From a virus, in the IMG/VR virus record IMGVR_UViG_3300002092_001594, positions 51,225-115,224 of that record: 64,000 bases of DNA. The stretch is one strand, 5' to 3'. The notes beneath the pieces were generated by a model. That model worked only from the letters and a program-made list of their open reading frames with translations, ran no database searches and was not told where the DNA came from. Position numbers and translations under genes: made by a program. This document shows positions 1 to 64,000 of this stretch, piece after piece. Numbering within the stretch: the stretch's first letter is position 1; each line of letters opens with the position of its first letter.

Positions 1-186
1 ATAAGCCCAAGCAGATAGCTCGTTAATTGCATACTGCTTCTCGTCGTTAGATAACTCTAACATTTTACCAATTTTAATTACAGGACGAGAAAACCCGTCG
101 GTAACATAATAATCAGGAAAACTGGTAGATACCTCTTTTAATAAGGTAGTTTTACCAGTTCCGTGCGATCCTATTAATATCTTCAT
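1..186 (-). CDS. P-loop nucleotide kinase/AAA_28-like protein (N-terminal part; runs off the window edge)
   Basis: Not in ORF track. Manual translation from ATG at 186: MKILIGSHGTGKTTLLKEVSTSFPDYY..., Walker A GxxGxGKTT, open to position 1. Confidence 0.75.
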   Translation of the reverse strand, partial: MKILIGSHGTGKTTLLKEVSTSFPDYYVTDGFSRPVIKIGKMLELSNDEKQYAINELSAWAY

Positions 187-208
187 AAGTATCTTTTAGT
201 AAAAATAG

Positions 209-778
209 CTACTTTTTATCGAACTTCCAAATATTAGTAAAGAAATGTACCCAGGAATTTAAGGAAGTCTCTCGAAGTATAGCATAAGCTTCGTCTATAG
301 TATTTGCTCTATTTACAACTTGATAAGCGGATACAACCTCGCCAGCATCTAATTCCGGAATCACCTTATGCACTACTGATCCGCAGTAAGGATACTTTTC
401 TTGATTTCCGGCAACGTCTTCTTGCTTGTTAAATCCTTTTAATTCCGGGTACATAGTAATTAAAGCCGGATGTCCATTATAGGCAGCTCCTTCTAAGTAC
501 GGAAAAAGCTCTGCTGGAAGTATTCTTAAATATCCATGTAAGGTAATTAGTTCTTTTAAGTTAATTCTTGTACGTAAGTAGTCTACTATAGAAGGTCTAC
601 GAGGTATAGTATGTATCTCTACGTTATTTTCCCCAAAGATCTCCATGTTTCTCGGTGATATCTTTGTAATGTTATTAGTTACTACTAAACTAGGGAGAAT
701 CCTAAGCTTTTCACTAATAGCTACTACTTCAGAACCTGTCTGAGATATTAATACCCCCCAGCCGTTTAATACTTTCAT
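209..778 (-). CDS. dpdN: PurN-like formyltransferase, probable preQ1 formyltransferase (DpdN)
   Basis: SQTGS, LHGYLRIL, YNGHPAL, GSVVHKV..ELDAGEV formyltransferase motifs; adjacent to queF and the TGT-like gene. Confidence 0.75.
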   Translation of the reverse strand: MKVLNGWGVLISQTGSEVVAISEKLRILPSLVVTNNITKISPRNMEIFGENNVEIHTIPRRPSIVDYLRTRINLKELITLHGYLRILPAELFPYLEGAAYNGHPALITMYPELKGFNKQEDVAGNQEKYPYCGSVVHKVIPELDAGEVVSAYQVVNRANTIDEAYAILRETSLNSWVHFFTNIWKFDKK

Positions 779-1695
779 TACTGTCCCATTGCTTTTCTTG
801 TATAGTAACCTGTATCGATTAATGCACGTGGAATTAATTCCTCTCTAGTTGCACGAACAGGATTGATATCTAATGAACCGCGTCTTGCATATAATAACAT
901 TACTACGCAATCTTTAACTTCAGGATGCTTTGTAATAGCTGTAAATAACTTCTCACTGCAGAACTCATGGAACTCGTTTACTTCACGTAATGCAATTACT
1001 TCTTTTAATAAACCTTCTAAATCCACTCTGCCTTTTCTAGTAGTAATATGGAAGTAAGCAGCGCCTGTATCTTTTTGCTTTGTATGTCTACATCTTGATC
1101 TTAAGATACCAGTCATTACAGATACGTCATCAGATGTTTCGGCAGGAATAATATTAAAATGACTCTCTTTACCAGAGTAATCTGTAATCTCTAATTCTTC
1201 TAATTTCTTATTTCCTAATAAGCGAAACAGATCGTAGTATCCATCTCCTGGATCACCTTCAAATAATACTTGTTCACCCTCTCTAAAGAATGATACTTCT
1301 ACCTCTTTACCAATACACTCGCTAATATCTTTCTTTACTTGATTCTCATAATTTTCAATAGCATCATGAATCTTATCGCCCATCTTACACATATCAAATG
1401 TATTGAGGTATAATTTAAATGATTTAGACTCTACCATAAATTCTGAATCAGCAGGGCATATTATTTTTAACGTACCTGCGATAGGTAATCCATTATCTAA
1501 TAAAAAGGTTGCTTCATGACAATGCCACGTATCGTAGCCTACAAATTCATCTCCTTTAATATTCCAATCACCACGAGCTAATGCTCTTGGCATAGGATTT
1601 AATTGGCTAGGATCAAAGGTGTCTGTATAGACTGCATATGAGTTAGCTGAACCTAAAGTTTTAGCAGCTACCTCTGACATATTACTTGCTGACAT
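778..1695 (-). CDS. queF: NADPH-dependent preQ0 reductase QueF (bimodular type)
   Basis: ESKSFKLYLN QueF motif; LRSRC catalytic Cys; FHEFCSE; YARRGSLDINP. Confidence 0.9.
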   Translation of the reverse strand: MSASNMSEVAAKTLGSANSYAVYTDTFDPSQLNPMPRALARGDWNIKGDEFVGYDTWHCHEATFLLDNGLPIAGTLKIICPADSEFMVESKSFKLYLNTFDMCKMGDKIHDAIENYENQVKKDISECIGKEVEVSFFREGEQVLFEGDPGDGYYDLFRLLGNKKLEELEITDYSGKESHFNIIPAETSDDVSVMTGILRSRCRHTKQKDTGAAYFHITTRKGRVDLEGLLKEVIALREVNEFHEFCSEKLFTAITKHPEVKDCVVMLLYARRGSLDINPVRATREELIPRALIDTGYYTRKAMGQ

Positions 1696-2464
1696 AATTG
1701 CGGAATGTTTTTATATTTTTAAAAATAAGATCTGTCTGTTCTTTTGTTAACTCAATATCTAAATTATCTGCTAATTTAGCTTTTGGTTTAGGTTGAATTA
1801 AACCATGAGGACCTAATTCATTACCTGCCCAACCGTTAATAACAGGTGAGCTAGTATCTAATGAGTATACTAATCCTCTGAGAGCAATATGAAGACTATT
1901 AATTAAAATAAACTCTACTGGATTTTGACAGCCTAATAAATGAAACTTAGGTAATCCAATCCCCATATTGAATCTATTCTCATACCACCAATTTAAGAAT
2001 CTAAATCTTACTGTTACATAATCTGATTTTTCAATTAAATCGAAAGGTAATGCAATAATATCTACTCTCTCAGTTAAGTAGTAATCTATACAATCAGCAA
2101 TTTCTTCAAAAGTATCGCCTTGACATACACCAATATATTTTTGTCCTTCTACTTTAAAGTTTGCTAAATACTCTTTTGCATTATCTAAAGTTTGCTTATG
2201 GTTATTAACTACATCAGGAAGTACGAGATGGGTAGGTTTATATTCCTTACCCAACTCATAAAGTTCTTCCATTGGTATAGATCTGCCTAATTCAAATGCT
2301 GAATTATCTAATATAGAGTAATCGGCTGCTTTAAGCTTTTCTTTATAAAAGTCAGCATATTCTGTATCCAGGCTTAATAAATGACCTAGTACATAAGGGT
2401 AATCGCTTACCTCATCATGACGGTCAAATAAAGCTTTCGGTATTTCGTGTGAAATTAAAGGCAT
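1682..2464 (-). CDS. dpdA: TGT-fold 7-deazaguanine transglycosylase-like protein (DpdA3-type)
   Basis: ILDNSAFE, LVLPDV, FHLLGC, SLDTSSP TGT-barrel motifs; lies between queC and queF. Confidence 0.7.
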   Translation of the reverse strand: MPLISHEIPKALFDRHDEVSDYPYVLGHLLSLDTEYADFYKEKLKAADYSILDNSAFELGRSIPMEELYELGKEYKPTHLVLPDVVNNHKQTLDNAKEYLANFKVEGQKYIGVCQGDTFEEIADCIDYYLTERVDIIALPFDLIEKSDYVTVRFRFLNWWYENRFNMGIGLPKFHLLGCQNPVEFILINSLHIALRGLVYSLDTSSPVINGWAGNELGPHGLIQPKPKAKLADNLDIELTKEQTDLIFKNIKTFRNYVSK

Positions 2465-2467
2465 AAT

Positions 2468-3373
2468 TTATTTTTTATATTCTGATAATACTTTTTCTAC
2501 TGCTTCTTTAGCTACTTCCCATGTTACTGGTCCTGTTTCGTCAGCATATGCTACAGGATCAGGACGTCCTAATTTAATGAATGCTTCAATACGCTCTACT
2601 GATGCTGCTGATTTGTAATCAGAATACCACTTTCCTACGAGTTCTACTTCTGAGCTAAATAACCCACTGCTTAAATCTCCCTCCCACGACTGAATAAAAA
2701 TTGGTTTATAAGATGTATTTGTACGCTTATATACTTCATCAAAATCAAGACCTAACGCCTCACATGCTCTTAAACCGTCTTCTAATATCTCAAATTTATT
2801 TACTTCTAAGTAAGGAGTATAAACTGATACTAAGTCAGTATCCCAGTTACCTATTTTAAATGCTTCGAAATCAGCATCTCTAAATTCTTGACGACAGTCA
2901 GGATAGATAGCATGATCACCTGCGTGAATACCCATTGCAATAGCTATAGGCTGTCCTACAGTACAATCATCTCCAATATTATTAGTAGCAATCGATAATG
3001 CTGCTGCTTGAATTAAAGATGAAAATATTTTATTACGATTAGGTACAACAGTTGCTTTCATATTGTCTTGCTCGTAATGTCCTTCTGGTACATCTGCACC
3101 ACCTGTTACTAGAGTTGAGTTTAATAATTGCTGTAACCCGTCTAATTTAATAACTTGATACTTTACTTTGTGATATGTTATATTTTCTGCTTCCGAATCA
3201 TAACCATTGTTAATGTACTCAACTAATGATTTAGCACGCTCTAATTCTACTTTGTGCTTTTGACCGTAATCAAAACCTAATGCTGTTACTTCATAGCCAT
3301 TAGCTAATAGGTGTAACAAAAGAGAGGAAGAATCCATCCCACCTGATAATGATAAAACTGCTTGTTTTTTCAT
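2468..3373 (-). CDS. queC: 7-cyano-7-deazaguanine synthase QueC
   Basis: SLSGGMDSS PP-loop, FDYGQKH, VVPNRN, YPDCR. Confidence 0.95.
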   Translation of the reverse strand: MKKQAVLSLSGGMDSSSLLLHLLANGYEVTALGFDYGQKHKVELERAKSLVEYINNGYDSEAENITYHKVKYQVIKLDGLQQLLNSTLVTGGADVPEGHYEQDNMKATVVPNRNKIFSSLIQAAALSIATNNIGDDCTVGQPIAIAMGIHAGDHAIYPDCRQEFRDADFEAFKIGNWDTDLVSVYTPYLEVNKFEILEDGLRACEALGLDFDEVYKRTNTSYKPIFIQSWEGDLSSGLFSSEVELVGKWYSDYKSAASVERIEAFIKLGRPDPVAYADETGPVTWEVAKEAVEKVLSEYKK

Positions 3374-3434
3374 GTTTAAAAATTGTTAAATTTAGAGCGT
3401 ATTATTTTGTAGATCGATTAGCTCTATAACCGAA

Positions 3435-3641
3435 TTATTTTTTATCTTCTTTACCGTTAAGGTCTTTTTGTAAAGAAAGTATTTGGCTTGTTATATTACC
3501 GACTAAAGTACCTAGCTGTGCCCAAATATCATCGCACTCTTTTTCTAGCTTCTTAATAAGTCTAAACTGGTAAATCTGTAATCCTGCAAGTATTATTATA
3601 ATACCTAAATACAAGTGTTCTTGTGTAAGTGTAACTGTCAT
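3435..3641 (-). CDS. Small membrane protein with coiled-coil tail
   Basis: N-terminal hydrophobic helix LYLGIIIILAGLQIY; operon context. Confidence 0.55.
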   Translation of the reverse strand: MTVTLTQEHLYLGIIIILAGLQIYQFRLIKKLEKECDDIWAQLGTLVGNITSQILSLQKDLNGKEDKK

Positions 3642-3653
3642 TAAGTAAAGGTA

Positions 3654-3911
3654 TTATTTTTTATTCGTTTCAACAACTTCATTTACAAAATTAGTAAATT
3701 CTTTTGTACCTGGAAATCCAATAAAGTTAGGGTTATCCATTACTCTCTGTAATGCTTTAATAGTTAGATCTTTATTCTTAGTATCAACAAGTAAAGGTTC
3801 TAAAATATACTCTTCTGTCGAACCGTTTTTACGGTTTAAGTAGAATAGAGTACCTGCTGCTGCACCTAAGGCTTGGTAATACTCCTCTGCGGTAGTACTC
3901 ATATTATACAT
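3654..3911 (-). CDS. Hypothetical protein
   Basis: ORF packed between queE and the next gene; start may be the second Met. Confidence 0.55.
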   Translation of the reverse strand: MYNMSTTAEEYYQALGAAAGTLFYLNRKNGSTEEYILEPLLVDTKNKDLTIKALQRVMDNPNFIGFPGTKEFTNFVNEVVETNKK

Positions 3912-4743
3912 TTAAAGTTTTATTCCAAGCTGCAATATGCAATCTAGTTAAACCGCGGAAACGATATTTCTTAGCCATCTCCATTACAAATCGAGTTCTC
4001 TCTTCAAAGTTAGCAGCATCATCTAAACCCGGCATACAGACTACGTTCTTTAAAGGTATATTAAACGGTTCTACAAAATCTCTAAAGATCTCTTTAACAT
4101 CGTCTTCACTACTAATAACAAACTTAAATTGATAGTTCTTATGTTGTTTAATACGTTCAATTGCTTCTGGTACAATACGCTGTTTCTCAGTCATACCTGA
4201 ATTAGATAATTTAGGTGAACAGTTAATTTGATCTAACATATTAAATAACTTAACATCTATTACTATAGTACCGTTAGTTTCTATTTCATAAAATGGATAA
4301 ACATCATTTCTATCAAGATATCTTGACATCCAATGATTGGTAAAGTTAACAATTGCTTCTTGATGACCTTTAATTGTTGGCTCACCACCAGTCCAAATAA
4401 TATGAACTAAACCGTTTTTAATATCTTCATATACACCTTCTCCTTTCCAACGATTAATTAAATAATCAAATTCTTTATCTTCACCTCTCCATAACCACTG
4501 AGATGTAGAATCACAAGTCCATGTTGCTTTACCTTCTTTAACTAAATCACCTTCGAATATTTCTCCGTCTTCTAACTTTTGTTCTTTTTCTAATTGATTA
4601 GTAAATGCTCTACTCATACCACACGTTAAGTTACAAATACCTAAACGAACGAAGTATGCTGGAATACCAGATGAAATTCCTTCACCTTGTACTGTATAGA
4701 AGTCACTCGAGATAAGTAACTTATTTGGATCTATCTTACTCAT
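3904..4743 (-). CDS. queE: 7-carboxy-7-deazaguanine synthase QueE (radical SAM)
   Basis: FYTVQGEG, FVRLGICNLTC...WTCDS (insert between Cys residues), TGGEP, EIETNG, CSPKL, RLH. Confidence 0.92.
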   Translation of the reverse strand: MSKIDPNKLLISSDFYTVQGEGISSGIPAYFVRLGICNLTCGMSRAFTNQLEKEQKLEDGEIFEGDLVKEGKATWTCDSTSQWLWRGEDKEFDYLINRWKGEGVYEDIKNGLVHIIWTGGEPTIKGHQEAIVNFTNHWMSRYLDRNDVYPFYEIETNGTIVIDVKLFNMLDQINCSPKLSNSGMTEKQRIVPEAIERIKQHKNYQFKFVISSEDDVKEIFRDFVEPFNIPLKNVVCMPGLDDAANFEERTRFVMEMAKKYRFRGLTRLHIAAWNKTLNV

Positions 4744-4958
4744 TACTTTTTACGTTTTAATTGTCTTTCTGAAATAGTTTCAGTTACTGGCTCTTGCATT
4801 TCTACTACAGTTTTTACTGTTACTCTTTTAGTAGCTACTTTCCATTCAGACTTCGGAATAAAGCCCCATTCTCTAGTAGCTTGATCAGCTTTTTCATTTG
4901 TTACTCGAATTATTTCTCCGGTCTTAGAACTCTTTAAACATTTCATAGTTTCCTCCAT
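4743..4958 (-). CDS. Hypothetical protein
   Basis: TAATG coupling to queE. Confidence 0.55.
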   Translation of the reverse strand: MEETMKCLKSSKTGEIIRVTNEKADQATREWGFIPKSEWKVATKRVTVKTVVEMQEPVTETISERQLKRKK

Positions 4959-4975
4959 GTTTTATTGTGATTAAA

Positions 4976-5260
4976 TTATTTTTTATCTACATAGTGATGT
5001 AGCTTCTTTCTTAACCTATCAATTCGTATTTGACAGTACCACTTTCCCATATTACTGGATGCATTAGCATACCTTTCTTGCCAGTACTTAATAGCTTTAT
5101 TAGTTTTAGCATTAGCTTCTTCCAGGTAGTCAATATCCCAGTAGCTATTATTTTCAAGTATTTCTTCATCAGTAGGAATATAAGGATTTTCTTCTCTATA
5201 CTCTTCGATAAGCATTTTACGTCGAGACTTTTCTTGGTTCTTTTTAAATTTCTTATCCAT
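4976..5260 (-). CDS. Hypothetical protein
   Basis: TAATG-coupled downstream of queD. Confidence 0.55.
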   Translation of the reverse strand: MDKKFKKNQEKSRRKMLIEEYREENPYIPTDEEILENNSYWDIDYLEEANAKTNKAIKYWQERYANASSNMGKWYCQIRIDRLRKKLHHYVDKK

Positions 5261-5727
5261 TAGCCTATATAAATTGCTGAATTTCTTTTATTCTCAAAGA
5301 ATTCTACTTTTAAAACCTTAACGCGCCCTTTCGTTTCTTCTTGTACGAAGGTGTTAATTTTACCGTAGATATACTTTGCAAATTGTTCTGCACCTACTGG
5401 ACCTTCAAGTATCCTCAACTGAACTACTTCTTTCTTGTCTAGTTCTTTAAAGATCTCTAATTCAGGATCGTCTGGTGCTAATACTGTAGTATGGTCGAAC
5501 ATGAAGTCCATCCATGCTTTTGGATTCATACCATCGATATTACCTTTAGCTCTTTTCATACCGCCAAAGTCCCATACCCAGTTTCTATGATCTAACTCTC
5601 CTTCAAAAGTTACTCTAAACTCGATATCGTAGCCATGTAAAAATCTACAATGCGTTCCTTCTGCAGCCCATTGACGAAAGACGGTGCTAAAGCCGTCGTA
5701 TAATTTTGTTGATTGAAATGTACTCAT
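5260..5727 (-). CDS. queD: 6-carboxytetrahydropterin synthase QueD
   Basis: HCRFLHGY, WVWDFG, FDHT, GAEQFA. Confidence 0.9.
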   Translation of the reverse strand: MSTFQSTKLYDGFSTVFRQWAAEGTHCRFLHGYDIEFRVTFEGELDHRNWVWDFGGMKRAKGNIDGMNPKAWMDFMFDHTTVLAPDDPELEIFKELDKKEVVQLRILEGPVGAEQFAKYIYGKINTFVQEETKGRVKVLKVEFFENKRNSAIYIG

Positions 5728-5740
5728 AACTGTATTTTTA

Positions 5741-5772
5741 TAAAATTAAGTATTTTCTCTCAGATGACCAAA
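5741..5772 (-). promoter_or_regulatory. Bacteroidota-type sigma-A promoter for the que operon
   Basis: TTTG-N20-TAATTTTA upstream of queD (consensus TTTG-N19-21-TAnnTTTG). Confidence 0.6.
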
Positions 5773-5958
5773 TTTTTCATCAAGTATTTGGTTTCCTCTT
5801 TTTGCTTTAGGAGTATATGGACAATGCCTACATCCATTCCCGCAACATTGACCTCTTTGATAGAGGAAGAGAGGTGTGAAAATTACACGCTCTTCCTCTA
5901 AGTAATAGTGTAGTACTTCTTGTGTACCTATGTTTCTAAAATGGTTATCTTCCCCCAT
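5746..5958 (-). CDS. Cys-rich small protein (DUF5522-like)
   Basis: RGQCCGNGCRHCPY motif. Confidence 0.7.
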   Translation of the reverse strand: MGEDNHFRNIGTQEVLHYYLEEERVIFTPLFLYQRGQCCGNGCRHCPYTPKAKRGNQILDEKFGHLRENT

Positions 5959-5962
5959 AAAT

Positions 5963-7819
5963 TTATACTATTTCACAAGCACCACCTGCGCAAGCAGCTT
6001 CTCCCATTAAGTTAGTATTGTCGTTAAACTCTACTACTTTAGATAAATCTACATTATGTAAATGTTGAATCATCTCTTCGTACTTCTCTTCCGTACAGTC
6101 CTCAAAAGGTGCTTGAATATAAGTTCCACCGTTATAAGGTAATACTGATAATCCATTATAGAATTTTCTATTCTCCCACATCCATTTTCCTACTGCTTCC
6201 CATTCATCTTCTTTAATAGATACTGTAGCTGAAATATTGTGAGTATTTTGTCCTGATCTATGACCTGGTTTAATCCAGTTCTGATAGAAGAATTTAACTC
6301 TCTCTAATAACTCTAAAGCAGACTCGGTTCTAAAAATAGATCCTGCTGGTGCTTTTTGCGGTACTGAGATTACTGCAGTATCGTGAGGGCGGAAATATTC
6401 GTCTTCAATTAATTCTGGGTGATTAATAGCTAGGTGAGAGTAAATTGCTTCGTTCTTACCTACTCTAATTCTACGGATGTAATAATCGTTATGCCAAGCG
6501 TGAATACCTGAAGAAGTACCTAAAGTTAAAGACGAAGTACCAGAAGGTTTAATTGTAGTACATCTAGCAGCTGCATTTATACCTAATAATTTAGCAACTC
6601 TTTCGTTTTCTTCTTTAGTAATTTTAGCTGCTACTTTTAAATCTAATTTTTGAGCTGCACCAGAACCAATACCTGTCATACCAACGCCTATTAGACCATC
6701 TTTTTCAGTTGTTCTTTGCCATACTGGACGTAAGTAATGGAAGCTAGTATAAGATGCTTGTAGGGTACCAATAAATGCAGCAGCTTTAACTCTTGCATTT
6801 AAATCATCTTGATCTACGACATCAGAAACATTTACTTCACATAAGTTACAAAACTGGAAAGGACGTAAAGCAATTTCACAACAAGGATTAGTTCCCCAAT
6901 CTTTATCGTTAGATAAGTAAACGCCAGGTTCCCCAGCACCACTTGCCTTAATTTTGTCCCACAAGCCGAAGAAAAACTCTTCAGTTACTTTATTTCTTAG
7001 TAATACTGCTGAATTATTAGCTCTTCCGCGTTGTGGGTTAAGTTCCCACCATGCGCCTGACTTAGCTGAAATCATATCATCGTCATCCGCACTAAAGAGG
7101 CTGATTAAAGCTGCTCTTCTAATACCGCCTGTTAATACTGCATCTGCAATATGGCAAACTATATCGTGTACTTCAATAGAAGCTAATTTGTCGTTGTTTT
7201 CTTTGCTATCTAAAATACCTTGTATCTTAATTAAACATTCTTTTAATGGTTGAGGTCCAGGTGCTTTACCGCCTGTAGTAATTAAAGCAGCTCCCTTAGC
7301 TCTAATATCTGAAAAGTCAAATGCTGGAGATGATCCACCTTCAAAATAAGATCTAACTAACACCTTTACTGCGTCAGCCCATCCTTCAATAGAATCGCCA
7401 ATTAAAAAACGTCTAGTTTTCTTTGGATCTGGTTTTCTAATTTCAGGTAATTGCTCAACGTGATGCTTCTGTACTGAATAACCAACCCCAGTACCGCCTA
7501 ATAATAAGAACATCGTTTCTCCAAAGGCTCTCCAATCATCAATTGGAAGATAAGCGCAGTTGTAGATACGGTTAGGACTGATTTCGATGGGTTTACCTGC
7601 AAATTGCATAGAGCGCATTGAAGGTAATGCTTTTCTCTCATAAACATACTGATAAGCATTCTCAATCTCTTCTTGTAACTTCGGAAATTTCTTTAAGTGC
7701 ATTGCTTTATTTCTATCTACTAACTCTTTCCATGTCTCCCTTCTCTGTACTTCGGGATTAAATTTGGCATATTTCATATATACCGTAATGTCACTTAAAA
7801 TGCTCTGTGAAATGTCCAT
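5963..7819 (-). CDS. nrdJ: Class II (B12-dependent) ribonucleotide reductase
   Basis: LPSMRSMQF, NCAY, GTNPCCEI, FCNLCEV, TIKPSGT, C-terminal ACAGGACE; no NrdB nearby. Confidence 0.92.
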   Translation of the reverse strand: MDISQSILSDITVYMKYAKFNPEVQRRETWKELVDRNKAMHLKKFPKLQEEIENAYQYVYERKALPSMRSMQFAGKPIEISPNRIYNCAYLPIDDWRAFGETMFLLLGGTGVGYSVQKHHVEQLPEIRKPDPKKTRRFLIGDSIEGWADAVKVLVRSYFEGGSSPAFDFSDIRAKGAALITTGGKAPGPQPLKECLIKIQGILDSKENNDKLASIEVHDIVCHIADAVLTGGIRRAALISLFSADDDDMISAKSGAWWELNPQRGRANNSAVLLRNKVTEEFFFGLWDKIKASGAGEPGVYLSNDKDWGTNPCCEIALRPFQFCNLCEVNVSDVVDQDDLNARVKAAAFIGTLQASYTSFHYLRPVWQRTTEKDGLIGVGMTGIGSGAAQKLDLKVAAKITKEENERVAKLLGINAAARCTTIKPSGTSSLTLGTSSGIHAWHNDYYIRRIRVGKNEAIYSHLAINHPELIEDEYFRPHDTAVISVPQKAPAGSIFRTESALELLERVKFFYQNWIKPGHRSGQNTHNISATVSIKEDEWEAVGKWMWENRKFYNGLSVLPYNGGTYIQAPFEDCTEEKYEEMIQHLHNVDLSKVVEFNDNTNLMGEAACAGGACEIV

Positions 7820-7907
7820 TTTTTCGTCGTTTTTTATAATTTTAAAGATACGTTTTTCATTCGGGGTTTTAACACCACCGTTAAGTCTATAACTTACTTA
7901 GTTAAAT

Positions 7908-8120
7908 TTACAGGTTTTTGTTTAGACCGTCTTGAAAGACTGTCTCAAGGTATGAGGTTCCAGCAGCAGGAGGTCTAAAAGTAGGATCTACCATATCTCT
8001 CTCTACCAAATCATTAGTGCCATTTTTCTCCATCTCAAATACAAACTCATTATAAGTTTCTTGATTTACAGGAGGTGCAAATGCTGTCTTTTTTTCGTTG
8101 TATAATGTAGTTAAACTCAT
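7908..8120 (-). CDS. Small hypothetical protein with its own TATTTAT motif
   Basis: ORF; motif at 8141-8147. Confidence 0.55.
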   Translation of the reverse strand: MSLTTLYNEKKTAFAPPVNQETYNEFVFEMEKNGTNDLVERDMVDPTFRPPAAGTSYLETVFQDGLNKNL

Positions 8121-8150
8121 ATAAAATACCTTTTGTAGTAATAAATAGCG

Positions 8151-9527
8151 TTATTTCCCTAATTCAAAGAATCTTTGCTGTAAATAATTTCTTTCTTCTG
8201 CACTAAAATTAGTAGTCGGAGCCTTAGGTCCTTGAGTACCATTTTCTACCGTAAATTCCCCCTCTTCCATCTCTCTATTTAAAATTTCTATATTACCGTT
8301 TTCAGTGTTAATTTTCATTGGATAGGTCATTCCATCACCGCCATATCGATTCTTCATAATATGTGCTCTTCCAGTACCGTTCATCTTATCTAAACGCTTT
8401 CTTGATAAAGACATTGCAAAATCCGCAATCATAACTTTATTATATGAACCTGCTGCTTTATCTCCTTCAATTACATCATCTTTTGCTCCTGCTCTATTTA
8501 CTTGAGATACAGTCCAAATTGGAAGTTTCAAGTCTCTTGCTAAAGCCTTAGTAGAGATATAGATATCATCAATTTCATCTTTTCTGTCAATAGATTTACG
8601 TTTAGATTTTAATAAATCTACGTAATCGATAATAACTAAATCTGGTCGAGTTCCAAGGTCAGTCATTTTCTGAATATGAGATTCTATACTTGCTATAGAT
8701 GCTTTACCCATTGAAAATTCTTTAATAATTAACTTACCTTTAAGCTTCTCAATCATCTCATTAACTTCCTGTCTATGTAAACCTAATTCCTGTACTTTAA
8801 GACCTGTAAAAGTAGCATCGTATCTTCTACCCATATATCCTTCTGATAATTCTAAAGTATAGTGGACTACAGTATAGCCTAATGATACAGGCATAGCACC
8901 TAATGCAGTTAACATCCAACTCTTACCCCCACCTGGATTACCGAAAATAATTCCTACATCACCAGCTCCTAATCCTCCCTGTAACAAGTCATTAACATGA
9001 GGCCAAGGTGTTGGTATAGGATTTCTATCTTCTGCTCTATAACGAGTTTCAGTATCTTTTTCATACTCGTGACCTAGATTTTTATCCATACCAGCTTTTA
9101 ATGCTGAATCGATTAAGTATCTAATATCGTCGTATTGTCCTTTCTCTAATAAATCAACTGAAGATAATAATGCTTTCTTTAACTGCTGGTTCTTACAGAA
9201 GTTAGCAAACTCCTGCTCTACATACTCCTGATCTTCGTTAGATGCTTTATAAGCTTCTTTTAATTGCTCGATAACAGATACTTTTAATACCTCGTTATCA
9301 ATTTTTTTAACCTCTACCTGTAATGCGTCTAAAGAAGGTGTAGTATGATATTTGTAATGGTATTTTAAAATCTCTTCTACAATCCATTTATGTGCTGGAT
9401 TATCAAAATACTCCTCTTCTAATATGTCGTGTATGTTCTGTAAAAATTCTTTATGCTTTAGTAAGCTTGACATCACCTTTACCTGAAAGCCTACTCCGTA
9501 TTGATTCAACTGATTTAAAACTGCCAT
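8151..9527 (-). CDS. dnaB: Replicative DnaB-family helicase
   Basis: GNPGGGKS Walker A, YTLELSE, IIDYVDLL, WTVSQVNR, KNRYG. Confidence 0.92.
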   Translation of the reverse strand: MAVLNQLNQYGVGFQVKVMSSLLKHKEFLQNIHDILEEEYFDNPAHKWIVEEILKYHYKYHTTPSLDALQVEVKKIDNEVLKVSVIEQLKEAYKASNEDQEYVEQEFANFCKNQQLKKALLSSVDLLEKGQYDDIRYLIDSALKAGMDKNLGHEYEKDTETRYRAEDRNPIPTPWPHVNDLLQGGLGAGDVGIIFGNPGGGKSWMLTALGAMPVSLGYTVVHYTLELSEGYMGRRYDATFTGLKVQELGLHRQEVNEMIEKLKGKLIIKEFSMGKASIASIESHIQKMTDLGTRPDLVIIDYVDLLKSKRKSIDRKDEIDDIYISTKALARDLKLPIWTVSQVNRAGAKDDVIEGDKAAGSYNKVMIADFAMSLSRKRLDKMNGTGRAHIMKNRYGGDGMTYPMKINTENGNIEILNREMEEGEFTVENGTQGPKAPTTNFSAEERNYLQQRFFELGK

Positions 9528-9547
9528 AACTAATTCTCTTTATTCTT

Positions 9548-9578
9548 TAATGTAGTAAACTATTCTTGATCTTTCAAC
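9548..9578 (-). promoter_or_regulatory. Bacteroidota-type promoter for the helicase gene
   Basis: GTTG-N20-TACATTA. Confidence 0.55.
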
Positions 9579-10621
9579 TTATACTGTGTTAATTTTGCAA
9601 AAGTTTCACTTAACCATATTTGAGGACTAAGTAAAGTCTTACCTAACAAGTCTTCGTTATATAATTTTACAAACCTAGTAGGGTCGTATTCATTATTTGG
9701 GTTATTTAATAGATGATCTATTGTAACCTTATCTTCTTGAGGTATGTTTGGACTATGTAAATCCATTAATTTTCTGTTTATATCTAATTGATAAGAAAAA
9801 TTAAGTATATCACCATAATGTTTACTTTTTGCAATATTTTGCTTTGCATGTTCTAGTAAAACTAACAACCTAAATTTCTCTTCTTCTTTTAATTGAGGAA
9901 AAAGCTTTATTAATGTCTTTGCACCAATACCTTTTACCCCAGGTACATTATCGCCCTTATCTCCCAATATAACTTTACCTACTAAAAAGTTTTGAGGTGT
10001 AATTCCGTACTCTTTTACTACTCTAGCCGGGTCATAGATTATCTTCTTAACTGGTGAATAAACAGATATTTTATCTGATACGAGTTGTAAGTAATCTTGG
10101 TCAGTAGATAATATAGTTACCTTTTCGGGAAACCTAGTTGCAAGGTATCCAATTACGTCATCTGCTTCAATTTTATCTACTGCAATTAAATCAACAGGTA
10201 GGCACTTTAAATAAGAGACTAAGCGTAAGATTTGATTGGTAATAGATTCAGATTCTTCTTCTTGATTATCAAATGCATCCCAGTTTGAGATTTTAGTAAT
10301 ATGTCTATTAGCTTTATACTCTGGGTAAAGGTATCTTTTATTTGTTGAACCACCAACACCGTCAAAAACTAAAATAACCCTTGTAGGTTGTATTTGTTTT
10401 ATCACAGCACCGACTGATTTTAAAAAACCTCCTAGTCCTCCTACGTGGTTACCTGCTGGATTTACGTGATGTATTGCTACAAAACTACGTAAAAACGTAT
10501 TTAACGAATCCACAATAAGAACCCTGCTATCTTTATGCAGGGTCGTTACCGGTTCATTTTCCATTTCCGTAAACATTTTTCTATAGTCTGTATTCATATT
10601 ATTATTCTTCTGAAGCGTCAA
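9560..10621 (-). CDS. 5'-3' exonuclease / flap endonuclease (T4 RNase H-like)
   Basis: LIVDS, LVFDG, YPEYKANR, EADDVIG, STDQDYLQ, GDKGDNVPGVKGIG. Confidence 0.92.
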   Translation of the reverse strand: MTLQKNNNMNTDYRKMFTEMENEPVTTLHKDSRVLIVDSLNTFLRSFVAIHHVNPAGNHVGGLGGFLKSVGAVIKQIQPTRVILVFDGVGGSTNKRYLYPEYKANRHITKISNWDAFDNQEEESESITNQILRLVSYLKCLPVDLIAVDKIEADDVIGYLATRFPEKVTILSTDQDYLQLVSDKISVYSPVKKIIYDPARVVKEYGITPQNFLVGKVILGDKGDNVPGVKGIGAKTLIKLFPQLKEEEKFRLLVLLEHAKQNIAKSKHYGDILNFSYQLDINRKLMDLHSPNIPQEDKVTIDHLLNNPNNEYDPTRFVKLYNEDLLGKTLLSPQIWLSETFAKLTQYKLKDQE

Positions 10622-11678
10622 AAATATCCTTACTGTCGTCGTCGGTTTCTATTATTACATCAAAATCAGTAGCACCTAAAGTTTTTAACCAGTCTTTTGA
10701 ATACTGTTTCTTATAGGCATCAATAGCTTGCTTAGTATCATCAATAAAACCGTGTGCGGTCATAATGACTCTACCGGCGGAAGTAACATCGTTAACGTGA
10801 TTCTTATCACAACTAACTTTAGTACGCTTTGCAAACTCTACATCTTTACCGTTTTTAGTAGCTTTAATCTTATTTGTACCTGAACTAGTAACGTTACCGA
10901 AAGTAACAATTAATGAAGCGTCAAAGTACATCGTATCTCCGCCTTTATTTTTCATCTTAGGCTGTGCCATGATGTTTTCTGCTTTAGCTACCCAGATTTT
11001 ATTCACTGCTAGCATTGAGTTGGTATAAGGTTGACTCTCTTTACGTGATAATACGATTTTTTGGTTGATAAAGTTACCAAATGTCTTAGACATAGCACCT
11101 GCATTCCACTCATTATTGTTCTTATTAGATGTTATAGACATTTCACAAGGTATACTACCTACTGAATCCCATAAAAATAATAAATCGTAAGGTAATTTAC
11201 CGTTCTTTTGTTCGTCTAGTAAATCTGCAATAAATGCACCTACGTCTTCAATACTATTTAGCTTTTCTCTGTCGATATACAAGAAAAAGCCTTTATAATC
11301 CTTCACTACTCCGTCTTCATCAGCTACTTCATCAAATTGTAATCCCATTTGCTTGGCATGTTCCCAATTCCACTTCATCTCTGTAATGATAAACACAGGT
11401 AAGACGCCCATTTTCTGGGCGCTTACCGCTGCTTCTAGAAGAGCTGTTGTTTTACCTGTGTCAGAGTGACCGCGGAGTAGTGTAATATGGCCTTGTGGGA
11501 TGCCAGGTATAGATAAACAGTCTTGAAAGGCTTTTGACAAAGGTATCCATTTTTGTTCTTTCATCTTAATCGATGTACTAGATAAGTTCTTTGCTTCTTT
11601 AAAGCTATCTAGATTAAAGGTACCCTTTAGGGCACCAGCTATACTCTCATTAAGAGAAGCTTTAGTTCCTTTTGCCAT
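10602..11678 (-). CDS. recA: RecA/UvsX-like recombinase
   Basis: GHSDTGKTT Walker A, ITEMKW, LWDSVGS, KGG. Confidence 0.85.
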   Translation of the reverse strand: MAKGTKASLNESIAGALKGTFNLDSFKEAKNLSSTSIKMKEQKWIPLSKAFQDCLSIPGIPQGHITLLRGHSDTGKTTALLEAAVSAQKMGVLPVFIITEMKWNWEHAKQMGLQFDEVADEDGVVKDYKGFFLYIDREKLNSIEDVGAFIADLLDEQKNGKLPYDLLFLWDSVGSIPCEMSITSNKNNNEWNAGAMSKTFGNFINQKIVLSRKESQPYTNSMLAVNKIWVAKAENIMAQPKMKNKGGDTMYFDASLIVTFGNVTSSGTNKIKATKNGKDVEFAKRTKVSCDKNHVNDVTSAGRVIMTAHGFIDDTKQAIDAYKKQYSKDWLKTLGATDFDVIIETDDDSKDIFDASEE

Positions 11679-11686
11679 GTATTTGT

Positions 11687-12496
11687 TTATTTAAATAATT
11701 CGTCAAACTCGTCGTCAATGCTTGCCTTAGGTTTAGCGTTTAAAGCAAACGATGCTGGTTTATTAGCAGGAGCTGGTGCTTCTACTACAGGTGCTACAGG
11801 AGCTGCTGGTTCGTCAGTAGCCGCTTCAGGGTGTAACCAGCTTAATAAAGACTCTTTCATCTCATCGTAAGAATATTTCTTAAAGATAGTGAATACCTCT
11901 GGTTGAGTATTTAACCACTTTTCAACCTCTTTAGCATCTTCTGATAAAGTAGTAGTTTTAGTACGAACACGTACTTTAGATTGATTATAACCAGTACCGT
12001 TAGTTGCTGCATCGGTAGTTTCAATCGTAATATCACGACCATCGATTACATCTGTGTAGTCGCCTACATCAGGATCGTCAGCTAATGATAATAACTCGGC
12101 ATAAATTTGTTTACCGAACTCCCATAAGCGTACGCCCTTCTCTTCTTCACCTCTAACGATGACAGGAGCAAATACACGCATCTTTGGTTCTAATTTCTTA
12201 GACATAACCCAGTTTTCTTTATCACCTGCTGTAGCTAATTGCTTAGCAAACTCAACAATTGGATCTTTTTCACCGAAGTTAACTAATGAAATCATAGTAC
12301 GGTTACCAATACCGTAATGTACTAATACTTCCTTAAAAGGATTTGATCTGTCCCATGTAGCTGGAACAATACGAACGCTGTGTTTACCCACAGTAGGCTT
12401 CCATAAAATCAAAGACATGTCTCTTTTTTGACCGCCTGACTTTTGGTTTTGTAGCGAAGTAAGTTTCGACTTAATCGCGCTGAGGTCCATTGCCAT
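11687..12496 (-). CDS. Single-stranded DNA-binding protein (gp32-like)
   Basis: WKP..G...VRIVP, DPI, GVRLWEFG, GRD; acidic C-terminus DDEFDELFK. Confidence 0.8.
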   Translation of the reverse strand: MAMDLSAIKSKLTSLQNQKSGGQKRDMSLILWKPTVGKHSVRIVPATWDRSNPFKEVLVHYGIGNRTMISLVNFGEKDPIVEFAKQLATAGDKENWVMSKKLEPKMRVFAPVIVRGEEEKGVRLWEFGKQIYAELLSLADDPDVGDYTDVIDGRDITIETTDAATNGTGYNQSKVRVRTKTTTLSEDAKEVEKWLNTQPEVFTIFKKYSYDEMKESLLSWLHPEAATDEPAAPVAPVVEAPAPANKPASFALNAKPKASIDDEFDELFK

Positions 12497-12532
12497 AACT
12501 TATTGTTTTAGTTTAAAAATTTATTCTATAAG

Positions 12533-12564
12533 GAAATGTAAGTAGAAAAATCCGAATTAGCAAC
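12533..12564 (-). promoter_or_regulatory. Bacteroidota-type promoter for ssb-recA
   Basis: GTTG-N20-TACATTTC. Confidence 0.6.
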
Positions 12565-12984
12565 TTAAATAGTAACTATTTTGTGGATTTTTGTAGAAAG
12601 TTTTCTTAGATCATCGCCTTGAGTAAGCAATACAGTGTTTCTGTAATTTTGCCATTCTACTCTAAAGGACGTGTCTAAGATTCCCTCATTTAGGGATTTA
12701 ATTAGAAGGTTTAAACTATTAATCGTGTATAACGTATTGGTTTCCTTCTTTCTATGTAAAAGTATCGTATTTGGAAGTACTCTTGTATTAGTACTTTGAA
12801 CTTCAATATTGTAAGTGCACAAAAACTCATCAGACTCCTCAGATTCCAATACAAATATCTTATCGTACATGATAACATATTCGGATTTAATCGTATCTAA
12901 AACCTCTTCCAACTTGCTTTTAGGAGAGAATGTGCAAAATAACTTATTCTTCAATTGATCTTGTGTTAACTGTATAAATTCCAT
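12565..12984 (-). CDS. Conserved-looking phage hypothetical protein
   Basis: NKLFCTF...HRKKETNTLYTINSLN; real start may be the TTG near 12954. Confidence 0.65.
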   Translation of the reverse strand: MEFIQLTQDQLKNKLFCTFSPKSKLEEVLDTIKSEYVIMYDKIFVLESEESDEFLCTYNIEVQSTNTRVLPNTILLHRKKETNTLYTINSLNLLIKSLNEGILDTSFRVEWQNYRNTVLLTQGDDLRKLSTKIHKIVTI

Positions 12985-13006
12985 AATAAATAGTTGGTTC
13001 TTAGTG

Positions 13007-14305
13007 TTAAAAGTTATAGTTATCGCCTTTTTTAGCTTTAACCTTATATCCGTCCTCTTCTAATATATCTTTAATGTGAGATAATGTTCCTTTTCCATCT
13101 GATACTGCATAGTCAATTAGTATTGAATCATATACAACTAGAAGTACTTTGCTTTGCTTATCTTTTAAGTAGTCTTTTAGCTTATTTAGCTTTTTTACGT
13201 TATTTACCGTTTCTAGACACTGAATATAGTAGTTAAATAGCTTTTGAGGATTAGCATTTTCTTGAATAAGTTTTCTACCGTTTGGTAACTCTAAAAAACC
13301 GTTATTTGTATAGGTAGTCCACATAGCTCTTACAGTATGATACACGTCTTCGAAGAATTCAATGTACAGATACTCCTCTTCTACTCCGTTATACATCTGT
13401 CTGAAGGTAATTTTCTTAGCTTCTTGATATTCTTCAGGTGTTAATTCCTCTTTATTAAAATATTGCTTACCTAAATACTCGTGAATTGATTGATTCTGTG
13501 GTATATCAGTGTGCATTGCATCAGCAATTAGCCTTATATGATATCCATCGAAGTCAAACTCTACAAAAGCATCGTTTTGCGGTATAAAAGCCGTTCTAGA
13601 ACCGTTTTCTTTGTTAAAAGCAAGAAAATTTATACTATTAAATGCATTAGTAGGACGTGAAGTAATGTTATATAGGTTATAACTTGAGTAAACCCTACTA
13701 TCCCTTAGAGATCTCCCTTTCCAAGGAGTTTCAAAGTACTTATCAAAGAGCTTTTCATCTACTGAGATTCCCTGCTCTTCTACCCACTTGTATACTTCTA
13801 CGTATTTGTCTTGCCATTCAATATTCGACTCCTTTCCTACATACTCTTTCACCATTTCAAACATACACTCACACCTTTCGTAGTGCTTTGATATTGGTAT
13901 ATAGGTGTTTACTTGAGGTAAATACTTAAATCTTTCGTAGAAGTCTAAATGTACCGGTGTGTAGCATTGAAAATCTTTAATCTTACCGTCTATATCCAGG
14001 ACAGTAAAGTTTAAATCAATAGAATGAGGTAAATCAAAATAGTAAGAATGCCATTTTTTATCTAAAAGATATACTTTCGGTACTTCCTTAAGAAAACTCT
14101 CTATTGACTCTAATTTAATTGAAAATCCCTCTGAATGATTAATAGGTATTATGTATCCTTTCTGGAAATCATTATAATACAGTACGCAGGATGTGGTTAA
14201 AGCTGGATGGGTATGCTCTGATAGAGATACTAGCTCAATAAAGCATTTTCCTGGTTTAGGTAGCTGTGCTAATTGCTCTTCCGTCTCAACGATAAAATAT
14301 GCCAT
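13007..14305 (-). CDS. polA: Minimal family A DNA polymerase
   Basis: TSRP, motif A EFDFDGYHIRL, motif B AKKITFRQMYNG, NYYIQ, motif C VYDSILID. Confidence 0.8.
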   Translation of the reverse strand: MAYFIVETEEQLAQLPKPGKCFIELVSLSEHTHPALTTSCVLYYNDFQKGYIIPINHSEGFSIKLESIESFLKEVPKVYLLDKKWHSYYFDLPHSIDLNFTVLDIDGKIKDFQCYTPVHLDFYERFKYLPQVNTYIPISKHYERCECMFEMVKEYVGKESNIEWQDKYVEVYKWVEEQGISVDEKLFDKYFETPWKGRSLRDSRVYSSYNLYNITSRPTNAFNSINFLAFNKENGSRTAFIPQNDAFVEFDFDGYHIRLIADAMHTDIPQNQSIHEYLGKQYFNKEELTPEEYQEAKKITFRQMYNGVEEEYLYIEFFEDVYHTVRAMWTTYTNNGFLELPNGRKLIQENANPQKLFNYYIQCLETVNNVKKLNKLKDYLKDKQSKVLLVVYDSILIDYAVSDGKGTLSHIKDILEEDGYKVKAKKGDNYNF

Positions 14306-14326
14306 ATGTATAACCTTTATTTAATT

Positions 14327-14356
14327 TAATATAAACTATTTTCTCCAATCTTCCAA
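14327..14356 (-). promoter_or_regulatory. Bacteroidota-type promoter for polA
   Basis: TTG-N20-TATATTA. Confidence 0.55.
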
Positions 14357-14896
14357 GAGTTTATCTGATTTTTCTAAGTTATCTTCTTTCCATAAAGGCT
14401 GTAGATTAGTATAATGAAAACTGCCTTTTTTAGCTAAAGGGATAATATGATCGATTTGCCACTTTCCGTAATTATCCCAAGACATTACTTCTATAAATTG
14501 TTTTTCTAAGTGTACTACTAATTCTTCATACGTACAACCTATATAGGATTCAGCACTACCTAGTTTAGTCTGTCCTCGTAATTTTAAACCCTTACTTATT
14601 CTAGCTCCGACACTATGCCTTAATTTATAAAGGGTATCATACTTTAACACCTTGTGGTAATGTGTTCTCATTATCTCATTAGACCTTTCTTTATTTTCTT
14701 CTCTCCACTTCTTATTGTATTCTCTGAAGTACTCTGGATCTCTTTTATAAAAGTATCCAGGAGTTTTCTCTCTTACTTTTCTACCTACAAGCTTTTCACA
14801 TTCTTTGCATTTAGATTGTCTTTTATCTTTTGTATGCTTATGTTTATGGAATTGATCTAAAGATTTTTCTGTTTTACAGACAGTACAAGTTTTCAT
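14336..14896 (-). CDS. Free-standing HNH (homing-type) endonuclease with N-terminal Zn ribbon
   Basis: CxxC...CxxC; WQIDHIIPL...FHYTNLQPLW..DNLEK. Confidence 0.8.
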   Translation of the reverse strand: MKTCTVCKTEKSLDQFHKHKHTKDKRQSKCKECEKLVGRKVREKTPGYFYKRDPEYFREYNKKWREENKERSNEIMRTHYHKVLKYDTLYKLRHSVGARISKGLKLRGQTKLGSAESYIGCTYEELVVHLEKQFIEVMSWDNYGKWQIDHIIPLAKKGSFHYTNLQPLWKEDNLEKSDKLLEDWRK

Positions 14897-14911
14897 ACTA
14901 ATAAATAGTAT
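14895..14911 (-). promoter_or_regulatory. Hairpin ATACTA-TTTAT-TAGTAT overlapping the start codon, with the TATTTAT motif at the loop
   Basis: Perfect 6-bp inverted repeat read from the sequence. Confidence 0.5.
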
Positions 14912-14935
14912 AGGTCTATATAAAATACATAACTT

Positions 14936-15568
14936 TTAAGGAGTTATCTTTGCATACTTTGTATACTCCTCTCCAATAAATTCTACAATACCTCTAAAAC
15001 CTACTTGCTTTGCTTCTGTTACTCTTTTATTTGTATCGTAGACACCTCCTTGAACTTGGTATTGAGATAATCTCGTATCGTGTAATGGTCCAGTTAACTG
15101 CCATAGCATGCTTGTTGACTCGTAACTTAAGACAGCAGGTGAAACATTCCCGTTTTGTAATTGAGAGTAATCCATTTGAGAAATTTCTATAACGTACTGA
15201 GCACCAGAAACAGTTTTTGCAAAATACCTTGTGAAATAACCTCTTGAATAGTCACTAGCAATAGGTACAGGGAAGTAAGAATTTAGTTCAGACAGTGTTA
15301 CATCAGAACTTTTAGTCCTTTTTTGAGTATTTTGAGTACTTGCTGCAATATAGGCATTAGAGGTAGGATTACTGCTACTGCTAACTACAGGGACAGCGGT
15401 TAATTCTTCATTAGTACCTAATACCGGATTTATACCTGTAAAAGCTTTATTCTCATAAGTTAAGTAATACCTTCCAGCATAAGTCTTCCCGTCGAGGGTA
15501 GTAAATTCATTACCTCTTGTATAAAGGTTTGATCTTATTCTTGTAAGTGGATAATATTTTACTGGCAT
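14936..15568 (-). CDS. Hypothetical baseplate-region protein
   Basis: NLYT.G.EF, DY..GYFTRYF; directly follows the hub gene. Confidence 0.6.
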   Translation of the reverse strand: MPVKYYPLTRIRSNLYTRGNEFTTLDGKTYAGRYYLTYENKAFTGINPVLGTNEELTAVPVVSSSSNPTSNAYIAASTQNTQKRTKSSDVTLSELNSYFPVPIASDYSRGYFTRYFAKTVSGAQYVIEISQMDYSQLQNGNVSPAVLSYESTSMLWQLTGPLHDTRLSQYQVQGGVYDTNKRVTEAKQVGFRGIVEFIGEEYTKYAKITP

Positions 15569-15570
15569 AA

Positions 15571-18500
15571 TTATACGAAGTTTATAGCCCCATTATAGGC
15601 AGCAATTTGATTTATAGTTGAATTTGCAGTAAATTGAGTTAGTCCTATCTTTTTAAAATAGCCTAGTATCTGAGATACATACTGGTTTGGATTATTAGCG
15701 GGATCAGAAGGAGGTGCGTACACATTAATATAGTCAGTTATTGTAACTACGTTTTTGTAGTAGTCTCTTTTCTGTACTGCATTATTTGTAACACCTAGCA
15801 TTGCTTGAACTCCATCTGCAAGAGTCGGAAAGTATTTAACAGCTTTTCCAGTATTTCCTACGTTACCTGGATTGTTTGTTCTGTAAGCTAACGTATCTGG
15901 ATAGTATCCTTCTACTCCTATTTGAGCTAACATTAATGCTTTAATACCTGTAGTAGTATTAAGTGCTTTTACAGCATTTACTACATTAGCTCTAGACGGA
16001 CCTGTAGGTATTATTACATCCGCTGGTATAACTGTATTTGTAATAATAGGGAAGGTAAGTTGTAATTTCTCTAATGTTTTAGTAGTTCCATAGTCCGTAC
16101 TATCTCTTAACTTAATCATTTGTCCTCTAATCTTAGTTAACCATTGGTTATTATCAAGAGTATGAGTTAATCCTACTACAACAAATCCTACTTTAGTATT
16201 TCTATCTGCACCTCCTTGACCTCTTAGAGATAAAGGAAGTCTATCTTCGGGAATTGTAAAGGCATTACCCATTATAATACCTCCGATACCGTCTACTGTT
16301 AGATTAATATTAGCAGGAATAAAAGGAGCTGCTATTGTAATTCTATCTGCAGACTTAACCTGTGCTATACCGTTTATGTAATAATTTGCTGCAGCACTTA
16401 CCATTTTTTGAGATAATGCTACACCTCCTCGGTATATACTGACAACGTGTTGATTAAATTCAGTTGCTGCTAGATTTGCTTGATATTCTTGTGTCTCCTT
16501 TTCTTTGTCTGTAGTTTTATTATTTGAATTTGAGTTAGTATTAGAAGAATCAGAGATTGTAGGTTTATAGGTATCGAAAAAATTAGTATTTAACCAACTA
16601 AAAGAGGAATGGTCTGTTGAATTTACCGAGCCTATATTGGATTGTCCTGAGATTGCTATTACCTTAGATAGGTTTGTGGACATTTCTGTTTCAAATCTCA
16701 TATCTCTTACCAGACTGTATTTTCCAAATACAGGTAGCTGCCCGTATTTAGGTACATTAACCCCATTAGGTACACCGTAATTACTAGGAGCAGCTGTAAT
16801 GTCCATTGTCCAATCTTCACCAGCTATAGGAGGTACAAATTGATCATCTTTAATAATGACTGTATTACTGTCATCTCTATAAGCTACTCTAAAAGAATTT
16901 AAATTACCTGTTGCTTTATTTATCCCAGTCATAATATCATCTAAAAAACCTTTTAGATCTACCGTATGATCTGGGCTGCTAGTCGTTCTTGCATTTAAAG
17001 TACTAATTAAAAAATCTATATTTAGTAGGATCTCCATTGTACTACCTTGGTAGGGATTATCACTTGCTTTAAATTTAGGTAAATACCAAGATACTTCGTT
17101 AAGGTTTTCATTAAAGAGGGTATCACTGTTAGGATCGGGGTTAGGAGCTACATCTGGCGGGAATAGCTTTAGGTAATCTATTTGATTTCCTTGGTAAGGA
17201 ATCATACAGGTGAATGGGTCTATAGACATATGCTGAGGCATAGTCAAGCAAAAATTTGTATATGGATTAAAATCTAGGTAAACGTACGGATGTTTATCTA
17301 CATCCTGTCTTGAATCGTAAATTAAGCACATAGCGTTTAAAAAAGATAGTACGTAACCTAGTTTTAAATATGCCGGATGATTAACTTGATTAGCATCGTC
17401 TTGTATAGTCCACCTAATACCATAAGCTGTGGATAGGTCTTTAAAATTAACTGATTTAATACTGTTAAATAACGCAGGGTCATTTTTAGCATTTACCATT
17501 AAGTTACTGTTAAAGCCTTTTAATGCATATTGTATTAAATTAAATTCGGATGTAGTTCTATCTTCGGGGGTATCAAAAAGTGTTTCTAGTATAGTTCCTA
17601 GGTAGAATTTTCTTGTTAAGCCTATTAGCGATACGTTAACTACATCGTTTCGATCTGTAGTCATTGTAAATTCGACTTGACTTTTAACTGCTGCAAGCAT
17701 TGCATGTAGTGCAGAGGCAAATCTATAACCGGGATCGGTTTGTGTAGGTGTTGAATTGTTATCGATACCGCCATTATTACCTGCATCAGCATTTTGTATG
17801 GCATTTTGAGGAGTGCTTTCGGGTACAGGGGAAGCTAAGACAGATTCTATTAAAGCTGTATTTGTAAACTCTATAGTTAATGTTGAAATCGCTTTATTAG
17901 GTATAGTAATTTTAAAAGTTCCTTTTACTGTAACGTTATTAGCTGTGTTAGTAGTATTTTCTATAGAAGTTATTTGAACTTTTCTATCGTTTAAAAACCA
18001 ATCTTCTAATGCAGCTATAATTTCTTTTCTTGTTGGTCTTATTAATAAATCATCTGCTTCTTTTCCTTTTTCAGGATTAGGGAGAGGGGTGTACGTTATT
18101 GTAAGAGTATAGGGTTTTAAAATAACATTACCTGTTTTTGGATTTTTTACAGGAGCAGGAAATAGGAGGGTTACTGTAAGAGGTATATCTTTAAATGCTC
18201 CAGCTTGGGAGTAGATATATTCATCAGGCCCTAAAGAAAGTCCATTTCCGTATCCAAGAGAATTAATTGCAGTAGCTAGAGAAGTTTGAGGGTAGCGGTA
18301 TAGGTTATAATCAAAAGCTTTAATAAATTGATTTGACCCTAGTAAGTTATTGTCTTGTAAATTTACATAGCCTAGAGAACTGTTATCAAGTTGGCTTGCT
18401 CTAAATGCTGTAAGATTAAGTAGTCCTGCAGATAAAACCACTTCAGGATAGTTGTCCGCAGGAATTAAAGTCCAAGTACTCCTTAATCCTGTAATAGGGC

Positions 18501-19725
18501 TTAAAAATAAGCCGGTTCTTTTTTGATTAAGTTCGGTAATAAATGGACCGCCGGTCTTTCCTCCTGTTTGAGCTTTATAGTAGTAATCGAGAACAGTATT
18601 AGTAATTTCATTAGCGGTATCTACATTATATGCAACAGGTAAGGCTTGATCTGCTAAAAAAGTATCTTGACCAGAAGTAGAAGTTGTTGAAATTCCTGTA
18701 TCTGCGGTATAAATTTTAGTATAAATCTCTTGGGGATTAGTAGGAGTTGCAGGAAGAGGGTCTTTAAAGCTGGCTTTTTCTCTTTTTTGCGCTTCTGCAT
18801 TATCTGCCTTCCTTTTATCTAATATCTCTTGCTCTGCTTTTAAAGTATCTTGCTGACTCTTATATGCCTGTAGTATTGCAGTAGGCATTATATAAGATGA
18901 ATTAATTCTTAGAGTATCCATTATTGCACCTAATCCTATAAGTCTAATTGTACAGTCGTACCCGCCTGTTTGGTTAAATGACCAATGAAAATTTGTAACT
19001 ACCCCTAGCATACCGTCATAATTAGCACTTAGTTTATAAGATCTCTGTGCTATCAACTGCTGTATCTTTTCCTTTCTTAAATCGGACTGAAAAGGATCTA
19101 TACCGTAGGTATTAGTAGTAAAGGTACCACCACCACCTTGCTGATTTACGTTAGTATAAAATTGATTGTGTCCCCATTCAAGTAGCATTGAATATCCGAG
19201 TCTAAAATATAAAGCTTCAATTATGTTTAATTGATTCATATTCCAAACTTTAAACTGAATTGTAGCCTCTCTTAAAGAACCTAAAGTACCTTTTGTATCA
19301 ATAGTAACAGAGGTTAAACCAGGCATTGGTCTATAACCTAATTCTTCTGTACCTCCTAAACCATATGCTCCATCTAGACCGATACCGTACCTTAAATCAA
19401 TATTTGCACCGTTTGCTTTTGAAGTACCTGCTTCTAATGTCCAGTATTTTGCTAAATCATCTGCATTTGCATAATCTACTCCTAATTTTTTATAGTACTC
19501 TGATAGAGGGGTGGGAATTCCGTTATTGCTTTCGGCTTGAACTCTAACAGAGGAAGTTAATTTTACCCACGACATTTTATTGGCTAGGAATAAAATTTCT
19601 TCATCACTTCTAGTAGGTACATTACCAGCTCCAGTACTATTGTGGGCAGCTCTTAAATTTAACTGTGTCAGTACGTGTTCTGCAAAGGGAGCGCCAATTA
19701 CATTAGAGAGCTTTTCACTAGCCAT
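15571..19725 (-). CDS. Large baseplate hub/tail protein with C-terminal lysozyme-like domain
   Basis: RPMPGL..GSLREAT..Y.MLLEWG hub-like N-terminus; C-terminal RTNNPGNV...YAPPSD muralytic-like motif. Confidence 0.65.
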   Translation of the reverse strand: MASEKLSNVIGAPFAEHVLTQLNLRAAHNSTGAGNVPTRSDEEILFLANKMSWVKLTSSVRVQAESNNGIPTPLSEYYKKLGVDYANADDLAKYWTLEAGTSKANGANIDLRYGIGLDGAYGLGGTEELGYRPMPGLTSVTIDTKGTLGSLREATIQFKVWNMNQLNIIEALYFRLGYSMLLEWGHNQFYTNVNQQGGGGTFTTNTYGIDPFQSDLRKEKIQQLIAQRSYKLSANYDGMLGVVTNFHWSFNQTGGYDCTIRLIGLGAIMDTLRINSSYIMPTAILQAYKSQQDTLKAEQEILDKRKADNAEAQKREKASFKDPLPATPTNPQEIYTKIYTADTGISTTSTSGQDTFLADQALPVAYNVDTANEITNTVLDYYYKAQTGGKTGGPFITELNQKRTGLFLSPITGLRSTWTLIPADNYPEVVLSAGLLNLTAFRASQLDNSSLGYVNLQDNNLLGSNQFIKAFDYNLYRYPQTSLATAINSLGYGNGLSLGPDEYIYSQAGAFKDIPLTVTLLFPAPVKNPKTGNVILKPYTLTITYTPLPNPEKGKEADDLLIRPTRKEIIAALEDWFLNDRKVQITSIENTTNTANNVTVKGTFKITIPNKAISTLTIEFTNTALIESVLASPVPESTPQNAIQNADAGNNGGIDNNSTPTQTDPGYRFASALHAMLAAVKSQVEFTMTTDRNDVVNVSLIGLTRKFYLGTILETLFDTPEDRTTSEFNLIQYALKGFNSNLMVNAKNDPALFNSIKSVNFKDLSTAYGIRWTIQDDANQVNHPAYLKLGYVLSFLNAMCLIYDSRQDVDKHPYVYLDFNPYTNFCLTMPQHMSIDPFTCMIPYQGNQIDYLKLFPPDVAPNPDPNSDTLFNENLNEVSWYLPKFKASDNPYQGSTMEILLNIDFLISTLNARTTSSPDHTVDLKGFLDDIMTGINKATGNLNSFRVAYRDDSNTVIIKDDQFVPPIAGEDWTMDITAAPSNYGVPNGVNVPKYGQLPVFGKYSLVRDMRFETEMSTNLSKVIAISGQSNIGSVNSTDHSSFSWLNTNFFDTYKPTISDSSNTNSNSNNKTTDKEKETQEYQANLAATEFNQHVVSIYRGGVALSQKMVSAAANYYINGIAQVKSADRITIAAPFIPANINLTVDGIGGIIMGNAFTIPEDRLPLSLRGQGGADRNTKVGFVVVGLTHTLDNNQWLTKIRGQMIKLRDSTDYGTTKTLEKLQLTFPIITNTVIPADVIIPTGPSRANVVNAVKALNTTTGIKALMLAQIGVEGYYPDTLAYRTNNPGNVGNTGKAVKYFPTLADGVQAMLGVTNNAVQKRDYYKNVVTITDYINVYAPPSDPANNPNQYVSQILGYFKKIGLTQFTANSTINQIAAYNGAINFV

Positions 19726-20023
19726 TATTTGCTAAATTATATTCGTTTATAACTGTTTGTAAGTTAGTTGGAATTCTTAATTGAATCCCCACCGGTGCAT
19801 AAATAGAGTCTCCTGAAAGGGAATTTGCTGAAGCAATAACCCACCAAAGGCTAGAATCTTGATAAAAATCGTAAGCTATTAGATCTAGTCTACTACCCAC
19901 TGTTGTAATTATATAGTAATCATTGTTTACCGGGGGAATTTCAGGGTAAATGTTAGTCTGGTAGAATATACTACCTGTTACGTCTGCCTTTATTACCGGT
20001 ATGTTTTGATATCTTGATGCCAT
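19718..20023 (-). CDS. LysM/TailX-like baseplate protein (gp53-like)
   Basis: RLDLIAYDFYQDSSLWWVIASAN...G.QLRIP. Confidence 0.8.
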   Translation of the reverse strand: MASRYQNIPVIKADVTGSIFYQTNIYPEIPPVNNDYYIITTVGSRLDLIAYDFYQDSSLWWVIASANSLSGDSIYAPVGIQLRIPTNLQTVINEYNLANNG

Positions 20024-20041
20024 TGTGCTTTATTTTTAATT

Positions 20042-22048
20042 TTACCCAGTCGATGACCCTCTTCCACCTCTTCCAAGTCCATTTACCACGTTAGTATTAT
20101 CTTGAATCATTGGCGGTACTGTAAAGAAGTCCTTATTAAGAGGAGAAGGAGTATTAGTTGCTTTTTTAGGAGTTGGATACTTTTTAATCACTTTACTTGC
20201 TGGTTGTGGTGTTGGTTTTGATGCAGTAACTGCTGCTACTGCTGCAGGTGTGGTGGCTGCTACTGCAGGTTGCTGCTGTGCAAGTATACGTGCTTTATTA
20301 GTAGCATTTGGATTTGGATTATCAATTGCTGTATCAGAAAAATTACTACCGTTAGCAATAATAGGAACGTAAGGCTGTTCGTAAGTTTCTCTTCTCGGTA
20401 AAATATCCATAATAGGCTTGAACGAAGTAGTCACCGTAACAACGTGAGGTAGTTGAGCTACGTTTGTTTCGTTAGGATTTAACATTATCTCCCAAGAAGT
20501 ATTAGTATTATCAATTGTTATATTTACGTGCTCTAAGAATCCAGGCATTCTATAAATATAATCACCAATTGTCAATTTAACAACACTTCCTCTCATTAAA
20601 TTTGAAGTAGGAGAGTAGTCTGGATATACCTGAGATACTAAGTTATTAAGTTTTCTGTATAAAGGAAGAAGTTCTACTCTACTTTGCGGAAATATTTTAA
20701 AAGAGAAGCTAATAGTTCTATCGTATCCTTGGTAAGTTCTAAAAGTTTCACCTCTACCTAAATACTTAAATGAACTAAACTCTGCCTGGTTTGTATCGCT
20801 TACTTGTCCGTCAAGGAAAGCTCTAAATATAAGAGCTACTGCATCACCCGGGTTATCATTTGACATACATTCAAAAGCAAACTTAATAATGTCTTTAGTA
20901 TTGTGGTTGTCAGTTGCATTTGGACTGGCATTCCAAGGTGTGTTTGTACTTGCGTTAAAGTAAAATAAGTTTTTTTGGTTTAGTAAGTCAATTCCGTTTG
21001 GTTTTGAATCTGTATAATCGGTACTAAATAAAAAGCCACCTGGATTACCTATACCTAAACCTCCGACTCCGTTGTTAGGATTTGCAATATTGTAAACACT
21101 GTAATCTGACTTTACTTGATCCCCGGATAACTGAGATCTAAAGTCTTGAATTCTAGCAACAGTAGGTAATGCCGCATTAACAGTATCCTGTGTTGCAAGT
21201 TGAGCATAAGTCATTCCTATACTTGAATAAGCAACACCTGTTACTAAGTTTGCAGTAGGTTGTGTTGACATTGCAACTCCCTGCGAGTCAGTAGCTCTAA
21301 AAATTCTTGTAAATCCAATACCGTAATCAGAACCAGGACCTCCTGGGTAATTAAATAATTGACTTTGTATTGTTGATATCCCTAAGCGATCAACTAAAGC
21401 CGGGTCAAGGCTAATTCCGTTAACTGGATTTGAATTCGTTGTAAAGTTAAGATTACTATTTAAATTAAGTTTTAAAGCTTTTAAAATAGTAAGTCTGTTA
21501 GTTAATTCTGTATTGTTATCAGGATTACCTACAATATACTGGTAAGTCTGTCTAACTGATTCATAGATGTTAGGACTTACTCCTTGTCTATTAAAATGTG
21601 TTCCATTTCCTTGAACAGCTACTTGTGCTAATGTATTAGCAGGGTTATAGACCTGTGTTACAGGTATTACTGCATTCCCTATTCCTACACCTATAAATTG
21701 TAGTGAATTAGGTACCTGTGTTAGCGGATTAGTTAACTGTAATCCTTTTTGTTTATTAATAAAAGCATCTCCAAGTGGTGCACTCTTAAAAAACTTTTTA
21801 ATACGTTCAGTATCTATCACTGCCGCCTGTGTAGTATAGGTTCCATTATCTAGAGAGCTTAACGCTCCCCCTCTTATTGGGAAATCTAAGCTAGTTCTAT
21901 TAAGTTCATAAAACCTCTTAGTCTCCGCAGGGGTATTAGCATTCTCAATAGGATTTTGGATAAATGGTTGACCGCTATCACCACCTCCAGGTTGATCCAT
22001 GCCAAATCTTAGATTAGTAAAATTAGTTTTAAAGTTTATAAGAGGCAT
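20042..22048 (-). CDS. Baseplate tube-initiator-like protein
   Basis: FRAFL..YLGRGE.F.TYQGYDRTISFSF, LTIGD; position after the tape measure gene. Confidence 0.6.
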   Translation of the reverse strand: MPLINFKTNFTNLRFGMDQPGGGDSGQPFIQNPIENANTPAETKRFYELNRTSLDFPIRGGALSSLDNGTYTTQAAVIDTERIKKFFKSAPLGDAFINKQKGLQLTNPLTQVPNSLQFIGVGIGNAVIPVTQVYNPANTLAQVAVQGNGTHFNRQGVSPNIYESVRQTYQYIVGNPDNNTELTNRLTILKALKLNLNSNLNFTTNSNPVNGISLDPALVDRLGISTIQSQLFNYPGGPGSDYGIGFTRIFRATDSQGVAMSTQPTANLVTGVAYSSIGMTYAQLATQDTVNAALPTVARIQDFRSQLSGDQVKSDYSVYNIANPNNGVGGLGIGNPGGFLFSTDYTDSKPNGIDLLNQKNLFYFNASTNTPWNASPNATDNHNTKDIIKFAFECMSNDNPGDAVALIFRAFLDGQVSDTNQAEFSSFKYLGRGETFRTYQGYDRTISFSFKIFPQSRVELLPLYRKLNNLVSQVYPDYSPTSNLMRGSVVKLTIGDYIYRMPGFLEHVNITIDNTNTSWEIMLNPNETNVAQLPHVVTVTTSFKPIMDILPRRETYEQPYVPIIANGSNFSDTAIDNPNPNATNKARILAQQQPAVAATTPAAVAAVTASKPTPQPASKVIKKYPTPKKATNTPSPLNKDFFTVPPMIQDNTNVVNGLGRGGRGSSTG

Positions 22049-22049
22049 T

Positions 22050-22280
22050 CTATGATTTATTAGCGGATTTTAAATAATCAAGGTATGTAGGTTGCGGCTT
22101 TGAATTATAGGTAACATCTAAGGGAACTTGTGACACAGGAATTACAGAAGAAGCTAAAGGTACGGAAGAACCTCTTAAAACAGTTGCTACGTTTTGAGGA
22201 GTGCCTTCAAAAATACCTGTAGGATTAGTTCGTCCTTGTTTACTTAATTGTGATTTCTTTATTTGTCCTAGTAATGCCAT
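22050..22280 (-). CDS. Small putative virion protein
   Basis: Between tape measure and baseplate genes. Confidence 0.55.
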   Translation of the reverse strand: MALLGQIKKSQLSKQGRTNPTGIFEGTPQNVATVLRGSSVPLASSVIPVSQVPLDVTYNSKPQPTYLDYLKSANKS

Positions 22281-22289
22281 AATAATTAT

Positions 22290-24536
22290 TTATTTTGTAC
22301 TGTTTCCATATCCTGGTGTCTTTATTATTTCTTTTACAACAGGAGCTGTGATTTTTTCTGCCCCTACCTCTGTAGTGTGATGGAAGGTTAGTGCTATTGG
22401 TCTTTGCTCTGCATTTGCTGCTGCTGCTTGAGAATTTGCAGCTGTTACATTTGGGTTTATTGGCTCAGTCATACTTTCACCTTCACCTCCAGCAAAATTA
22501 TACTTTCCTAATCCAGTTCCTCCCATTAATGCTGTTAAAGCTCCGTAAGTTGCAATACCTATACCTAAAGCTGCTGGACCTGCATAAGCAGACCCGGCTG
22601 TTACTGCTGCTGCAGCTTGTACTGCAGTTATAGAAGCGAGTATTTTCATTGCTTCGATAGCTACACCTAGTATTTGAGGTAGATGTTGAATTGCACTTGC
22701 AATACCTTTAAATATACTTTTTATTCCATTTGCTATTGATTTAACATTTTCGCTTTTAGAGAGAAATTTAGTTATATCGTCTACTAATTGCGCTAATGGT
22801 CCAGCAACTATAGAACCTAGAGTATCTTGAAGTTTTTCTATTGCTGATTGAAACTTGTCTTGTATAGAGGCTTTTTTTAGATCTATTCGCTCTTGTTCAG
22901 TTAACTGCTCTGTAATTAATTTTTGACCTTCAACAGTTTTCATTAACTCTCCGTATCTATCTTCTAAAGACTGGCCCTGTTGTACGCCTAATCTATTAGA
23001 CTGCTGTTGTTTTAATAGTATCTTTGAGTACTCTTCTACACTTAAACCTACTGCCGCTGCTTCTGCTTGTCTTGCGATAACGTTTTCACCCATAAACTGC
23101 TGATAAGTAGCTCCTTGTCTGTTAAGCTCTTCCATTAAGTTCTTAGTATCACCTGCAAGTGCAAATTCTCTAGCCCTTGTTAAGTTAATGTCTCTACCTG
23201 TTAGTAACTGTGCTTCAAATTCTTTACTTATGCTTGATTCAAAGTCTAACAAAGTCTCGCCTTGTTTGTTGATAGTATCTAAAGTAGTTCCTAATTTAGT
23301 TGCTCTAACAATAGCATCTCCTAATGCACCAACATCGCCTTTAAAATTAATTAGTACAGCAGCACTTGTTTTAGCAATACCGTCAAGTATTTGCTTTTGC
23401 GATAACAGTAATCTATTTCGTGCACCTTCAATATTCCTACTCACATTTAAAGTACTCATCGTTTCTTCTAAGGTCTTTCCTGAAAGGGTAGATTGAAGTG
23501 TAAGTGCGGACATATCTTCTGCTGAAGCACCTAGTCTTTTTTGAATTAAAGTAGCTGTCTCTAAAAACTCTTTATTGGTAGGGGCCATAAAACCAAGGCT
23601 GTTAGAAATCTCGGCATAATTTTTAGCTAGTTGAGAGGAAGAAATACCTAAACTTTGAGAACTGTTTGCCATATCGACAAACTGCTTCTGTAAAATAGAT
23701 GCTTCATTTACTGTAACTCCTACATTTTTAGCTATATCAAAAGTGTTCTGGTCGAATTTTAAGCCAAACTGTATAGCGGTTTTAAATAAACTTATTATGC
23801 CTGAAATTGCAGAAGTTATTAATTTGAATGCACCTGCTGCAATTACTAAAGGATCTGTTAAACTTTCCTTTAGACTTGCTCCCATTTCCTTAATTCCGAC
23901 TTGAAATACTTTCCACCTACTGTTATTTTCTGCAGCAGCTTTTTCCATCGCTTCGGTTGCTCTTTTTGCATCAAGTAACTGTCCAACAATCGGAATTTTT
24001 GTAAAACTTTGCATAATTTGACCTGTCCTACCTAAAGCTCTTTCATTTTCTTTTGCAGTTTTAAGTTGATTATTTAAGATATCTAGCTGTCTTTGTATAT
24101 CTTCTGTAATTTGAGCTGTTAACTCTTCTCTTTTTAAATCTGATTCAACTCCCTGAGCTTCTAAAGAAGCAAGAGAACTGTTAATACTTAACTGTGAGTT
24201 TTTTAATTTTTCAATTTGAGATTCAATCTTAGATTGAGATAGTAACTTTTTGCCTACGTTTTGTTGGATAGCTTCACTTTCCCCTACTACTTTTCTTGCT
24301 GCTTCTAAGCCTTTTACTAAGTCTTTAGTTGTTGATTGAGCTATTTTTTTAGAGACTGTGTCCCAGTTATCAATTTGATCGTTAATATCATGACTTAAAA
24401 TAAATGAGATAGACTTCAAAGTGTCTTTGATTTCTACAAAGGTATCTTTAAGCTTTTGAGTATTGTTGATATTCTCACTACTTGCTCCTGCATTATCTGC
24501 AGGATCGGCCATATAAAATTTTTTAAGTAGTTCCAT
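22290..24536 (-). CDS. Tail tape measure protein
   Basis: Long helical Ala/Gln/Lys-rich protein with hydrophobic segments; LLDFESSI..EFEAQLLTG; follows tube and chaperone genes. Confidence 0.8.
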   Translation of the reverse strand: MELLKKFYMADPADNAGASSENINNTQKLKDTFVEIKDTLKSISFILSHDINDQIDNWDTVSKKIAQSTTKDLVKGLEAARKVVGESEAIQQNVGKKLLSQSKIESQIEKLKNSQLSINSSLASLEAQGVESDLKREELTAQITEDIQRQLDILNNQLKTAKENERALGRTGQIMQSFTKIPIVGQLLDAKRATEAMEKAAAENNSRWKVFQVGIKEMGASLKESLTDPLVIAAGAFKLITSAISGIISLFKTAIQFGLKFDQNTFDIAKNVGVTVNEASILQKQFVDMANSSQSLGISSSQLAKNYAEISNSLGFMAPTNKEFLETATLIQKRLGASAEDMSALTLQSTLSGKTLEETMSTLNVSRNIEGARNRLLLSQKQILDGIAKTSAAVLINFKGDVGALGDAIVRATKLGTTLDTINKQGETLLDFESSISKEFEAQLLTGRDINLTRAREFALAGDTKNLMEELNRQGATYQQFMGENVIARQAEAAAVGLSVEEYSKILLKQQQSNRLGVQQGQSLEDRYGELMKTVEGQKLITEQLTEQERIDLKKASIQDKFQSAIEKLQDTLGSIVAGPLAQLVDDITKFLSKSENVKSIANGIKSIFKGIASAIQHLPQILGVAIEAMKILASITAVQAAAAVTAGSAYAGPAALGIGIATYGALTALMGGTGLGKYNFAGGEGESMTEPINPNVTAANSQAAAANAEQRPIALTFHHTTEVGAEKITAPVVKEIIKTPGYGNSTK

Positions 24537-24566
24537 GTATATAAATAGTTCAAAAGAAAAAAGTGT

Positions 24567-24857
24567 CTATTTTCTAGACACTTTGCTCGTATAGGTTGGG
24601 GTTGAATCTGTTAGCTTAGGTATATTAGGTCTTGTAACTGGTGTATTTGCAGTAACCATCTTACCTTTACCTACTGCTTCATCATATTCTTCTCTTTCTT
24701 TCTTGTAAAATTCGTTTATTGAATTGAATGTATACCTTCTAAGCCAAATTGGCATATTATATACAGTTTCCCAGTCAAAACCTCCTTTTCCGTAAAATAC
24801 TATTTCGTGAATTTGCTTGAAAACAGCAGCTCTATATTCAGGCGGTAGGATAAAAAA
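24567..24857 (-). CDS. Frameshifted C-terminal extension of the tail assembly chaperone (gpGT-like)
   Basis: Frame opens just after a TAG at the T7 run (24852-24858): FFILPPEYRAAVFKQIHEIVFYGKGGFDWETVYNMPIWLR...; no ATG/GTG/TTG before the Met at 24755. Confidence 0.65.
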   Translation of the reverse strand, partial: FFILPPEYRAAVFKQIHEIVFYGKGGFDWETVYNMPIWLRRYTFNSINEFYKKEREEYDEAVGKGKMVTANTPVTRPNIPKLTDSTPTYTSKVSRK

Positions 24858-25593
24858 ATGATACTCCTAATGGTAGATCTACACCCTCCTGTGTGTAGCC
24901 GTCAGAACCGACAAAAGTAAAAGTTAAATCTAAATCTGGAGATACTGTTCTCATATACTCTCTTAATGCTTTAGCATCTGAGGCTAGTAGGAAGTTATCA
25001 ACAAAATCTCTAATATCTTTCTTTTCTCTACTGCCGTTTACAGCAATAACTGATTGTTTTAATCTTGTAGTAACTTCTGCAGATAAGTTAACTTTTTTAA
25101 GTCCTTTTAATTCATCCTCAATTTGTCTTTCGTCTTTATGAGTTAAAATTTTAAAAGTTATTTCATTTTTAGACTGCGGTAATGTAAAAGTAAATTCATT
25201 AGCATTATTAAAAAGGCTATAATCTACTTCTTTATTTTTAATTTCTGCAAGATCGACGGTAATTATTTCGTCTTCGCCCGTCACTGGATGTGCATACTTA
25301 ATCTGATAGTCTTTACCGTACCCTAAAACACGTGCTGCAATTAAAACAGCATTCTTGTCCCCGATAGTTAAATCGTCGTAGTTAATTTTAGATACAATTA
25401 AAGAGCTTAGTAATTTATCAAATACTACTCCTTGACGTATGTAGTTTTGATTAGATAAAATATCTTCTTCTTTAGCTGTCATGTACTTCATTTCGATAGT
25501 ACCTGACGATAGAGGGTTTTCTACTGGATATAGTAATCCTTTAGATGGTAGTTCAACGTTCTCTGTTGGGAGATTGAATTTTGTTTGTTCCAT
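24838..25593 (-). CDS. Tail/baseplate assembly chaperone (gpG-like)
   Basis: LPSKGL.Y, MTAKEEDIL, GD.NA.LIAAR..GYG; ends GVSFFYPTA; between tube and tape measure genes. Confidence 0.7.
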   Translation of the reverse strand: MEQTKFNLPTENVELPSKGLLYPVENPLSSGTIEMKYMTAKEEDILSNQNYIRQGVVFDKLLSSLIVSKINYDDLTIGDKNAVLIAARVLGYGKDYQIKYAHPVTGEDEIITVDLAEIKNKEVDYSLFNNANEFTFTLPQSKNEITFKILTHKDERQIEDELKGLKKVNLSAEVTTRLKQSVIAVNGSREKKDIRDFVDNFLLASDAKALREYMRTVSPDLDLTFTFVGSDGYTQEGVDLPLGVSFFYPTA

Positions 25594-25631
25594 AATCTTA
25601 ATTTAGTTATATATCAATAAATATCTAGAGT

Positions 25632-26282
25632 TTAACTTTTCTTGTAATAAATTTTAAAGCCTTTTTTCATTATACCTGGAAATTTTCTAAGTCTATCACT
25701 TAGCGAGCTAGGCGGCATGTTAATTACTTTAGCTAATTGTAATGCACTTCCTGCTTCTACACTTCTTCCGTCTTCGTATTCGCAAATAACTACTCCTTTA
25801 CTTGCTTTAGCATCTAATCCAACTTTACCGGTTTGGTCTTTTATTCTAGCTTCGGCCAGTTTTTGCCTACCTTCTTTCGATATGTCTGATTTCATTCCTT
25901 TAAATACTCTTGACTTGTTGTTAGTATTTCCTAATTGAGCCTTTCCTATTTTTTCTTTATGCTCTTCTGTTTTTCTACGAGTCCATAAATTCATTAATAA
26001 GATTCTAGCTTCTGCATACTCTTCTGCTGTTAGCTTTCTTTGTTTATCATAAGCTAGCCTGTGAAATGCCCATAGCATTTTTTGGCCATACTTTAAATGG
26101 TGTTTAAAGACTTCAGCTAAAATCCTATGGCATTCATAGTGTTCTTGCGGGGTAAGCAGTACTGTGCTAGACTGTTTATCAAAACTTTTAGGTACAATAT
26201 GATGTGCTTCGTAATAAACTTCGCCTTTTACTCTGCTTTCAGATAAGGCTTTTCGAATAATTTGAAAATACTCTTTTAACAT
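25632..26282 (-). CDS. HNH homing endonuclease (NUMOD3-type) inserted in the tail operon
   Basis: YYEAHHIVPKS...LTPQEHYECH, KTEEHKEKI NUMOD3-like motif, C-terminal HTH-like segment. Confidence 0.8.
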   Translation of the reverse strand: MLKEYFQIIRKALSESRVKGEVYYEAHHIVPKSFDKQSSTVLLTPQEHYECHRILAEVFKHHLKYGQKMLWAFHRLAYDKQRKLTAEEYAEARILLMNLWTRRKTEEHKEKIGKAQLGNTNNKSRVFKGMKSDISKEGRQKLAEARIKDQTGKVGLDAKASKGVVICEYEDGRSVEAGSALQLAKVINMPPSSLSDRLRKFPGIMKKGFKIYYKKS

Positions 26283-26284
26283 AA

Positions 26285-26319
26285 AAAAACTCCTTTCTAA
26301 TAAATAGTAAGGAGTCTTT
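26285..26319 (-). terminator. Hairpin plus U-tract after the tail tube gene, covering the AAGGAG in front of the HNH gene
   Basis: Minus strand ACTCCTT-A-CTA-TTTAT-TAG-A-AAGGAGT-TTTTTT-ATG. Confidence 0.6.
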
Positions 26320-26345
26320 AAAAAGTATAAATTTAGTACGCAGTA

Positions 26346-26831
26346 CTAGTAATTTAGTATTGCATAGTCAAGTCCGATTGTTAACTCAATAGTAATTGCA
26401 TCTTGGTTAGACCAATCATATGAACCGAAGTTTGATGTCTTAATGAATGCACCTTTAATGATCCACTCGCTAACCACATCGCCTACTGGACCTAAGATTG
26501 ATAAATTTAAATCTTTCTTATAGAAGTCAGAATAACCATCACGGCCAGTTACTGATTCATGTGATAAACGAATCCACTCCATTACGGCTTGTTGGCCTGA
26601 AGGAGAGATTGGGTTGTATAAGTTTAAAGTCATATCTTGCCACTCAGCCTTACCTTTAATCTTACGGTAAACGTTGATATGGTCGATTTTAACTTCGTTC
26701 AAGTTGATGTTTGGTGCAGTTGCACTTTTGATCATAAATGAAGGGATACCGTCAATATACATGATGAAACGGTTTTGAACGGTTGGTTCAAAGGCCGTAA
26801 ACATTATTTCATTTGGATCTAATACTGGCAT
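26346..26831 (-). CDS. Tail tube protein (gp19-like)
   Basis: FEP..QNRF, QAVMEW, YKKD, LGPVGD.V.EW.IKGAF. Confidence 0.9.
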   Translation of the reverse strand: MPVLDPNEIMFTAFEPTVQNRFIMYIDGIPSFMIKSATAPNINLNEVKIDHINVYRKIKGKAEWQDMTLNLYNPISPSGQQAVMEWIRLSHESVTGRDGYSDFYKKDLNLSILGPVGDVVSEWIIKGAFIKTSNFGSYDWSNQDAITIELTIGLDYAILNY

Positions 26832-26841
26832 TTTATTCTAT

Positions 26842-26863
26842 GTTTTATATAAATATCTACTAA
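26842..26863 (-). repeat. 22-bp element copy 1 (putative late promoter)
   Basis: gttttatataaatatctactaa, identical at 35029-35050. Confidence 0.85.
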
Positions 26864-26874
26864 TGTAAAACTTA

Positions 26875-27222
26875 TTAATCTTGATCACCTAAGTGCTTAC
26901 TTAAAGCAGCATGCAATTTATACATGTCTTGTTTTGATAAGCCCTTGATATCAGACATTACTTTATGTAAACCTTCTTTCTTTTCAGTTACTGCACCCTC
27001 TTCTGCTACTCTAGTCTCCATTTCACCCATTGTTGCCTCTTTATCAGTCTTTTGAACTTCAGGAGATGCAGCTTGAGCTTTAGATTGCTTAGGCATTTTA
27101 GGTTGCTTAACTGCTACAGTATATCCGTCATTTGCTTTTGCTTCTTTAATAATCTCTTTTGTAAGAGATTCAAACAATTGCTTAGATAAATGTAATCTAA
27201 CTTTCGTATTATTTTTCATCAA
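26875..27222 (-). CDS. Hypothetical protein
   Basis: ORF between sheath and tube genes. Confidence 0.6.
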   Translation of the reverse strand: MMKNNTKVRLHLSKQLFESLTKEIIKEAKANDGYTVAVKQPKMPKQSKAQAASPEVQKTDKEATMGEMETRVAEEGAVTEKKEGLHKVMSDIKGLSKQDMYKLHAALSKHLGDQD

Positions 27223-27242
27223 GTTGTTTTTTTATGTTTCTA

Positions 27243-29006
27243 TTAACCGAATGTTACTCCAGTTGGTAAGATGTTAAAGTCTAATTGGATGTATTCAGCT
27301 GTTCTAGTTGGTTGTAAGTAAATAGCACCTACAAGTAAGTTTCTATCAATTACATCTGGTGTGTTATTAGTTTCATCCATTACTACTCTGAATGCATACA
27401 AACCTTGTCTTTGTTGTACATATTCTAAGTAAGGATTAACTTGAGATGTAAATTTATTTCTAGTTACTGTTGTATTTTGTTCGAATACTAATGTTTGTGC
27501 AATTTGACCAATGTAACTCTTAAGTGCAATTAATAAACGTCTTACATTTACTCTATCTAAAGATGAAGCTTTAGCTTGTAATGTTTTTTGACCGTATACT
27601 ACTGTACCTTGACCTGGGAATACTGCAATTGGATTAACTTTAGAACTATATAAAGTATTTCTCTGGTTAACTGTCAATCTGATTTCAGGTTGAATTACTG
27701 TTGGTAAACCTCCTCTATTTAAACCAGCTGGTGCGAACCATTCTGCTGACACTTTATCATTGTACTCATATACCCCTGGAATTACAGTTGAAGCAGGTAC
27801 GAAATTTAATCTACCAGTCTCAGTAGATCTTGTTTGTACCCATGGGTAATAAGTAGCTCCGTATGAATTATCGTAAGTTTGAGCTGCTTGAGTTACTGAA
27901 TTAATTGTTTGATTATATCCAACTAAATCTACTACTGCAATTGCATCACCGCGATTTTGTACTGTTGATAATAAAGCACTAACTTGACTTGTTGCATTTT
28001 GAGTAGAGATGCCAGGTGCATAAATTGAATTATAAGCATATGCATCTTTATTAGCTAATAAGTTAATAGCTGTATCGTAATCACTAGCAAATACACCTTG
28101 AATATTTGTAGTAGGATCGCTTGCTACAGAAGGTATTGTAGGAATTTGTTCGAATAAATTTAATGGAGCAGTTCCAAAAGAACCGTATAAAGGACCAGTT
28201 GCGTTACCAAATGAACCGTTTGCAGATCCACTACCGTTTAAGGGAATAGAAGCTGTATATTGTGCTTGAGCTCTACCTTGTGGATTTAAATAATTCGGTG
28301 TCGGTGTAAATACGTTAGAAATTCTAATGTAGTTAGACAAATTAGGATAGCTACCTGTAACTTGGAAGTAAGCTTGACCGCTTTCGTCATATTTTACAGT
28401 TTGTGCTTGATCTCCAATTACGTAAGCAATATAATTATTTTGATTTGGATCTAAAGATAAGTTAGTCCAAGTTTCTAATACTGATTGATTTTGAGTATAG
28501 TCATTACCTTGTCTAATTAACAAAGTAAAATATCCAGAAGCGCTATCAGCTTGTGTAATTTGCCATCTAATATTATTTGAAGAACCAGAAGGTAAAATTC
28601 CGTTTACTGCTCCTGTAGCACCTTGGTTATTATTCATTACATTACCTACTGATATTGTTTCGATTTCAAAAGATGCAGATCCTAGACTATTAACTACAGT
28701 AGAAGAAGTAGCAGCAGTATAAGAACCGCTTGTTACTCTTGTTACTAACAGAGAAGTACCTCCTTGTTGAAAGTAATTATAAGCTGCTTGAGAAGTTAAA
28801 TATTCTTGTGTATTGCCTCCAGAAATGAAAGTAGTACCGAACTTAGCTGAATACTCAGAATAAGAAGTTACTAACGTAGGAGTATCTTTTCTACCAACTA
28901 CTGTAGGGCCGATTAATGCTGCTCCTACCGTGATAGGGCCTGTTGTTATTTGAGATTGATCGTTTTCTCTTAGGAAAACGCCTGGACTAATTAATGCTTC
29001 TGCCAT
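27243..29006 (-). CDS. Contractile tail sheath protein (gp18-like)
   Basis: SPGVF..E.D, YYPW, WFAPAG..RG, VNPI, GQKT, RVNVRRL, FEQN, P...EYI. Confidence 0.95.
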   Translation of the reverse strand: MAEALISPGVFLRENDQSQITTGPITVGAALIGPTVVGRKDTPTLVTSYSEYSAKFGTTFISGGNTQEYLTSQAAYNYFQQGGTSLLVTRVTSGSYTAATSSTVVNSLGSASFEIETISVGNVMNNNQGATGAVNGILPSGSSNNIRWQITQADSASGYFTLLIRQGNDYTQNQSVLETWTNLSLDPNQNNYIAYVIGDQAQTVKYDESGQAYFQVTGSYPNLSNYIRISNVFTPTPNYLNPQGRAQAQYTASIPLNGSGSANGSFGNATGPLYGSFGTAPLNLFEQIPTIPSVASDPTTNIQGVFASDYDTAINLLANKDAYAYNSIYAPGISTQNATSQVSALLSTVQNRGDAIAVVDLVGYNQTINSVTQAAQTYDNSYGATYYPWVQTRSTETGRLNFVPASTVIPGVYEYNDKVSAEWFAPAGLNRGGLPTVIQPEIRLTVNQRNTLYSSKVNPIAVFPGQGTVVYGQKTLQAKASSLDRVNVRRLLIALKSYIGQIAQTLVFEQNTTVTRNKFTSQVNPYLEYVQQRQGLYAFRVVMDETNNTPDVIDRNLLVGAIYLQPTRTAEYIQLDFNILPTGVTFG

Positions 29007-29059
29007 TTTATGTGTTTATTTCTGATAATAAATAGCTGGTAATGATGGCAAAACCTAAT

Positions 29060-29314
29060 TTATTGTATTAGGGTGATAACGCCGGTCTCTACATCGATAG
29101 AACCGTTACCGTACTTGGTGCCAAACCCTGTTAATAAGGTTTTTTCCTTAAGGGCGTTTTGCTTGATGACAGTATTTAGATTTTCAATTTCAAAGTCTAA
29201 AAGGGTCTTTCTATAGGTTAAATCACCTAAAACGCTAATGCTTTCAAAGATTTCTTCTCTAAGACCTTGAAACTCTTTAAGTTCTTCTTGTGTTAACGTA
29301 ACTTTTTCACTCAT
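29060..29314 (-). CDS. Small coiled-coil hypothetical protein
   Basis: KYG.GSID.ETG C-terminus. Confidence 0.6.
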   Translation of the reverse strand: MSEKVTLTQEELKEFQGLREEIFESISVLGDLTYRKTLLDFEIENLNTVIKQNALKEKTLLTGFGTKYGNGSIDVETGVITLIQ

Positions 29315-29319
29315 TTTAA

Positions 29320-29517
29320 TTACTTTTTAACTTTTTTAGCTAAAGTTTTAGCAACTTTTGCTTCCTTTTCTACTACTGTTTCTACTTCCTTTACTACTTC
29401 TTTAACCTCTTCAACTTTACCTTCTACCTTTTCGATAACTTGAGAGATCTTAGTTTTGTTTAATTTGTAGGCAACAAATAATGCTACTGCTACAATGATA
29501 ACGATTACTAATGTCAT
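29320..29517 (-). CDS. Small membrane-anchored protein
   Basis: N-terminal TM helix, K/E/V-rich tail; TATTTAT motif upstream. Confidence 0.6.
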   Translation of the reverse strand: MTLVIVIIVAVALFVAYKLNKTKISQVIEKVEGKVEEVKEVVKEVETVVEKEAKVAKTLAKKVKK

Positions 29518-29570
29518 AATGTGTGCTTTTATTGTTATTTTATATAAATATATAGACTTTTATAAGAACC

Positions 29571-30110
29571 TTAGATTTTAATACATTCAATATTCAAGCT
29601 TATTAAAGTACCGTTCTCTTTATCCATATGTGGAATATAAGCTTGTGAATAGTCATCAAAAGTACCGTGATCTACTTGTTTCCAGTCCCAGAGCTTTATA
29701 TTACTGAAGCCATTAAGGCTTAATAAAAAGTCTAAAGAACTATAATCGTAAATTGTTTTATGGTAGATTGTCTTATCTCCCATTTGCATTTTACCGTACA
29801 GAGGACCTAGGAATTTACTGATACTATGATCACTTGTATATAGTTTAACTATTTTTTTGAAGTCAGGAACTGATAATCTTAATATGCCGCCAGGTTTTAA
29901 GACCCTACGCCATTCATTTAGGACTGTAACAGCTTCTTCTCTATCAAAATACTCAAATACATGCGAGGCATAAATTAAGCTTACTGTATTATCTTCAAAC
30001 GGTATGTTTGTAATATCGTGAGAATGTAAATGAGGAAAATCTCCGCCGTCTATATGTGTCCATTCCGGACCAAAATCTTTTTTTCCGCAACCTAAATGTA
30101 ATTTTATCAT
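29571..30110 (-). CDS. Class I SAM methyltransferase
   Basis: LHLGCG, IYASHVFE, EWRRVLKPGG. Confidence 0.85.
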   Translation of the reverse strand: MIKLHLGCGKKDFGPEWTHIDGGDFPHLHSHDITNIPFEDNTVSLIYASHVFEYFDREEAVTVLNEWRRVLKPGGILRLSVPDFKKIVKLYTSDHSISKFLGPLYGKMQMGDKTIYHKTIYDYSSLDFLLSLNGFSNIKLWDWKQVDHGTFDDYSQAYIPHMDKENGTLISLNIECIKI

Positions 30111-30676
30111 ACTAGTTTTTTTTTTATTTTAATTCCAATATTAGTTGCAATCATAAATCTCACATCTTGTGATTTATTCTCCTGTGTTCTATGAAGGTAC
30201 CAACCTGGCATAACAACTACATCGTTTTCTTTTACCGGTACTCTTTTCCAACTCCAACTTTCATCTTGAAAAGGTACAAACTTGTAGGAGTCGTAGCTTG
30301 GATTTTTAACTTCTAATACTTCGGAATTTTCAGGTATTCTAATATAGGCACAAATAACAGCAACAACGTCCCCGTGGTTATGCTCTAATTTACTTTCACC
30401 GTAAGATGACGACCTTAACCAGGAATCTTCAATATAGTATTCATGATTGTTTGGTAGTCCCCATTTTTCGGTTATAATTTTCTTGTAGAGAGGTTCAAGA
30501 TAATCATAGTAACCTTTAAACATATCGACTTTGTGTGGTTTAAAATTTGCACCATATCTACCGTAAACATCATCGTATTCTAAATGGTATTGATGACAAA
30601 ATTCTTTTATTAAATCCCATTTAAAATCATACTCAAGCTTATAGATTTCGTTATCAAATAGTTTTACTTGTTCCAT
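30107..30676 (-). CDS. 2OG-Fe(II) oxygenase (TIGR02466-like)
   Basis: EHNH, MPGWYLHRT, R..IA.N. Confidence 0.75.
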   Translation of the reverse strand: MEQVKLFDNEIYKLEYDFKWDLIKEFCHQYHLEYDDVYGRYGANFKPHKVDMFKGYYDYLEPLYKKIITEKWGLPNNHEYYIEDSWLRSSSYGESKLEHNHGDVVAVICAYIRIPENSEVLEVKNPSYDSYKFVPFQDESWSWKRVPVKENDVVVMPGWYLHRTQENKSQDVRFMIATNIGIKIKKKLV

Positions 30677-31346
30677 CTTTTAATTGATTAAGGTTATTAC
30701 CTTTTACAAATCGCTGTGAGTAAAAGTTCTTAAAGTCTGAATGTAATACTGTTATATCTTGTGTTGTATAGACCTGCAGCCAAACTCTCCTTGGTTTATC
30801 AGATTTATTCTCTTCTGAGTAGTGTAGCGTTTCTCCATCCCAAACAATAATATCTCCTGCTTTTGAGTAAGCGGTTACATACTCTCCTGTTTTTTTATTT
30901 AGTAACCTAACAGGACCATTTTCATCTGTAAAGTCATCTAATACCCAACAACAAGTTATGCTTCGGTACCAGCCTTCAGAAGCCATTTGTGGATTAGGTC
31001 CATATCCATTATCACTATGAGGATCAAAAGTGAAATTATCGTTAGGTAGTTTAACTACTATTTGATCGTTAAATAAATAAATTTCATCAGTATCTAACAG
31101 TTCACTTGCTATGTCGTACATTAAATCAGAAGTGTAGAATTCAAACAGTTTATCGTACTCGGTACTAGCGACATCTAAGCCTGTCCAGTATTTCATAAGA
31201 CCAAACGGACGAGGCTGTCCTATTAAATTTTCATTAATAGTCCTATTCCTATAATCTAAAGTAATCTCTCTTGCTGTATCTAAAAATTCAGGAGTTAATT
31301 TATTGCTAAAAGTAATATATCCATTTTCTTCAAATTCTATATTCAT
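30654..31346 (-). CDS. PhyH-like 2OG-Fe(II) dioxygenase
   Basis: PHSD, LDDFT.ENG, AGD...W...LH.S..N.S..PRR. Confidence 0.85.
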   Translation of the reverse strand: MNIEFEENGYITFSNKLTPEFLDTAREITLDYRNRTINENLIGQPRPFGLMKYWTGLDVASTEYDKLFEFYTSDLMYDIASELLDTDEIYLFNDQIVVKLPNDNFTFDPHSDNGYGPNPQMASEGWYRSITCCWVLDDFTDENGPVRLLNKKTGEYVTAYSKAGDIIVWDGETLHYSEENKSDKPRRVWLQVYTTQDITVLHSDFKNFYSQRFVKGNNLNQLKDGTSKTI

Positions 31347-31348
31347 AC

Positions 31349-31921
31349 TTAACCTCTTTTAATTTTACATACCCAGGAAACATCAGCAAATGCTTCAAAG
31401 TTGTACGGTACTAATGAATTTCTAATTGAACATTCTTCTATATCTTCATCTTGAATTTCCAACCAATTCCATTTCTTATTATAAAACTCCTGTCCGAATA
31501 TTGTAAAATTAGAGACGTAGTCGTGTGCCATTATAACATCTCCTTCTTTTAAGAATGCTGAAAAAGTGTTAAACTCTTTCGGTTTATCTCCACCATCGCA
31601 TAGTAATAGGATTCTACCGTGGTTCTGTATTAAACTCTGTAAGTCGTACTCAAAAATATTAATATGGTTTATATCAATACCTTTACTAATTAAGTTATTA
31701 TGAGTACTATGAGGATCTTCGATATCAAACGACATCAGCTTATAGCTTAGACTGTGTTCAGCTTTAAAATCATATAAAAATTCAACAAAACCACCTACTG
31801 CAGTTCCAATCTCTACAATTAAATCAAAAGGCTCTTCTAATAGGAACTTCTCAAAGACACCCCAAGCATTAAATTGCTGCTGTGCTTTGTATTTGCCTTT
31901 ATATGTAGAATACATGTCCAT
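31349..31921 (-). CDS. CmcI/Methyltransf_24-like methyltransferase
   Basis: VEIGTAVGG, CDGG, LKEGD.IMAHD. Confidence 0.7.
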   Translation of the reverse strand: MDMYSTYKGKYKAQQQFNAWGVFEKFLLEEPFDLIVEIGTAVGGFVEFLYDFKAEHSLSYKLMSFDIEDPHSTHNNLISKGIDINHINIFEYDLQSLIQNHGRILLLCDGGDKPKEFNTFSAFLKEGDVIMAHDYVSNFTIFGQEFYNKKWNWLEIQDEDIEECSIRNSLVPYNFEAFADVSWVCKIKRG

Positions 31922-31927
31922 AAACTG

Positions 31928-31957
31928 TAATATAACCTTTTTAACAATATTATCAAA
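31928..31957 (-). promoter_or_regulatory. Bacteroidota-type promoter
   Basis: TTTG-N19-TATATTA. Confidence 0.45.
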
Positions 31958-31961
31958 CTGT

Positions 31962-33005
31962 TTATATGAGTTTTTTAGTGTTTATGTTGATTTTAGTACT
32001 ATTTTTAAAGCTATTATACTGTTCTAGGATAGTATCCCACTTCTCTTCTGAGATTACTGAGGACTGCTTTCTGTATTCTTCGGCAAATAGACTCCATGTT
32101 GAGGTATTTGACTTTATTAAGAATTTACAAAAACTTAAAGCAAATAAATCAACCATATTACATATTGTAAGCTCTTTCTCATCAGTATCGATAATATCTC
32201 CAGATAGAGTAAGGAGTTCTTTAATCTTACCTATTATAGTTTCTTTAAGAATAATATTCTTACCGTATTTTTCGACGTAATATGAAATTAAGTAAAAAGG
32301 TAAATCTGTGCTAATGTAGAACTTTTGATTTGGATTTATTTTTAAAAAATTATCAATAATATTAAAATAAACCTCATCATTGATATAAGGATACCCTTCG
32401 TGATTGTATATATAAATTTTACTCCTAAAATCAAGGTAGGATTCTTTTATGTTAGACGATTCAATGTCTATTTTATCTTTGTCGTATGCAACGCCAGAGC
32501 CTCTTCTAAGATGTATACCTATTGCATCCTTAGTAATATCTTTTAAATAGTCTTCTACTAAGTAGTTTTTTATTTTTATATGGGATAATGGACGTACTTT
32601 ATTTTGATACTCAGTCTGTAGTGTGTTTAGAAAGGTAGAAGTGAGAAGTTCGTCCCTTTCATTAAATCCGCTAAAATCAAAAGTGTAGGTCAAGTGGTTA
32701 CAGTCTGCTAATTGCTTTGCAGCATACATATGATGGCAAAAGTCTTCTCGTACTTCCTTAATGTCAGGAATATTAATAACTTTTTGATCTATGTTTTGTA
32801 CTAAGGATGTGTGAGGTAGAAAAATAAAGTCATTGCTAACTTCAGGCCATTCTGTTCGATCCATCAATATACGATGACCTTTTCCTAATGTTTCTCTTAA
32901 ATAATATGCTATCTCCCAATTCACAACCCTATTACCGAAACTTGTATCTAAATTATGCCACACGAATCGTTTGTTAATCCACATTAGCGATTTTTCAGAA
33001 TCCAT
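31962..33005 (-). CDS. GT-B fucosyltransferase-like glycosyltransferase (GT11/NodZ-like)
   Basis: FGNR, GIHLRRG, FYISTD, DLFALS.C...S..STWS. Confidence 0.75.
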   Translation of the reverse strand: MDSEKSLMWINKRFVWHNLDTSFGNRVVNWEIAYYLRETLGKGHRILMDRTEWPEVSNDFIFLPHTSLVQNIDQKVINIPDIKEVREDFCHHMYAAKQLADCNHLTYTFDFSGFNERDELLTSTFLNTLQTEYQNKVRPLSHIKIKNYLVEDYLKDITKDAIGIHLRRGSGVAYDKDKIDIESSNIKESYLDFRSKIYIYNHEGYPYINDEVYFNIIDNFLKINPNQKFYISTDLPFYLISYYVEKYGKNIILKETIIGKIKELLTLSGDIIDTDEKELTICNMVDLFALSFCKFLIKSNTSTWSLFAEEYRKQSSVISEEKWDTILEQYNSFKNSTKININTKKLI

Positions 33006-33160
33006 TAGCTTTGTGATGCCTTTAGTAACGTAATAAATTTGCTTATGATATTGTTTGATTGTGCCTTGTGCTTATCACTTAAAGGCTTCATTACTCTTTC
33101 TAAAGTAATTGCTTGATCTACCTTTTTATATACTATCTTATTTAATGTAGTCTCTGACAT
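33005..33160 (-). CDS. 51-aa hypothetical protein (not in ORF track)
   Basis: MSETTLNKIVYKKVDQAITLERVMKPLSDKHKAQSNNIISKFITLLKASQS; fills the gap exactly, TAATG-coupled to the next gene. Confidence 0.65.
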   Translation of the reverse strand: MSETTLNKIVYKKVDQAITLERVMKPLSDKHKAQSNNIISKFITLLKASQS

Positions 33161-33167
33161 GTTATTA

Positions 33168-35018
33168 TTATTTATTGTGAACTAAAAGTCCGTTTGCAAA
33201 GAAGTTATGATTATCTGCTACCGTAAAGATATACATTGTAGTTGGATTTGTATGTAATAAGATGCTGCTAAATTCTGAAATTTCTACAATACTTGTTGCT
33301 TGTCCGGTTCTTGTATATAATGAATTACCTACTTCTAGTTTATTACCTTCTGTAGTTGAGCCGTCACGTGATGCTAATGTAAGGTCTGCTTTATAGTATG
33401 GATGGTCTAAAGTTGAAGTAATTGATTTACTGTCTGCAGTATAGAGATTAATAATATTATCTTTAGTAGTTTGAACAGGATTAGAAACTGCTTTAGGTTC
33501 AACTTCTCTAGTTGTTTCATTAAATGAAGCTACTACATCTCCTTCAACAATATCTTCAATGTTTTTAAAAGAACCATCAGCCATTTCAATTTGAGTTCCT
33601 GCTGCAAAGCAATTATGAGCTATTGTAAAGAAAGTACTCATACTAAATCCGTGAATATTCTTAGTTGCTAATATAAAGTTATCTTCTTCCTCAAGGTTTA
33701 ATGCATAAACAGTTTGAGGCTCTTCAAAAATTACTAATTCAATTGAATTTACAGTAACTAGAGTACCATTACTTGAAAGAATTGAGTCTCCGGTCTTAAT
33801 ATCTAAAACTCTTCGGTATTTTATAGTATTTGTTTCTTTATTATATACTAATAATCTCGTCTCACCTCCTATTACTATCTCTTCACCATCTCCAAAATTT
33901 ATAGAGGTCATTTCGTTAGTATAAGTTAAGCCGCTATAGATATCAACTAAAGTTGAAATAGTTTCATGTGATCCTTCTGGTAATACGTTACCGCTTATTA
34001 ACCAGTCTCTAATAATAGCCTCGTCATCTGTGTTTGGAGCACTTTCTATAGAGTAAGACTTAAATTTATCGCCTATCTTTACGTCTTTAATTTGAATAGT
34101 GTTACCTTCTTCGTCTAAAATTTCAGTATCTCCAATAAACCCATGTCTAATATTTTTAACATGGTTTGTTGCAAACTCATAATAATGTTTATTAGATACT
34201 TTATTAACTAATGATTTATCGTCGAATCCAACTTCAGTCGGCAAATCAAGAACGGCTAAAATTTCATAGTCAGCAACAGTACATAAATCTAGATTAGGTC
34301 CGTATACGATTTGAAATGAACGAACTGAACTAACCTTATTATTATTACTTTCAACTGCAGCTGGTGAGTAGTGGTATTGTTGTAATACTAAATTGTGATC
34401 ATTTATTTCTTCTAAGAAAGAATTAAGTCTATTCTGTATTGGTAGTTCGGATTGGCCTATTTTATAAAAGCCGTGTGATTTATGTTCTTCAATTGTTGAC
34501 TTTACAATAACATCCGGAATATTACCTTGATTTAATAAGTCAATATCAAGTGTATTGTAGTCTCCATTCAAGTTAGATGAATGGTAAAAATTAACAGTAG
34601 ATTGAGAATCGCCTGCATCAGCAAATAACTTTAATAAGTTTAATGTGCCTTTAGCGTATTCAGAATCCAATATTGATGTCTCATCGTACGCCATTCTTAA
34701 AACAAAGGTACTACCGTTATCGTCGATTGCTGGAGGAAAGATACTATCTTCAGGAGTCAAGATTGGATTTAGTGTAATAGAAGGAGCGCTTTTCTCTAGG
34801 GATTCTCTTAGTGATTCAATAATAGGGTACTGAATACTATGCTTATACACCACGGTCAATTCCGTAATTGCATTATTGTTTAATACGTTAAAAAATTCAG
34901 ACCAATCGAATACAGATTTTTGAGATTCAATAATACCAGTATCAGTATTTATCTCAATTAAGCGCAAATCGTCGTTTTGGTCTCTAACAAAATCAGCCGA
35001 AAAAAAAGTTCCTTTCAT
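33168..35018 (-). CDS. Circularly permuted ATP-grasp-like domain fused to two tandem Hint (intein-like) domains
   Basis: N-terminal ADF..D....LIEINT then VIVK, VLQQY, SVR; Hint1 GFIGDTEI...IAHN; Hint2 CFAAGTQI...TLDHP...LVHNK. Confidence 0.75.
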   Translation of the reverse strand: MKGTFFSADFVRDQNDDLRLIEINTDTGIIESQKSVFDWSEFFNVLNNNAITELTVVYKHSIQYPIIESLRESLEKSAPSITLNPILTPEDSIFPPAIDDNGSTFVLRMAYDETSILDSEYAKGTLNLLKLFADAGDSQSTVNFYHSSNLNGDYNTLDIDLLNQGNIPDVIVKSTIEEHKSHGFYKIGQSELPIQNRLNSFLEEINDHNLVLQQYHYSPAAVESNNNKVSSVRSFQIVYGPNLDLCTVADYEILAVLDLPTEVGFDDKSLVNKVSNKHYYEFATNHVKNIRHGFIGDTEILDEEGNTIQIKDVKIGDKFKSYSIESAPNTDDEAIIRDWLISGNVLPEGSHETISTLVDIYSGLTYTNEMTSINFGDGEEIVIGGETRLLVYNKETNTIKYRRVLDIKTGDSILSSNGTLVTVNSIELVIFEEPQTVYALNLEEEDNFILATKNIHGFSMSTFFTIAHNCFAAGTQIEMADGSFKNIEDIVEGDVVASFNETTREVEPKAVSNPVQTTKDNIINLYTADSKSITSTLDHPYYKADLTLASRDGSTTEGNKLEVGNSLYTRTGQATSIVEISEFSSILLHTNPTTMYIFTVADNHNFFANGLLVHNK

Positions 35019-35028
35019 AAAATTACCA

Positions 35029-35050
35029 GTTTTATATAAATATCTACTAA
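35029..35050 (-). repeat. 22-bp element copy 2 (putative late promoter)
   Basis: Identical to 26842-26863. Confidence 0.85.
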
Positions 35051-35085
35051 ATTCAGATATTCAAGTCAATTATGTATATATATGT

Positions 35086-36159
35086 CTATACGATCTTCTT
35101 TGTTATATCTACTACGTCGTGTAAATTGTGATATACCTGCGGCTCAATCCATATCTTCTTAGCTTCTTCAATAAAATCACTGTATTCAGGATGTATTGGA
35201 TCCCAGACTTTAACGAATTCGTATTGATTACAGTTAAATGTTCCCCAGTTATTAATTTTAATGAATAAAACAGATGCTTTTTTACCGAATATTCCTTTAA
35301 TTAAGTCAGCAAACATCCTCATTTCTTTATAATTAGCTTGTTGAACTACAAATGACGTTCTTACCTCTTCTAAACTCGGAATTGTACTAATAAATTTAAG
35401 GTTTTTGATTAAATTATCCCAATTACCGTTTAATCTAGTTTTATTTTCATAGGTTTCTTTAGTTGCAGCGTCAATACTGATCTCACAGGTCTTTACATAC
35501 TTGTGAATATTCGGCATAGTGTTCCACATCTTCTCGTTCCACATAGATGCATTAGTATGCAAGTGAATACTCTTAAGTTTTGGGTATTCATCCTTGTTAA
35601 AGTTTTGTAAGAAAGCTCTGAATGTGTTAGAAACGAAGGGATCTCCAGATGCAGTGAAGTATAGTGTCTTAGCATCCTTTGAAAACAGTCTTTTCATCTC
35701 TGTCATAGTGTCTTCTATCTCTATTAAATTTTCTGGAGTAGCTTTATAGGTCTCTTTTCTACAAGAAGGACATTTATAATTACAGCTCTTGTCGAAATTA
35801 TGTTCTATTTTTTCAGGACCTACTTCCATATAAGGGTCTTGATTAATAAACTTCTCTTTAAACTTATTTGGTAGGTCGTCCTTGTGGTAAATTGGGCCTT
35901 TAGGATCTACTTCATTAAACTTCAATAGATATGATAGGTATGGACATTGAGTAGCATCACAATGTCTGTATGACCCATCCATTACCGATCTTCTTGACTC
36001 TAAAGAATCTTCTGAGTTCCAAATCTCACTTAAAGGTTGGTTTTCAGGATTTCTTTTAATTAGCCACTCAGGAATACAGAGGAAATATTGATTTTCTTCA
36101 TGTATGTGTAGAAATCTAAAAGGTGCTGTACACACATAGTTTTTTAAATCAACTTTCAT
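35086..36159 (-). CDS. Radical SAM protein with N-terminal SPASM/twitch-like Cys domain
   Basis: CTAPF..C...CD..QCP; CNYKCPSC; SGDPF; LHTNA; ISIDA. Confidence 0.85.
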   Translation of the reverse strand: MKVDLKNYVCTAPFRFLHIHEENQYFLCIPEWLIKRNPENQPLSEIWNSEDSLESRRSVMDGSYRHCDATQCPYLSYLLKFNEVDPKGPIYHKDDLPNKFKEKFINQDPYMEVGPEKIEHNFDKSCNYKCPSCRKETYKATPENLIEIEDTMTEMKRLFSKDAKTLYFTASGDPFVSNTFRAFLQNFNKDEYPKLKSIHLHTNASMWNEKMWNTMPNIHKYVKTCEISIDAATKETYENKTRLNGNWDNLIKNLKFISTIPSLEEVRTSFVVQQANYKEMRMFADLIKGIFGKKASVLFIKINNWGTFNCNQYEFVKVWDPIHPEYSDFIEEAKKIWIEPQVYHNLHDVVDITKKIV

Positions 36160-37233
36160 TTATATAATCTCCTTTTTTATTTCAATAAATTCGTACATGT
36201 TATGAAACACTTGTGTATCTCTCCAAACTTTATTAAACTCTTTTTTAAAAAGATCGTGTTCAGGATGATTAACATCCCATACTTTCTTAAGTTTAAATTC
36301 TCCTTCGGTAAAAGTATCCCAGTTGTTTATCTTACCAAAAAACACATGAACTTTTTTGCCAAAGATTGATTTCATTAGCTTCAAAAATATTTCCATTTCA
36401 CCATAATTACTATCTTGCACTACAAAAGAAGTCTTAATATACTTTAATACAGGTATCTTTGCTATGAAACGTAAGTTATCAATTAAGTTATCCCAATTAC
36501 CTCCTAAACGTGTCTTATTTTCATAAGTGTCTCTGGTACCTGCATCTATACTTATCTCACAGCTCTTAACATACGGCCAAACATTTTTCATGCTATCCCA
36601 CATCTTTTCGTTCCACATTGACGCATTAGTGTGTAAGTGTATGTTCTTTAACTTTGGATACTTCTTAGGGTCAAACGTTCGTAAAAAATCTCTAAAGCCA
36701 ACTGATACGAATGGATCACCACTTCCAGTAATAAACATTGTGGATAAATTCTTTGCGAACTTAGTTTCTATTTCTAAAAGGGTAGCTTTTACTCTTTCAA
36801 TACCTTTTGAGTTTTCAACAATTAAGTCAACTCGACATGATGGACATTTATAATTACAAGTTCTATCAAATGCAAATTGGATAACAGAAGGACCAACATT
36901 CATCTCTCCAGTTTCGATATTATAGTTATCGGTTATATAGCTTGGTGTATCCTTTCTTTCAACTATTGGATTTACATTATTTAATTTCTTATCGTTTATT
37001 AATTCTGATAAAAAAGGACATTGCTTTTTATCACAATACTTGTAAGAGCCATCGTGAATTGATTTTCTTATTTCTTTAGCTTCCTCAGAATTCCAAACTT
37101 CATCTAATGGCTTTTTCATATCTGGAGATATGTTGTTGGGTAACCAGGTGGGACAACACATGAAGATAGCCTGATTGTGAATTTCAATATTTACAAACGG
37201 AGCTGTGCATATGTAATTTTTTAAATCTCTCAT
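36160..37233 (-). CDS. Radical SAM protein, tandem paralog of the neighbour
   Basis: Same motifs, same length (357 aa). Confidence 0.85.
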   Translation of the reverse strand: MRDLKNYICTAPFVNIEIHNQAIFMCCPTWLPNNISPDMKKPLDEVWNSEEAKEIRKSIHDGSYKYCDKKQCPFLSELINDKKLNNVNPIVERKDTPSYITDNYNIETGEMNVGPSVIQFAFDRTCNYKCPSCRVDLIVENSKGIERVKATLLEIETKFAKNLSTMFITGSGDPFVSVGFRDFLRTFDPKKYPKLKNIHLHTNASMWNEKMWDSMKNVWPYVKSCEISIDAGTRDTYENKTRLGGNWDNLIDNLRFIAKIPVLKYIKTSFVVQDSNYGEMEIFLKLMKSIFGKKVHVFFGKINNWDTFTEGEFKLKKVWDVNHPEHDLFKKEFNKVWRDTQVFHNMYEFIEIKKEII

Positions 37234-37812
37234 TTATATTAATTTATTTTTTTTAAGTACATATCCATTTGGTGCTATATTTGATTTGAATGTCTCTAAT
37301 TGTGTAAAAATATTTTGTTCACTACTTTTCATTCTTATCTTTTTCCCATTTATAATAGATAACTCATAATCGTAAGGAAATTTTATTTTCCTATTATTAA
37401 AATAGTCTAGTAACTTAATAGCGCCTTGATAAGATATAAAATATGAATAACAGCTACCCTCTACTCCTAAGTTATAAAGGTCAAACTCTCTAAAGTCCAC
37501 ACTCCTCCAATCAAAACTATTAACCATATCGATATCATCCTCTATTATTAGTATATTACTTCTAGATTCAGCTGATAATTTAATTAATGACAGATGTGAT
37601 AGAAATGTTGCCATAGTTGCTTTTTGGCTAAAGTCCCATTCGATCAAAAAATCATCAACAAAATATTTTTTTTCTAATTCTACTGTAACATCCTTTGGTT
37701 CTACTGCATTAAAAAAATCAAACTCTAATCCGATTCTATCTTTTATAGATTTCATCCATATTCTTCTATCCTTATCTAATTCTAAGGAAATGCAGTAGGT
37801 TTTGAATTCCAT
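37234..37812 (-). CDS. Glycosyltransferase family 25
   Basis: YCISL..RR, FF.AV, LSH, LIIEDD, Y.IS..GA.KL. Confidence 0.8.
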   Translation of the reverse strand: MEFKTYCISLELDKDRRIWMKSIKDRIGLEFDFFNAVEPKDVTVELEKKYFVDDFLIEWDFSQKATMATFLSHLSLIKLSAESRSNILIIEDDIDMVNSFDWRSVDFREFDLYNLGVEGSCYSYFISYQGAIKLLDYFNNRKIKFPYDYELSIINGKKIRMKSSEQNIFTQLETFKSNIAPNGYVLKKNKLI

Positions 37813-38457
37813 TTAAATATACTTATTATCTTTCACCTTAAAGCTATTGTGAATATATAATGCGTCGTTATTGCTACTGAATAGTTTAGTGTATCCATAC
37901 CCATATAACAAGTTATCGAAGTCTTCATACGAAGTGCCTGACTCATAGAAAATATCAAATGCGCAGATTTCTGACCAAATGCATGCTGGTCTGTAGTTGC
38001 CTAGTTTACTCAATATCTTATATTCTGCGCCTTCAGCATCAATATGTATGAAGTCTGGTGAGACATTATTTTCATCGCAGAATTTATTTAGAATTATGCT
38101 TTGAACAAAGTAGGGTTTTCCGTACGTCAAATTAAAATACTCAGTTGGAATTGGTTTTAATGTGCTACTAGATATGTTCCAATTTTTTTGACCATTGAGT
38201 GTATCGGATGGATAAAATATTATTTCACCTTCAGTATCAGATAGTGCATAATGAAAGTAATTTATTCCATGGTCAGCTGCTGTTATGCTATTACTTTCTT
38301 TAAATTTTTCATTACATTCGAATGCATAAAATTCTGCGTTTGGTAAATGATTTTTAAAGTCAATTGTATCACCTAAGTCGGAACATCCAATGTTGAAAAA
38401 ATTTATTTTCTTATTGTAAAAATTATTTACCAAAAAATCTGTACTTAAATCGCTCAT
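37813..38457 (-). CDS. FkbM-family methyltransferase
   Basis: NIGC, AFEC, ALSD, IHIDAEGAE. Confidence 0.85.
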   Translation of the reverse strand: MSDLSTDFLVNNFYNKKINFFNIGCSDLGDTIDFKNHLPNAEFYAFECNEKFKESNSITAADHGINYFHYALSDTEGEIIFYPSDTLNGQKNWNISSSTLKPIPTEYFNLTYGKPYFVQSIILNKFCDENNVSPDFIHIDAEGAEYKILSKLGNYRPACIWSEICAFDIFYESGTSYEDFDNLLYGYGYTKLFSSNNDALYIHNSFKVKDNKYI

Positions 38458-38462
38458 AATTT

Positions 38463-40016
38463 TTATTTAAAAAACATTTGATTGTTTATTACTAATATGT
38501 CTATGTCTGTTTCTAAAAAAGTTTTTAAAGCATCTTCTGGGGTTAATATCATGGTCTTATCTTTGATATTAAATGAGGTGTTAAGTAAAATTGGATACCC
38601 GCTTAACTTTTCAAAGCGTGTTAATAATTTGTACATATTACCTTTACGATCATATACTGTTTGTATTCTAGCTGTTCCATCTACATGCGTTATTGCTTTT
38701 AACTTGTCTCTGTATTCTTCTCTTACTTTAACGACTTGATTCATATAAGGAATGAAATCGTATGATTCAAAGTAAGTGCTTTGTGCAAACTGAGTAACCA
38801 TTGGTGCAAAAGGCCTAAACATCTCTCGCTTCTTAATAAGCTTGTTTATTCGATCTTGCATTCCTGGTATAGTCGGGCTAGCTAATATACTCCTATGTCC
38901 TAATGCACGTGCACCAAACTCAATTCTACCTTCATACCAGCCTACTACCTTTCCTTTGTGTAATTCCTTTGCTATAACATTTAAATCTAGCATTTTTGTG
39001 TTGCACGTTGTAAATTCGTACTCTGGACCTAAGAAAGGATCTTGTTTTATACGGTGATGTACAAAATTAGTACAAGCGCCAATGCAAGAACCTGCATCTG
39101 AAGGTGCAACAGGTATCCAGATATTCTTATAAGGGGTATTTTCCTTTATCTTACCGTTTGCAGTACCGTTATAGGCACATCCTCCGCTTAAACATAAGTT
39201 TTCCCCCGGATATAGGTTTAAAAAGTGAAATAATGCTTTTTCGTAGATCCATTGAAGAGATGCTGCAATATCTTTATGTCTTTGCTCTATCGGCTCGTCA
39301 GGAAGCCTGTTGTCCCCTAATAGTTCTATTAAATGATGACTAAACATTACTTTATTACTACTATCCCACGTAAAGTACTTCATATCTACGTGTAATCCTC
39401 TCTTATAGTTCAGTAATTTTCTAAACTTACCTTTATACTTTGTCGGATCTCCGTAAGAAGCGAGTCCCATTACCTTATATTCACCTTCGTTTGGTTTAAA
39501 ACCTAAATAGGCAGTGATAGCAGAGTATAATAGTCCTAGAGAGTGAGGATACTTAACAGTAAGTTCAGGAATAAACTCTCCGTTTACTACTCTTACTATT
39601 TTTAACGTTTCTTCTTCACCTACTCCGTCAATACTAACTAAAGTTGCATCTGCAAAGGGAGAACTGTTGTAAGCATACATTAAATGAGACATGTGGTGTT
39701 CAGAAAAAAACACGGTATCGCTAAGCTTCTTTAGTTTAAACCATACTTTAATACCTGTCCACAAGGTTCTAGGTACAGATCTCCAATTATGCTTTAAAGC
39801 TCTTAGTAATTTTAAATGCGGCTTTTCGTAATAACATACTACATCGAACTTATCGGTGTAAGTATCCTTAATATACTGTATTGCATTGATAGGGAAAGAA
39901 GAATCATGCTTTATTCCTGTGAATTTCTCTTCTTCACATGCAAACACGAGTTTTCCGTCCTGAAATAGACAAGCAGCCGAATCGTGATAATATGCTGATA
40001 TTCCTAGTACGTTCAT
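38463..40016 (-). CDS. NodU/CmcH-family O-carbamoyltransferase
   Basis: YYHDSAA, EHHMSH, DGVGE, EYKVMGLASYG, SGGCAYN, EFGARALGHRS, FRPFAP, LNTSFN. Confidence 0.93.
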   Translation of the reverse strand: MNVLGISAYYHDSAACLFQDGKLVFACEEEKFTGIKHDSSFPINAIQYIKDTYTDKFDVVCYYEKPHLKLLRALKHNWRSVPRTLWTGIKVWFKLKKLSDTVFFSEHHMSHLMYAYNSSPFADATLVSIDGVGEEETLKIVRVVNGEFIPELTVKYPHSLGLLYSAITAYLGFKPNEGEYKVMGLASYGDPTKYKGKFRKLLNYKRGLHVDMKYFTWDSSNKVMFSHHLIELLGDNRLPDEPIEQRHKDIAASLQWIYEKALFHFLNLYPGENLCLSGGCAYNGTANGKIKENTPYKNIWIPVAPSDAGSCIGACTNFVHHRIKQDPFLGPEYEFTTCNTKMLDLNVIAKELHKGKVVGWYEGRIEFGARALGHRSILASPTIPGMQDRINKLIKKREMFRPFAPMVTQFAQSTYFESYDFIPYMNQVVKVREEYRDKLKAITHVDGTARIQTVYDRKGNMYKLLTRFEKLSGYPILLNTSFNIKDKTMILTPEDALKTFLETDIDILVINNQMFFK

Positions 40017-40132
40017 TAGTGGTTATAGATAAATGGATCACGCTTTTTTAACTCTTCGATTTTCTTCTTAAATCGCTTTTTGCGCTTACGCTCTTCCCAT
40101 TTGTCTTTAAACCACTTTATTAGTTTTTTCAT
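40016..40132 (-). CDS. 38-aa basic peptide coupled to the carbamoyltransferase (not in ORF track)
   Basis: MKKLIKWFKDKWEERKRKKRFKKKIEELKKRDPFIYNH; TAATG overlap; own promoter. Confidence 0.7.
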   Translation of the reverse strand: MKKLIKWFKDKWEERKRKKRFKKKIEELKKRDPFIYNH

Positions 40133-40147
40133 AACAGATTCTTTGTA

Positions 40148-40179
40148 TAAAAATAGGAGTATTCTATTAAACTTCCAAA
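40148..40179 (-). promoter_or_regulatory. Bacteroidota-type promoter
   Basis: TTTG-N20-TATTTTTA. Confidence 0.55.
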
Positions 40180-40853
40180 TAATTCACTATTTCATCTGAA
40201 AGTTGGTAAGGATTCATAGGGAATTGAATACTAATACCGGAGCTTTGATAACGTGTGTCGTGAAAATCTCTGGCATTAAATACTGAAACACTAGAAGTTA
40301 TGTCGTAGATTGTGTCGTCAACGTTATCATAGACATAAAGTGATTTTGTATCAGAAATTATCATGTGAAGCTTGTATGCTCTCTTTACTTCGTATTCATA
40401 AGTGTCCGGATATTCAGCTTTTAACCAAGCATCGTTGTCAAAGCTTAGTCCGTTGCTATCAGATACACGTAATTGTTTTATTGAATTTTTTGTGGAGCTG
40501 TTTTGATGCCATAACGCCATCTTGTAATGTGGAATTAAATCTTTCCAAGGTGCACAAGGAAATGGAGCTAAATCTTGGTGTATAACTGGACCGCGATTTA
40601 CGTCTTCGATTCTAATGTTATAAGCAAACTGATTTGCATGAAATGTTGCAATAAAAGCAGTAGTTAGTGGAAATGCAGCTGCCTGTCTTGCTTGAAAGCT
40701 TTCATCTTGCCAGTCGTCTGAATTATAACCTATAAATTCCGTATCTGTGCTTGCAAGTAATTCTTGCTTTGCTGCTGCAAACATCTCTTGATTGACAAAG
40801 CTATCTAAAGATATATACGGAACTTTTACACCGTTCTTAGTTAATCCGACCAT
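40167..40853 (-). CDS. Hypothetical protein, possible cupin/2OG-oxygenase fold
   Basis: HQD ... FN..DFH pattern; weak. Confidence 0.45.
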   Translation of the reverse strand: MVGLTKNGVKVPYISLDSFVNQEMFAAAKQELLASTDTEFIGYNSDDWQDESFQARQAAAFPLTTAFIATFHANQFAYNIRIEDVNRGPVIHQDLAPFPCAPWKDLIPHYKMALWHQNSSTKNSIKQLRVSDSNGLSFDNDAWLKAEYPDTYEYEVKRAYKLHMIISDTKSLYVYDNVDDTIYDITSSVSVFNARDFHDTRYQSSGISIQFPMNPYQLSDEIVNYLEV

Positions 40854-40871
40854 AATTCGTTAATTTTATGA

Positions 40872-40887
40872 TTATAAATATTTATAA
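40872..40887. promoter_or_regulatory. Perfect 16-bp palindrome carrying TATTTAT on both strands between divergent genes
   Basis: TTATAAATATTTATAA. Confidence 0.6.
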
Positions 40888-40904
40888 ACAGAAATAAGTT
40901 GCAA

Positions 40905-41450
40905 ATGAATGATAAATGGAATAAATTTATAGAAACTCCATCATTAAGGTTTCGTTATCAAGTACCTAAGTTTACTCCTAGTATTTATAGGGAGTATAGA
41001 GGTGAAATTTTCACCACTTTTCATTCAGAAGAGCATCCTGTAATGAAATATCTTCCTTTTAACAAAGAGGAATTAAACATTCATAATAAATTCTCTAAAT
41101 CTTACAAAGGTGTTTTAAGAGGCCTCCATTACGATAATAAAACGTGGAAGTTAATTCAAGCGCTTGCAGGAGATTTGTACTTAGTAGTTCTTGATATGAG
41201 ACGAGATTCTTTTACCTATGGAGAATGGGAATCATTTATTTTAACTGAAAAGAGTAGAGATCAAATCTTAGTACCGCCCGGTTTTGCTAATGGTCATTAC
41301 GCATTAACTGACTGTATTTTTCATTATAACTTATTTTATAAAGGTGAGTGTGTTGATTCAGTTGATCACGAAATAGTTAAATGGAATGATCCTGAGTTTC
41401 AAATAGAGTGGCCTACTGATAATCCAATTTTACAGAAAAAAGATAAATGA
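40905..41450 (+). CDS. rmlC: NDP-4-keto-6-deoxyhexose 3,5-epimerase (RmlC-like)
   Basis: RGE, S.KGVLRGLHY, LDMR, VPPGFANGH, WNDP..I.WP. Confidence 0.85.
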   Translation: MNDKWNKFIETPSLRFRYQVPKFTPSIYREYRGEIFTTFHSEEHPVMKYLPFNKEELNIHNKFSKSYKGVLRGLHYDNKTWKLIQALAGDLYLVVLDMRRDSFTYGEWESFILTEKSRDQILVPPGFANGHYALTDCIFHYNLFYKGECVDSVDHEIVKWNDPEFQIEWPTDNPILQKKDK

Positions 41451-42028
41451 TAGATACATTAATTACATTTGAAAGAAAAATAGCTGATCTGTGGGAAGCA
41501 GGTAAGATAAGAGGTCCTATTCACTTAAGCGGCGGTAATGAAAGGGAATTAGTAGAAATTTTCGGGAAAGTAAAAAGTGGAGATTGGGTATTTTCGACTT
41601 GGAGATCTCATTATCATGCATTACTTAAAGGTGTAGATCCTTCTTGGCTAGAGAAAGAAATATTGGATGGAAAATCCATTACGATTGTAAATAAAGAACA
41701 TAAATTTTATTCATCAGCAATAGTTGGCGGTATTATTCCGATTGCTGTTGGTGTTGCAATGCAGCTTAAAGCCGATAATAGTACTGATAAAGTTTGGTGT
41801 TTTATAGGAGATATGGCATTTGAGACAGGGATTTTTTATGAAATGCATAAATACGCTACAAATTATAATTTACCAATTCAGTTTGTAGTAGAAGATAACG
41901 GTGTATCTACAAACACACCAACATTTGAAACTTGGAATAGTAAGAAACCAATACCAGATAATGTAATTTATTATAAATACGAAAAACAGTGGCCGCACTA
42001 CGGAACAGGAAAATGGATAATGTTTTAA
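41447..42028 (+). CDS. TPP-dependent E1-alpha-like subunit (short)
   Basis: HLSGGNE, WRSHYH, AIVGG, GDMAFETG..E...VVEDN. Confidence 0.85.
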   Translation: MIDTLITFERKIADLWEAGKIRGPIHLSGGNERELVEIFGKVKSGDWVFSTWRSHYHALLKGVDPSWLEKEILDGKSITIVNKEHKFYSSAIVGGIIPIAVGVAMQLKADNSTDKVWCFIGDMAFETGIFYEMHKYATNYNLPIQFVVEDNGVSTNTPTFETWNSKKPIPDNVIYYKYEKQWPHYGTGKWIMF

Positions 42029-43023
42029 TAACAGGGATAACAGGAATGGTGGGTTCTCATTTAACCGACTTTCTTTTAAAGAATACAGATTGGAAAATTT
42101 ATGGCTTTTTAAGATGGAATGACAATTTAGAAAACATAGAGCACTTATCTAAAGTAATTAACGAGGGAGATAGAGTTAAACTTGTATATGGCGACTTGAC
42201 AGATCTATCTTCTTTAATAAAGGCTGTAGAGGTATCAAAACCAAAGTATGTATTTCATTTAGCTGGCCAGTCTTATCCCCAAGCAAGCTTTATATCGCCG
42301 GTAGAGACTTTACAGGCAAATATTATAGGTACTACTAATGTACTTGAAGCATTAAAAAATTCAGAATATAAAAATGCAAATATACATGTTTGTTCTTCTA
42401 GTGAGATATTTGGTAGAGTACCGAAAGAAAAGCTACCTATAAATGAAGATTGTTCAATACATCCTGCATCTCCGTATGCTATTTCAAAGTGTGGTGTTGA
42501 TTTATTAGGCAGACATTATGCTCAAGCTTATGGAATGACTATAATGACGACACGTATGTTTACCCACACCGGTCCTAGACGTGGTGATGTATTTCATGAA
42601 TCGACTTTTGCAAAGCAAATAGCAATGATTGAAGCAGGTATACAAGAACCTAAAATTTATGTTGGTAATTTACAATCTTTAAGAACATATGCTGATGTAA
42701 GAGATGCTGTTAGAGCTTACTACATGCTCTTAACTATCAATCCTACTTCAGGTGAATACTATAATATTGGTGGTAGCTTTACTTGTACTGTTGAGGACAC
42801 TTTACAATTTTTAATTAATGCATCTACTGCAACCAATATAGAAGTTATTACAGATAAAGGAAGGCTTAGACCTATAGATGCTGATTTACAAATACCAGAT
42901 ACTACTAAATTTAGAGCCCATACAGGATGGAAGCCAGAAATACCTTATGAAACTACGATGCTTGATCTATTAAATCATTGGAGAAAGAAAGTAAATAGTG
43001 GACGAACATTTTTAAAACGATGA
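42013..43023 (+). CDS. GDP-mannose 4,6-dehydratase-like SDR
   Basis: LITGITGMVGSH, HLAGQS, SSSE.FG, SPYAISK, GNL...R. Confidence 0.88.
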   Translation: MDNVLITGITGMVGSHLTDFLLKNTDWKIYGFLRWNDNLENIEHLSKVINEGDRVKLVYGDLTDLSSLIKAVEVSKPKYVFHLAGQSYPQASFISPVETLQANIIGTTNVLEALKNSEYKNANIHVCSSSEIFGRVPKEKLPINEDCSIHPASPYAISKCGVDLLGRHYAQAYGMTIMTTRMFTHTGPRRGDVFHESTFAKQIAMIEAGIQEPKIYVGNLQSLRTYADVRDAVRAYYMLLTINPTSGEYYNIGGSFTCTVEDTLQFLINASTATNIEVITDKGRLRPIDADLQIPDTTKFRAHTGWKPEIPYETTMLDLLNHWRKKVNSGRTFLKR

Positions 43024-43559
43024 ATACACCTCAACATACACCCTACAAAGATGCTTTAACAAAAGCAATGGGTAAATTAGGACAATACGAATACTCTACT
43101 TTTATAGGACAGCAAATACTGTATCCCGGTAATCCTATGAGTACTACTTTAGGAGATGTTCCTAAATCAAAAATGATAGAAGTACCTGTAATGGAAGAAT
43201 CTCAAATGGGTATGAGTCTAGGTCTTGCTATGGCAGGTAGGTTTGTTATTACTTTCTATCCTAGATGGGACTTTCTTATATGTGCAACAAACCAGTTAGT
43301 TAATCACGTTGATAAATTAGGATTAATGGGTAATTGGAATGTTGATATGATTATTAGGGTTGGAAAAGGAAGTACTAATCCCTTAGATCCTGGACATCAG
43401 CATAAAGGAAATTATTTCAACGAATTTAAATCTATGTGCCCTAATATAGAATTTCATGACTGTAGATCTCCACAAGATGTAGAAAAAGCTTATGAATATG
43501 CTATTCAAGGAGGTATAAACCTTATTGTTGAGTATCCGGAGTTTTATTATTCCAACTAA
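43020..43559 (+). CDS. TPP-dependent E1-beta / transketolase pyrimidine-binding subunit (short)
   Basis: PVMEESQMG..LGLA..G, NQLVN, GHQH. Confidence 0.8.
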   Translation: MNTPQHTPYKDALTKAMGKLGQYEYSTFIGQQILYPGNPMSTTLGDVPKSKMIEVPVMEESQMGMSLGLAMAGRFVITFYPRWDFLICATNQLVNHVDKLGLMGNWNVDMIIRVGKGSTNPLDPGHQHKGNYFNEFKSMCPNIEFHDCRSPQDVEKAYEYAIQGGINLIVEYPEFYYSN

Positions 43560-43953
43560 CTTCCCAAACTTGCATATCAGCTGCTAAACAATCGATCTTA
43601 TAATCTTTTCTACCTCCAGCAACTTCTTGAATTTTATTCTTAGCTGTATTACGAATACCGTTGAGTCCATGAGTTAACTCTAAAGTATTACCGTCTTTAA
43701 TTCCTTTACGTACATTTGATTCGTTATGCCAGATATGTAAATTCATCTGTGCAAGAACTATAATTGCTCTAATAGTTTCAGCTGTTATTACTCCATTTTG
43801 CTCATCGAGTGCTAATTGAACATCGTGAATGATATCTTGAATTTCTTGAGCATATTCTGTCTTGTGTTCGGGTATAAAAACTTCTTTTAACTGAACAATA
43901 CTTAGTCTATCGACTAATTCACTTAGAGTTGGTAAATACTTTCTGTTTTTCAT
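43522..43953 (-). CDS. Helical hypothetical protein (DUF4254-like)
   Basis: TLSELVDRLSI.QLK, N..IWH.E, LN..RN. Confidence 0.6.
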   Translation of the reverse strand: MKNRKYLPTLSELVDRLSIVQLKEVFIPEHKTEYAQEIQDIIHDVQLALDEQNGVITAETIRAIIVLAQMNLHIWHNESNVRKGIKDGNTLELTHGLNGIRNTAKNKIQEVAGGRKDYKIDCLAADMQVWEVSWNNKTPDTQQ

Positions 43954-44312
43954 TATATTTCTATTTTACTTATTCCTTCATCTCGTTTTAAATTAATTGC
44001 TACTGCTGTTTCTTCGTCACTTCCCGGTTTAAGGTCGTTAAGTAATACCCTAACGCCTCCTCCTATTCCCATGATCAGCTGATCGTAGAATATTCCTGCT
44101 AATTCTAACTGTTCTTCAGTAAACTTTCTCATAGATTCTCTTCTACCAGTTGTTAGGATAATATTATAACCTTTTTTGTCCCATTCCAATAACTTCTCTA
44201 CAGTACCGGGTAATACTTTAGGTTTAAAGCCGTAAAAACTCTCTCCTGGGGGGAAGTGCTCGAGTAATGTTCCGTCTATATCGCAAAATATCGTCTTAGG
44301 TCTAATATCCAT
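43953..44312 (-). CDS. HAD phosphatase (capsule-type)
   Basis: DIDGT, TTGR, YDQLIMG. Confidence 0.8.
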   Translation of the reverse strand: MDIRPKTIFCDIDGTLLEHFPPGESFYGFKPKVLPGTVEKLLEWDKKGYNIILTTGRRESMRKFTEEQLELAGIFYDQLIMGIGGGVRVLLNDLKPGSDEETAVAINLKRDEGISKIEI

Positions 44313-45234
44313 TTAATCTATATTTTATTGTGTCTTTAATAATGTCGTTTATACCTTCTCTTAAAGGTAGCTTATCATAATTGTAGTGGCCGCATACTTT
44401 AATCACCATATCTTTATCGCTCAAATTAAATTCAGGTGTTACCCATCTTTTCCACTTTTCAGAAGCTAAACACACCTCGTAGAAACTATTTTTCTCTGAT
44501 TCAGTCATATGCTCTAAATAAATTTCTGTTTCAAGCTGTGCTAATTCAGGTCCTATGTTAATAGCATCTATTCCAGCATGGAATCTTAACTCTCTTTCTT
44601 CTTTTGATAAGTAATCACCGTTATGTTCCTTAGTCTTTTTTCCATACTCTTTACATACCTTAATCATAGTAGCTAAAGGCTCTGTTAAAAACTTATTTGT
44701 ATTCTTTCTACTTACTAAGTCTATCTTAACTCCAGACTGTACTACTACATACTCTATATTATTAAATGCTTCTGCAGAAAAAAACCTGAGATCTAAAAGT
44801 ATAGTTTTGTATTCTTTAGAGTTAAACTGCTTAATAGCAGCTTCGGTCAATACTTCATACTTTACTTTAGGATTATGTTGATATAACTCTAACATAGTAG
44901 TAGTGGTTAAGTTTAATCCTTCCGAAATAGACTTAACTTGCTTCCAAGGGTCAAGATGTATTATATCAAAGTAATTTAAATCTTCTCTATAAGAAACAAG
45001 TCCGTTATCCTCAACTATCCCTTGAGAAGGCCCTCCGTGATCTCTTTCTAATACAATACTACTATTCTTATTCTTAACATACTCATAAAAGCTTTTTGTA
45101 TTCCATCCATTAACATATCCACCGTCGTAATCTACTTGACGTCTAGTTACTGTAAATCCAAAAACGTTAGGGTCTAACTCGCAAACAGCATCTACGATGT
45201 TCTTAGACATTGGACAAATAAAGTACTTAGGCAT
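44302..45234 (-). CDS. GatZ/KbaZ-like TIM-barrel sugar-phosphate enzyme
   Basis: RRQVDY.GGY, RDHGGP, IHLDP, KEHNGDY, NIGPEL. Confidence 0.65.
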   Translation of the reverse strand: MPKYFICPMSKNIVDAVCELDPNVFGFTVTRRQVDYDGGYVNGWNTKSFYEYVKNKNSSIVLERDHGGPSQGIVEDNGLVSYREDLNYFDIIHLDPWKQVKSISEGLNLTTTTMLELYQHNPKVKYEVLTEAAIKQFNSKEYKTILLDLRFFSAEAFNNIEYVVVQSGVKIDLVSRKNTNKFLTEPLATMIKVCKEYGKKTKEHNGDYLSKEERELRFHAGIDAINIGPELAQLETEIYLEHMTESEKNSFYEVCLASEKWKRWVTPEFNLSDKDMVIKVCGHYNYDKLPLREGINDIIKDTIKYRLNGY

Positions 45235-45847
45235 TTATATAGAGTTTATATTGTTCTTCAGCTTGTAACTCTGCTATTACTCTTCCTACGCCGGTAAAAG
45301 GTCTGCCATCAAAAATAGTATTCTTTTCCGACTTAATTTCAATTGGAGTTGCATTTATAAAGTACTGATCGCTCACTTCATCTATACTGGAAATTTCTGA
45401 TCTAGTTACTATTGAAAAAGTCATACCTAACTTATCGAAAGCATATACTATTGCCTTTGCAAAGCCACCGGTACCTATGATATTAACGTGTTTTAAGTTT
45501 GCATCTTTAAAAAAGTTATAAACTCCCATCCAATCAGTATTAAAAGCTTTTAGAAAGCCATTGTTGTTTATAACTGTATTAGCAGCGCTAATTTCCTTAG
45601 CTGCGGGATCTATTATATCGACAAGATTTAATACCTCTTCTTTAAAAGGCATACTAATAGCAAAACCACTAAAGTTTAATACTTTAGCTGCTATAACTGA
45701 TTTTTTTATATCGTCTGAATAAAAAGATTTGTAAATAGCATTTATACTATCTGCTTCAAACCTACTATTGAAGTATATGCAGCCGTTATTTCCTGGATTA
45801 GAGGAAAATGAACCGTATATCTTAGTATCTTTATTTATAGTGTTCAC
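45227..45847 (-). CDS. Shikimate dehydrogenase-like oxidoreductase
   Basis: SMPFK, AANT, NTD..G, IIGTGG.A.A, INATP, QA. Confidence 0.8.
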   Translation of the reverse strand: MNTINKDTKIYGSFSSNPGNNGCIYFNSRFEADSINAIYKSFYSDDIKKSVIAAKVLNFSGFAISMPFKEEVLNLVDIIDPAAKEISAANTVINNNGFLKAFNTDWMGVYNFFKDANLKHVNIIGTGGFAKAIVYAFDKLGMTFSIVTRSEISSIDEVSDQYFINATPIEIKSEKNTIFDGRPFTGVGRVIAELQAEEQYKLYINA

Positions 45848-47744
45848 TTAGTAGTTCAATTGATTTGAACCATAACATCTTTCCAAATTTGTCATCGTGT
45901 AAAGGAGACATATTTAAAAATATTATAGCGGTTATTAGTTTTACTTTGTTTAAATCGAAATTATTCTCTACAATCCATTTTTCGTATGCTATTCTAAAGT
46001 CTGTAAGTTGAGTAGATACGTTATATGAATAATTTACTTCTGTAGAGCCTTCTTCGTAAATTATAGAATCTTCTTTCTTCATTAAGTTATAGGGTATGAT
46101 ACTTCCTCCGTATAATTTTGCTAAATCGTAGTAGATATCCCCTCCTTCTGTAGAATCCCCAAAAGAATCTCTCCAGTCAATGTATATAAATTTTTTAAAT
46201 GATAAATTATATAAGATATTATCAAATTGTAAGTCCCCGTGAAATAAATCATACATAGGGTTGTTATAAAATTGACTTATTTCTATACTATTAAGAATAG
46301 TTGCTAAATCTTCGTGTTGTTTACTGTTTATAGTAAATCTCTGAGTAAGATACTCTGAACCAAACCTTTGTTTAAAAGCAGCTACTCTTTTATTTGTCTT
46401 TGTTATGTAAAACTCATCAAATACTTCTTTGCTACCTTGATAGATTTTACTCTTACTAATATTTGTTTTAAAAGTATTTAAGAAGTCTAAATAGAGATAG
46501 AGAGAATCGTGTTGATACAAGGTATTTCCTTGCATCCAATCGTACTTTATAAAATTATCTGTAGAAACAACTTCATAAGGGATTAAATCTGTAAGTATTT
46601 TTGCTCTTTTAGCTTTATTACCTATAAAAACAGTATTAGGACTAAACTTAAGGAAGCTATTTACTTTATAAGTAATTTCATCTGTAACTTTATATAAAGA
46701 TAAAGGAGTTTCATTAAAATATTGCTTAGTTTTATTTAAATCATCCAAGTTACCGGTATCTAACCATTCTAATTGCTTAGCTTTAAAGTTAGGGTATTTG
46801 TCTGTATGTTTAAATGCAGCTACAACCTCTCCATTTTCTATATTAGCTTCTAATTCACTCCAGAATATCTTATAATCCCAAATACTAGCTAGTCCGATGA
46901 AAGCATTTTGATATCCATCAATATTTTTATTAGTAAAGTTTAAAATATTGTTTTCTTTATCTAATTCAACAGTAGAATACTTTTCAGGATATGCTGTTGG
47001 ATAGATGCCCAGCCAATTACCGTCTATGTGAGGCATTTTTGAAGTAATAATACAGTCAGCTACTGCAAAATAAAAAGGTCTTTGTAAATAATCTTTACAT
47101 TTTAAAGCTGAATAACCGGGTCCTGAGTCTTTTTCTTGGTAATTATCTATAGTAACAAACTTAAAGAGATAATCTGGATAAGCTAATTGGCAATATTGCT
47201 TTAATTCGTCTCCTTTATACCCTAGAGCTATAATAAACTCATAATCTTTAGGAAATTTTTCTATTACATAGGATATAATAGCTTTATTATTAATAGGGAG
47301 CATGGCCTTATTAACGTTCTTAGTTAAATCTCCTAATCGACTACCTAATCCTGCAGCTACTATAAAGACAGCAGGAGTTTTATGTTCAGTTTCAATCTTC
47401 CCGTCTGCTCTATTAAACTCATCGTCAATTCTTATAACATCATCTACATGAGGTGTAGATACTTCTTGTAAAATAATGTCTGTTATAGCTATCACTCTAT
47501 GTTTTCTAGGAGGTGCTACATTAAAATATTCTCCCGCTTTCATTAACTTCTTTTCAACAACTCCCTCTTCATTTTCAAGCCATATTTCTGCAGTACCAGA
47601 TATAATGTAGTTGGTTTCTCTTTTAAACTGGTGATATTGGTAGCTAGTCTTGTAGCCAGCGTTAATATAAATGCGCTTATAGCAATAAGCATCATTTAAT
47701 TCTAACCATTCTTCTTTTCCCCAGGGTTTATGTACTACTTTCAT
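45831..47744 (-). CDS. Cupin + sugar nucleotidyltransferase + APH/choline-kinase-like fusion
   Basis: KPWG.E, SYQYH..K.ET; AAGLGSRL..NK; HGDLQFDNI, IDWR, YDLAKL. Confidence 0.8.
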   Translation of the reverse strand: MKVVHKPWGKEEWLELNDAYCYKRIYINAGYKTSYQYHQFKRETNYIISGTAEIWLENEEGVVEKKLMKAGEYFNVAPPRKHRVIAITDIILQEVSTPHVDDVIRIDDEFNRADGKIETEHKTPAVFIVAAGLGSRLGDLTKNVNKAMLPINNKAIISYVIEKFPKDYEFIIALGYKGDELKQYCQLAYPDYLFKFVTIDNYQEKDSGPGYSALKCKDYLQRPFYFAVADCIITSKMPHIDGNWLGIYPTAYPEKYSTVELDKENNILNFTNKNIDGYQNAFIGLASIWDYKIFWSELEANIENGEVVAAFKHTDKYPNFKAKQLEWLDTGNLDDLNKTKQYFNETPLSLYKVTDEITYKVNSFLKFSPNTVFIGNKAKRAKILTDLIPYEVVSTDNFIKYDWMQGNTLYQHDSLYLYLDFLNTFKTNISKSKIYQGSKEVFDEFYITKTNKRVAAFKQRFGSEYLTQRFTINSKQHEDLATILNSIEISQFYNNPMYDLFHGDLQFDNILYNLSFKKFIYIDWRDSFGDSTEGGDIYYDLAKLYGGSIIPYNLMKKEDSIIYEEGSTEVNYSYNVSTQLTDFRIAYEKWIVENNFDLNKVKLITAIIFLNMSPLHDDKFGKMLWFKSIELLSEHYK

Positions 47745-48520
47745 ATTTTATCTTTTATAAAACCGTAAAATCCGTCAGCAAAGGCTTTATGCCATGCCTC
47801 TCCCGGATGTTGCTGGTCTGCGGCCTTGTGATCGTTTTGATAACAGTCTCTAGGTTCGTAAAATGTACGGTAATTAATTGTATTTTCCAACTTTGGCTTT
47901 AATTTTTTATAAATTTCGTAATAATATCCTGCTACAGTATGGAAAGTCTTTATTCTGTATAATTTAGAAAGACTCTCTACGAATTGATATGCTTCCCAGA
48001 ATTCCATTAAGTCTTGATTGTCGTTCCTAAGCTGTAAAAACAATAAATCCTCTTCGTTATTGCGCCAAACCGGGTCTTTGTTAGTAGCTGTTCTAAAGCC
48101 TCCTATCTTTCGAAATTCCCCTGTCTCTGTTATATAATCCCTTCTAGAAAACCCGGGCCACATTATTAAGACTATATCCGGTGTTTTTATAGAATTAAGA
48201 AATTTATAGAGGGTTTTAGTAATAAAAGAAGTAGACACTCCGTACATTCCGTAATTATGCATTCTTCCTAGCCTGTCTCCCATTAAAGTAGGCCAGATTA
48301 AATTATTATCTACACCTATTCCCATTGTCCAAGAACATCCTAACGTCAGTACGTTGTATTGAGGTACTTCTCTTACAGTTTTAGAGGTTCTATAACCGTA
48401 TTCGTTCATTTCGTATGTTATTAGACCGCTATTATCACTAGCTAGAGTGCTTAACGTCTTATTTGCATACTGAGGATATGAAATGATATCGTTGCTTAGT
48501 ATGTTATTTAAGCTTTTCAT
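47741..48520 (-). CDS. SGNH-like esterase/acyltransferase
   Basis: LGCSWT.G, N.G..G.S, D..HP. Confidence 0.7.
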   Translation of the reverse strand: MKSLNNILSNDIISYPQYANKTLSTLASDNSGLITYEMNEYGYRTSKTVREVPQYNVLTLGCSWTMGIGVDNNLIWPTLMGDRLGRMHNYGMYGVSTSFITKTLYKFLNSIKTPDIVLIMWPGFSRRDYITETGEFRKIGGFRTATNKDPVWRNNEEDLLFLQLRNDNQDLMEFWEAYQFVESLSKLYRIKTFHTVAGYYYEIYKKLKPKLENTINYRTFYEPRDCYQNDHKAADQQHPGEAWHKAFADGFYGFIKDKI

Positions 48521-49922
48521 ATAGTTCCTCCATAGCGGTTTCAGTTATCATCTTATTTTTATGGATATTTAAGAGATGTTGGTGATTATATACTAGGATG
48601 TCTTGCATTTTCCAATACCATTCATGAATCTCTTGTTTTGTCATTAAACATAGTCGTTTTACCTGCTCATAACACATACGTAATCGCTTATCATTATCTA
48701 ACTCCTGATCGTAAGATTCGTCTATAAAAGGTTCAAAGGTTTTGAATCCCAAATCTCTTAATACTTGTAGACTACCTCTCGTAGCAACATAGATAAATGG
48801 TTGAAAATTTATTATAGGTTTAAAAACCTTTTCTGTTAAAGAGATTGCTTCGCTTTCATCATAAAAAAAAGACTCAAAGCATATATCAAAATAAGAAGTC
48901 AAATGGGGAATACAGTCTTCGTCCGTCCATGCGTTTATAACGCTTAAAGGAAGGTTATTTTCGCTTTTTAAATTATGAGGTCCTTTATCTAATACTTCTT
49001 TAACTCTTATTTTATTTGTTAAATTTAAATTTTCAGTTGCTACTTCATACTGGTATGTTTGAGAGAAATTCTGTTGTCCACCAAAAGACCAATCCCCTAA
49101 ATTAATAAATCCTTCATCAATAAGCCAAATTAAAGTTTTTAATCGATGTTCTTTTGGAGCTTTTATTTTCATTAAGAAATGACTATCTCTTAATTGATCT
49201 CTTGTACTTAAAAATTTATCGAGTGTTATTACTTTATTCTCATTTCGATCCATACTTTGAAAGTAATAATAAGAACTATGCTCTAAACAAAATGGAGTAT
49301 TAATAATCTTATATCTTCTCTGTCCGATAGGAAACCAAGCCTCATATAATTGTTTAGCATTAAAGCTATTAACCATTATATAAATGGATTCTGAATCTAT
49401 TCCGGAATCTTCTAAGCATTTGTGTAATAAGATATGGTACTCTCGTGAAATAAAAGGCTCCATAGAGTAATCGATTAAAATTATACCTCTCTTATTCTCT
49501 ATTTCTGTTAAAGCTTTTTGTGATATAAATTTCCAAAAGAAATCTCCTGCTACCTTATTGCTGTTATTACCGGGATTATTAATTCCAATGAAATTTAAAA
49601 GAGTGGGGCTAGGTTTAATAGGATATACAAACTTTTTACCTTCTAGAGTTGCTGTATATAAATCTCGATATTCGTAATGAATTTTGCTTTGATATACATC
49701 CGCCTCTAAAATAAATCCCGATATTGTATTTTGATTGTACCCAAAAGAATTATCAAATAACTTTTGAAACTCGCTAATATCATTTTCCAAAAAAGTACTA
49801 TAGTGTACTTTGCTGTTATATTGACTCAATACATAATTTATAATCCCAAATTGTGGATTAAGTGCGTTAGGTAAAGCAAAAGTTGGAAATATGTAATCGT
49901 GAACAAGGGTTAATTTTTTCAT
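48504..49922 (-). CDS. Putative glycosyltransferase-like protein (GT10-like TEK motif)
   Basis: ES......LTEK.FKPI...QPFI, L..LGFKTF...IDESYD. Confidence 0.55.
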   Translation of the reverse strand: MKKLTLVHDYIFPTFALPNALNPQFGIINYVLSQYNSKVHYSTFLENDISEFQKLFDNSFGYNQNTISGFILEADVYQSKIHYEYRDLYTATLEGKKFVYPIKPSPTLLNFIGINNPGNNSNKVAGDFFWKFISQKALTEIENKRGIILIDYSMEPFISREYHILLHKCLEDSGIDSESIYIMVNSFNAKQLYEAWFPIGQRRYKIINTPFCLEHSSYYYFQSMDRNENKVITLDKFLSTRDQLRDSHFLMKIKAPKEHRLKTLIWLIDEGFINLGDWSFGGQQNFSQTYQYEVATENLNLTNKIRVKEVLDKGPHNLKSENNLPLSVINAWTDEDCIPHLTSYFDICFESFFYDESEAISLTEKVFKPIINFQPFIYVATRGSLQVLRDLGFKTFEPFIDESYDQELDNDKRLRMCYEQVKRLCLMTKQEIHEWYWKMQDILVYNHQHLLNIHKNKMITETAMEELYEKLK

Positions 49923-50695
49923 TAATTTAACTTATTTAAAACAGCTTCATAGACTTTTTTCTGTCCTTCCCAAGAAGTGTGTAGTGTTTTCATGTCATCA
50001 GGAAATTCTAATGAAAGTTGTCCCCAACTTACATCAACTCTATTTTCTTCTGAGATGTATAGTTCGTATTCGCAATCGTCTGTAAATACTAAATGCTTTA
50101 TATTTGTATTTTTTAATAGTACGTGAGATTTTACAATAACTCCCATATCAAATTGTTTTTGAATTCTACTATCGAAAAATTCAAGATAATACTGCTTTAA
50201 TAATCTCATTCTTTCAGGACGTTCTCTTTTAAACTTTTTAAAGTAGGTAGAGCTTCCTATATTTTTATCTAAGAAATTATCCACATAATCAATTATACCA
50301 TGCCAATTTTCTGTTAACATTTCTCCTTTATATCTAAAGTCATCTTTCATAGGATGTTCTAGTAGATAAGGATAAGTTCCTTCTCCATAAGGAGGATATT
50401 CATGGTAGTTAACATTTAAATTATCGGCATTACGATCTTCTCTTGCATCTTCAGGAAACCATTCAATTCGATGGTTGCAAGTAGGAGCTACAATGAGTAA
50501 TCCAATATCTGATATATTATCAACTGCGTACTTTACTTGTAGTGATATGGATAAATTAGTACTTGATCCTTTTGCTAGGTTGATTAAATTTAAACCTAGC
50601 TTTTTAGCAAGTATAGATCCATAAGGTTCATTATTAAGATCATGACATCCTATTCCTATGCTAAAAGAATCTCCACATATTACTAAATTTTTCAT
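49922..50695 (-). CDS. SGNH-like protein
   Basis: CGDSFS.G, NLA.GSS.N, terminal His. Confidence 0.7.
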   Translation of the reverse strand: MKNLVICGDSFSIGIGCHDLNNEPYGSILAKKLGLNLINLAKGSSTNLSISLQVKYAVDNISDIGLLIVAPTCNHRIEWFPEDAREDRNADNLNVNYHEYPPYGEGTYPYLLEHPMKDDFRYKGEMLTENWHGIIDYVDNFLDKNIGSSTYFKKFKRERPERMRLLKQYYLEFFDSRIQKQFDMGVIVKSHVLLKNTNIKHLVFTDDCEYELYISEENRVDVSWGQLSLEFPDDMKTLHTSWEGQKKVYEAVLNKLN

Positions 50696-51582
50696 TTTAA
50701 CAAATTATTTTCTTTAATGTATCTAATTAACTCTTTAGCCCATACCATATGAGATTCAGGAGAAGGATGCCATCCATGTAATACAGGATTAGCGTCGGAT
50801 TTTTTTATAAAGCTACGAAAAGTATTATCTGGTAGATCTTTTTTATAGAATCGAATTGGATCTACAGTGTCCCATAAGTCGGCATAATCGTAGGTATGAA
50901 TTCTTCTTTTTGCATCTTCGTCTGTTGATACGTGGTAAGGTCCTCCTCCAGATTGAATACGAACTAATTCTTCTCTAATACTTAAATCTTGCCAGTCTTT
51001 AATGTCTACAGGACCTGGTGCTTGATAAAAAGCATTAAAGCACATCCATTTTATATTATGGGCATTGCAAAAATTTTGAAGCTGTAGCACATTCATAACA
51101 TACCTAGGCATATATTCTTCTGGATGCCATAAATATTCCACGTAAAGTTTCCAAAAGTCTTCTTGAGCTTTACTAGAAAAATGTGGAACATTTGGCCACA
51201 GTCTAAATCTTTCGTGGAATCCAGTTTCGTCTTTGTACCAAAAAACATTTCTTTCAGGCGATGACCATCCAACTACGACAAGTAGATTTTCAGTCGATCT
51301 TCTTTTTGCTATGTATTCCTTTGATAAGTATATCATAGTTCTGTTAAGAATTGTTCCATTATCGTCGGCTGGATAAGCTAAGTTTGTTACTTCGGCATCT
51401 AATAGTTCTGCTAAGTAGGTTGGAAATATTCTAGGAACTCTATAAGCATCGTTATTTTCCAAAAAATCAAACTTTCCTACATAAGTACCAGGTGGATAAG
51501 TAGCTTGTATTGCTGGATCTACTATTTCGCATCCAAAAACCCAAGAATCTCCATCACATACTATTTCTAATTTTTTACTCAT
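50692..51582 (-). CDS. SGNH-like protein
   Basis: DGDSW..G, NLA, VGWS..ER, HP...H..WA. Confidence 0.7.
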   Translation of the reverse strand: MSKKLEIVCDGDSWVFGCEIVDPAIQATYPPGTYVGKFDFLENNDAYRVPRIFPTYLAELLDAEVTNLAYPADDNGTILNRTMIYLSKEYIAKRRSTENLLVVVGWSSPERNVFWYKDETGFHERFRLWPNVPHFSSKAQEDFWKLYVEYLWHPEEYMPRYVMNVLQLQNFCNAHNIKWMCFNAFYQAPGPVDIKDWQDLSIREELVRIQSGGGPYHVSTDEDAKRRIHTYDYADLWDTVDPIRFYKKDLPDNTFRSFIKKSDANPVLHGWHPSPESHMVWAKELIRYIKENNLLK

Positions 51583-52264
51583 TGTCTAATCTATTTAAAA
51601 TATAATTTGCAAAATCTTTATGTCCCTTATAAGACCAATGTCCGTCATTTATTTTATTATCAGTAGCATCCTGAATAGTTTCGTAAGTACTAAAAGTTTC
51701 TCCGACGTCCCAAACTAAGACTTTAACTCCCTTATCTTCTATCATTCGCCTAATACAATCAAATCTAAAATTCCATCGCTCTACAATTAACTTACTATCT
51801 GTAATAATTGCTATATTTTTTAGTGTATTTAATTCATCCTCTGTATAATTAATAAAATGGTGAGTAGACATGTAAGGATTGCTTATATGTCCAGCAGAAA
51901 GAGTGATGAAGTATTTTTCGTTCTTACTTGGGATATCAAATCTAGTAAAAAAAGTCTTACTTACGATAACTAGATCTCCTTCATAGATAAAATCGTAGCG
52001 TTCTAATAAAGTATCTAATATTTTATCATTAGAAAACATTCCCATTCCGACATTTGTAAGAGGCATATTTAATTTTGAAGATATTATTTCAGGCCATATG
52101 ATATCTTCATCTGATTTTTTATATTTAGTATACAATTCGTTAGCTAAACAACCATTACCGGCTGTAAAAGAATCACCAAAAACCCATAAATATTTTTTTG
52201 GGCGTTCTGATGGATTCAGGCAGTAAGTACCTCGTCCGTCTAAGTAAGTTAAAGGTTCAATCAT
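51575..52264 (-). CDS. SGNH-like protein
   Basis: FGDSFTAG, N.G.G..SN, DGHWS..GH. Confidence 0.75.
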   Translation of the reverse strand: MIEPLTYLDGRGTYCLNPSERPKKYLWVFGDSFTAGNGCLANELYTKYKKSDEDIIWPEIISSKLNMPLTNVGMGMFSNDKILDTLLERYDFIYEGDLVIVSKTFFTRFDIPSKNEKYFITLSAGHISNPYMSTHHFINYTEDELNTLKNIAIITDSKLIVERWNFRFDCIRRMIEDKGVKVLVWDVGETFSTYETIQDATDNKINDGHWSYKGHKDFANYILNRLDNE

Positions 52265-52270
52265 AAGTAA

Positions 52271-53167
52271 TTAAATTGCTTTGTATTTATCTAAAACACT
52301 CTTACCGTCTTTTTGATCTAGGATGTTAGAATACCATTCGTGAGAATACTCACAAATATCTCTCCAATTATCAATGCTATTTAATCCAGCATCTTCAACA
52401 GCTTTTCTTACTACGTAATAATTTATACCTCTGTAACCTTGTGGATGAATTCCATTAGAAACTAAATACCTATATAAAATTGTTCCAGGTCCATACCAGT
52501 ATGTTGAGTCTTGTATAAATTTGTTAGCACCATAGGTTGCCATATTTTCTAATTGAACGTTTCTATACCATCTACAACAATTTGATATTATATCCATAGT
52601 TGGAGAATTGGAATAGAAGAATACATCATCAAAATTGGGATAATTAAATTCTTGAGGAAATCTCTGAAGAACAGGTACTGTAGAATAGGCTGTTAAGTGA
52701 TTGACATTGTGTATGTGAAATTTATCTAATCGACATCCTAAATTACAAACTCCTTCTTGTGGATAGTTAATATCTAACCTAGCTCTTATTACTAAATCGT
52801 AAACAAAATTATTTTCAACTTCATGCTTTTTCTTAAGCCACACACTTTTCATAAAGCTGTATAGTAAAGTTTCCCATAAAGTAGTATAGTTATCTTTATT
52901 ATACTCCTCCATCTCTATAGCAACAGGATTAAAGGCTTGTATTAGATCTTCTTTTTCATTAGGTGACACTTTTTCATCTGTTCTCTGCAGCCATACAATA
53001 TCATTCTTGCCTCTATATTGATTAGTATCCCAGGTATGTATAAAAAAATCAACTTGACAACCGTACTCTGTAAGGTCGTAATACTTTAATATATTATCCT
53101 TTGCTGTTCGCCATGTTCTTGCTTGTCCACTTAAGCAAACTGCTATTTTTCGAATTCTTCCAAACAT
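52271..53167 (-). CDS. Putative glycosyltransferase-like protein
   Basis: IAVCLSGQ.R, DFFIHTW, YD.VIR.R.D, DD.FF. Confidence 0.55.
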   Translation of the reverse strand: MFGRIRKIAVCLSGQARTWRTAKDNILKYYDLTEYGCQVDFFIHTWDTNQYRGKNDIVWLQRTDEKVSPNEKEDLIQAFNPVAIEMEEYNKDNYTTLWETLLYSFMKSVWLKKKHEVENNFVYDLVIRARLDINYPQEGVCNLGCRLDKFHIHNVNHLTAYSTVPVLQRFPQEFNYPNFDDVFFYSNSPTMDIISNCCRWYRNVQLENMATYGANKFIQDSTYWYGPGTILYRYLVSNGIHPQGYRGINYYVVRKAVEDAGLNSIDNWRDICEYSHEWYSNILDQKDGKSVLDKYKAI

Positions 53168-53168
53168 A

Positions 53169-54017
53169 TTAATCTCTTATTACATCTGGACCAAAGTCCA
53201 TTGATTTATTATTTAATTGAAACATCCTAACACAGTACGTCATTACTTCTTCGATTTTTATTGAATCTTTAAATGCACGTTGATCGATATGAGGCATATG
53301 ATTATACATAGCAGACATCATATCAAAGGTCTGTGAATCAGAGTAGTAGAAAATGTCTCCAATTGCGTCAAAAGGATATTTGTCTAATGAGTAATTATGA
53401 ACTGAATATATGGTTCGTAGTTCTGGTTTTTCAAAATCTCTAGCAAATATCATTCTATTATTATCGTCAAATTCTAAATCAAATCTTGACCTTATACAAA
53501 TATCGTACTCAAATTTATTTTCTATTTCATACTGTCTTTTTAAATGAGCACATTTCATAATACTATGTAATTGGCTTCCTGCCCAACTAATATGACCTTT
53601 TATTGGATTCTTAGAGTAAGTTTGCTCGGTAGCTATATCATCCATTATTTTTTCACAATTCTTGCTTACATTCCAGTCTTCAACAAGAGCTTTTTTAGGC
53701 TTTAAAGTACTCAGTACTTCTTCAATTTCACTTTTTTCTATCTTGGTATATGTGTTTTTAAAAGGCTCAAGTAACTCTCCTCTTTTAATAGGATCTGGCT
53801 CTTCCCAATTTACATCCCATTTAAAATGTGGAGGTGTATTGAAGTCCCAAGTATGAATAAAATAATCAACTTCGAAAGGCTCATCTGCATAGGCCGGGTA
53901 TTGCAAGTTGTCGTTAATAAACATACGCTCTTTGAATTTGTCAAACAAGAGGTTCCAAGACGTATGGCATTTTTTCCAAGTCCTTAATTGTCCGCTTAAA
54001 CAAAAAGCTACTCTCAT
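53169..54017 (-). CDS. Putative glycosyltransferase-like protein, paralog of the neighbour
   Basis: VAFCLSGQ.R, DYFIHTW, YD.CIR.R.D, GD.FY. Confidence 0.55.
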   Translation of the reverse strand: MRVAFCLSGQLRTWKKCHTSWNLLFDKFKERMFINDNLQYPAYADEPFEVDYFIHTWDFNTPPHFKWDVNWEEPDPIKRGELLEPFKNTYTKIEKSEIEEVLSTLKPKKALVEDWNVSKNCEKIMDDIATEQTYSKNPIKGHISWAGSQLHSIMKCAHLKRQYEIENKFEYDICIRSRFDLEFDDNNRMIFARDFEKPELRTIYSVHNYSLDKYPFDAIGDIFYYSDSQTFDMMSAMYNHMPHIDQRAFKDSIKIEEVMTYCVRMFQLNNKSMDFGPDVIRD

Positions 54018-54018
54018 C

Positions 54019-54807
54019 TTAATAAGTGGTATTATCTTTCATGTAAAAATTAGGAAAACAACCATTAAATGCAGAATTCCAAAGCTTGTAGTTACTTTTG
54101 TGTTCGAAATCTATAAAGAAGAATATATTTTCTTTGTGCGGAGTACTTTGTTTTAATTTTGGATACCCAAAGTAGTCCTCATAATACTTTTCTTTATAGT
54201 TATTCTTTAGTTCGTCTATTTCTTCAATAGAAAGACACTTATCTAAACACATTAAAAACTCGTATTCAAAATTACCAACATGCTTATGATGCTCAGTTTC
54301 GGTTATCTGAGTGGCACATCCTAGATACATGTAAGCTTCTTTATATGAGCATTTGTCTAGTCCTTCGTAATCAATTTCACCTATAGGCTTATAATTCATA
54401 TAATAGTATATCTTCTTAGTCTTATGATCACATCGAATAATATACTCATTCATAGCGTCCTTTTCTTCTGGTAGCATACAATAAGTAAATTCTTTTTCAA
54501 TGGAAATTGGAGATAAAAATTCTGTTTTTCCGTTAATTTCTACTTGCTCAGTTTTCCAGAACCAGTAAGGAGTTCCTAAATGTACATTTTTAGACCCGTC
54601 TATGTAGACTGATAAGCCTGCATGTTTACCGTTTCTAGCAAGAAAGAAGCCTTTTTCATCTTCAATCATTTTTTCAGGATAGACTTTTACACGCATTACT
54701 ATTGTAAAATCTTTTTCCATAAATTTACTCCAGTCGCTATGTTTTGATCCATAGCGTACGTACGGTGAAAATATGTAAATATTTTTTGCGTCTGTTTTTA
54801 AACTCAT
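54019..54807 (-). CDS. Stand-alone LamG/ConA-like domain protein
   Basis: DFTI...VK, Y.LG, CLS.EEI; beta-rich. Confidence 0.5.
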   Translation of the reverse strand: MSLKTDAKNIYIFSPYVRYGSKHSDWSKFMEKDFTIVMRVKVYPEKMIEDEKGFFLARNGKHAGLSVYIDGSKNVHLGTPYWFWKTEQVEINGKTEFLSPISIEKEFTYCMLPEEKDAMNEYIIRCDHKTKKIYYYMNYKPIGEIDYEGLDKCSYKEAYMYLGCATQITETEHHKHVGNFEYEFLMCLDKCLSIEEIDELKNNYKEKYYEDYFGYPKLKQSTPHKENIFFFIDFEHKSNYKLWNSAFNGCFPNFYMKDNTTY

Positions 54808-56210
54808 AGTTGTATTTCTTTACAAAAGTTATAAAATTCTTCTAATTCAGGAAATGTTTTTACAAAATTAGTTCCTCTTCTTCTATCATGTTCTGAAAAA
54901 TACTTATAAAAGTTATGCCTATTTTTCATCTGTTCTGCTGCATCCTGAGGTGAAAGCATCCAATCATAGATCCTCTTAACTTTCTGCACTTCAATATCTG
55001 AATATCCTATATGAGTCCAGTCAAAGGCTGGTGTTGCTTGATAAGACATCATTGTAAGTTGCTCTGCTATGTTTTTAGAAAATTGATGAGGTAAGACTCT
55101 CACAGTCTGATGTGTAGGCCATCTTAAATAAGAAGTATCTAGGAAAGTAGCTGAATTCCAGTATCTATCGCTACTTCCATAAGTCTTTTTAAGGTTGTAG
55201 ACTTCGTTAATTAACTTAGAATAATTGAACACACTTAATGCATTATAAGTTGACATAAAAGTAACAATTACTCTAGGACAGCTTTTTAATATTTTATTTA
55301 CATTATTCCAAAATCTATCAAATTCTAATCCAGTACGAATATACTCTGCTTGTTCTCCCCAAGTATCTGCAGAAGTAAATATAACAAACTCTTTAACCCT
55401 TCCTTCATCCTCTATTCTTTTAATTTTTTCAATTAACCTATCAATTAGCTTATCAGGTGAACCTAGATTTGAATTAATTGCTAATTTAAGCTCTCTATTC
55501 GGATTTGGCTCGTTAATAATAAAGTCTAAAATATCCCAAGTATCTTTATTCATTAATGGTTCACCGCCAGTAATTCTGAAAGTATGTAGATCTCTATATA
55601 AGTCAGGCCACCACTTCCAAAAAGCTTCAACATATGGATTATACTCGCTATGCTTGATTGGAAATTTATCTTCCTTTTTCATCCACTCTGGATCATTAAA
55701 TCCATCTGTGGTTGGATAGCCTCCATAAGTTTCTACCTCTTCAACCCACTTAGAACTAAAAGCAGGACCACAATAAGAACATTTAAAGTTACAAGCATTA
55801 CTAAAAGCAACTTCTACATACTTCGGATTGTAATCATCTCTCCAATTCGAGTTAAAGATCTCTTCTTTATAATCCCAAGACCAACTTTCGCTAGACTTAA
55901 AGACTCTATCGCTATATCTATCAGAGTTATCTTCAACACCCCAACAATAATCACATTCTTCAGGTCTTTTACCTTCTAACATTTCTTTTCTTCTTAGTTT
56001 TTTGAACTTAGTGTTGTGAAGTGCTGATGGATTTCTAGCTATTTCTAGCTCCGATATCTTATGAGTACCAGGATGGTGACATGAGTGATTATGTCCTGTT
56101 TGTAACTGCATGGTAACTTGCGTCCATTTTGCTAGACACATTCCTTTACCGATTGAATCCAAACTATCTTTTACCTCTACAAAGAAAGGATTTTCAAAAG
56201 CTTCTGACAT
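54804..56210 (-). CDS. Radical SAM protein with N-terminal twitch-like domain
   Basis: CLAKW..SCHHP...ECDYCW; CNFKCSYC; TGGEPL. Confidence 0.85.
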   Translation of the reverse strand: MSEAFENPFFVEVKDSLDSIGKGMCLAKWTQVTMQLQTGHNHSCHHPGTHKISELEIARNPSALHNTKFKKLRRKEMLEGKRPEECDYCWGVEDNSDRYSDRVFKSSESWSWDYKEEIFNSNWRDDYNPKYVEVAFSNACNFKCSYCGPAFSSKWVEEVETYGGYPTTDGFNDPEWMKKEDKFPIKHSEYNPYVEAFWKWWPDLYRDLHTFRITGGEPLMNKDTWDILDFIINEPNPNRELKLAINSNLGSPDKLIDRLIEKIKRIEDEGRVKEFVIFTSADTWGEQAEYIRTGLEFDRFWNNVNKILKSCPRVIVTFMSTYNALSVFNYSKLINEVYNLKKTYGSSDRYWNSATFLDTSYLRWPTHQTVRVLPHQFSKNIAEQLTMMSYQATPAFDWTHIGYSDIEVQKVKRIYDWMLSPQDAAEQMKNRHNFYKYFSEHDRRRGTNFVKTFPELEEFYNFCKEIQL

Positions 56211-56211
56211 A

Positions 56212-57642
56212 TTATAATATTACGTTTAACATAAAACAATTGTTTGCTATTTCTTCTTTACTCACCAAAGTATACTTCAAAGTATTCATACCATCTGTCT
56301 TATGGTTAATTTTACCTTGTTGCATACCCATTATATACCTAAATTCGTTCTTTGCTGTAGTTTCTCCTTTTGCCCATTTTCCATCTACAAAGCCTTCGTC
56401 TACGTGATCTAAGCAGTCCATTCTACCTGGAGTTCTATGAGGTACTATAGTATGCGGTACTTTAATGGTCTCTTCTAGTTTCTCACAGTTAAATACCAGG
56501 CCATTATTATTATTACCTGTAGTATCTTTTAATAGCTTATCGTTACTAAACTCGTAATTTAAAGTAGCATCTAATACTTCATCATTAAAGGAAGATACGA
56601 TTTCTTCTTGAGTTAAACATCTATTCCAGACAATTAATTTACCTATGTCTCCTTTAAAGAACTTAGCAGGATCTTTTTCATTAGCTGAAGTAGATATACC
56701 TAGGTAATAATCTGTGTCGTATTTTTTTAATCCGCCTATAAAAGAAGTCGGAGACTCGGTTCCAGTTCCAGAAGCTGCTTGCGACTCAATTCCGTTTAGG
56801 TAAACGTGTATTTTTTTATCGTCTGCATCTACAGCAAGGGTTACCCAGGTCCATTGACCTTCGTATCGCTTCATCCACTGGTAGATAGGCTTATTGAACA
56901 TGTCCCATAGCATTGCTGTATAGGCTCTTGAATTATTATAGGAAATACCGTAGTCATATCCTGGTCTCCTAAAGATAGGGTATTCTACAAACTTTTTATC
57001 TTTCGAACCTATAAGGTAAATAGGCATTTTATCTTCCTGGTGGAACGCTCTTACTAAAACACTTACAGTATGTGAGTTATGAGTTAAATCTCCTAAAGAC
57101 GGACTGTTAGGAATCTTAACATAGGAGTCGCTTCCGTTAAACCTTAAAAAAGGTTTTGTTTTCTGGTAGTCAACATAACTAATATCGGCATATCCTTCTA
57201 ACACGCATCTCCAAAAGAGATCGTCATCTTCCATTCCCCAATCCCAATAGTCATTTGAATATCCATTAGTCTTTTTCACTTGCTCTTTACTAAAAATCAC
57301 AGCACCCCCAAAGTAATCGACATACTTTAAGTGGTAATTGGTTTTTGAAATATGGATTGCAATATGTCTAGGATTATCTTCTGGGAAAGAGTAATCACAG
57401 TTATCGTCTTCTGGTATCATATCAATATCATGCCATACTATGTAGTCACATCCATCTTTAAAAGCTTGTTCAGCTGCTATATTCTTCATAGCACCTCTAT
57501 TGAATAGTTTATTATCTACTTGATGACCAAAATACATACAATAGTCTATACCTCTATCTTTCAGGAATTTACCTACACGAGGTATAAACTCTTCTAAATG
57601 AGCTTCTCTATTTCTATATGGTACACATACCCCTAATTTCAT
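56212..57642 (-). CDS. GT7 (beta-1,4-galactosyltransferase-like) with inserted LamG domain
   Basis: VPYRNR, FNRG, HDIDM, YFGG, NGYSN.YW.WG.EDDD; LamG insert; DG.NTL.Y tail. Confidence 0.85.
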   Translation of the reverse strand: MKLGVCVPYRNREAHLEEFIPRVGKFLKDRGIDYCMYFGHQVDNKLFNRGAMKNIAAEQAFKDGCDYIVWHDIDMIPEDDNCDYSFPEDNPRHIAIHISKTNYHLKYVDYFGGAVIFSKEQVKKTNGYSNDYWDWGMEDDDLFWRCVLEGYADISYVDYQKTKPFLRFNGSDSYVKIPNSPSLGDLTHNSHTVSVLVRAFHQEDKMPIYLIGSKDKKFVEYPIFRRPGYDYGISYNNSRAYTAMLWDMFNKPIYQWMKRYEGQWTWVTLAVDADDKKIHVYLNGIESQAASGTGTESPTSFIGGLKKYDTDYYLGISTSANEKDPAKFFKGDIGKLIVWNRCLTQEEIVSSFNDEVLDATLNYEFSNDKLLKDTTGNNNNGLVFNCEKLEETIKVPHTIVPHRTPGRMDCLDHVDEGFVDGKWAKGETTAKNEFRYIMGMQQGKINHKTDGMNTLKYTLVSKEEIANNCFMLNVIL

Positions 57643-58934
57643 ATTCCAACATTTAAATGGGTTATTTTATTATCTTTTACTTTACTATACAATGTATAAT
57701 TTATACAAGTACTTAAACCGTCATCAATATTATCGTGATATCCTAACTGTACTTCATTATTATATCTTAATTGATTCCACCTACTATTATCATCTTGCCA
57801 TCTACCATTATTAAATCCACAATCTTTGTGTTCTAATTTTACCAGTTTACTATTTCGTCTAAATGGAATATATGAATAATAATTTATAAATGGTTCAAAG
57901 TAGTCTATATAGATATTAAAAAACTCTCCGTGATTTTCATTACCAGAAATATCAGTAAATTTATATTCGTTAATATCATAGTTTTTGTAGTGTATTTTTA
58001 TTTGATCATTTTGTTCTAATAAAAACTCATTTATACTACCTTTAAAAAAATGTTTCTTTTCATCATCGGAACCAATTACTATATCATTTGTATTGGAATA
58101 ATTGTGTATATGCTCTGAAAGTTTAATTACATTTATAGTATCATTTACTGTGAAAGTAATTGAGTTTTCTTTTTTATCATATTCTATTAATATTTTATTC
58201 TTTGATGTTGTTACGATATCCGAATGAACATCATAATAGTTACCCTTTTTATCAAAAAGTTGTAAATAAAATCTATTAAATGAATTATAAAAAAGTTTAA
58301 AATCGTAGCCTGATATAGTAAATATGGGAAATATGTCAAATTGTGAATTTACATTATAAATAACTCTATCTAAATTAATATCTAAATCTATTTTAAAATT
58401 TCTATTATAGTTTATAACATTTGGTATTTTTGCATATGCATCGACTCCATTAAAAATAGGTAACTTTTCTTTTGAAAATGTATCATTTATAATATTTTGA
58501 AATGGAATATTATTTTTTATACATCTATACCTTAAATCATCATCTTCAAATCCCCATCCCCAATATAAATTAGAAAACCCATTTATTTTTTCAAATAATT
58601 CGGATGGAAATAATGTAATCCCACCAAAATAAGATTCGAATGGGATATTATCGGTTGCCAAATGAATAGGTGTGTTTGAATAAGAATAATCCACATCAAC
58701 CGGTATCACGTCAACATCGTGGATTACTATATAATCACAATTTTCTTTTTGTGCTTCTATAAATCCAATGTTGCATAACATTCCTCTATTAAAAAGTTTA
58801 GCATTGTCTTGTTCGACAATAATAATTTTAAAATCTATATTTTTAGATTCTAAATATTCTACTATACTTTTCTTAAACTCTTGCAAATGTTCATACCTGT
58901 TTCTGTATGGAACTATTACACCAAGTTTATGCAT
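57639..58934 (-). CDS. GT7 with inserted LamG domain (paralog)
   Basis: VPYRNR, FNRG, HDVD, YFGG, NGFSN.YWGWG.EDDD; LamG insert; DDGLS. Confidence 0.85.
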   Translation of the reverse strand: MHKLGVIVPYRNRYEHLQEFKKSIVEYLESKNIDFKIIIVEQDNAKLFNRGMLCNIGFIEAQKENCDYIVIHDVDVIPVDVDYSYSNTPIHLATDNIPFESYFGGITLFPSELFEKINGFSNLYWGWGFEDDDLRYRCIKNNIPFQNIINDTFSKEKLPIFNGVDAYAKIPNVINYNRNFKIDLDINLDRVIYNVNSQFDIFPIFTISGYDFKLFYNSFNRFYLQLFDKKGNYYDVHSDIVTTSKNKILIEYDKKENSITFTVNDTINVIKLSEHIHNYSNTNDIVIGSDDEKKHFFKGSINEFLLEQNDQIKIHYKNYDINEYKFTDISGNENHGEFFNIYIDYFEPFINYYSYIPFRRNSKLVKLEHKDCGFNNGRWQDDNSRWNQLRYNNEVQLGYHDNIDDGLSTCINYTLYSKVKDNKITHLNVGI

Positions 58935-59130
58935 TATTTTTTTCTTTTGGTACTAACTTATGAAGTTCAGACAAATAGTACTGGATTCTATCACTCCATT
59001 CTTGTTTGTCTACTTCTTCAAACCAAAGAGTTAATGCATCTAATGAACTAGCAATTTTTTCTAATGCCTTTACTTTTCTTGTTTCAAGAACATCTTGTTC
59101 TTTTACTTTTTCTGTTTTTGTTACACTCAT
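58927..59130 (-). CDS. Hypothetical protein
   Basis: Overlap-coupled ORF. Confidence 0.6.
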   Translation of the reverse strand: MSVTKTEKVKEQDVLETRKVKALEKIASSLDALTLWFEEVDKQEWSDRIQYYLSELHKLVPKEKNNA

Positions 59131-59966
59131 ATTGAAATTATTAAGTTAAGTAATCTATCCCAGTTTTTATAGTCCCAAACTCCAACATCCTCTATCATAA
59201 AGCGAGGATCGGTTATATCAATTTTAAATCTAGACTTTGCTAACTCTCTATACATTTTTCTATACTCTTCTGAGTATGCTTTTTCTCTATTTGTATTTGC
59301 TACTGCTCTAATTCTTTCACCACAAGTGGCATCCCATTTAAAATGGTTTACTATAACGTTATATTTTTTGTAAGGAGCAATTAGTGGATGATTCCATCCT
59401 TGCCATTTCCAAGTTGTATGTCCGTCTATCTTTGCATAATGTTGGCCAGGAGTTAATTCTACATATCCTTTCATTATACAAACTTTATTTGGACAAGCTC
59501 CCGATAAAGGATATCTAAAGAATCCTGCTAGAGGAAATTGCTCAAAGATATCTTTTTCTGGTTGCAGTTCTGGAAACGTTCCACCTGGTCCTATTCTATC
59601 AACGAATCCTCCCCTTACTAAATCCCATCCATTTTCTTCGCAGTCATGTATAATATACTCTAAGGGCTGAGAGTATTCGTGAAATTCGTCATCATCGGCT
59701 ACAATCCACCAGTCTTCAGGATGATGACTCTTTATTTCATTGTACATATTAGTTACAGTTTCCCAATTATATTTCTCAGCAGTGCGTCTAAGAACTATCT
59801 TTGCTTTTGGAAACTCCTTTATTATCTTTTCTACTTCTTTAGAAAGCTCTTTATCTTCCCAATCATAAACACCTACACAAATTTCATCTACTATGTCAGA
59901 ATAGTAAGTTAGGAAATGCCACAATATATTTGTTCTAGATCCAACTACGGTTGCTAATCTAATCAT
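59127..59966 (-). CDS. GT-A/GT2-like glycosyltransferase
   Basis: WW.VADDDEF, G.H, HFKW. Confidence 0.65.
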   Translation of the reverse strand: MIRLATVVGSRTNILWHFLTYYSDIVDEICVGVYDWEDKELSKEVEKIIKEFPKAKIVLRRTAEKYNWETVTNMYNEIKSHHPEDWWIVADDDEFHEYSQPLEYIIHDCEENGWDLVRGGFVDRIGPGGTFPELQPEKDIFEQFPLAGFFRYPLSGACPNKVCIMKGYVELTPGQHYAKIDGHTTWKWQGWNHPLIAPYKKYNVIVNHFKWDATCGERIRAVANTNREKAYSEEYRKMYRELAKSRFKIDITDPRFMIEDVGVWDYKNWDRLLNLIISI

Positions 59967-60691
59967 TTTCTATTAATTATAGTTATACCACTAGAAGACG
60001 GTTTATCTTTTAAGATACGAAAATTAAATAGATTTACCAAATTCCATTCAGGATTTTTTTCTAAGTCTTTAATAAATCTTGCAGGTCCGTCAAAAGAATG
60101 ATTATCTTTCTTACTATCTTCGGAAATTATTAGAGAGTTAGAATAATTTTCATCAGAATCATGTAGTAATACTACGCCTTTTGGGGCTAAAAGTTTCGAA
60201 TACAGTTCAAAATCAAGTTTTACTCCTTCGTAGGAATGGTCTCCATCAATAAACAGCACATCTATCTTAATATCTTGCGGAACAAAAAAGTTATAGTAAG
60301 CATTTTCAGAAGTATCCTTAATAAAGCGAGGAGTAAACATTCGTCTAAAGTAAGAATCTTCGTTTTCTAGGTCATTATAACCTCCAACTCCGTTACAAGC
60401 ATCTACAAGGTAGGTAGTTCCGATATCTCCCCAGCTATAGGCGCTGTTTCCTTCAAAAATTCCCTGTTTATGAAGATCTATACGTGCTGCAGTCATTATT
60501 CTAGGTATAAATCCACCGCCTGATCCAATACAGACGCAGTTTTTTGCGCGCATATGTTGAATAATAGAGTAAACTATCATTCCATCCCCTAAATGTAAAT
60601 CGGTTGCACCATGAGTCCACCTATAAGGGACTGGAGTTCCTTCGTTGCTAGTGATAGCTACCTTAATGTAATCTAAATTAGATATGCCCAT
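59963..60691 (-). CDS. Methyltransf_24-like SAM methyltransferase
   Basis: IGSGGG, LFIDGDHSYEGV..D, G.VLLHD. Confidence 0.8.
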   Translation of the reverse strand: MGISNLDYIKVAITSNEGTPVPYRWTHGATDLHLGDGMIVYSIIQHMRAKNCVCIGSGGGFIPRIMTAARIDLHKQGIFEGNSAYSWGDIGTTYLVDACNGVGGYNDLENEDSYFRRMFTPRFIKDTSENAYYNFFVPQDIKIDVLFIDGDHSYEGVKLDFELYSKLLAPKGVVLLHDSDENYSNSLIISEDSKKDNHSFDGPARFIKDLEKNPEWNLVNLFNFRILKDKPSSSGITIINRK

Positions 60692-61550
60692 AATTCAATA
60701 AATTTAAGACATTTTTACTTAGATCAGGAAAAAACTTATAAAAAGTTTCTAATATGTTTTGCTTACATTCTACATAATAACCGTGGCCTTCATCGAAAGC
60801 TCTCCTTTTATCCGGTCCAAAATGAGTTGCATAGGTATATTCTTCCTTTTTAGGAAAGATTCCAAGTCCATTTTCATACCATTCGTCTTTATGACATACT
60901 AAAGTCTCATTAAAAAGGTATTTATGCTCTAAACTCATCTCTTTTATAAGTTGCCATAGTAGTTTTTGTTCACAAAAGACCATATTTAACCCGTTTATCT
61001 CCCCACCCTTTTTTGTCATAACATTCATCCATTCTAAAGCAGTTTGAGCGTAAATTCCCCTTAGTTCCTCATTGTTAATATAGAGAAAAGCTACGTTGAT
61101 AGCTTTATCATCCCAATCGTAATTAGGAAGTTCCATATACTTGCGCAATTTATAAGGTTCCGGGTAGTGTTTGGTGGTAACTTCCATAAAATTACCTATA
61201 ATATCTAATTTCCAGTAATCTTCAGGTATAAATCTCTGTTTTATAAACAGATCTAAATCAATTACTACAAATGGTGCAGTTAATTCATTTACGACCTTTA
61301 ATTTAGCGGAAGCCCAAAAAGCATCTTCGTTGAATTCGTATTGTTTCCTGTCTAGTACTTCGGTATTAACGTTATCCCATAGATCTAGGATTCCCATGTC
61401 TGAGATTAGTTGTCTACTGTGAGAGTCACAGTATAGGTTAGTAATATGTTCAGGGTAAAAGTGCTTCCAAGTAAGAATGGAAGTATATAGAAATGCCTTC
61501 TCTAAATTAGAGTAAAAAGACATATGTTCAGCACACCATACAACATTCAT
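60678..61550 (-). CDS. GT-A-like protein (DUF6734-like)
   Basis: FWA..KL, PFV.IDLDL, N.A, EQ. Confidence 0.55.
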   Translation of the reverse strand: MNVVWCAEHMSFYSNLEKAFLYTSILTWKHFYPEHITNLYCDSHSRQLISDMGILDLWDNVNTEVLDRKQYEFNEDAFWASAKLKVVNELTAPFVVIDLDLFIKQRFIPEDYWKLDIIGNFMEVTTKHYPEPYKLRKYMELPNYDWDDKAINVAFLYINNEELRGIYAQTALEWMNVMTKKGGEINGLNMVFCEQKLLWQLIKEMSLEHKYLFNETLVCHKDEWYENGLGIFPKKEEYTYATHFGPDKRRAFDEGHGYYVECKQNILETFYKFFPDLSKNVLNLLNYGHI

Positions 61551-61563
61551 AACTAAATTTATA

Positions 61564-61570
61564 ATAAATA
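61564..61570 (-). promoter_or_regulatory. TATTTAT putative late promoter heading the modification island
   Basis: Same motif as upstream of sheath, tube, chaperone and tape measure genes. Confidence 0.5.
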
Positions 61571-62062
61571 TTAAGAGAACACAGCATAAATCGTAGTATA
61601 ACTCGCAGCATCAGTTGTATTGAAGTTGTAAGTATAAACGATTGGAGAGGCTGCAGTACCGTAAGGTTGGTTTGCACCTGTTGTTGTACCTCCGGTCAAA
61701 ATTGGAGTAGTACCTCCGGAAGTAGTAGCCCATCTTCTGAAGTAGTAAGGGTATATTGAAGTTGCTACGATAGTAATATAAGAATAAACTTTTGAAAGTA
61801 CAAAATAATTTGTACCTGCTCCTTGGCCGCTATCTGAAAAAGGGTAGGTAATAGATACTGTACCTTGTGAGGTGTTACTGCTTTGAACTACTACTTGAAA
61901 CAAGCTAGTACTCTGTAGCATGGTGCTCATAGCTGCTGTACCAGTTCCATAATTCGGATAGGTTTTACCTCCGACAGTACGTAAAGATTTTGGTGAAGCT
62001 CCTACAAACGTAGCGGCCTGATTTAAAGAAACGTTGGTCGATCCAAAAGTACTTATACCCAT
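61571..62062 (-). CDS. Ser/Thr/Gly-rich putative tail-fibre-associated protein
   Basis: Composition and position after the fibre gene. Confidence 0.55.
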   Translation of the reverse strand: MGISTFGSTNVSLNQAATFVGASPKSLRTVGGKTYPNYGTGTAAMSTMLQSTSLFQVVVQSSNTSQGTVSITYPFSDSGQGAGTNYFVLSKVYSYITIVATSIYPYYFRRWATTSGGTTPILTGGTTTGANQPYGTAASPIVYTYNFNTTDAASYTTIYAVFS

Positions 62063-62595
62063 TATTCGTCTATTATGTTTTCGTCACCAAATATTTTTCT
62101 AAATTCTTTTTTAACTAAATTGTATGCAAAAGAATATACAGCGCCCTCTTCCTTATTTATATCTATCTTCTGCTTAATTATAGTTTGAGTTCCTGTTTGA
62201 ACTATTCTTGTTACTTGATCTTCACGAGTCTTTTCTATAATATCTCCATTAGGGTCAAAATCATAATAAGTACTTGTTTTAGTTTCTGTAACATCTTCAA
62301 ACAATGGAACCTCTATTTCAACATCTGTAACCATGGGAAATTCAAAATAAGTAGGATACTCTATCTCTTTTCCGTCGTATATTACACTTACGCCTACTAC
62401 TTGAGAAGGATGAGGATTAACCTCTCCGAAATATACAGGAAAGGTATCTAAAGCTGCTTGCTTACTTGGATACATCGCTACAGTAGTATGTAGTAGTCCG
62501 TAAAACATATCCACTCTATACATCTCTATCCTAGCATATGCCTCTGTCAATAAGCCTTGATTTGTCTCAAGTGATTGCTTGATTATAAAACCCAT
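62062..62595 (-). CDS. Putative tail fibre assembly protein
   Basis: Directly downstream of the fibre gene; Y.FAY..VK..F C-terminus. Confidence 0.5.
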   Translation of the reverse strand: MGFIIKQSLETNQGLLTEAYARIEMYRVDMFYGLLHTTVAMYPSKQAALDTFPVYFGEVNPHPSQVVGVSVIYDGKEIEYPTYFEFPMVTDVEIEVPLFEDVTETKTSTYYDFDPNGDIIEKTREDQVTRIVQTGTQTIIKQKIDINKEEGAVYSFAYNLVKKEFRKIFGDENIIDE

Positions 62596-62598
62596 AAC

Positions 62599-64000
62599 TT
62601 ATTTATTTAATAATGTATTAACTAATGCTTTTAATTCGTCTATTTCTTTTTGCTGTGCTTTAAAGCCTTCAATTAATAATGCATTTAATTTTTCATAGTT
62701 TACAGCTTTATATCCATTCTCACGAGTAGTAACTGTATCCGGTAAACCTATAGCTTCAATCTCTTGTGCAATAACTCCAGTGTCTGCTCCTTTATGTGAG
62801 TGGAATTCATCAAAACCTTCTTTCCAGTCAAAAGTAACACCGTTTATTGCCATTAACTTCTCAATTGGATTTTCAATTGGAGTAATATTTTCTTTTAATC
62901 TTTCATCTGAAGAGTAGTAAGCTGTAACATCAGCTGTTGCTCTAATTTCACCTGCTGTACCTGATCCTGCTGTACCAACTCCTAATGAGTTAAATTGTAC
63001 GTTAGAAGAAGTAGCTACTGCTTGACCAATTGAGATTGTTACTGCACCTGTTGCACCTGATACGCTAACACCAGTTCCTGCTACATTTGAAGTTACACCC
63101 GTATTGTTAATTGTCACTGCACCAGTTGCACCTGATACTGAAATTGCAGTACCAGCTACTGCTGAAGTTACACCAGCGTTTGTTAATGTTACTGATGATC
63201 CTAATGCAACAGCACCGCCACCTGACATTCCCGTACCTGCTGTTACTGTTACTGAACTATTCACTAATTGTGCGTTAGTAATACTTGCAGCTGGTATCTG
63301 AACTGATCCTGAGAATATACCTGCACCTAATCCGCTAATATCTGCAGCTGCTAATGTTACAGCTCCTGTTCTTGTATTGAATGCTGTAACACCTGTGTTA
63401 GCAATCGTTACTGCTGTAGATCCGTTATAAGATGTACCAGATAAACCAGTACCTATTGTTAATGCATTTGTTACTGAACCTGCACTTGTAGCACTAGTAG
63501 AGTTTACTGCGTATGATGAACTTACTGCATAAGATGAACTTACTGTATTAGTTGAGTTTACTGTATAAGATGAACTTACGGCATATGAAGAGCTTAGAGC
63601 ATAAGATGAACTTATGGCATATGAAGAACTTAAAGCTTGAGCTGCGTAAGAAGCAGTTCCTAATAAGCTCCCAGTAAAGCCGCCTGTTGATGTAGTGCTA
63701 TTAGATATAGTTAAAGATCCAGTTACTGAAACACTACCTGTAAACTGATGCGTGTTAGTCATTAAGCTACCATTAACACTAGAACCAGTAATATATTCGG
63801 TTGAAGAAGTTACGTACTGTACGTTTAGCGTTTGAGCTGTAAGGGTACTGTTAACTAAAATATTTGAAGCAGTAAAGTTGGTTGCAAAAGATGCTGTTAC
63901 TGCATTAGTTGCGTTAACTGCATAAGATGAACTTACGGCATAAGATGAACTTACAGCATATGAAGCACTAGTTGAACTTGGTGCATAAGAAGAACTTACT
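62599..64000 (-). CDS. Tail fibre/spike with C-terminal peptidase S74 chaperone (5' end beyond the window)
   Basis: YYS-SDERLKENI, GV.FDW, GVIAQE, V.YEKL; frame stays open from 63762 to the window end. Confidence 0.88.
   Translation of the reverse strand, partial: VSSSYAPSSTSASYAVSSSYAVSSSYAVNATNAVTASFATNFTASNILVNSTLTAQTLNVQYVTSSTEYITGSSVNGSLMTNTHQFTGSVSVTGSLTISNSTTSTGGFTGSLLGTASYAAQALSSSYAISSSYALSSSYAVSSSYTVNSTNTVSSSYAVSSSYAVNSTSATSAGSVTNALTIGTGLSGTSYNGSTAVTIANTGVTAFNTRTGAVTLAAADISGLGAGIFSGSVQIPAASITNAQLVNSSVTVTAGTGMSGGGAVALGSSVTLTNAGVTSAVAGTAISVSGATGAVTINNTGVTSNVAGTGVSVSGATGAVTISIGQAVATSSNVQFNSLGVGTAGSGTAGEIRATADVTAYYSSDERLKENITPIENPIEKLMAINGVTFDWKEGFDEFHSHKGADTGVIAQEIEAIGLPDTVTTRENGYKAVNYEKLNALLIEGFKAQQKEIDELKALVNTLLNK
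63505..63999 (-). repeat. Imperfect 18-nt tandem repeats encoding (A/T)xSSSY hexapeptides, in two blocks
   Basis: Plus-strand units like gcataagatgaacttac at about 63505-63635 and 63915-63999. Confidence 0.8.

What the first reader, a model, noticed from the sequence alone, without database searches (positions are those of the whole stretch)
30107..38457. Shared C-terminal K-x-[I/V] tag on unrelated modification enzymes
Seen: seven of ten consecutive ORFs here, from unrelated folds, end in a Lys-rich tail with terminal Ile/Val. They are 2OG oxygenase ..KKKLV, PhyH ..SKTI, fucosyltransferase ..TKKLI, radical SAM ..TKKIV, radical SAM ..KKEII, GT25 ..KNKLI and FkbM ..DNKYI. The ORF at 52271-53167 also ends ..KYKAI. 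Replication and tail proteins in the window do not end this way. The tails appear to lie beyond the catalytic domains. Inference: a phage-encoded C-terminal addressing code. It could dock the enzymes on a common scaffold or assembling virion, act as a packaging signal or degron, or be the carboxylate substrate of the ATP-grasp ligase encoded in the middle of the block.
Basis: partly seen in the sequence, partly recalled or inferred. Interest (0 to 1): 0.85.

Follow-up and report, generated by a model that had tools for sequence, protein, structure and literature searches.

The report
Shared end-tag on phage tailoring enzymes
Six neighbouring enzymes of this uncultured T4-like phage, from five unrelated families, end in the same short lysine-then-hydrophobic tail, a diverged form of a tail that hundreds of unrelated enzymes carry in related phages next to one ligase/self-cutting protein; its reader is unknown.

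Summary
The quoted tails are all present at the stated coordinates, and their clustering is far beyond chance. K-x-[IV]-stop occurs in 6 of 10 island genes against 1 of 154 elsewhere in the genome. The composition-matched P is 2e-9, and 0 of 200,000 gene-order shuffles reach this count.

Lysine-rich C-termini are a genome-wide habit. The terminal aliphatic residues are what mark the island.

Two quoted cases are not real tags:
- PhyH ..SKTI is a by-product of a ~1.9-kb deletion.
- ORF 52271-53167 (..KAI) fits chance.

In 80 related viral contigs, 48% of proteins around the same ligase/Hint gene end in about K-[TSNK]-[LI]-[IL]. They come from at least 8 folds. AT-rich control contigs without that gene give 5%.

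Synonymous codon use at the tail matches the background. Stop codon and downstream context vary, linkers are hypervariable, and distant homologues lack the tail. The tag is therefore selected as a peptide.

The most likely role is a docking or address label read by one common partner, possibly the permuted ATP-grasp/Hint protein. This role is not shown. I found no paper describing the tag. Earlier notes of this scan report the same tag on more than a dozen other phage genomes.

The parts
30107..30676 (-). 2OG-Fe(II) oxygenase (PF13759), tagged: ..KKKLV (tag codons 30110-30124)
   Evidence: Pfam hit. The near-identical phage L001 and two database homologues end ..KKKLL. A 32%-identical homologue in L053 ends ..NKFLI.
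30654..31346 (-). PhyH dioxygenase with a pseudo-tag ..SKTI
   Evidence: Its last 23 nt overlap the 2OG start. The alignment with L001 shows that a ~1.9-kb deletion joined the PhyH 3' end to the 2OG 5' region. The L001 orthologue (95% identity) ends ..NRLKK.
31349..31921 (-). 190-aa protein of no known family, untagged (..KIKRG)
   Evidence: The L001 orthologue ends ..KIKKS.
31962..33005 (-).
   Evidence: There is no Pfam or NCBIfam hit. Homologues at 38-82% identity keep K-[KNRIT]-[LIF]-[ILF] behind a hypervariable linker, except P0208 (71%), which ends ..SNII. Many homologues at 29-39% identity end differently.
33005..33160 (-). 51-aa ORF, untagged, not Cys-rich
33168..35018 (-). Permuted ATP-grasp-like ligase domain (residues 1-288) plus Hint 1 (about 291-469) plus Hint 2 (470-615), ending ..LVHNK. 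It is untagged, a candidate reader, and the hallmark gene of the island.
   Evidence: Pfam and NCBIfam detect Hint/intein domains. The AF2 model has pLDDT 77. Hint 2 matches 6tmm at Z 22, Hint 1 matches inteins and Hedgehog at Z about 17, and the N-domain matches glutathione and glutathionylspermidine synthetase-type ligases at Z 6-9. H468, N469 and C470 are invariant in 30 relatives.
35086..36159 (-). Radical SAM (twitch/SPASM-like), paralogue b, tagged: ..KKIV (35089-35100)
   Evidence: The next gene starts 67 nt downstream, so the tail is not part of a start region.
36160..37233 (-). Radical SAM, paralogue a, tagged: ..KKEII (36163-36177)
   Evidence: The tail K-[TSE]-[LIM]-I is kept in about 80 homologues at 57-63% identity, with synonymous codon changes and different stops and downstream genes. 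In the AF2 model the last 5 residues have pLDDT below 50.
37234..37812 (-). GT25 glycosyltransferase, tagged: ..KNKLI (37237-37251)
   Evidence: The conserved core ends ..SNIAPNGY. The window's clade adds VLKKNKL[IV], a clade at 55% identity adds IKKxK[LV]L(L), and more distant homologues stop just after the core.
37813..38457 (-). FkbM methyltransferase, tagged: ..NKYI (37816-37827)
   Evidence: Tyr213 is invariant in the family and only Ile follows it here. Some homologues append KNLI, IKKDSLI or KKYI after that Tyr, but most of 150 representatives have no such end.
38463..40016 (-). Carbamoyltransferase (PF02543/PF16861), untagged (..QMFFK), conserved island neighbour
29571..30110 (-). Class I methyltransferase at the island edge, ends ..ECIKI; membership unclear
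   Evidence: It has no homologue in the 80 loci.
52271..53167 (-). 298-aa ORF ending ..KYKAI; probably a chance match, not part of the system
   Evidence: It is the only K-x-[IV] end among 154 non-island genes, where 3.5 are expected from the C-terminal position frequencies. It has no homologue in the related loci.

Best explanation
Six island enzymes carry a diverged copy (K-K/N-x-[IV]) of a short C-terminal peptide label. They are the 2OG oxygenase, the 347-aa protein, the two radical SAM paralogues, GT25 and FkbM. In a large group of uncultured T4-like and jumbo phages this label, about K-[TSNK]-[LI]-[IL]-COOH, marks the tailoring enzymes encoded around one gene. That gene encodes a permuted ATP-grasp-like ligase fused to Hint domain(s). 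The label is a flexible tail outside the catalytic fold. Its free hydrophobic end and preceding basic residues most likely plug otherwise unrelated, interchangeable enzymes onto one common partner. The best candidate partner is the ligase/Hint protein itself, which in most relatives also carries a hypervariable Cys-rich peptide that these enzymes may modify. Shown: the label exists, is selected as a peptide and is specific to this island type. Inferred: that it is a docking label, and who reads it.
For: **Clustering in the window**
- 6 of 10 island genes against 1 of 154 others; P is 2e-9 to 3e-8; 0 of 200,000 permutations reach this.

**Replication in 80 loci fetched with the radical SAM protein**
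- Among 826 proteins dereplicated at 90% identity, position -1 is I 41% / L 16%, -2 is L 39% / I 16%, and -4 is K 33%.
- 66 of 235 families are tagged, against an 8% dipeptide expectation.
- Arrays of 8-13 consecutive tagged genes occur.

**Tagged folds**
- 2OG/DSBH, sulfotransferase, radical SAM, FkbM, GT25, SET, Trp halogenase, Asp/Asn hydroxylase and GDSL-like.
- In the same loci the ligase/Hint protein, carbamoyltransferase, APS kinase, Hsp20 and DUF2061 are untagged.

**Selection on the peptide**
- Codon use at tail positions equals the background for the same residues, and Ser uses both AGY and TCN codons.
- Stops are TAA 224, TGA 104 and TAG 48.
- Tags occur at all distances from the next gene.
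- The last four positions are more conserved (0.40-0.67) than positions -5 to -13 (0.20-0.36).

**Specificity**
- 47 viral loci fetched with FkbM that lack the ligase/Hint gene have untagged FkbM.
- In the 25 AT-rich ones (33.9% GC), 25 of 460 proteins (5.4%) have aliphatic-dipeptide ends, against 400 of 826 (48%) in the ligase/Hint loci.
- Distant homologues of GT25, FkbM, the 347-aa protein and the radical SAM lack the tail.

**Flexibility**
- The last five residues of radical SAM a have pLDDT below 50 in a model of mean pLDDT 82.

**Candidate reader**
- The ligase/Hint gene lies within +/-10 kb in 61 of the 80 loci. It was not used as the query, and many of the loci are short fragments.
- It and the carbamoyltransferase are the only recurrent untagged island genes that the window retains. 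APS kinase, family 26 and DUF2061 are absent from this genome.
- Its N-domain resembles glutathione and glutathionylspermidine synthetases, ligases that, by established knowledge, bind a peptide's C-terminal carboxylate.
Against: - No reader has been identified, and no binding or localisation is shown.
- Co-occurrence with the ligase/Hint gene could simply reflect common descent of the island.
- The window's tags are a weak, diverged version. Position -3 is K or E rather than T or S, two tags end in V, and in FkbM only one residue is added.
- Some island enzymes are untagged without an obvious reason (PhyH, the 190-aa protein, carbamoyltransferase).
- The window's ligase/Hint protein has no Cys-rich peptide, since a second Hint domain replaces it. 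A 'dock on the substrate carrier' model needs a different substrate here.
- The motif barely changes between clades whose ligase domains are only about 20% identical. That fits a very conserved groove, but equally a conserved host reader.
Confidence: 0.45

Rival explanations
1. The tail is a degron or unfoldase handle. Basic residues followed by a terminal aliphatic residue resemble the MuA-type C-terminal ClpX recognition signal (..RRKKAI, recalled from the literature, not checked here). The tail would then limit the lifetime of the tailoring enzymes or hand them to a host AAA+ machine.
For: - The window's tails (KKLI, KKIV, KKKLV) look like the MuA type.
- The tag is exposed and flexible and must be at the very C-terminus.
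- The motif is nearly constant across phage clades with very divergent ligase domains, as expected for a conserved host reader.
Against: - The tag occurs only on enzymes of this island and not on other phage proteins.
- It was not seen in AT-rich phage loci lacking the ligase/Hint gene. A general host degron would not be expected to be so confined.
- The hosts are unknown and no degradation data exist.
Confidence: 0.15
2. The terminal carboxylate of the tail is a true substrate of the permuted ATP-grasp ligase. The ligase would activate it and join the enzyme covalently to an amine, for example the N-terminus of the peptide released by the Hint domain, or a residue of the ligase/Hint protein.
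For: - The N-domain's nearest folds are glutathione synthetase, glutathionylspermidine synthetase, YgiC and, more weakly, tubulin-tyrosine ligase (Z 5-9). By established knowledge these act on C-terminal carboxylates of peptides or proteins.
- Acidic and basic residues including an E-x-N motif are invariant in 30 relatives, which suggests an active enzyme.
- The tag is always at the extreme C-terminus.
Against: - Consuming each enzyme molecule in one ligation is uneconomical.
- No acceptor is identified.
- The fold scores are middling and there is no Pfam ATP-grasp hit.
- The ligase may equally act on its own fused peptide.
Confidence: 0.1
3. The tail directs location rather than binding a specific enzyme partner. 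It could give weak membrane association through lysines plus two aliphatic residues, or act as a packaging or compartment signal like encapsulin cargo peptides.
For: - The basic-then-hydrophobic character fits.
- A small membrane protein (DUF2061) is common in related islands.
- Several tagged enzymes are glycan-type enzymes that often work at membranes.
Against: - Four to five residues is very short for a membrane anchor.
- DUF2061 is absent from this genome although the tags persist.
- Nothing links the enzymes to virions.
Confidence: 0.1
4. There is no peptide function. The tails would reflect AT-rich codons, the translation start region of the tightly packed next gene, a shared DNA junction used in cassette shuffling, or chance.
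For: - The genome is 33.6% GC and Lys is enriched at all C-termini.
- Three window junctions read ATA/ATT-TAA-ATG, and ..KKEII encodes AAGGAG 9 nt before the next start.
- ATA is moderately over-used as the last codon (0.64 against 0.46).
- Tags are commonest where genes abut.
- One quoted tail (PhyH) really is a junction artefact.
Against: - Composition-matched and position-matched tests reject chance.
- Codon choice at -2 to -5 equals the background, and Ser uses two codon boxes.
- The stop codon and the downstream gene vary.
- Tags persist with gaps above 60 nt and before convergent genes.
- Tightly packed genes elsewhere in this genome, and AT-matched control loci, lack the tag.
Confidence: 0.04

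Closest known systems
CIA targeting-complex recognition tripeptide, [LIM]-[DES]-[WF]-COO- of eukaryotic cytosolic Fe-S proteins (10.1101/2023.05.19.541488 = PMC10245660; abstract read)
   Same: A very short motif at the extreme C-terminus, shared by unrelated client proteins, recruits them to one common machine.
   Different: The sequence differs: acidic then aromatic, against basic then two aliphatic residues. It is eukaryotic and its reader is known.
PTS1 (-SKL-COOH, read by Pex5 TPRs) and class I PDZ ligands ([ST]-x-hydrophobic-COOH); textbook knowledge, not checked in a paper here
   Same: Both use a free carboxylate plus 3-4 residues as an address or docking label. In related phages about half of the tags have T or S at -3 and an aliphatic last residue, which formally fits a class I PDZ ligand.
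   Different: None of the window's six tags has S or T at -3. I made no dedicated search for a PDZ or TPR reader; Pfam on one representative of ten untagged island families found none. PTS1 is a eukaryotic organelle signal.
ClpX C-terminal recognition signal of the MuA type (..RRKKAI; recalled from the literature, not verified here)
   Same: Lysine/arginine-rich stretch followed by a terminal aliphatic residue, read at the free C-terminus. The window's KKLI, KKIV and KKKLV resemble it most.
   Different: The MuA signal is a remodelling or degradation handle on single proteins. It is not a label shared by a whole pathway, and no link to ClpX is shown here.
Tandem arrays of dioxygenases with halogenases and sulfotransferases in cyanophages such as Syn9 (Iyer et al. 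2010, PMC2938197; read)
   Same: The same sort of phage gene neighbourhood: many unrelated 2OG dioxygenases in tandem, with Trp halogenase and sulfotransferases, proposed to modify peptides or metabolites.
   Different: In the passages I searched (terms 'phage' and 'sulfotransferase'), that paper does not report a shared C-terminal tail or a ligase/Hint precursor. The ligase domain and the radical SAM of this island have no match in 50,697 GenBank phage records.
Encapsulin cargo-loading peptides and microcompartment encapsulation peptides (textbook knowledge)
   Same: Short C-terminal extensions that bring unrelated enzymes to one protein shell or scaffold.
   Different: Those peptides are longer (about 8-20 residues), with different consensus sequences and known shell partners. 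No shell gene is associated here.

Membership tests
Shared C-terminal tag of ligase/Hint tailoring islands (about K-[TSNK]-[LI]-[IL]-COOH) | Two aliphatic residues as the very last residues, preceded by Lys/Asn within three positions | tested here: met
   Five of the six credible window tags end LV, LI, IV, II or LI. FkbM ends YI. K lies at -3 to -5 in all six. The consensus comes from 826 related proteins.
Shared C-terminal tag of ligase/Hint tailoring islands (about K-[TSNK]-[LI]-[IL]-COOH) | Encoded within a few genes of the permuted ATP-grasp/Hint gene and absent from other genes of the phage | tested here: met
   All six tagged genes lie within 3.5 kb of 33168-35018. Only 1 of 154 other genes matches. 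Control loci without the gene show 5.4%.
Shared C-terminal tag of ligase/Hint tailoring islands (about K-[TSNK]-[LI]-[IL]-COOH) | Selected as a peptide, not as DNA | tested here: met
   Codon use is background-like, Ser uses two codon boxes, all three stops occur and downstream context varies.
Shared C-terminal tag of ligase/Hint tailoring islands (about K-[TSNK]-[LI]-[IL]-COOH) | Lies outside the conserved fold, behind a variable linker, and is missing from distant homologues | tested here: met
   This holds for GT25, the 347-aa protein and radical SAM a (tail pLDDT below 50). For FkbM only one residue is added. For 2OG only close homologues were available.
Class I PDZ-binding motif | Ser/Thr at position -3 from the end (p-2) and a hydrophobic last residue | tested here: not met
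   Window tags have K, K, K, E, K, K at that position. In related phages T plus S reach about 53%.
Di-lysine ER-retrieval signal (KKXX / KXKXX) | Lys at -3 and at -4 or -5, on the cytosolic tail of a eukaryotic membrane protein | tested here: not met
   The spacing fits KKKLV, KKLI, KKIV and KNKLI. However, the carrier is a tailed phage (sheath and baseplate genes) and the related consensus has K at -4 and not at -3. I did not test whether the proteins are soluble. The resemblance is coincidental.
ClpX C-motif of the MuA type | Recognition and unfolding by ClpX through the basic-aliphatic C-terminus | not testable with these tools
   There is only sequence resemblance. The host and its ClpX are unknown.
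ATP-grasp ligases (glutathione synthetase-like, permuted) | ATP-grasp fold with Mg/ATP-binding E-x-N and conserved Lys/Arg | tested here: inconclusive
   There is no Pfam hit for the N-domain. Fold matches to glutathione and glutathionylspermidine synthetases and YgiC give Z 6-9 over 186-234 residues and Foldseek E about 1e-4. E22, N24, K173, R108 and R233 are invariant.
Hint / intein-like domains | Hint fold with terminal His-Asn followed by Cys | tested here: met
   PF07591 and PF14890 hit, as do TIGR01445 and TIGR01443. Hint 2 matches at Z 22 and Hint 1 at Z about 17. H468-N469-C470 is invariant.

The most novel reading that the evidence does not exclude
The tail is a plug. Its free carboxylate and two aliphatic residues would sit in the peptide-carboxylate site of the permuted glutathione-synthetase-like ligase domain, so that a changing set of unrelated enzymes is recruited onto one Hint-processed carrier protein. 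The recruitment could be non-covalent or, more radically, ATP-dependent and covalent. That would be a modular 'plug-in' assembly line for peptide or glycan tailoring, invented by phages, with a transferable four-residue address.
Probability: 0.3. Interest if true: 0.9.

Novelty: new variant of a known kind. Interest (0 to 1): 0.78.

Why it matters
Short C-terminal address labels are known for organelles, proteases and a few assembly machines. I know of no pathway-specific label shared by dozens of unrelated enzyme families in a virus, and my searches found none. If a reader exists, the label explains how these phages can swap tailoring enzymes in and out of a hypervariable island and still have them act together. 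It would also give a simple, transferable four-residue handle for recruiting enzymes to a scaffold. In addition, it flags which genes of such islands belong to one pathway. That is a practical annotation rule for large amounts of viral 'dark matter'.

Tried and rejected
- **Complex prediction.** The ligase/Hint protein (residues 1-470, alignment A2) was folded with GT25 (alignment A1). The result was 'no answer' (score 0.00, controls not run), which is neither support nor evidence against binding.
- The genomic context of the tagged and untagged FkbM database homologues could not be fetched. I used a viral-contig scan with FkbM as a control instead.
- **Too-diverse alignment.** The first FkbM alignment was too diverse for the locus scan.
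- **Phage tmRNA.** I looked for a phage tmRNA whose tag peptide might resemble the tail. ARAGORN finds only tRNA-Ser and tRNA-Thr in the genome.
- **Concerted tag change.** I tested for concerted change of the tag between clades of the ligase domain, as a sign of reader-tag co-evolution. The motif is nearly the same in all clades, so the test does not discriminate.
- **Isolated phages.** The ligase domain (window and L072 forms) and the radical SAM have no match in GenBank phages.
- **Cellular genomes.** The pattern-limited scan found no cellular homologue of the ligase/Hint protein. Two MAG contigs carry untagged radical SAM homologues without the ligase gene.
- **RNA families.** Rfam found nothing in 29000-41000.
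- **Rejected readings.** Di-lysine ER retrieval is rejected because the carrier is a tailed phage and the consensus spacing is wrong. AT bias and start-region constraints are rejected as the main cause; see the last rival explanation.

Full report
**What is in the window**

The window is the right-hand 64 kb of a 115,224-bp viral contig of 33.6% GC. The tail sheath is 52% identical to that of Flavobacterium phage immuto.

Pfam confirms 2OG-FeII_Oxy_5, PhyH, two radical SAM proteins, GT25 and FkbM. The 'fucosyltransferase' (31962-33005) matches no Pfam or NCBIfam family.

**Is it more than chance?**

I called 164 genes with a simple longest-ORF procedure. C-termini depend only on stop codons, so start choice does not matter.

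Lysine is strongly enriched at C-termini throughout the genome. 48 of 164 proteins end in K and 34 of 164 have K at -3, against 8.2% overall. Lys-rich tails as such are therefore ordinary here.

The combination K-x-[IV]-stop is not ordinary:
- It occurs in 6 of 10 island genes and 1 of 154 others (Fisher 6e-8).
- With each island protein's own internal K-x-[IV] frequency as an AT-matched null, P(>=6 of 10) is 2.4e-9.
- With the C-terminal position frequencies of non-island genes, it is 2.7e-8.
- No shuffle of gene order out of 200,000 reached 6 in a 10-gene window.

**Two quoted tails do not belong**
- The last 23 nt of PhyH overlap the 2OG start. An alignment with the near-identical phage L001 shows that the window lost about 1.9 kb between two similar short sequences. 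PhyH therefore now reads into the 2OG 5' region. The L001 orthologue, 95% identical, ends ..NRLKK.
- The ..KYKAI of ORF 52271-53167 is the single hit among 154 non-island genes, which is no more than chance predicts. This ORF has no relative in the related loci.

This leaves six tagged genes from five independent families, because the radical SAM genes are paralogues at 50% identity.

**Related phages**

A scan of viral contigs with radical SAM a gave 124 relatives. I kept 80 loci of up to 21 kb. One of the source contigs, a complete 335-kb record, has a sheath homologue, so these are tailed phages, some of jumbo size.

The radical SAM tail is K-[TSE]-[LIM]-I in almost all of them, at only 57-63% identity. 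Synonymous differences, all three stop codons and different downstream genes accompany it.

The same ending sits on many neighbouring genes. I dereplicated the neighbours to 826 proteins in 235 families:
- Position -1 is I in 41% and L in 16%.
- Position -2 is L in 39% and I in 16%.
- Position -3 is K or T (19.5% each), S or N.
- Position -4 is K in 33%.

Weighted by family, 66 of 235 families are tagged (23 of 55 with three or more members). The background expectation for such a dipeptide is 8%. Gene maps show runs of 8-13 consecutive tagged genes.

Tagged families include several 2OG oxygenase families, sulfotransferases, the radical SAM, a Trp halogenase, SET-domain proteins, an Asp/Asn hydroxylase, a GDSL-like protein and several proteins of unknown family. 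The window adds FkbM, GT25 and the 347-aa protein.

Untagged in the same loci are the ligase/Hint protein, carbamoyltransferase, APS kinase, Hsp20, DUF2061 and a large GT1-FkbM fusion. Peptide deformylase is also not a tag carrier, because its ..YEIV end is conserved together with the whole C-terminus.

**Peptide or DNA?**

Several results point to selection on the peptide:
- At tail positions -2 to -5, codon use equals the background for the same residue. For Leu at -2, TTA/TTG/CTA are 0.71/0.13/0.09 against 0.67/0.14/0.09.
- Ser at -3 uses both AGY and TCN codons.
- Only the last codon shows a moderate excess of ATA (0.64 against 0.46), as expected where the next ATG overlaps.
- Stops are TAA 224, TGA 104 and TAG 48.
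- Tags are commonest where genes abut. They still occur on 36% of genes with a 60-150-nt gap, on 17% with a larger gap, and before convergent genes.
- Anchored at the C-terminus, the last four positions are more conserved (0.50, 0.40, 0.67, 0.61) than positions -5 to -13 (0.20-0.36).
- In the 347-aa family, a hypervariable linker of variable length precedes a kept K-[KN]-[LIF]-[ILF].

**Do homologues elsewhere have it?**
- **GT25:** the conserved core ends ..SNIAPNGY. The window's clade adds VLKKNKL[IV], a clade at 55% identity adds IKKxK[LV]L(L), and homologues at 40-48% stop right after the core.
- **FkbM:** among 150 representatives of a 1.8-billion-protein library, most end a few residues after the last conserved strand. 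A few append KNLI, IKKDSLI or KKYI after an invariant Tyr. The window adds only Ile after that Tyr.
- **347-aa protein:** many homologues at 29-39% identity end in acidic or other tails, while others in that range still carry a tag-like end.
- **Radical SAM:** homologues at 37-40% identity in two MAG contigs are untagged and have no ligase/Hint neighbour.

**An independent control**

I fetched 48 viral loci with FkbM instead of the radical SAM. Apart from the window's close relative, none has the ligase/Hint gene. Their FkbM proteins are untagged. In the 25 AT-rich ones (mean 33.9% GC) only 25 of 460 proteins (5.4%) end in an aliphatic dipeptide and 7 of 460 in K-x-[IV]. This compares with 400 of 826 (48%) in the ligase/Hint loci. 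AT bias does not explain the tag.

**The hallmark gene**

An AlphaFold model of 33168-35018 (pLDDT 77) has three parts:
- Residues 466-616 form a bacterial-intein-like Hint domain (6tmm, Z 22).
- Residues 291-465 form a second Hint fold (Z about 17 to inteins and Hedgehog).
- Residues 1-288 resemble glutathione synthetase, glutathionylspermidine synthetase and YgiC (Z 6-9; Foldseek E about 1e-4). These belong to the permuted branch of ATP-grasp ligases.

Thirty relatives share invariant acidic and basic residues in the N-domain and an invariant His-Asn-Cys at the end of Hint 1. In most relatives a hypervariable, Cys-rich peptide of about 30 residues follows that junction. In the window's clade one or more further Hint domains replace this peptide and the protein ends ..HNK.

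The window's genome lacks the APS kinase, family 26 and DUF2061 genes common in other islands. Of the recurrent untagged island genes, only the ligase/Hint protein and the carbamoyltransferase remain here as phage-encoded candidates for a reader.

**How it probably works**

The tail of radical SAM a is predicted to be disordered: its last five residues have pLDDT below 50 in a model of mean 82. The tag must be at the free end, it is kept on at least eight folds, and it travels with one gene.

The simplest reading is a docking or address label read by one partner. The ligase/Hint protein is the best candidate. By established knowledge, its fold family binds C-terminal carboxylates of peptides.

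This step is inference. The rivals are set out separately: a degron of the MuA/ClpX type, a true ligase substrate, and a location signal.

**Literature and earlier notes**

Iyer et al. (PMC2938197) described tandem dioxygenase arrays with halogenases and sulfotransferases in cyanophages. The passages I retrieved from it do not mention a shared tail. My full-text searches found no paper describing one.

The closest analogue in logic is the C-terminal tripeptide that brings Fe-S clients to the CIA targeting complex.

Earlier notes of this scan report the same tag on more than a dozen other phage genomes. One of them reports a model with the tail in a groove of the ligase, and I could not reproduce that here (see Tried and rejected). 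My conclusions rest on the tests above, not on those notes.

**What this window adds**
- A diverged form of the tag, with K at -3 and two tags ending in V.
- A clade in which the tag persists although the Cys-rich peptide is replaced by a second Hint domain.
- A clear example of a false member created by a deletion.
- An AT-matched negative control.

Noticed in passing
window 33168-35018: The ligase/Hint protein has two tandem Hint folds joined at an invariant His-Asn-Cys. In most related phages the second Hint is replaced by a hypervariable Cys-rich peptide of about 30 residues, and some relatives (L003, L012) carry three further Hint domains. It looks like a self-cleaving precursor whose released part differs between clades.
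   Followed up: partly
window 30640-30760 against L001:16500-18500: Relative to a near-identical phage, the window has lost about 1.9 kb (two genes). The loss lies between two similar stretches of about 25-30 nt at the PhyH 3' end and upstream of the 2OG gene, and it created a 23-nt gene overlap and a new PhyH C-terminus.
   Followed up: yes
whole genome (G000), all gene ends: 29% of all predicted proteins end in Lys, and Lys is 2-3 times enriched at positions -1 to -6. This may reflect A-rich start regions of closely following genes in a host that does not rely on Shine-Dalgarno pairing, or termination context. It was not tested.
   Followed up: no
window 54804-60691; L130:1936-9024; L129:8597-11101: A contig binned as a Flavobacteriales MAG (29% GC) is colinear with this second island of the window: seven genes at 35-70% identity, with an untagged radical SAM homologue inserted. 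In a Bdellovibrio MAG the homologue of 54804-56210 is fused to the radical SAM in one 834-aa protein that lies between genes with flagellin-like N-termini. This suggests that the radical SAM works with that protein on a glycan or flagellin modification.
   Followed up: partly
window 35086-37233: Tandem radical SAM paralogues (50% identity) are best matched, below the cut-off, by NCBIfam N_Twi_rSAM (twitch-domain radical SAM). Related phages have only one copy.
   Followed up: partly
genome positions 32052-32316 (before the window): ARAGORN finds tRNA-Ser(tga) and tRNA-Thr(tgt) but no tmRNA, although an earlier first-reader note on this genome mentions a tmRNA in that RNA cluster.
   Followed up: no
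L022:1607-2842, L053:8383-8763, L024:1178-1726: Related islands also carry a tagged Trp halogenase, SET-domain proteins and an Asp/Asn beta-hydroxylase. These enzyme types usually act on peptides or proteins, which fits the Cys-rich peptide as their substrate.
   Followed up: partly

Follow-up and report, generated by a model that had tools for sequence, protein, structure and literature searches.

Human glutathione synthetase is the textbook case of a permuted ATP-grasp enzyme, reportedly described as such by Polekhina in 1999. The ATP-grasp amide ligases include Cp1B, homoglutathione synthetase and YgiC/YjfC (PMC12568646). The A-type BILs have a conserved C-terminal His-Asn and are found in variable regions of proteins (PMC7765530), and splicing by BIL2 proceeds via an isopeptide with a Lys epsilon-amine, the N-extein being dispensed or conjugated to substrates (PMC8616854). 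A literature search covering ATP-grasp with Hint in phages, BILs, viral RiPPs and permuted ATP-grasps returned no description of a protein in which the two are fused. The gene analyzed here encodes such a fusion; its parts are of known kinds, and the ligase-Hint combination is new in that it occurs in no paper found.

The window, i.e., the whole 64,000-nt stretch of DNA that we analyzed, belongs to a 115-kb virus record (IMG/VR IMGVR_UViG_3300002092_001594; CheckV completeness 66%) that encodes a tail sheath, a baseplate protein, a ribonucleotide reductase and a DnaB-like helicase, and its source is an uncultured large phage. The gene (P0001) occupies nt 33168-35018 on the minus strand and, by the ORF list and its translation, encodes 616 amino acids followed by a stop codon. 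Its start codon is fixed by the MKGTFFS N-terminus, which is common to the family. The first-pass annotation, made from the letters of this DNA alone, had placed a ligase and two Hint domains in this ORF; the 616 codons were recovered with the motifs in the order given there, and the strand was established as minus. A plus-strand reading of the same interval was ruled out, its translation being full of stops. AF2 models were made for both parts of the protein and had a pLDDT of 86.9 for residues 1-292 and 90.2 for residues 287-616. In the explanation that we consider the best overall, and reasonably probable as a whole, the gene product is a three-module phage protein composed of a ligase, a first Hint domain (Hint1) and a second Hint domain (Hint2).

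Full-length homologues with the same layout were found in metagenomes, where they form more than 518 clusters at 90% identity. They share 45-99% identity with the window protein and are for the most part about 615-630 aa in length, with some of about 770 or 926 aa. Another 57 loci were found in IMG/VR viral contigs, at identities down to 29%. Since more than 518 homologues share them and both folds were confirmed, the motifs and layout of the ORF are not a product of chance. Among about 50,700 deposited phage genomes, only the Hint2 part was matched and the ligase/Hint1 family was absent, and in 185,579 bacterial and archaeal species genomes the sole match was a 2.8-kb contig of a Cyanobium MAG. 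As a whole, the module is common in large uncultured aquatic phages.

The ligase domain (residues 1-292; nt 34143-35018, minus strand) carries, from its N-terminus, D9/D13, L20-I-E22-I-N24-T-D-T, VIVK173, K186, QQYH216 and S231-x-R233, with E22-x-N24 preceding K173 and K186, which is the permuted order. These motifs are invariant or nearly so among homologues down to 30% identity, and a comparison of 38 sequences spanning that range showed D9, E22, N24, K59, R108, Y111, E113, D118, Y121, K173, K186 and R233 to be invariant. When the AF2 model of the domain (116-row alignment; pTM 0.84) was searched against the PDB with Foldseek, the top matches were all permuted ATP-grasps (E 9e-6 to 1e-3, probability about 1), among them 5oeu, 5oes, 7uk8 and 1m0t with E of about 1e-5 (best 9.4e-6) and probability 1.00. 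Eukaryotic and plant glutathione synthetases, YgiC/YjfC, GspS, trypanothione synthetase, Mfla_0391, 3k1t and the fungal Cp1B were included in these matches. A VIA search, which is independent of Foldseek, returned the glutathione synthetase/GspS/YgiC/Cp1B class in all of its top 11 rows, with Z values of 8.5-6.6 (best match: Z 8.5, rmsd 5.4, 206 residues aligned), a Z of about 8 being middling on the tool's own scale. In each of these 11 rows the permuted-class chain aligned from model residue 1, whereas classical ATP-grasps aligned only from residues 49-52 (TTLL11, Z 5.2; ArgX, 5.0; DdlA, 4.8), as predicted if permutation places the E-x-N hairpin first. Both the ATP-grasp fold of the N-terminal region and its circular permutation, which the first-pass annotation had proposed, are thus upheld by the model and by the order of its elements.

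The same relationship could not be recovered from sequence comparisons. In a Pfam search of 38 family members, no ATP-grasp family reached its cut-off, including GSP_synth, CP_ATPgrasp and GSH_synth_ATP; the best values for the N-domain were an E of 0.04 for GSP_synth and 0.016 for ATPgrasp_ST, each in 2/38 members. A profile search of PDB sequences with the N-domain gave no ATP-grasp match, no family in Pfam or PHROGs covered residues 1-469, and the leads from the ESM Atlas, which pointed to clusters of ATP-grasp and GshA proteins (scores 0.88-0.90), were weak. Because sequence methods are blind to the relationship and the Z values are middling, the N-domain is filed by fold and order only: it has those of the permuted ATP-grasp class, without membership in any curated family. 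The ligase is probably active, given that 12 residues, including D9, E22, N24 and K173, are invariant to 30% identity. By motif resemblance, D9, E22, N24, K173, K186 and R233 would serve as metal or ATP ligands. The enzyme would act as an ATP-grasp carboxylate-amine ligase, in which an acyl-phosphate formed from ATP is captured by an amine.

Hint1 (residues 293-469; nt 33612-34142, minus strand) matched intein structures in the VIA search over model residues 7-175, with a Z of 15.9 and an rmsd of 2.2 over 133 residues for the Prp8 intein (6owu) and a Z of 15.1 for the RadA intein (2lqm). It aligned in register with Hint2 by hhalign (E 4.4e-5, 126 columns). Neither a Cys1 nor a TxxH was present in any of 40 distinct sequences: G293 stands at the Cys1 position and GGETR at the TxxH site. 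G293, H468 and N469 were all invariant in the same 40 sequences. The terminal His-Asn of Hint1 was also kept in a distant subfamily, in which it is followed directly by a Cys-rich tail of 25-50 aa. The last strand of Hint1 (residues 461-467) had a pLDDT below 50 in the model of residues 287-616. Hint1 is fixed across the whole family and, by its conserved residues, is an old Hint that has lost its N-terminal chemistry and whose terminal His-Asn is still under selection. In such a domain, Asn469 would most likely make a single C-terminal cut via succinimide formation, removing whatever comes after it. Hint1 would thereby represent a naturally occurring Hint that has been retained for its C-terminal cut alone.

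A second gene is associated with this core. A 51-aa ORF (P0146; nt 33005-33160, minus strand) begins 8 nt downstream of the stop codon, and a homologous ORF of 43-53 aa, starting 2-21 nt downstream of the stop, was found in 58/58 loci. It is also present, with the same KAKHL ending, in the distant subfamily with the Cys-rich tail. A complex model of residues 1-469 with the 51-aa protein had an ipSAE of 0.87, as compared with 0.00 for the best of 3 controls; the ipSAE mark was reached by 58/80 solved complexes and by 2/110 mismatched pairs, and is a rough guide here, our own alignments having been used. At least 95% of contacts agreed between runs, and the partner had a pLDDT of at least 85. 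In the model, residues 10-14 of the partner form a strand that pairs with residues 425-433 of Hint1, and the partner's helix packs against helix 128-140 and the outer side of the hairpin (residues 8-23), so that the small protein occupies the back of the ligase sheet together with a Hint1 strand. This placement disfavours the 51-aa protein as an active-site substrate. The complex model suggests that the ligase and Hint1 most likely bind the partner, which looks like a bridging subunit rather than a substrate, and the ligase would then be a compact permuted ATP-grasp with an obligate mini-subunit. Judged by what is conserved across loci, the core of the system is the ligase, the Cys-less Hint, the tail and the 43-53-aa partner gene.

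Hint2 (residues 470-615; nt 33174-33611, minus strand) is an intact, A-type BIL-like Hint cassette with C470, T536, H539, H614 and N615. It was matched in Pfam by PT-HINT (PF07591) at 57.1 bits, against a cut-off of 27.7 (3e-15), and by Intein_splicing (2.8e-12). Its best matches among PDB sequences were Tetrahymena BIL2 (6tmm/6y75; 5.6e-12) and the C. thermocellum BIL 2lwy, and the VIA search gave a Z of 23.0 for 6tmm (rmsd 1.8, 149 aligned, 30% identity) and of 20.7 for 2lwy. In PHROGs, the sole match at E <0.001 was to a family of unknown function, covering Hint2 alone. Across cassettes, the catalytic residues were kept in 235-237 of 241, and the residue that follows the intact Hint was Lys in 193 and Arg in 31, i.e., Lys or Arg in 224/241. 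In the window protein this residue is Lys616, whose codon and the stop (nt 33168-33173, minus strand) form a one-residue tail after Hint2, as judged from these counts and from relatives without Hint2. The descriptions that had been given of Hint1, as lacking Cys1 and TxxH but retaining His-Asn, and of Hint2, as intact and ending in HN-K-stop, hold in full, as does the observation that Hint1 here ends with N469 and that C470 is Cys1 of Hint2. A true intein was ruled out by the residues at +1 (Lys616, then a stop, after Hint2) and by Gly293. Hint2 is predicted to excise itself, either through cuts on its two sides or through a lysine-mediated splice like that of BIL2, which would leave ligase-Hint1, together with the partner, as the working enzyme.

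The adjacency of N469 and C470 raises the question of whether this bond is the functional centre of the protein, as the first-pass annotation had held. In that reading, which we regard as doubtful, a Cys470 thioester and Asn469 cyclisation would activate the ligase-Hint1 C-terminus for transfer, in a hedgehog- or BIL2-like manner, to a nucleophile that could be supplied in cis by Lys616 or by a lysine in another protein. The closest solved relative of Hint2, BIL2, is a Lys-isopeptide splicer (PMC8616854), which favors such a transfer, as do the prevalence of Lys or Arg after the intact Hint and the finding that 57/57 IMG/VR relatives have retained one or more intact Hints (1-3). The junction exists here, but the adjacency is not conserved: in relatives, the two Hints are separated by linkers of 0-10 residues (none, AP, W, VLS, LGISGS, PIRGVS, PFGAGRGG and others), and the number of intact Hints ranges from 0 to 3. 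Where 2-3 Hints are stacked, the linkers between them have 1-4 residues and offer nothing meaningful to conjugate. A linker of this kind was also ruled out as a hidden peptide product, having a length of zero here and varying in relatives.

Relatives without Hint2 also bear on this question. A profile search with the N-domain only, against 1.84 billion representatives, gave 340 matches (representatives at 50%), among which were natural 460-490-aa forms that carry no intact Hint. Their sequences end in HN-K, HN-PAPPPKL, HN-ILAGKV, HN-KVKIEPPK or HN-KPKQPKK. When intact Hints are deleted on paper from relatives that carry them, the leftover AP plus RGIPKL resembles PAPPPKL, and in the window protein the leftover, which is nothing plus K, resembles the HN-K ending.

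Individual pairs were compared for the host part and Hint2 separately. The protein of locus L001 (P0003) shares 98.3% identity with the window protein in residues 1-469, against only 40% in Hint2; for another relative (P0013), the identity is 54% in the host part and 77.6% in Hint2. Overall, 270 of 18,327 pairs combined a host identity of <60% with a Hint identity of at least 75% (up to 96%). At the DNA level, the window and L001 are 97-100% identical to about codon 466 and 37-68% identical across Hint2, and identity returns to 77-95% from about codon 600 into the downstream genes. No second copy of Hint2 was found in the 115-kb phage record. The mismatch between host and Hint identities (98.3% vs. 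40%), together with the sharp DNA breakpoints, identifies Hint2 as an exchangeable cassette; on these alignments, it is an insertion that has undergone lateral exchange within a short tail ending in lysine, and the breakpoints coincide with the conserved ends of the cassette. A cassette that is swapped between 98%-identical hosts argues against the junction as the functional centre. Given the variable linkers, the 0-3 copies and the exchange of Hint2, that two chemistries meet at one bond appears to be a side effect of the insertion of a mobile Hint there. The N469|C470 junction itself looks like an insertion landing site and not like a conserved device. That the chemistry of either Hint1 or Hint2 could cut the same bond in this protein is chemically plausible and would be incidental.

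The retention of an intact Hint by all 57 IMG/VR relatives weakens a purely selfish view of the insertion, and Hint2 may be a requirement and not just something that is tolerated. One alternative reading would make Hint2 a required regulatory pro-domain that masks the ligase-Hint1 pair or the tail until a timed self-removal during infection. We consider this quite unlikely: although the 57/57 count and the strong conservation of the catalytic residues of Hint2 are in its favor, such conservation is equally expected of an insertion that must remove itself, and a copy number of 0-3, an insertion point that shifts within the tail and lateral movement of the cassette are typical of an exchangeable element. 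Under the preferred reading, in which Hint2 is an exchangeable insertion, the cassettes constitute a natural series of intact BIL-type Hints caught mid-exchange, and these small cassettes, along with the cleavage-only Hint, could serve as parts for protein engineering.

The gene lies within an island of modifying enzymes (nt 29571-38457, minus strand), which was characterized by Pfam matches and C-termini and is given as context, with no functional link implied. By Pfam, the island encodes a methyltransferase, two 2OG-Fe(II) oxygenases, two radical SAM enzymes, a GT25 and an FkbM methyltransferase; it also includes a 347-aa ORF without a Pfam match, and a carbamoyltransferase (Pfam) is likewise near the gene. 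The commonest neighbours in related loci are 2OG-Fe(II) oxygenases (111 copies in 50 loci), and radical SAM enzymes, a SET-domain protein and an APS kinase are further common neighbours. The identity of the ligase's substrate could reveal a new phage route of protein or peptide modification. As a separate observation, a hydrophobic dipeptide forms the C-terminal end of 8/10 island proteins, and such an ending is shared by many of the neighbouring enzymes although they are unrelated.

A bolder proposal, which we put forward as speculative and improbable, is that the conserved core is a single-turnover peptide-making or tagging device. In this scheme, the ATP-grasp would acylate the tail lysine, or would ligate the tail to the C-terminus of another protein, for which neighbouring enzymes with the common hydrophobic end-tag are candidates; Asn cyclisation in Hint1 would afterwards set the product free. 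If true, this would be a counterpart of BIL2-type lysine splicing that is powered by ATP, with the tail reduced here to one Lys and carrying a mobile Hint. It is very improbable, by comparison, that the N-domain is a non-catalytic, ATP-grasp-shaped scaffold and that the protein has a structural or assembly role in the virion: the genes for the tail sheath and baseplate are 4 kb away and ATP-grasp membership was not found at the sequence level, but the residues at canonical Mg/ATP positions are invariant across 30-99% identity and the genes around this one encode enzymes and not structural proteins.

Comparison with described systems places each part of the protein close to a known class while setting it apart from that class in specific respects. 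In graspetide and other RiPP systems, a precursor peptide is the substrate of the ATP-grasp macrocyclase; the only candidate considered here for such a role, the 51-aa neighbour, is present in all 58 loci but is modelled against Hint1 and the back of the ligase sheet, and no graspetide ligase was among the structural matches listed (Foldseek, VIA). The Hint fold of canonical inteins is common to Hint1 and Hint2 (Z 15-20 to mini-inteins), and HN|C at 469/470 resembles a C-terminal splice junction. In contrast to canonical inteins, Hint1 has no Cys1, which makes the first thioester impossible, Hint2 has Lys at +1, which makes standard transesterification impossible, and the phage protein contains no homing endonuclease.

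Hint2 is closer to the A-type BILs of PF07591 (Tetrahymena BUBL BIL2, 6tmm and 6y75; Clostridium thermocellum, 2lwy), with which it shares Cys1, TxxH and the terminal His-Asn, and like them it has no Cys, Ser or Thr after the terminal Asn. It differs from them in its flanks, the C-terminal one being a single Lys followed by a stop and the N-terminal one another Hint, and in occurring in 0-3 tandem copies with no toxin or ubiquitin-like domain attached. For the ligase, eukaryotic glutathione synthetase (2hgs, 1m0t, 5oeu) has the same fold, with the E-x-N hairpin before the ATP-binding lysines, and the same fold and order of elements as in the phage domain are seen in the E. coli YgiC/YjfC peptide-spermidine ligases (7uk8, 7uka), in the synthetase domain of GspS (2io7) and in Cp1B, a fungal ligase that takes part in E-64 biosynthesis (9cjn; PMC12568646). 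Unlike these permuted ligases, to which it bears no detectable sequence similarity, the phage domain is 292 aa in length, as compared with 370-480, and is fused to Hint domains.

Unrelated enzymes encoded next to the ligase-Hint gene, both in the window (29571-38457) and at the IMG/VR loci of its homologues (L001-L057), were found to have a hydrophobic C-terminal dipeptide, [ILVFMY][ILV]-COOH, which is often preceded by K, S, T or N. Eight of the ten enzymes in window 29571-38457 carry this ending. Across the loci, where 881 distinct ORFs of at least 100 aa were counted, 33.5% end in this way, as against 7.6% for the same dipeptide at protein-internal positions. By family, the ending occurred at the loci in 100% of SET proteins, 95% of family F6 (which has no Pfam match), 93% of 2OG oxygenases, 68% of radical SAM proteins and ~0% of structural genes. 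Two radical SAM paralogues of 357 aa each (35086-36159 and 36160-37233) lie adjacent to one another directly upstream of the ligase-Hint gene; the N-terminal part of the second gives a weak SPASM-like match. Among the homologues, P0137 (287 aa, 31% identity) is a ligase domain standing alone without any Hint; its C-terminus, KKTKKKRRFV, again places two hydrophobic residues after a basic stretch.

The Hint2 domain differs between the window phage and its near-identical relative, L001, by cassette replacement. DNA comparison of window 33174-33611 with L001:11408-11860 showed 37-68% identity across Hint2 and 97-100% identity in the DNA flanking it on either side, with breakpoints at the Hint1/Hint2 junction and at the conserved NHNF...LVHNK block. 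In some relatives, the last Hint lacks the terminal His-Asn and has another end, ...HNF/Y-I-x-G-x-x-x-SGLGDN...RQ... (loci L017, L031 and L052; proteins P0153, P0161, P0164, P0165, P0169, P0173, P0183 and P0194). This variant Hint is often closed by KHL, similar to the KAKHL/KAKHS end of the small partner protein encoded downstream of the ligase-Hint gene.

A search of 185,579 species genomes returned a single match, L071 (CAYNGR010000277.1), a contig of 2.8 kb that is probably phage DNA. Its binning into a MAG of an uncultured Cyanobium provides a weak hint that picocyanobacteria are hosts of some family members.

A distant subfamily of 490-540 aa proteins (loci L064-L068; P0256, P0260, P0264, P0266, P0268, P0273, P0276, P0279, P0283, P0284, P0286, P0288 and P0291) combines this ligase with a Hint that closes on His-Asn. 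Directly after the His-Asn comes a fast-changing tail of 25-50 aa with at least six cysteines, which usually ends in K or in K plus one or two residues. The same small partner gene is found downstream of these genes as well. The subfamily looks made for the release of a Cys-rich peptide; alternatively, the tail may be a zinc knuckle.
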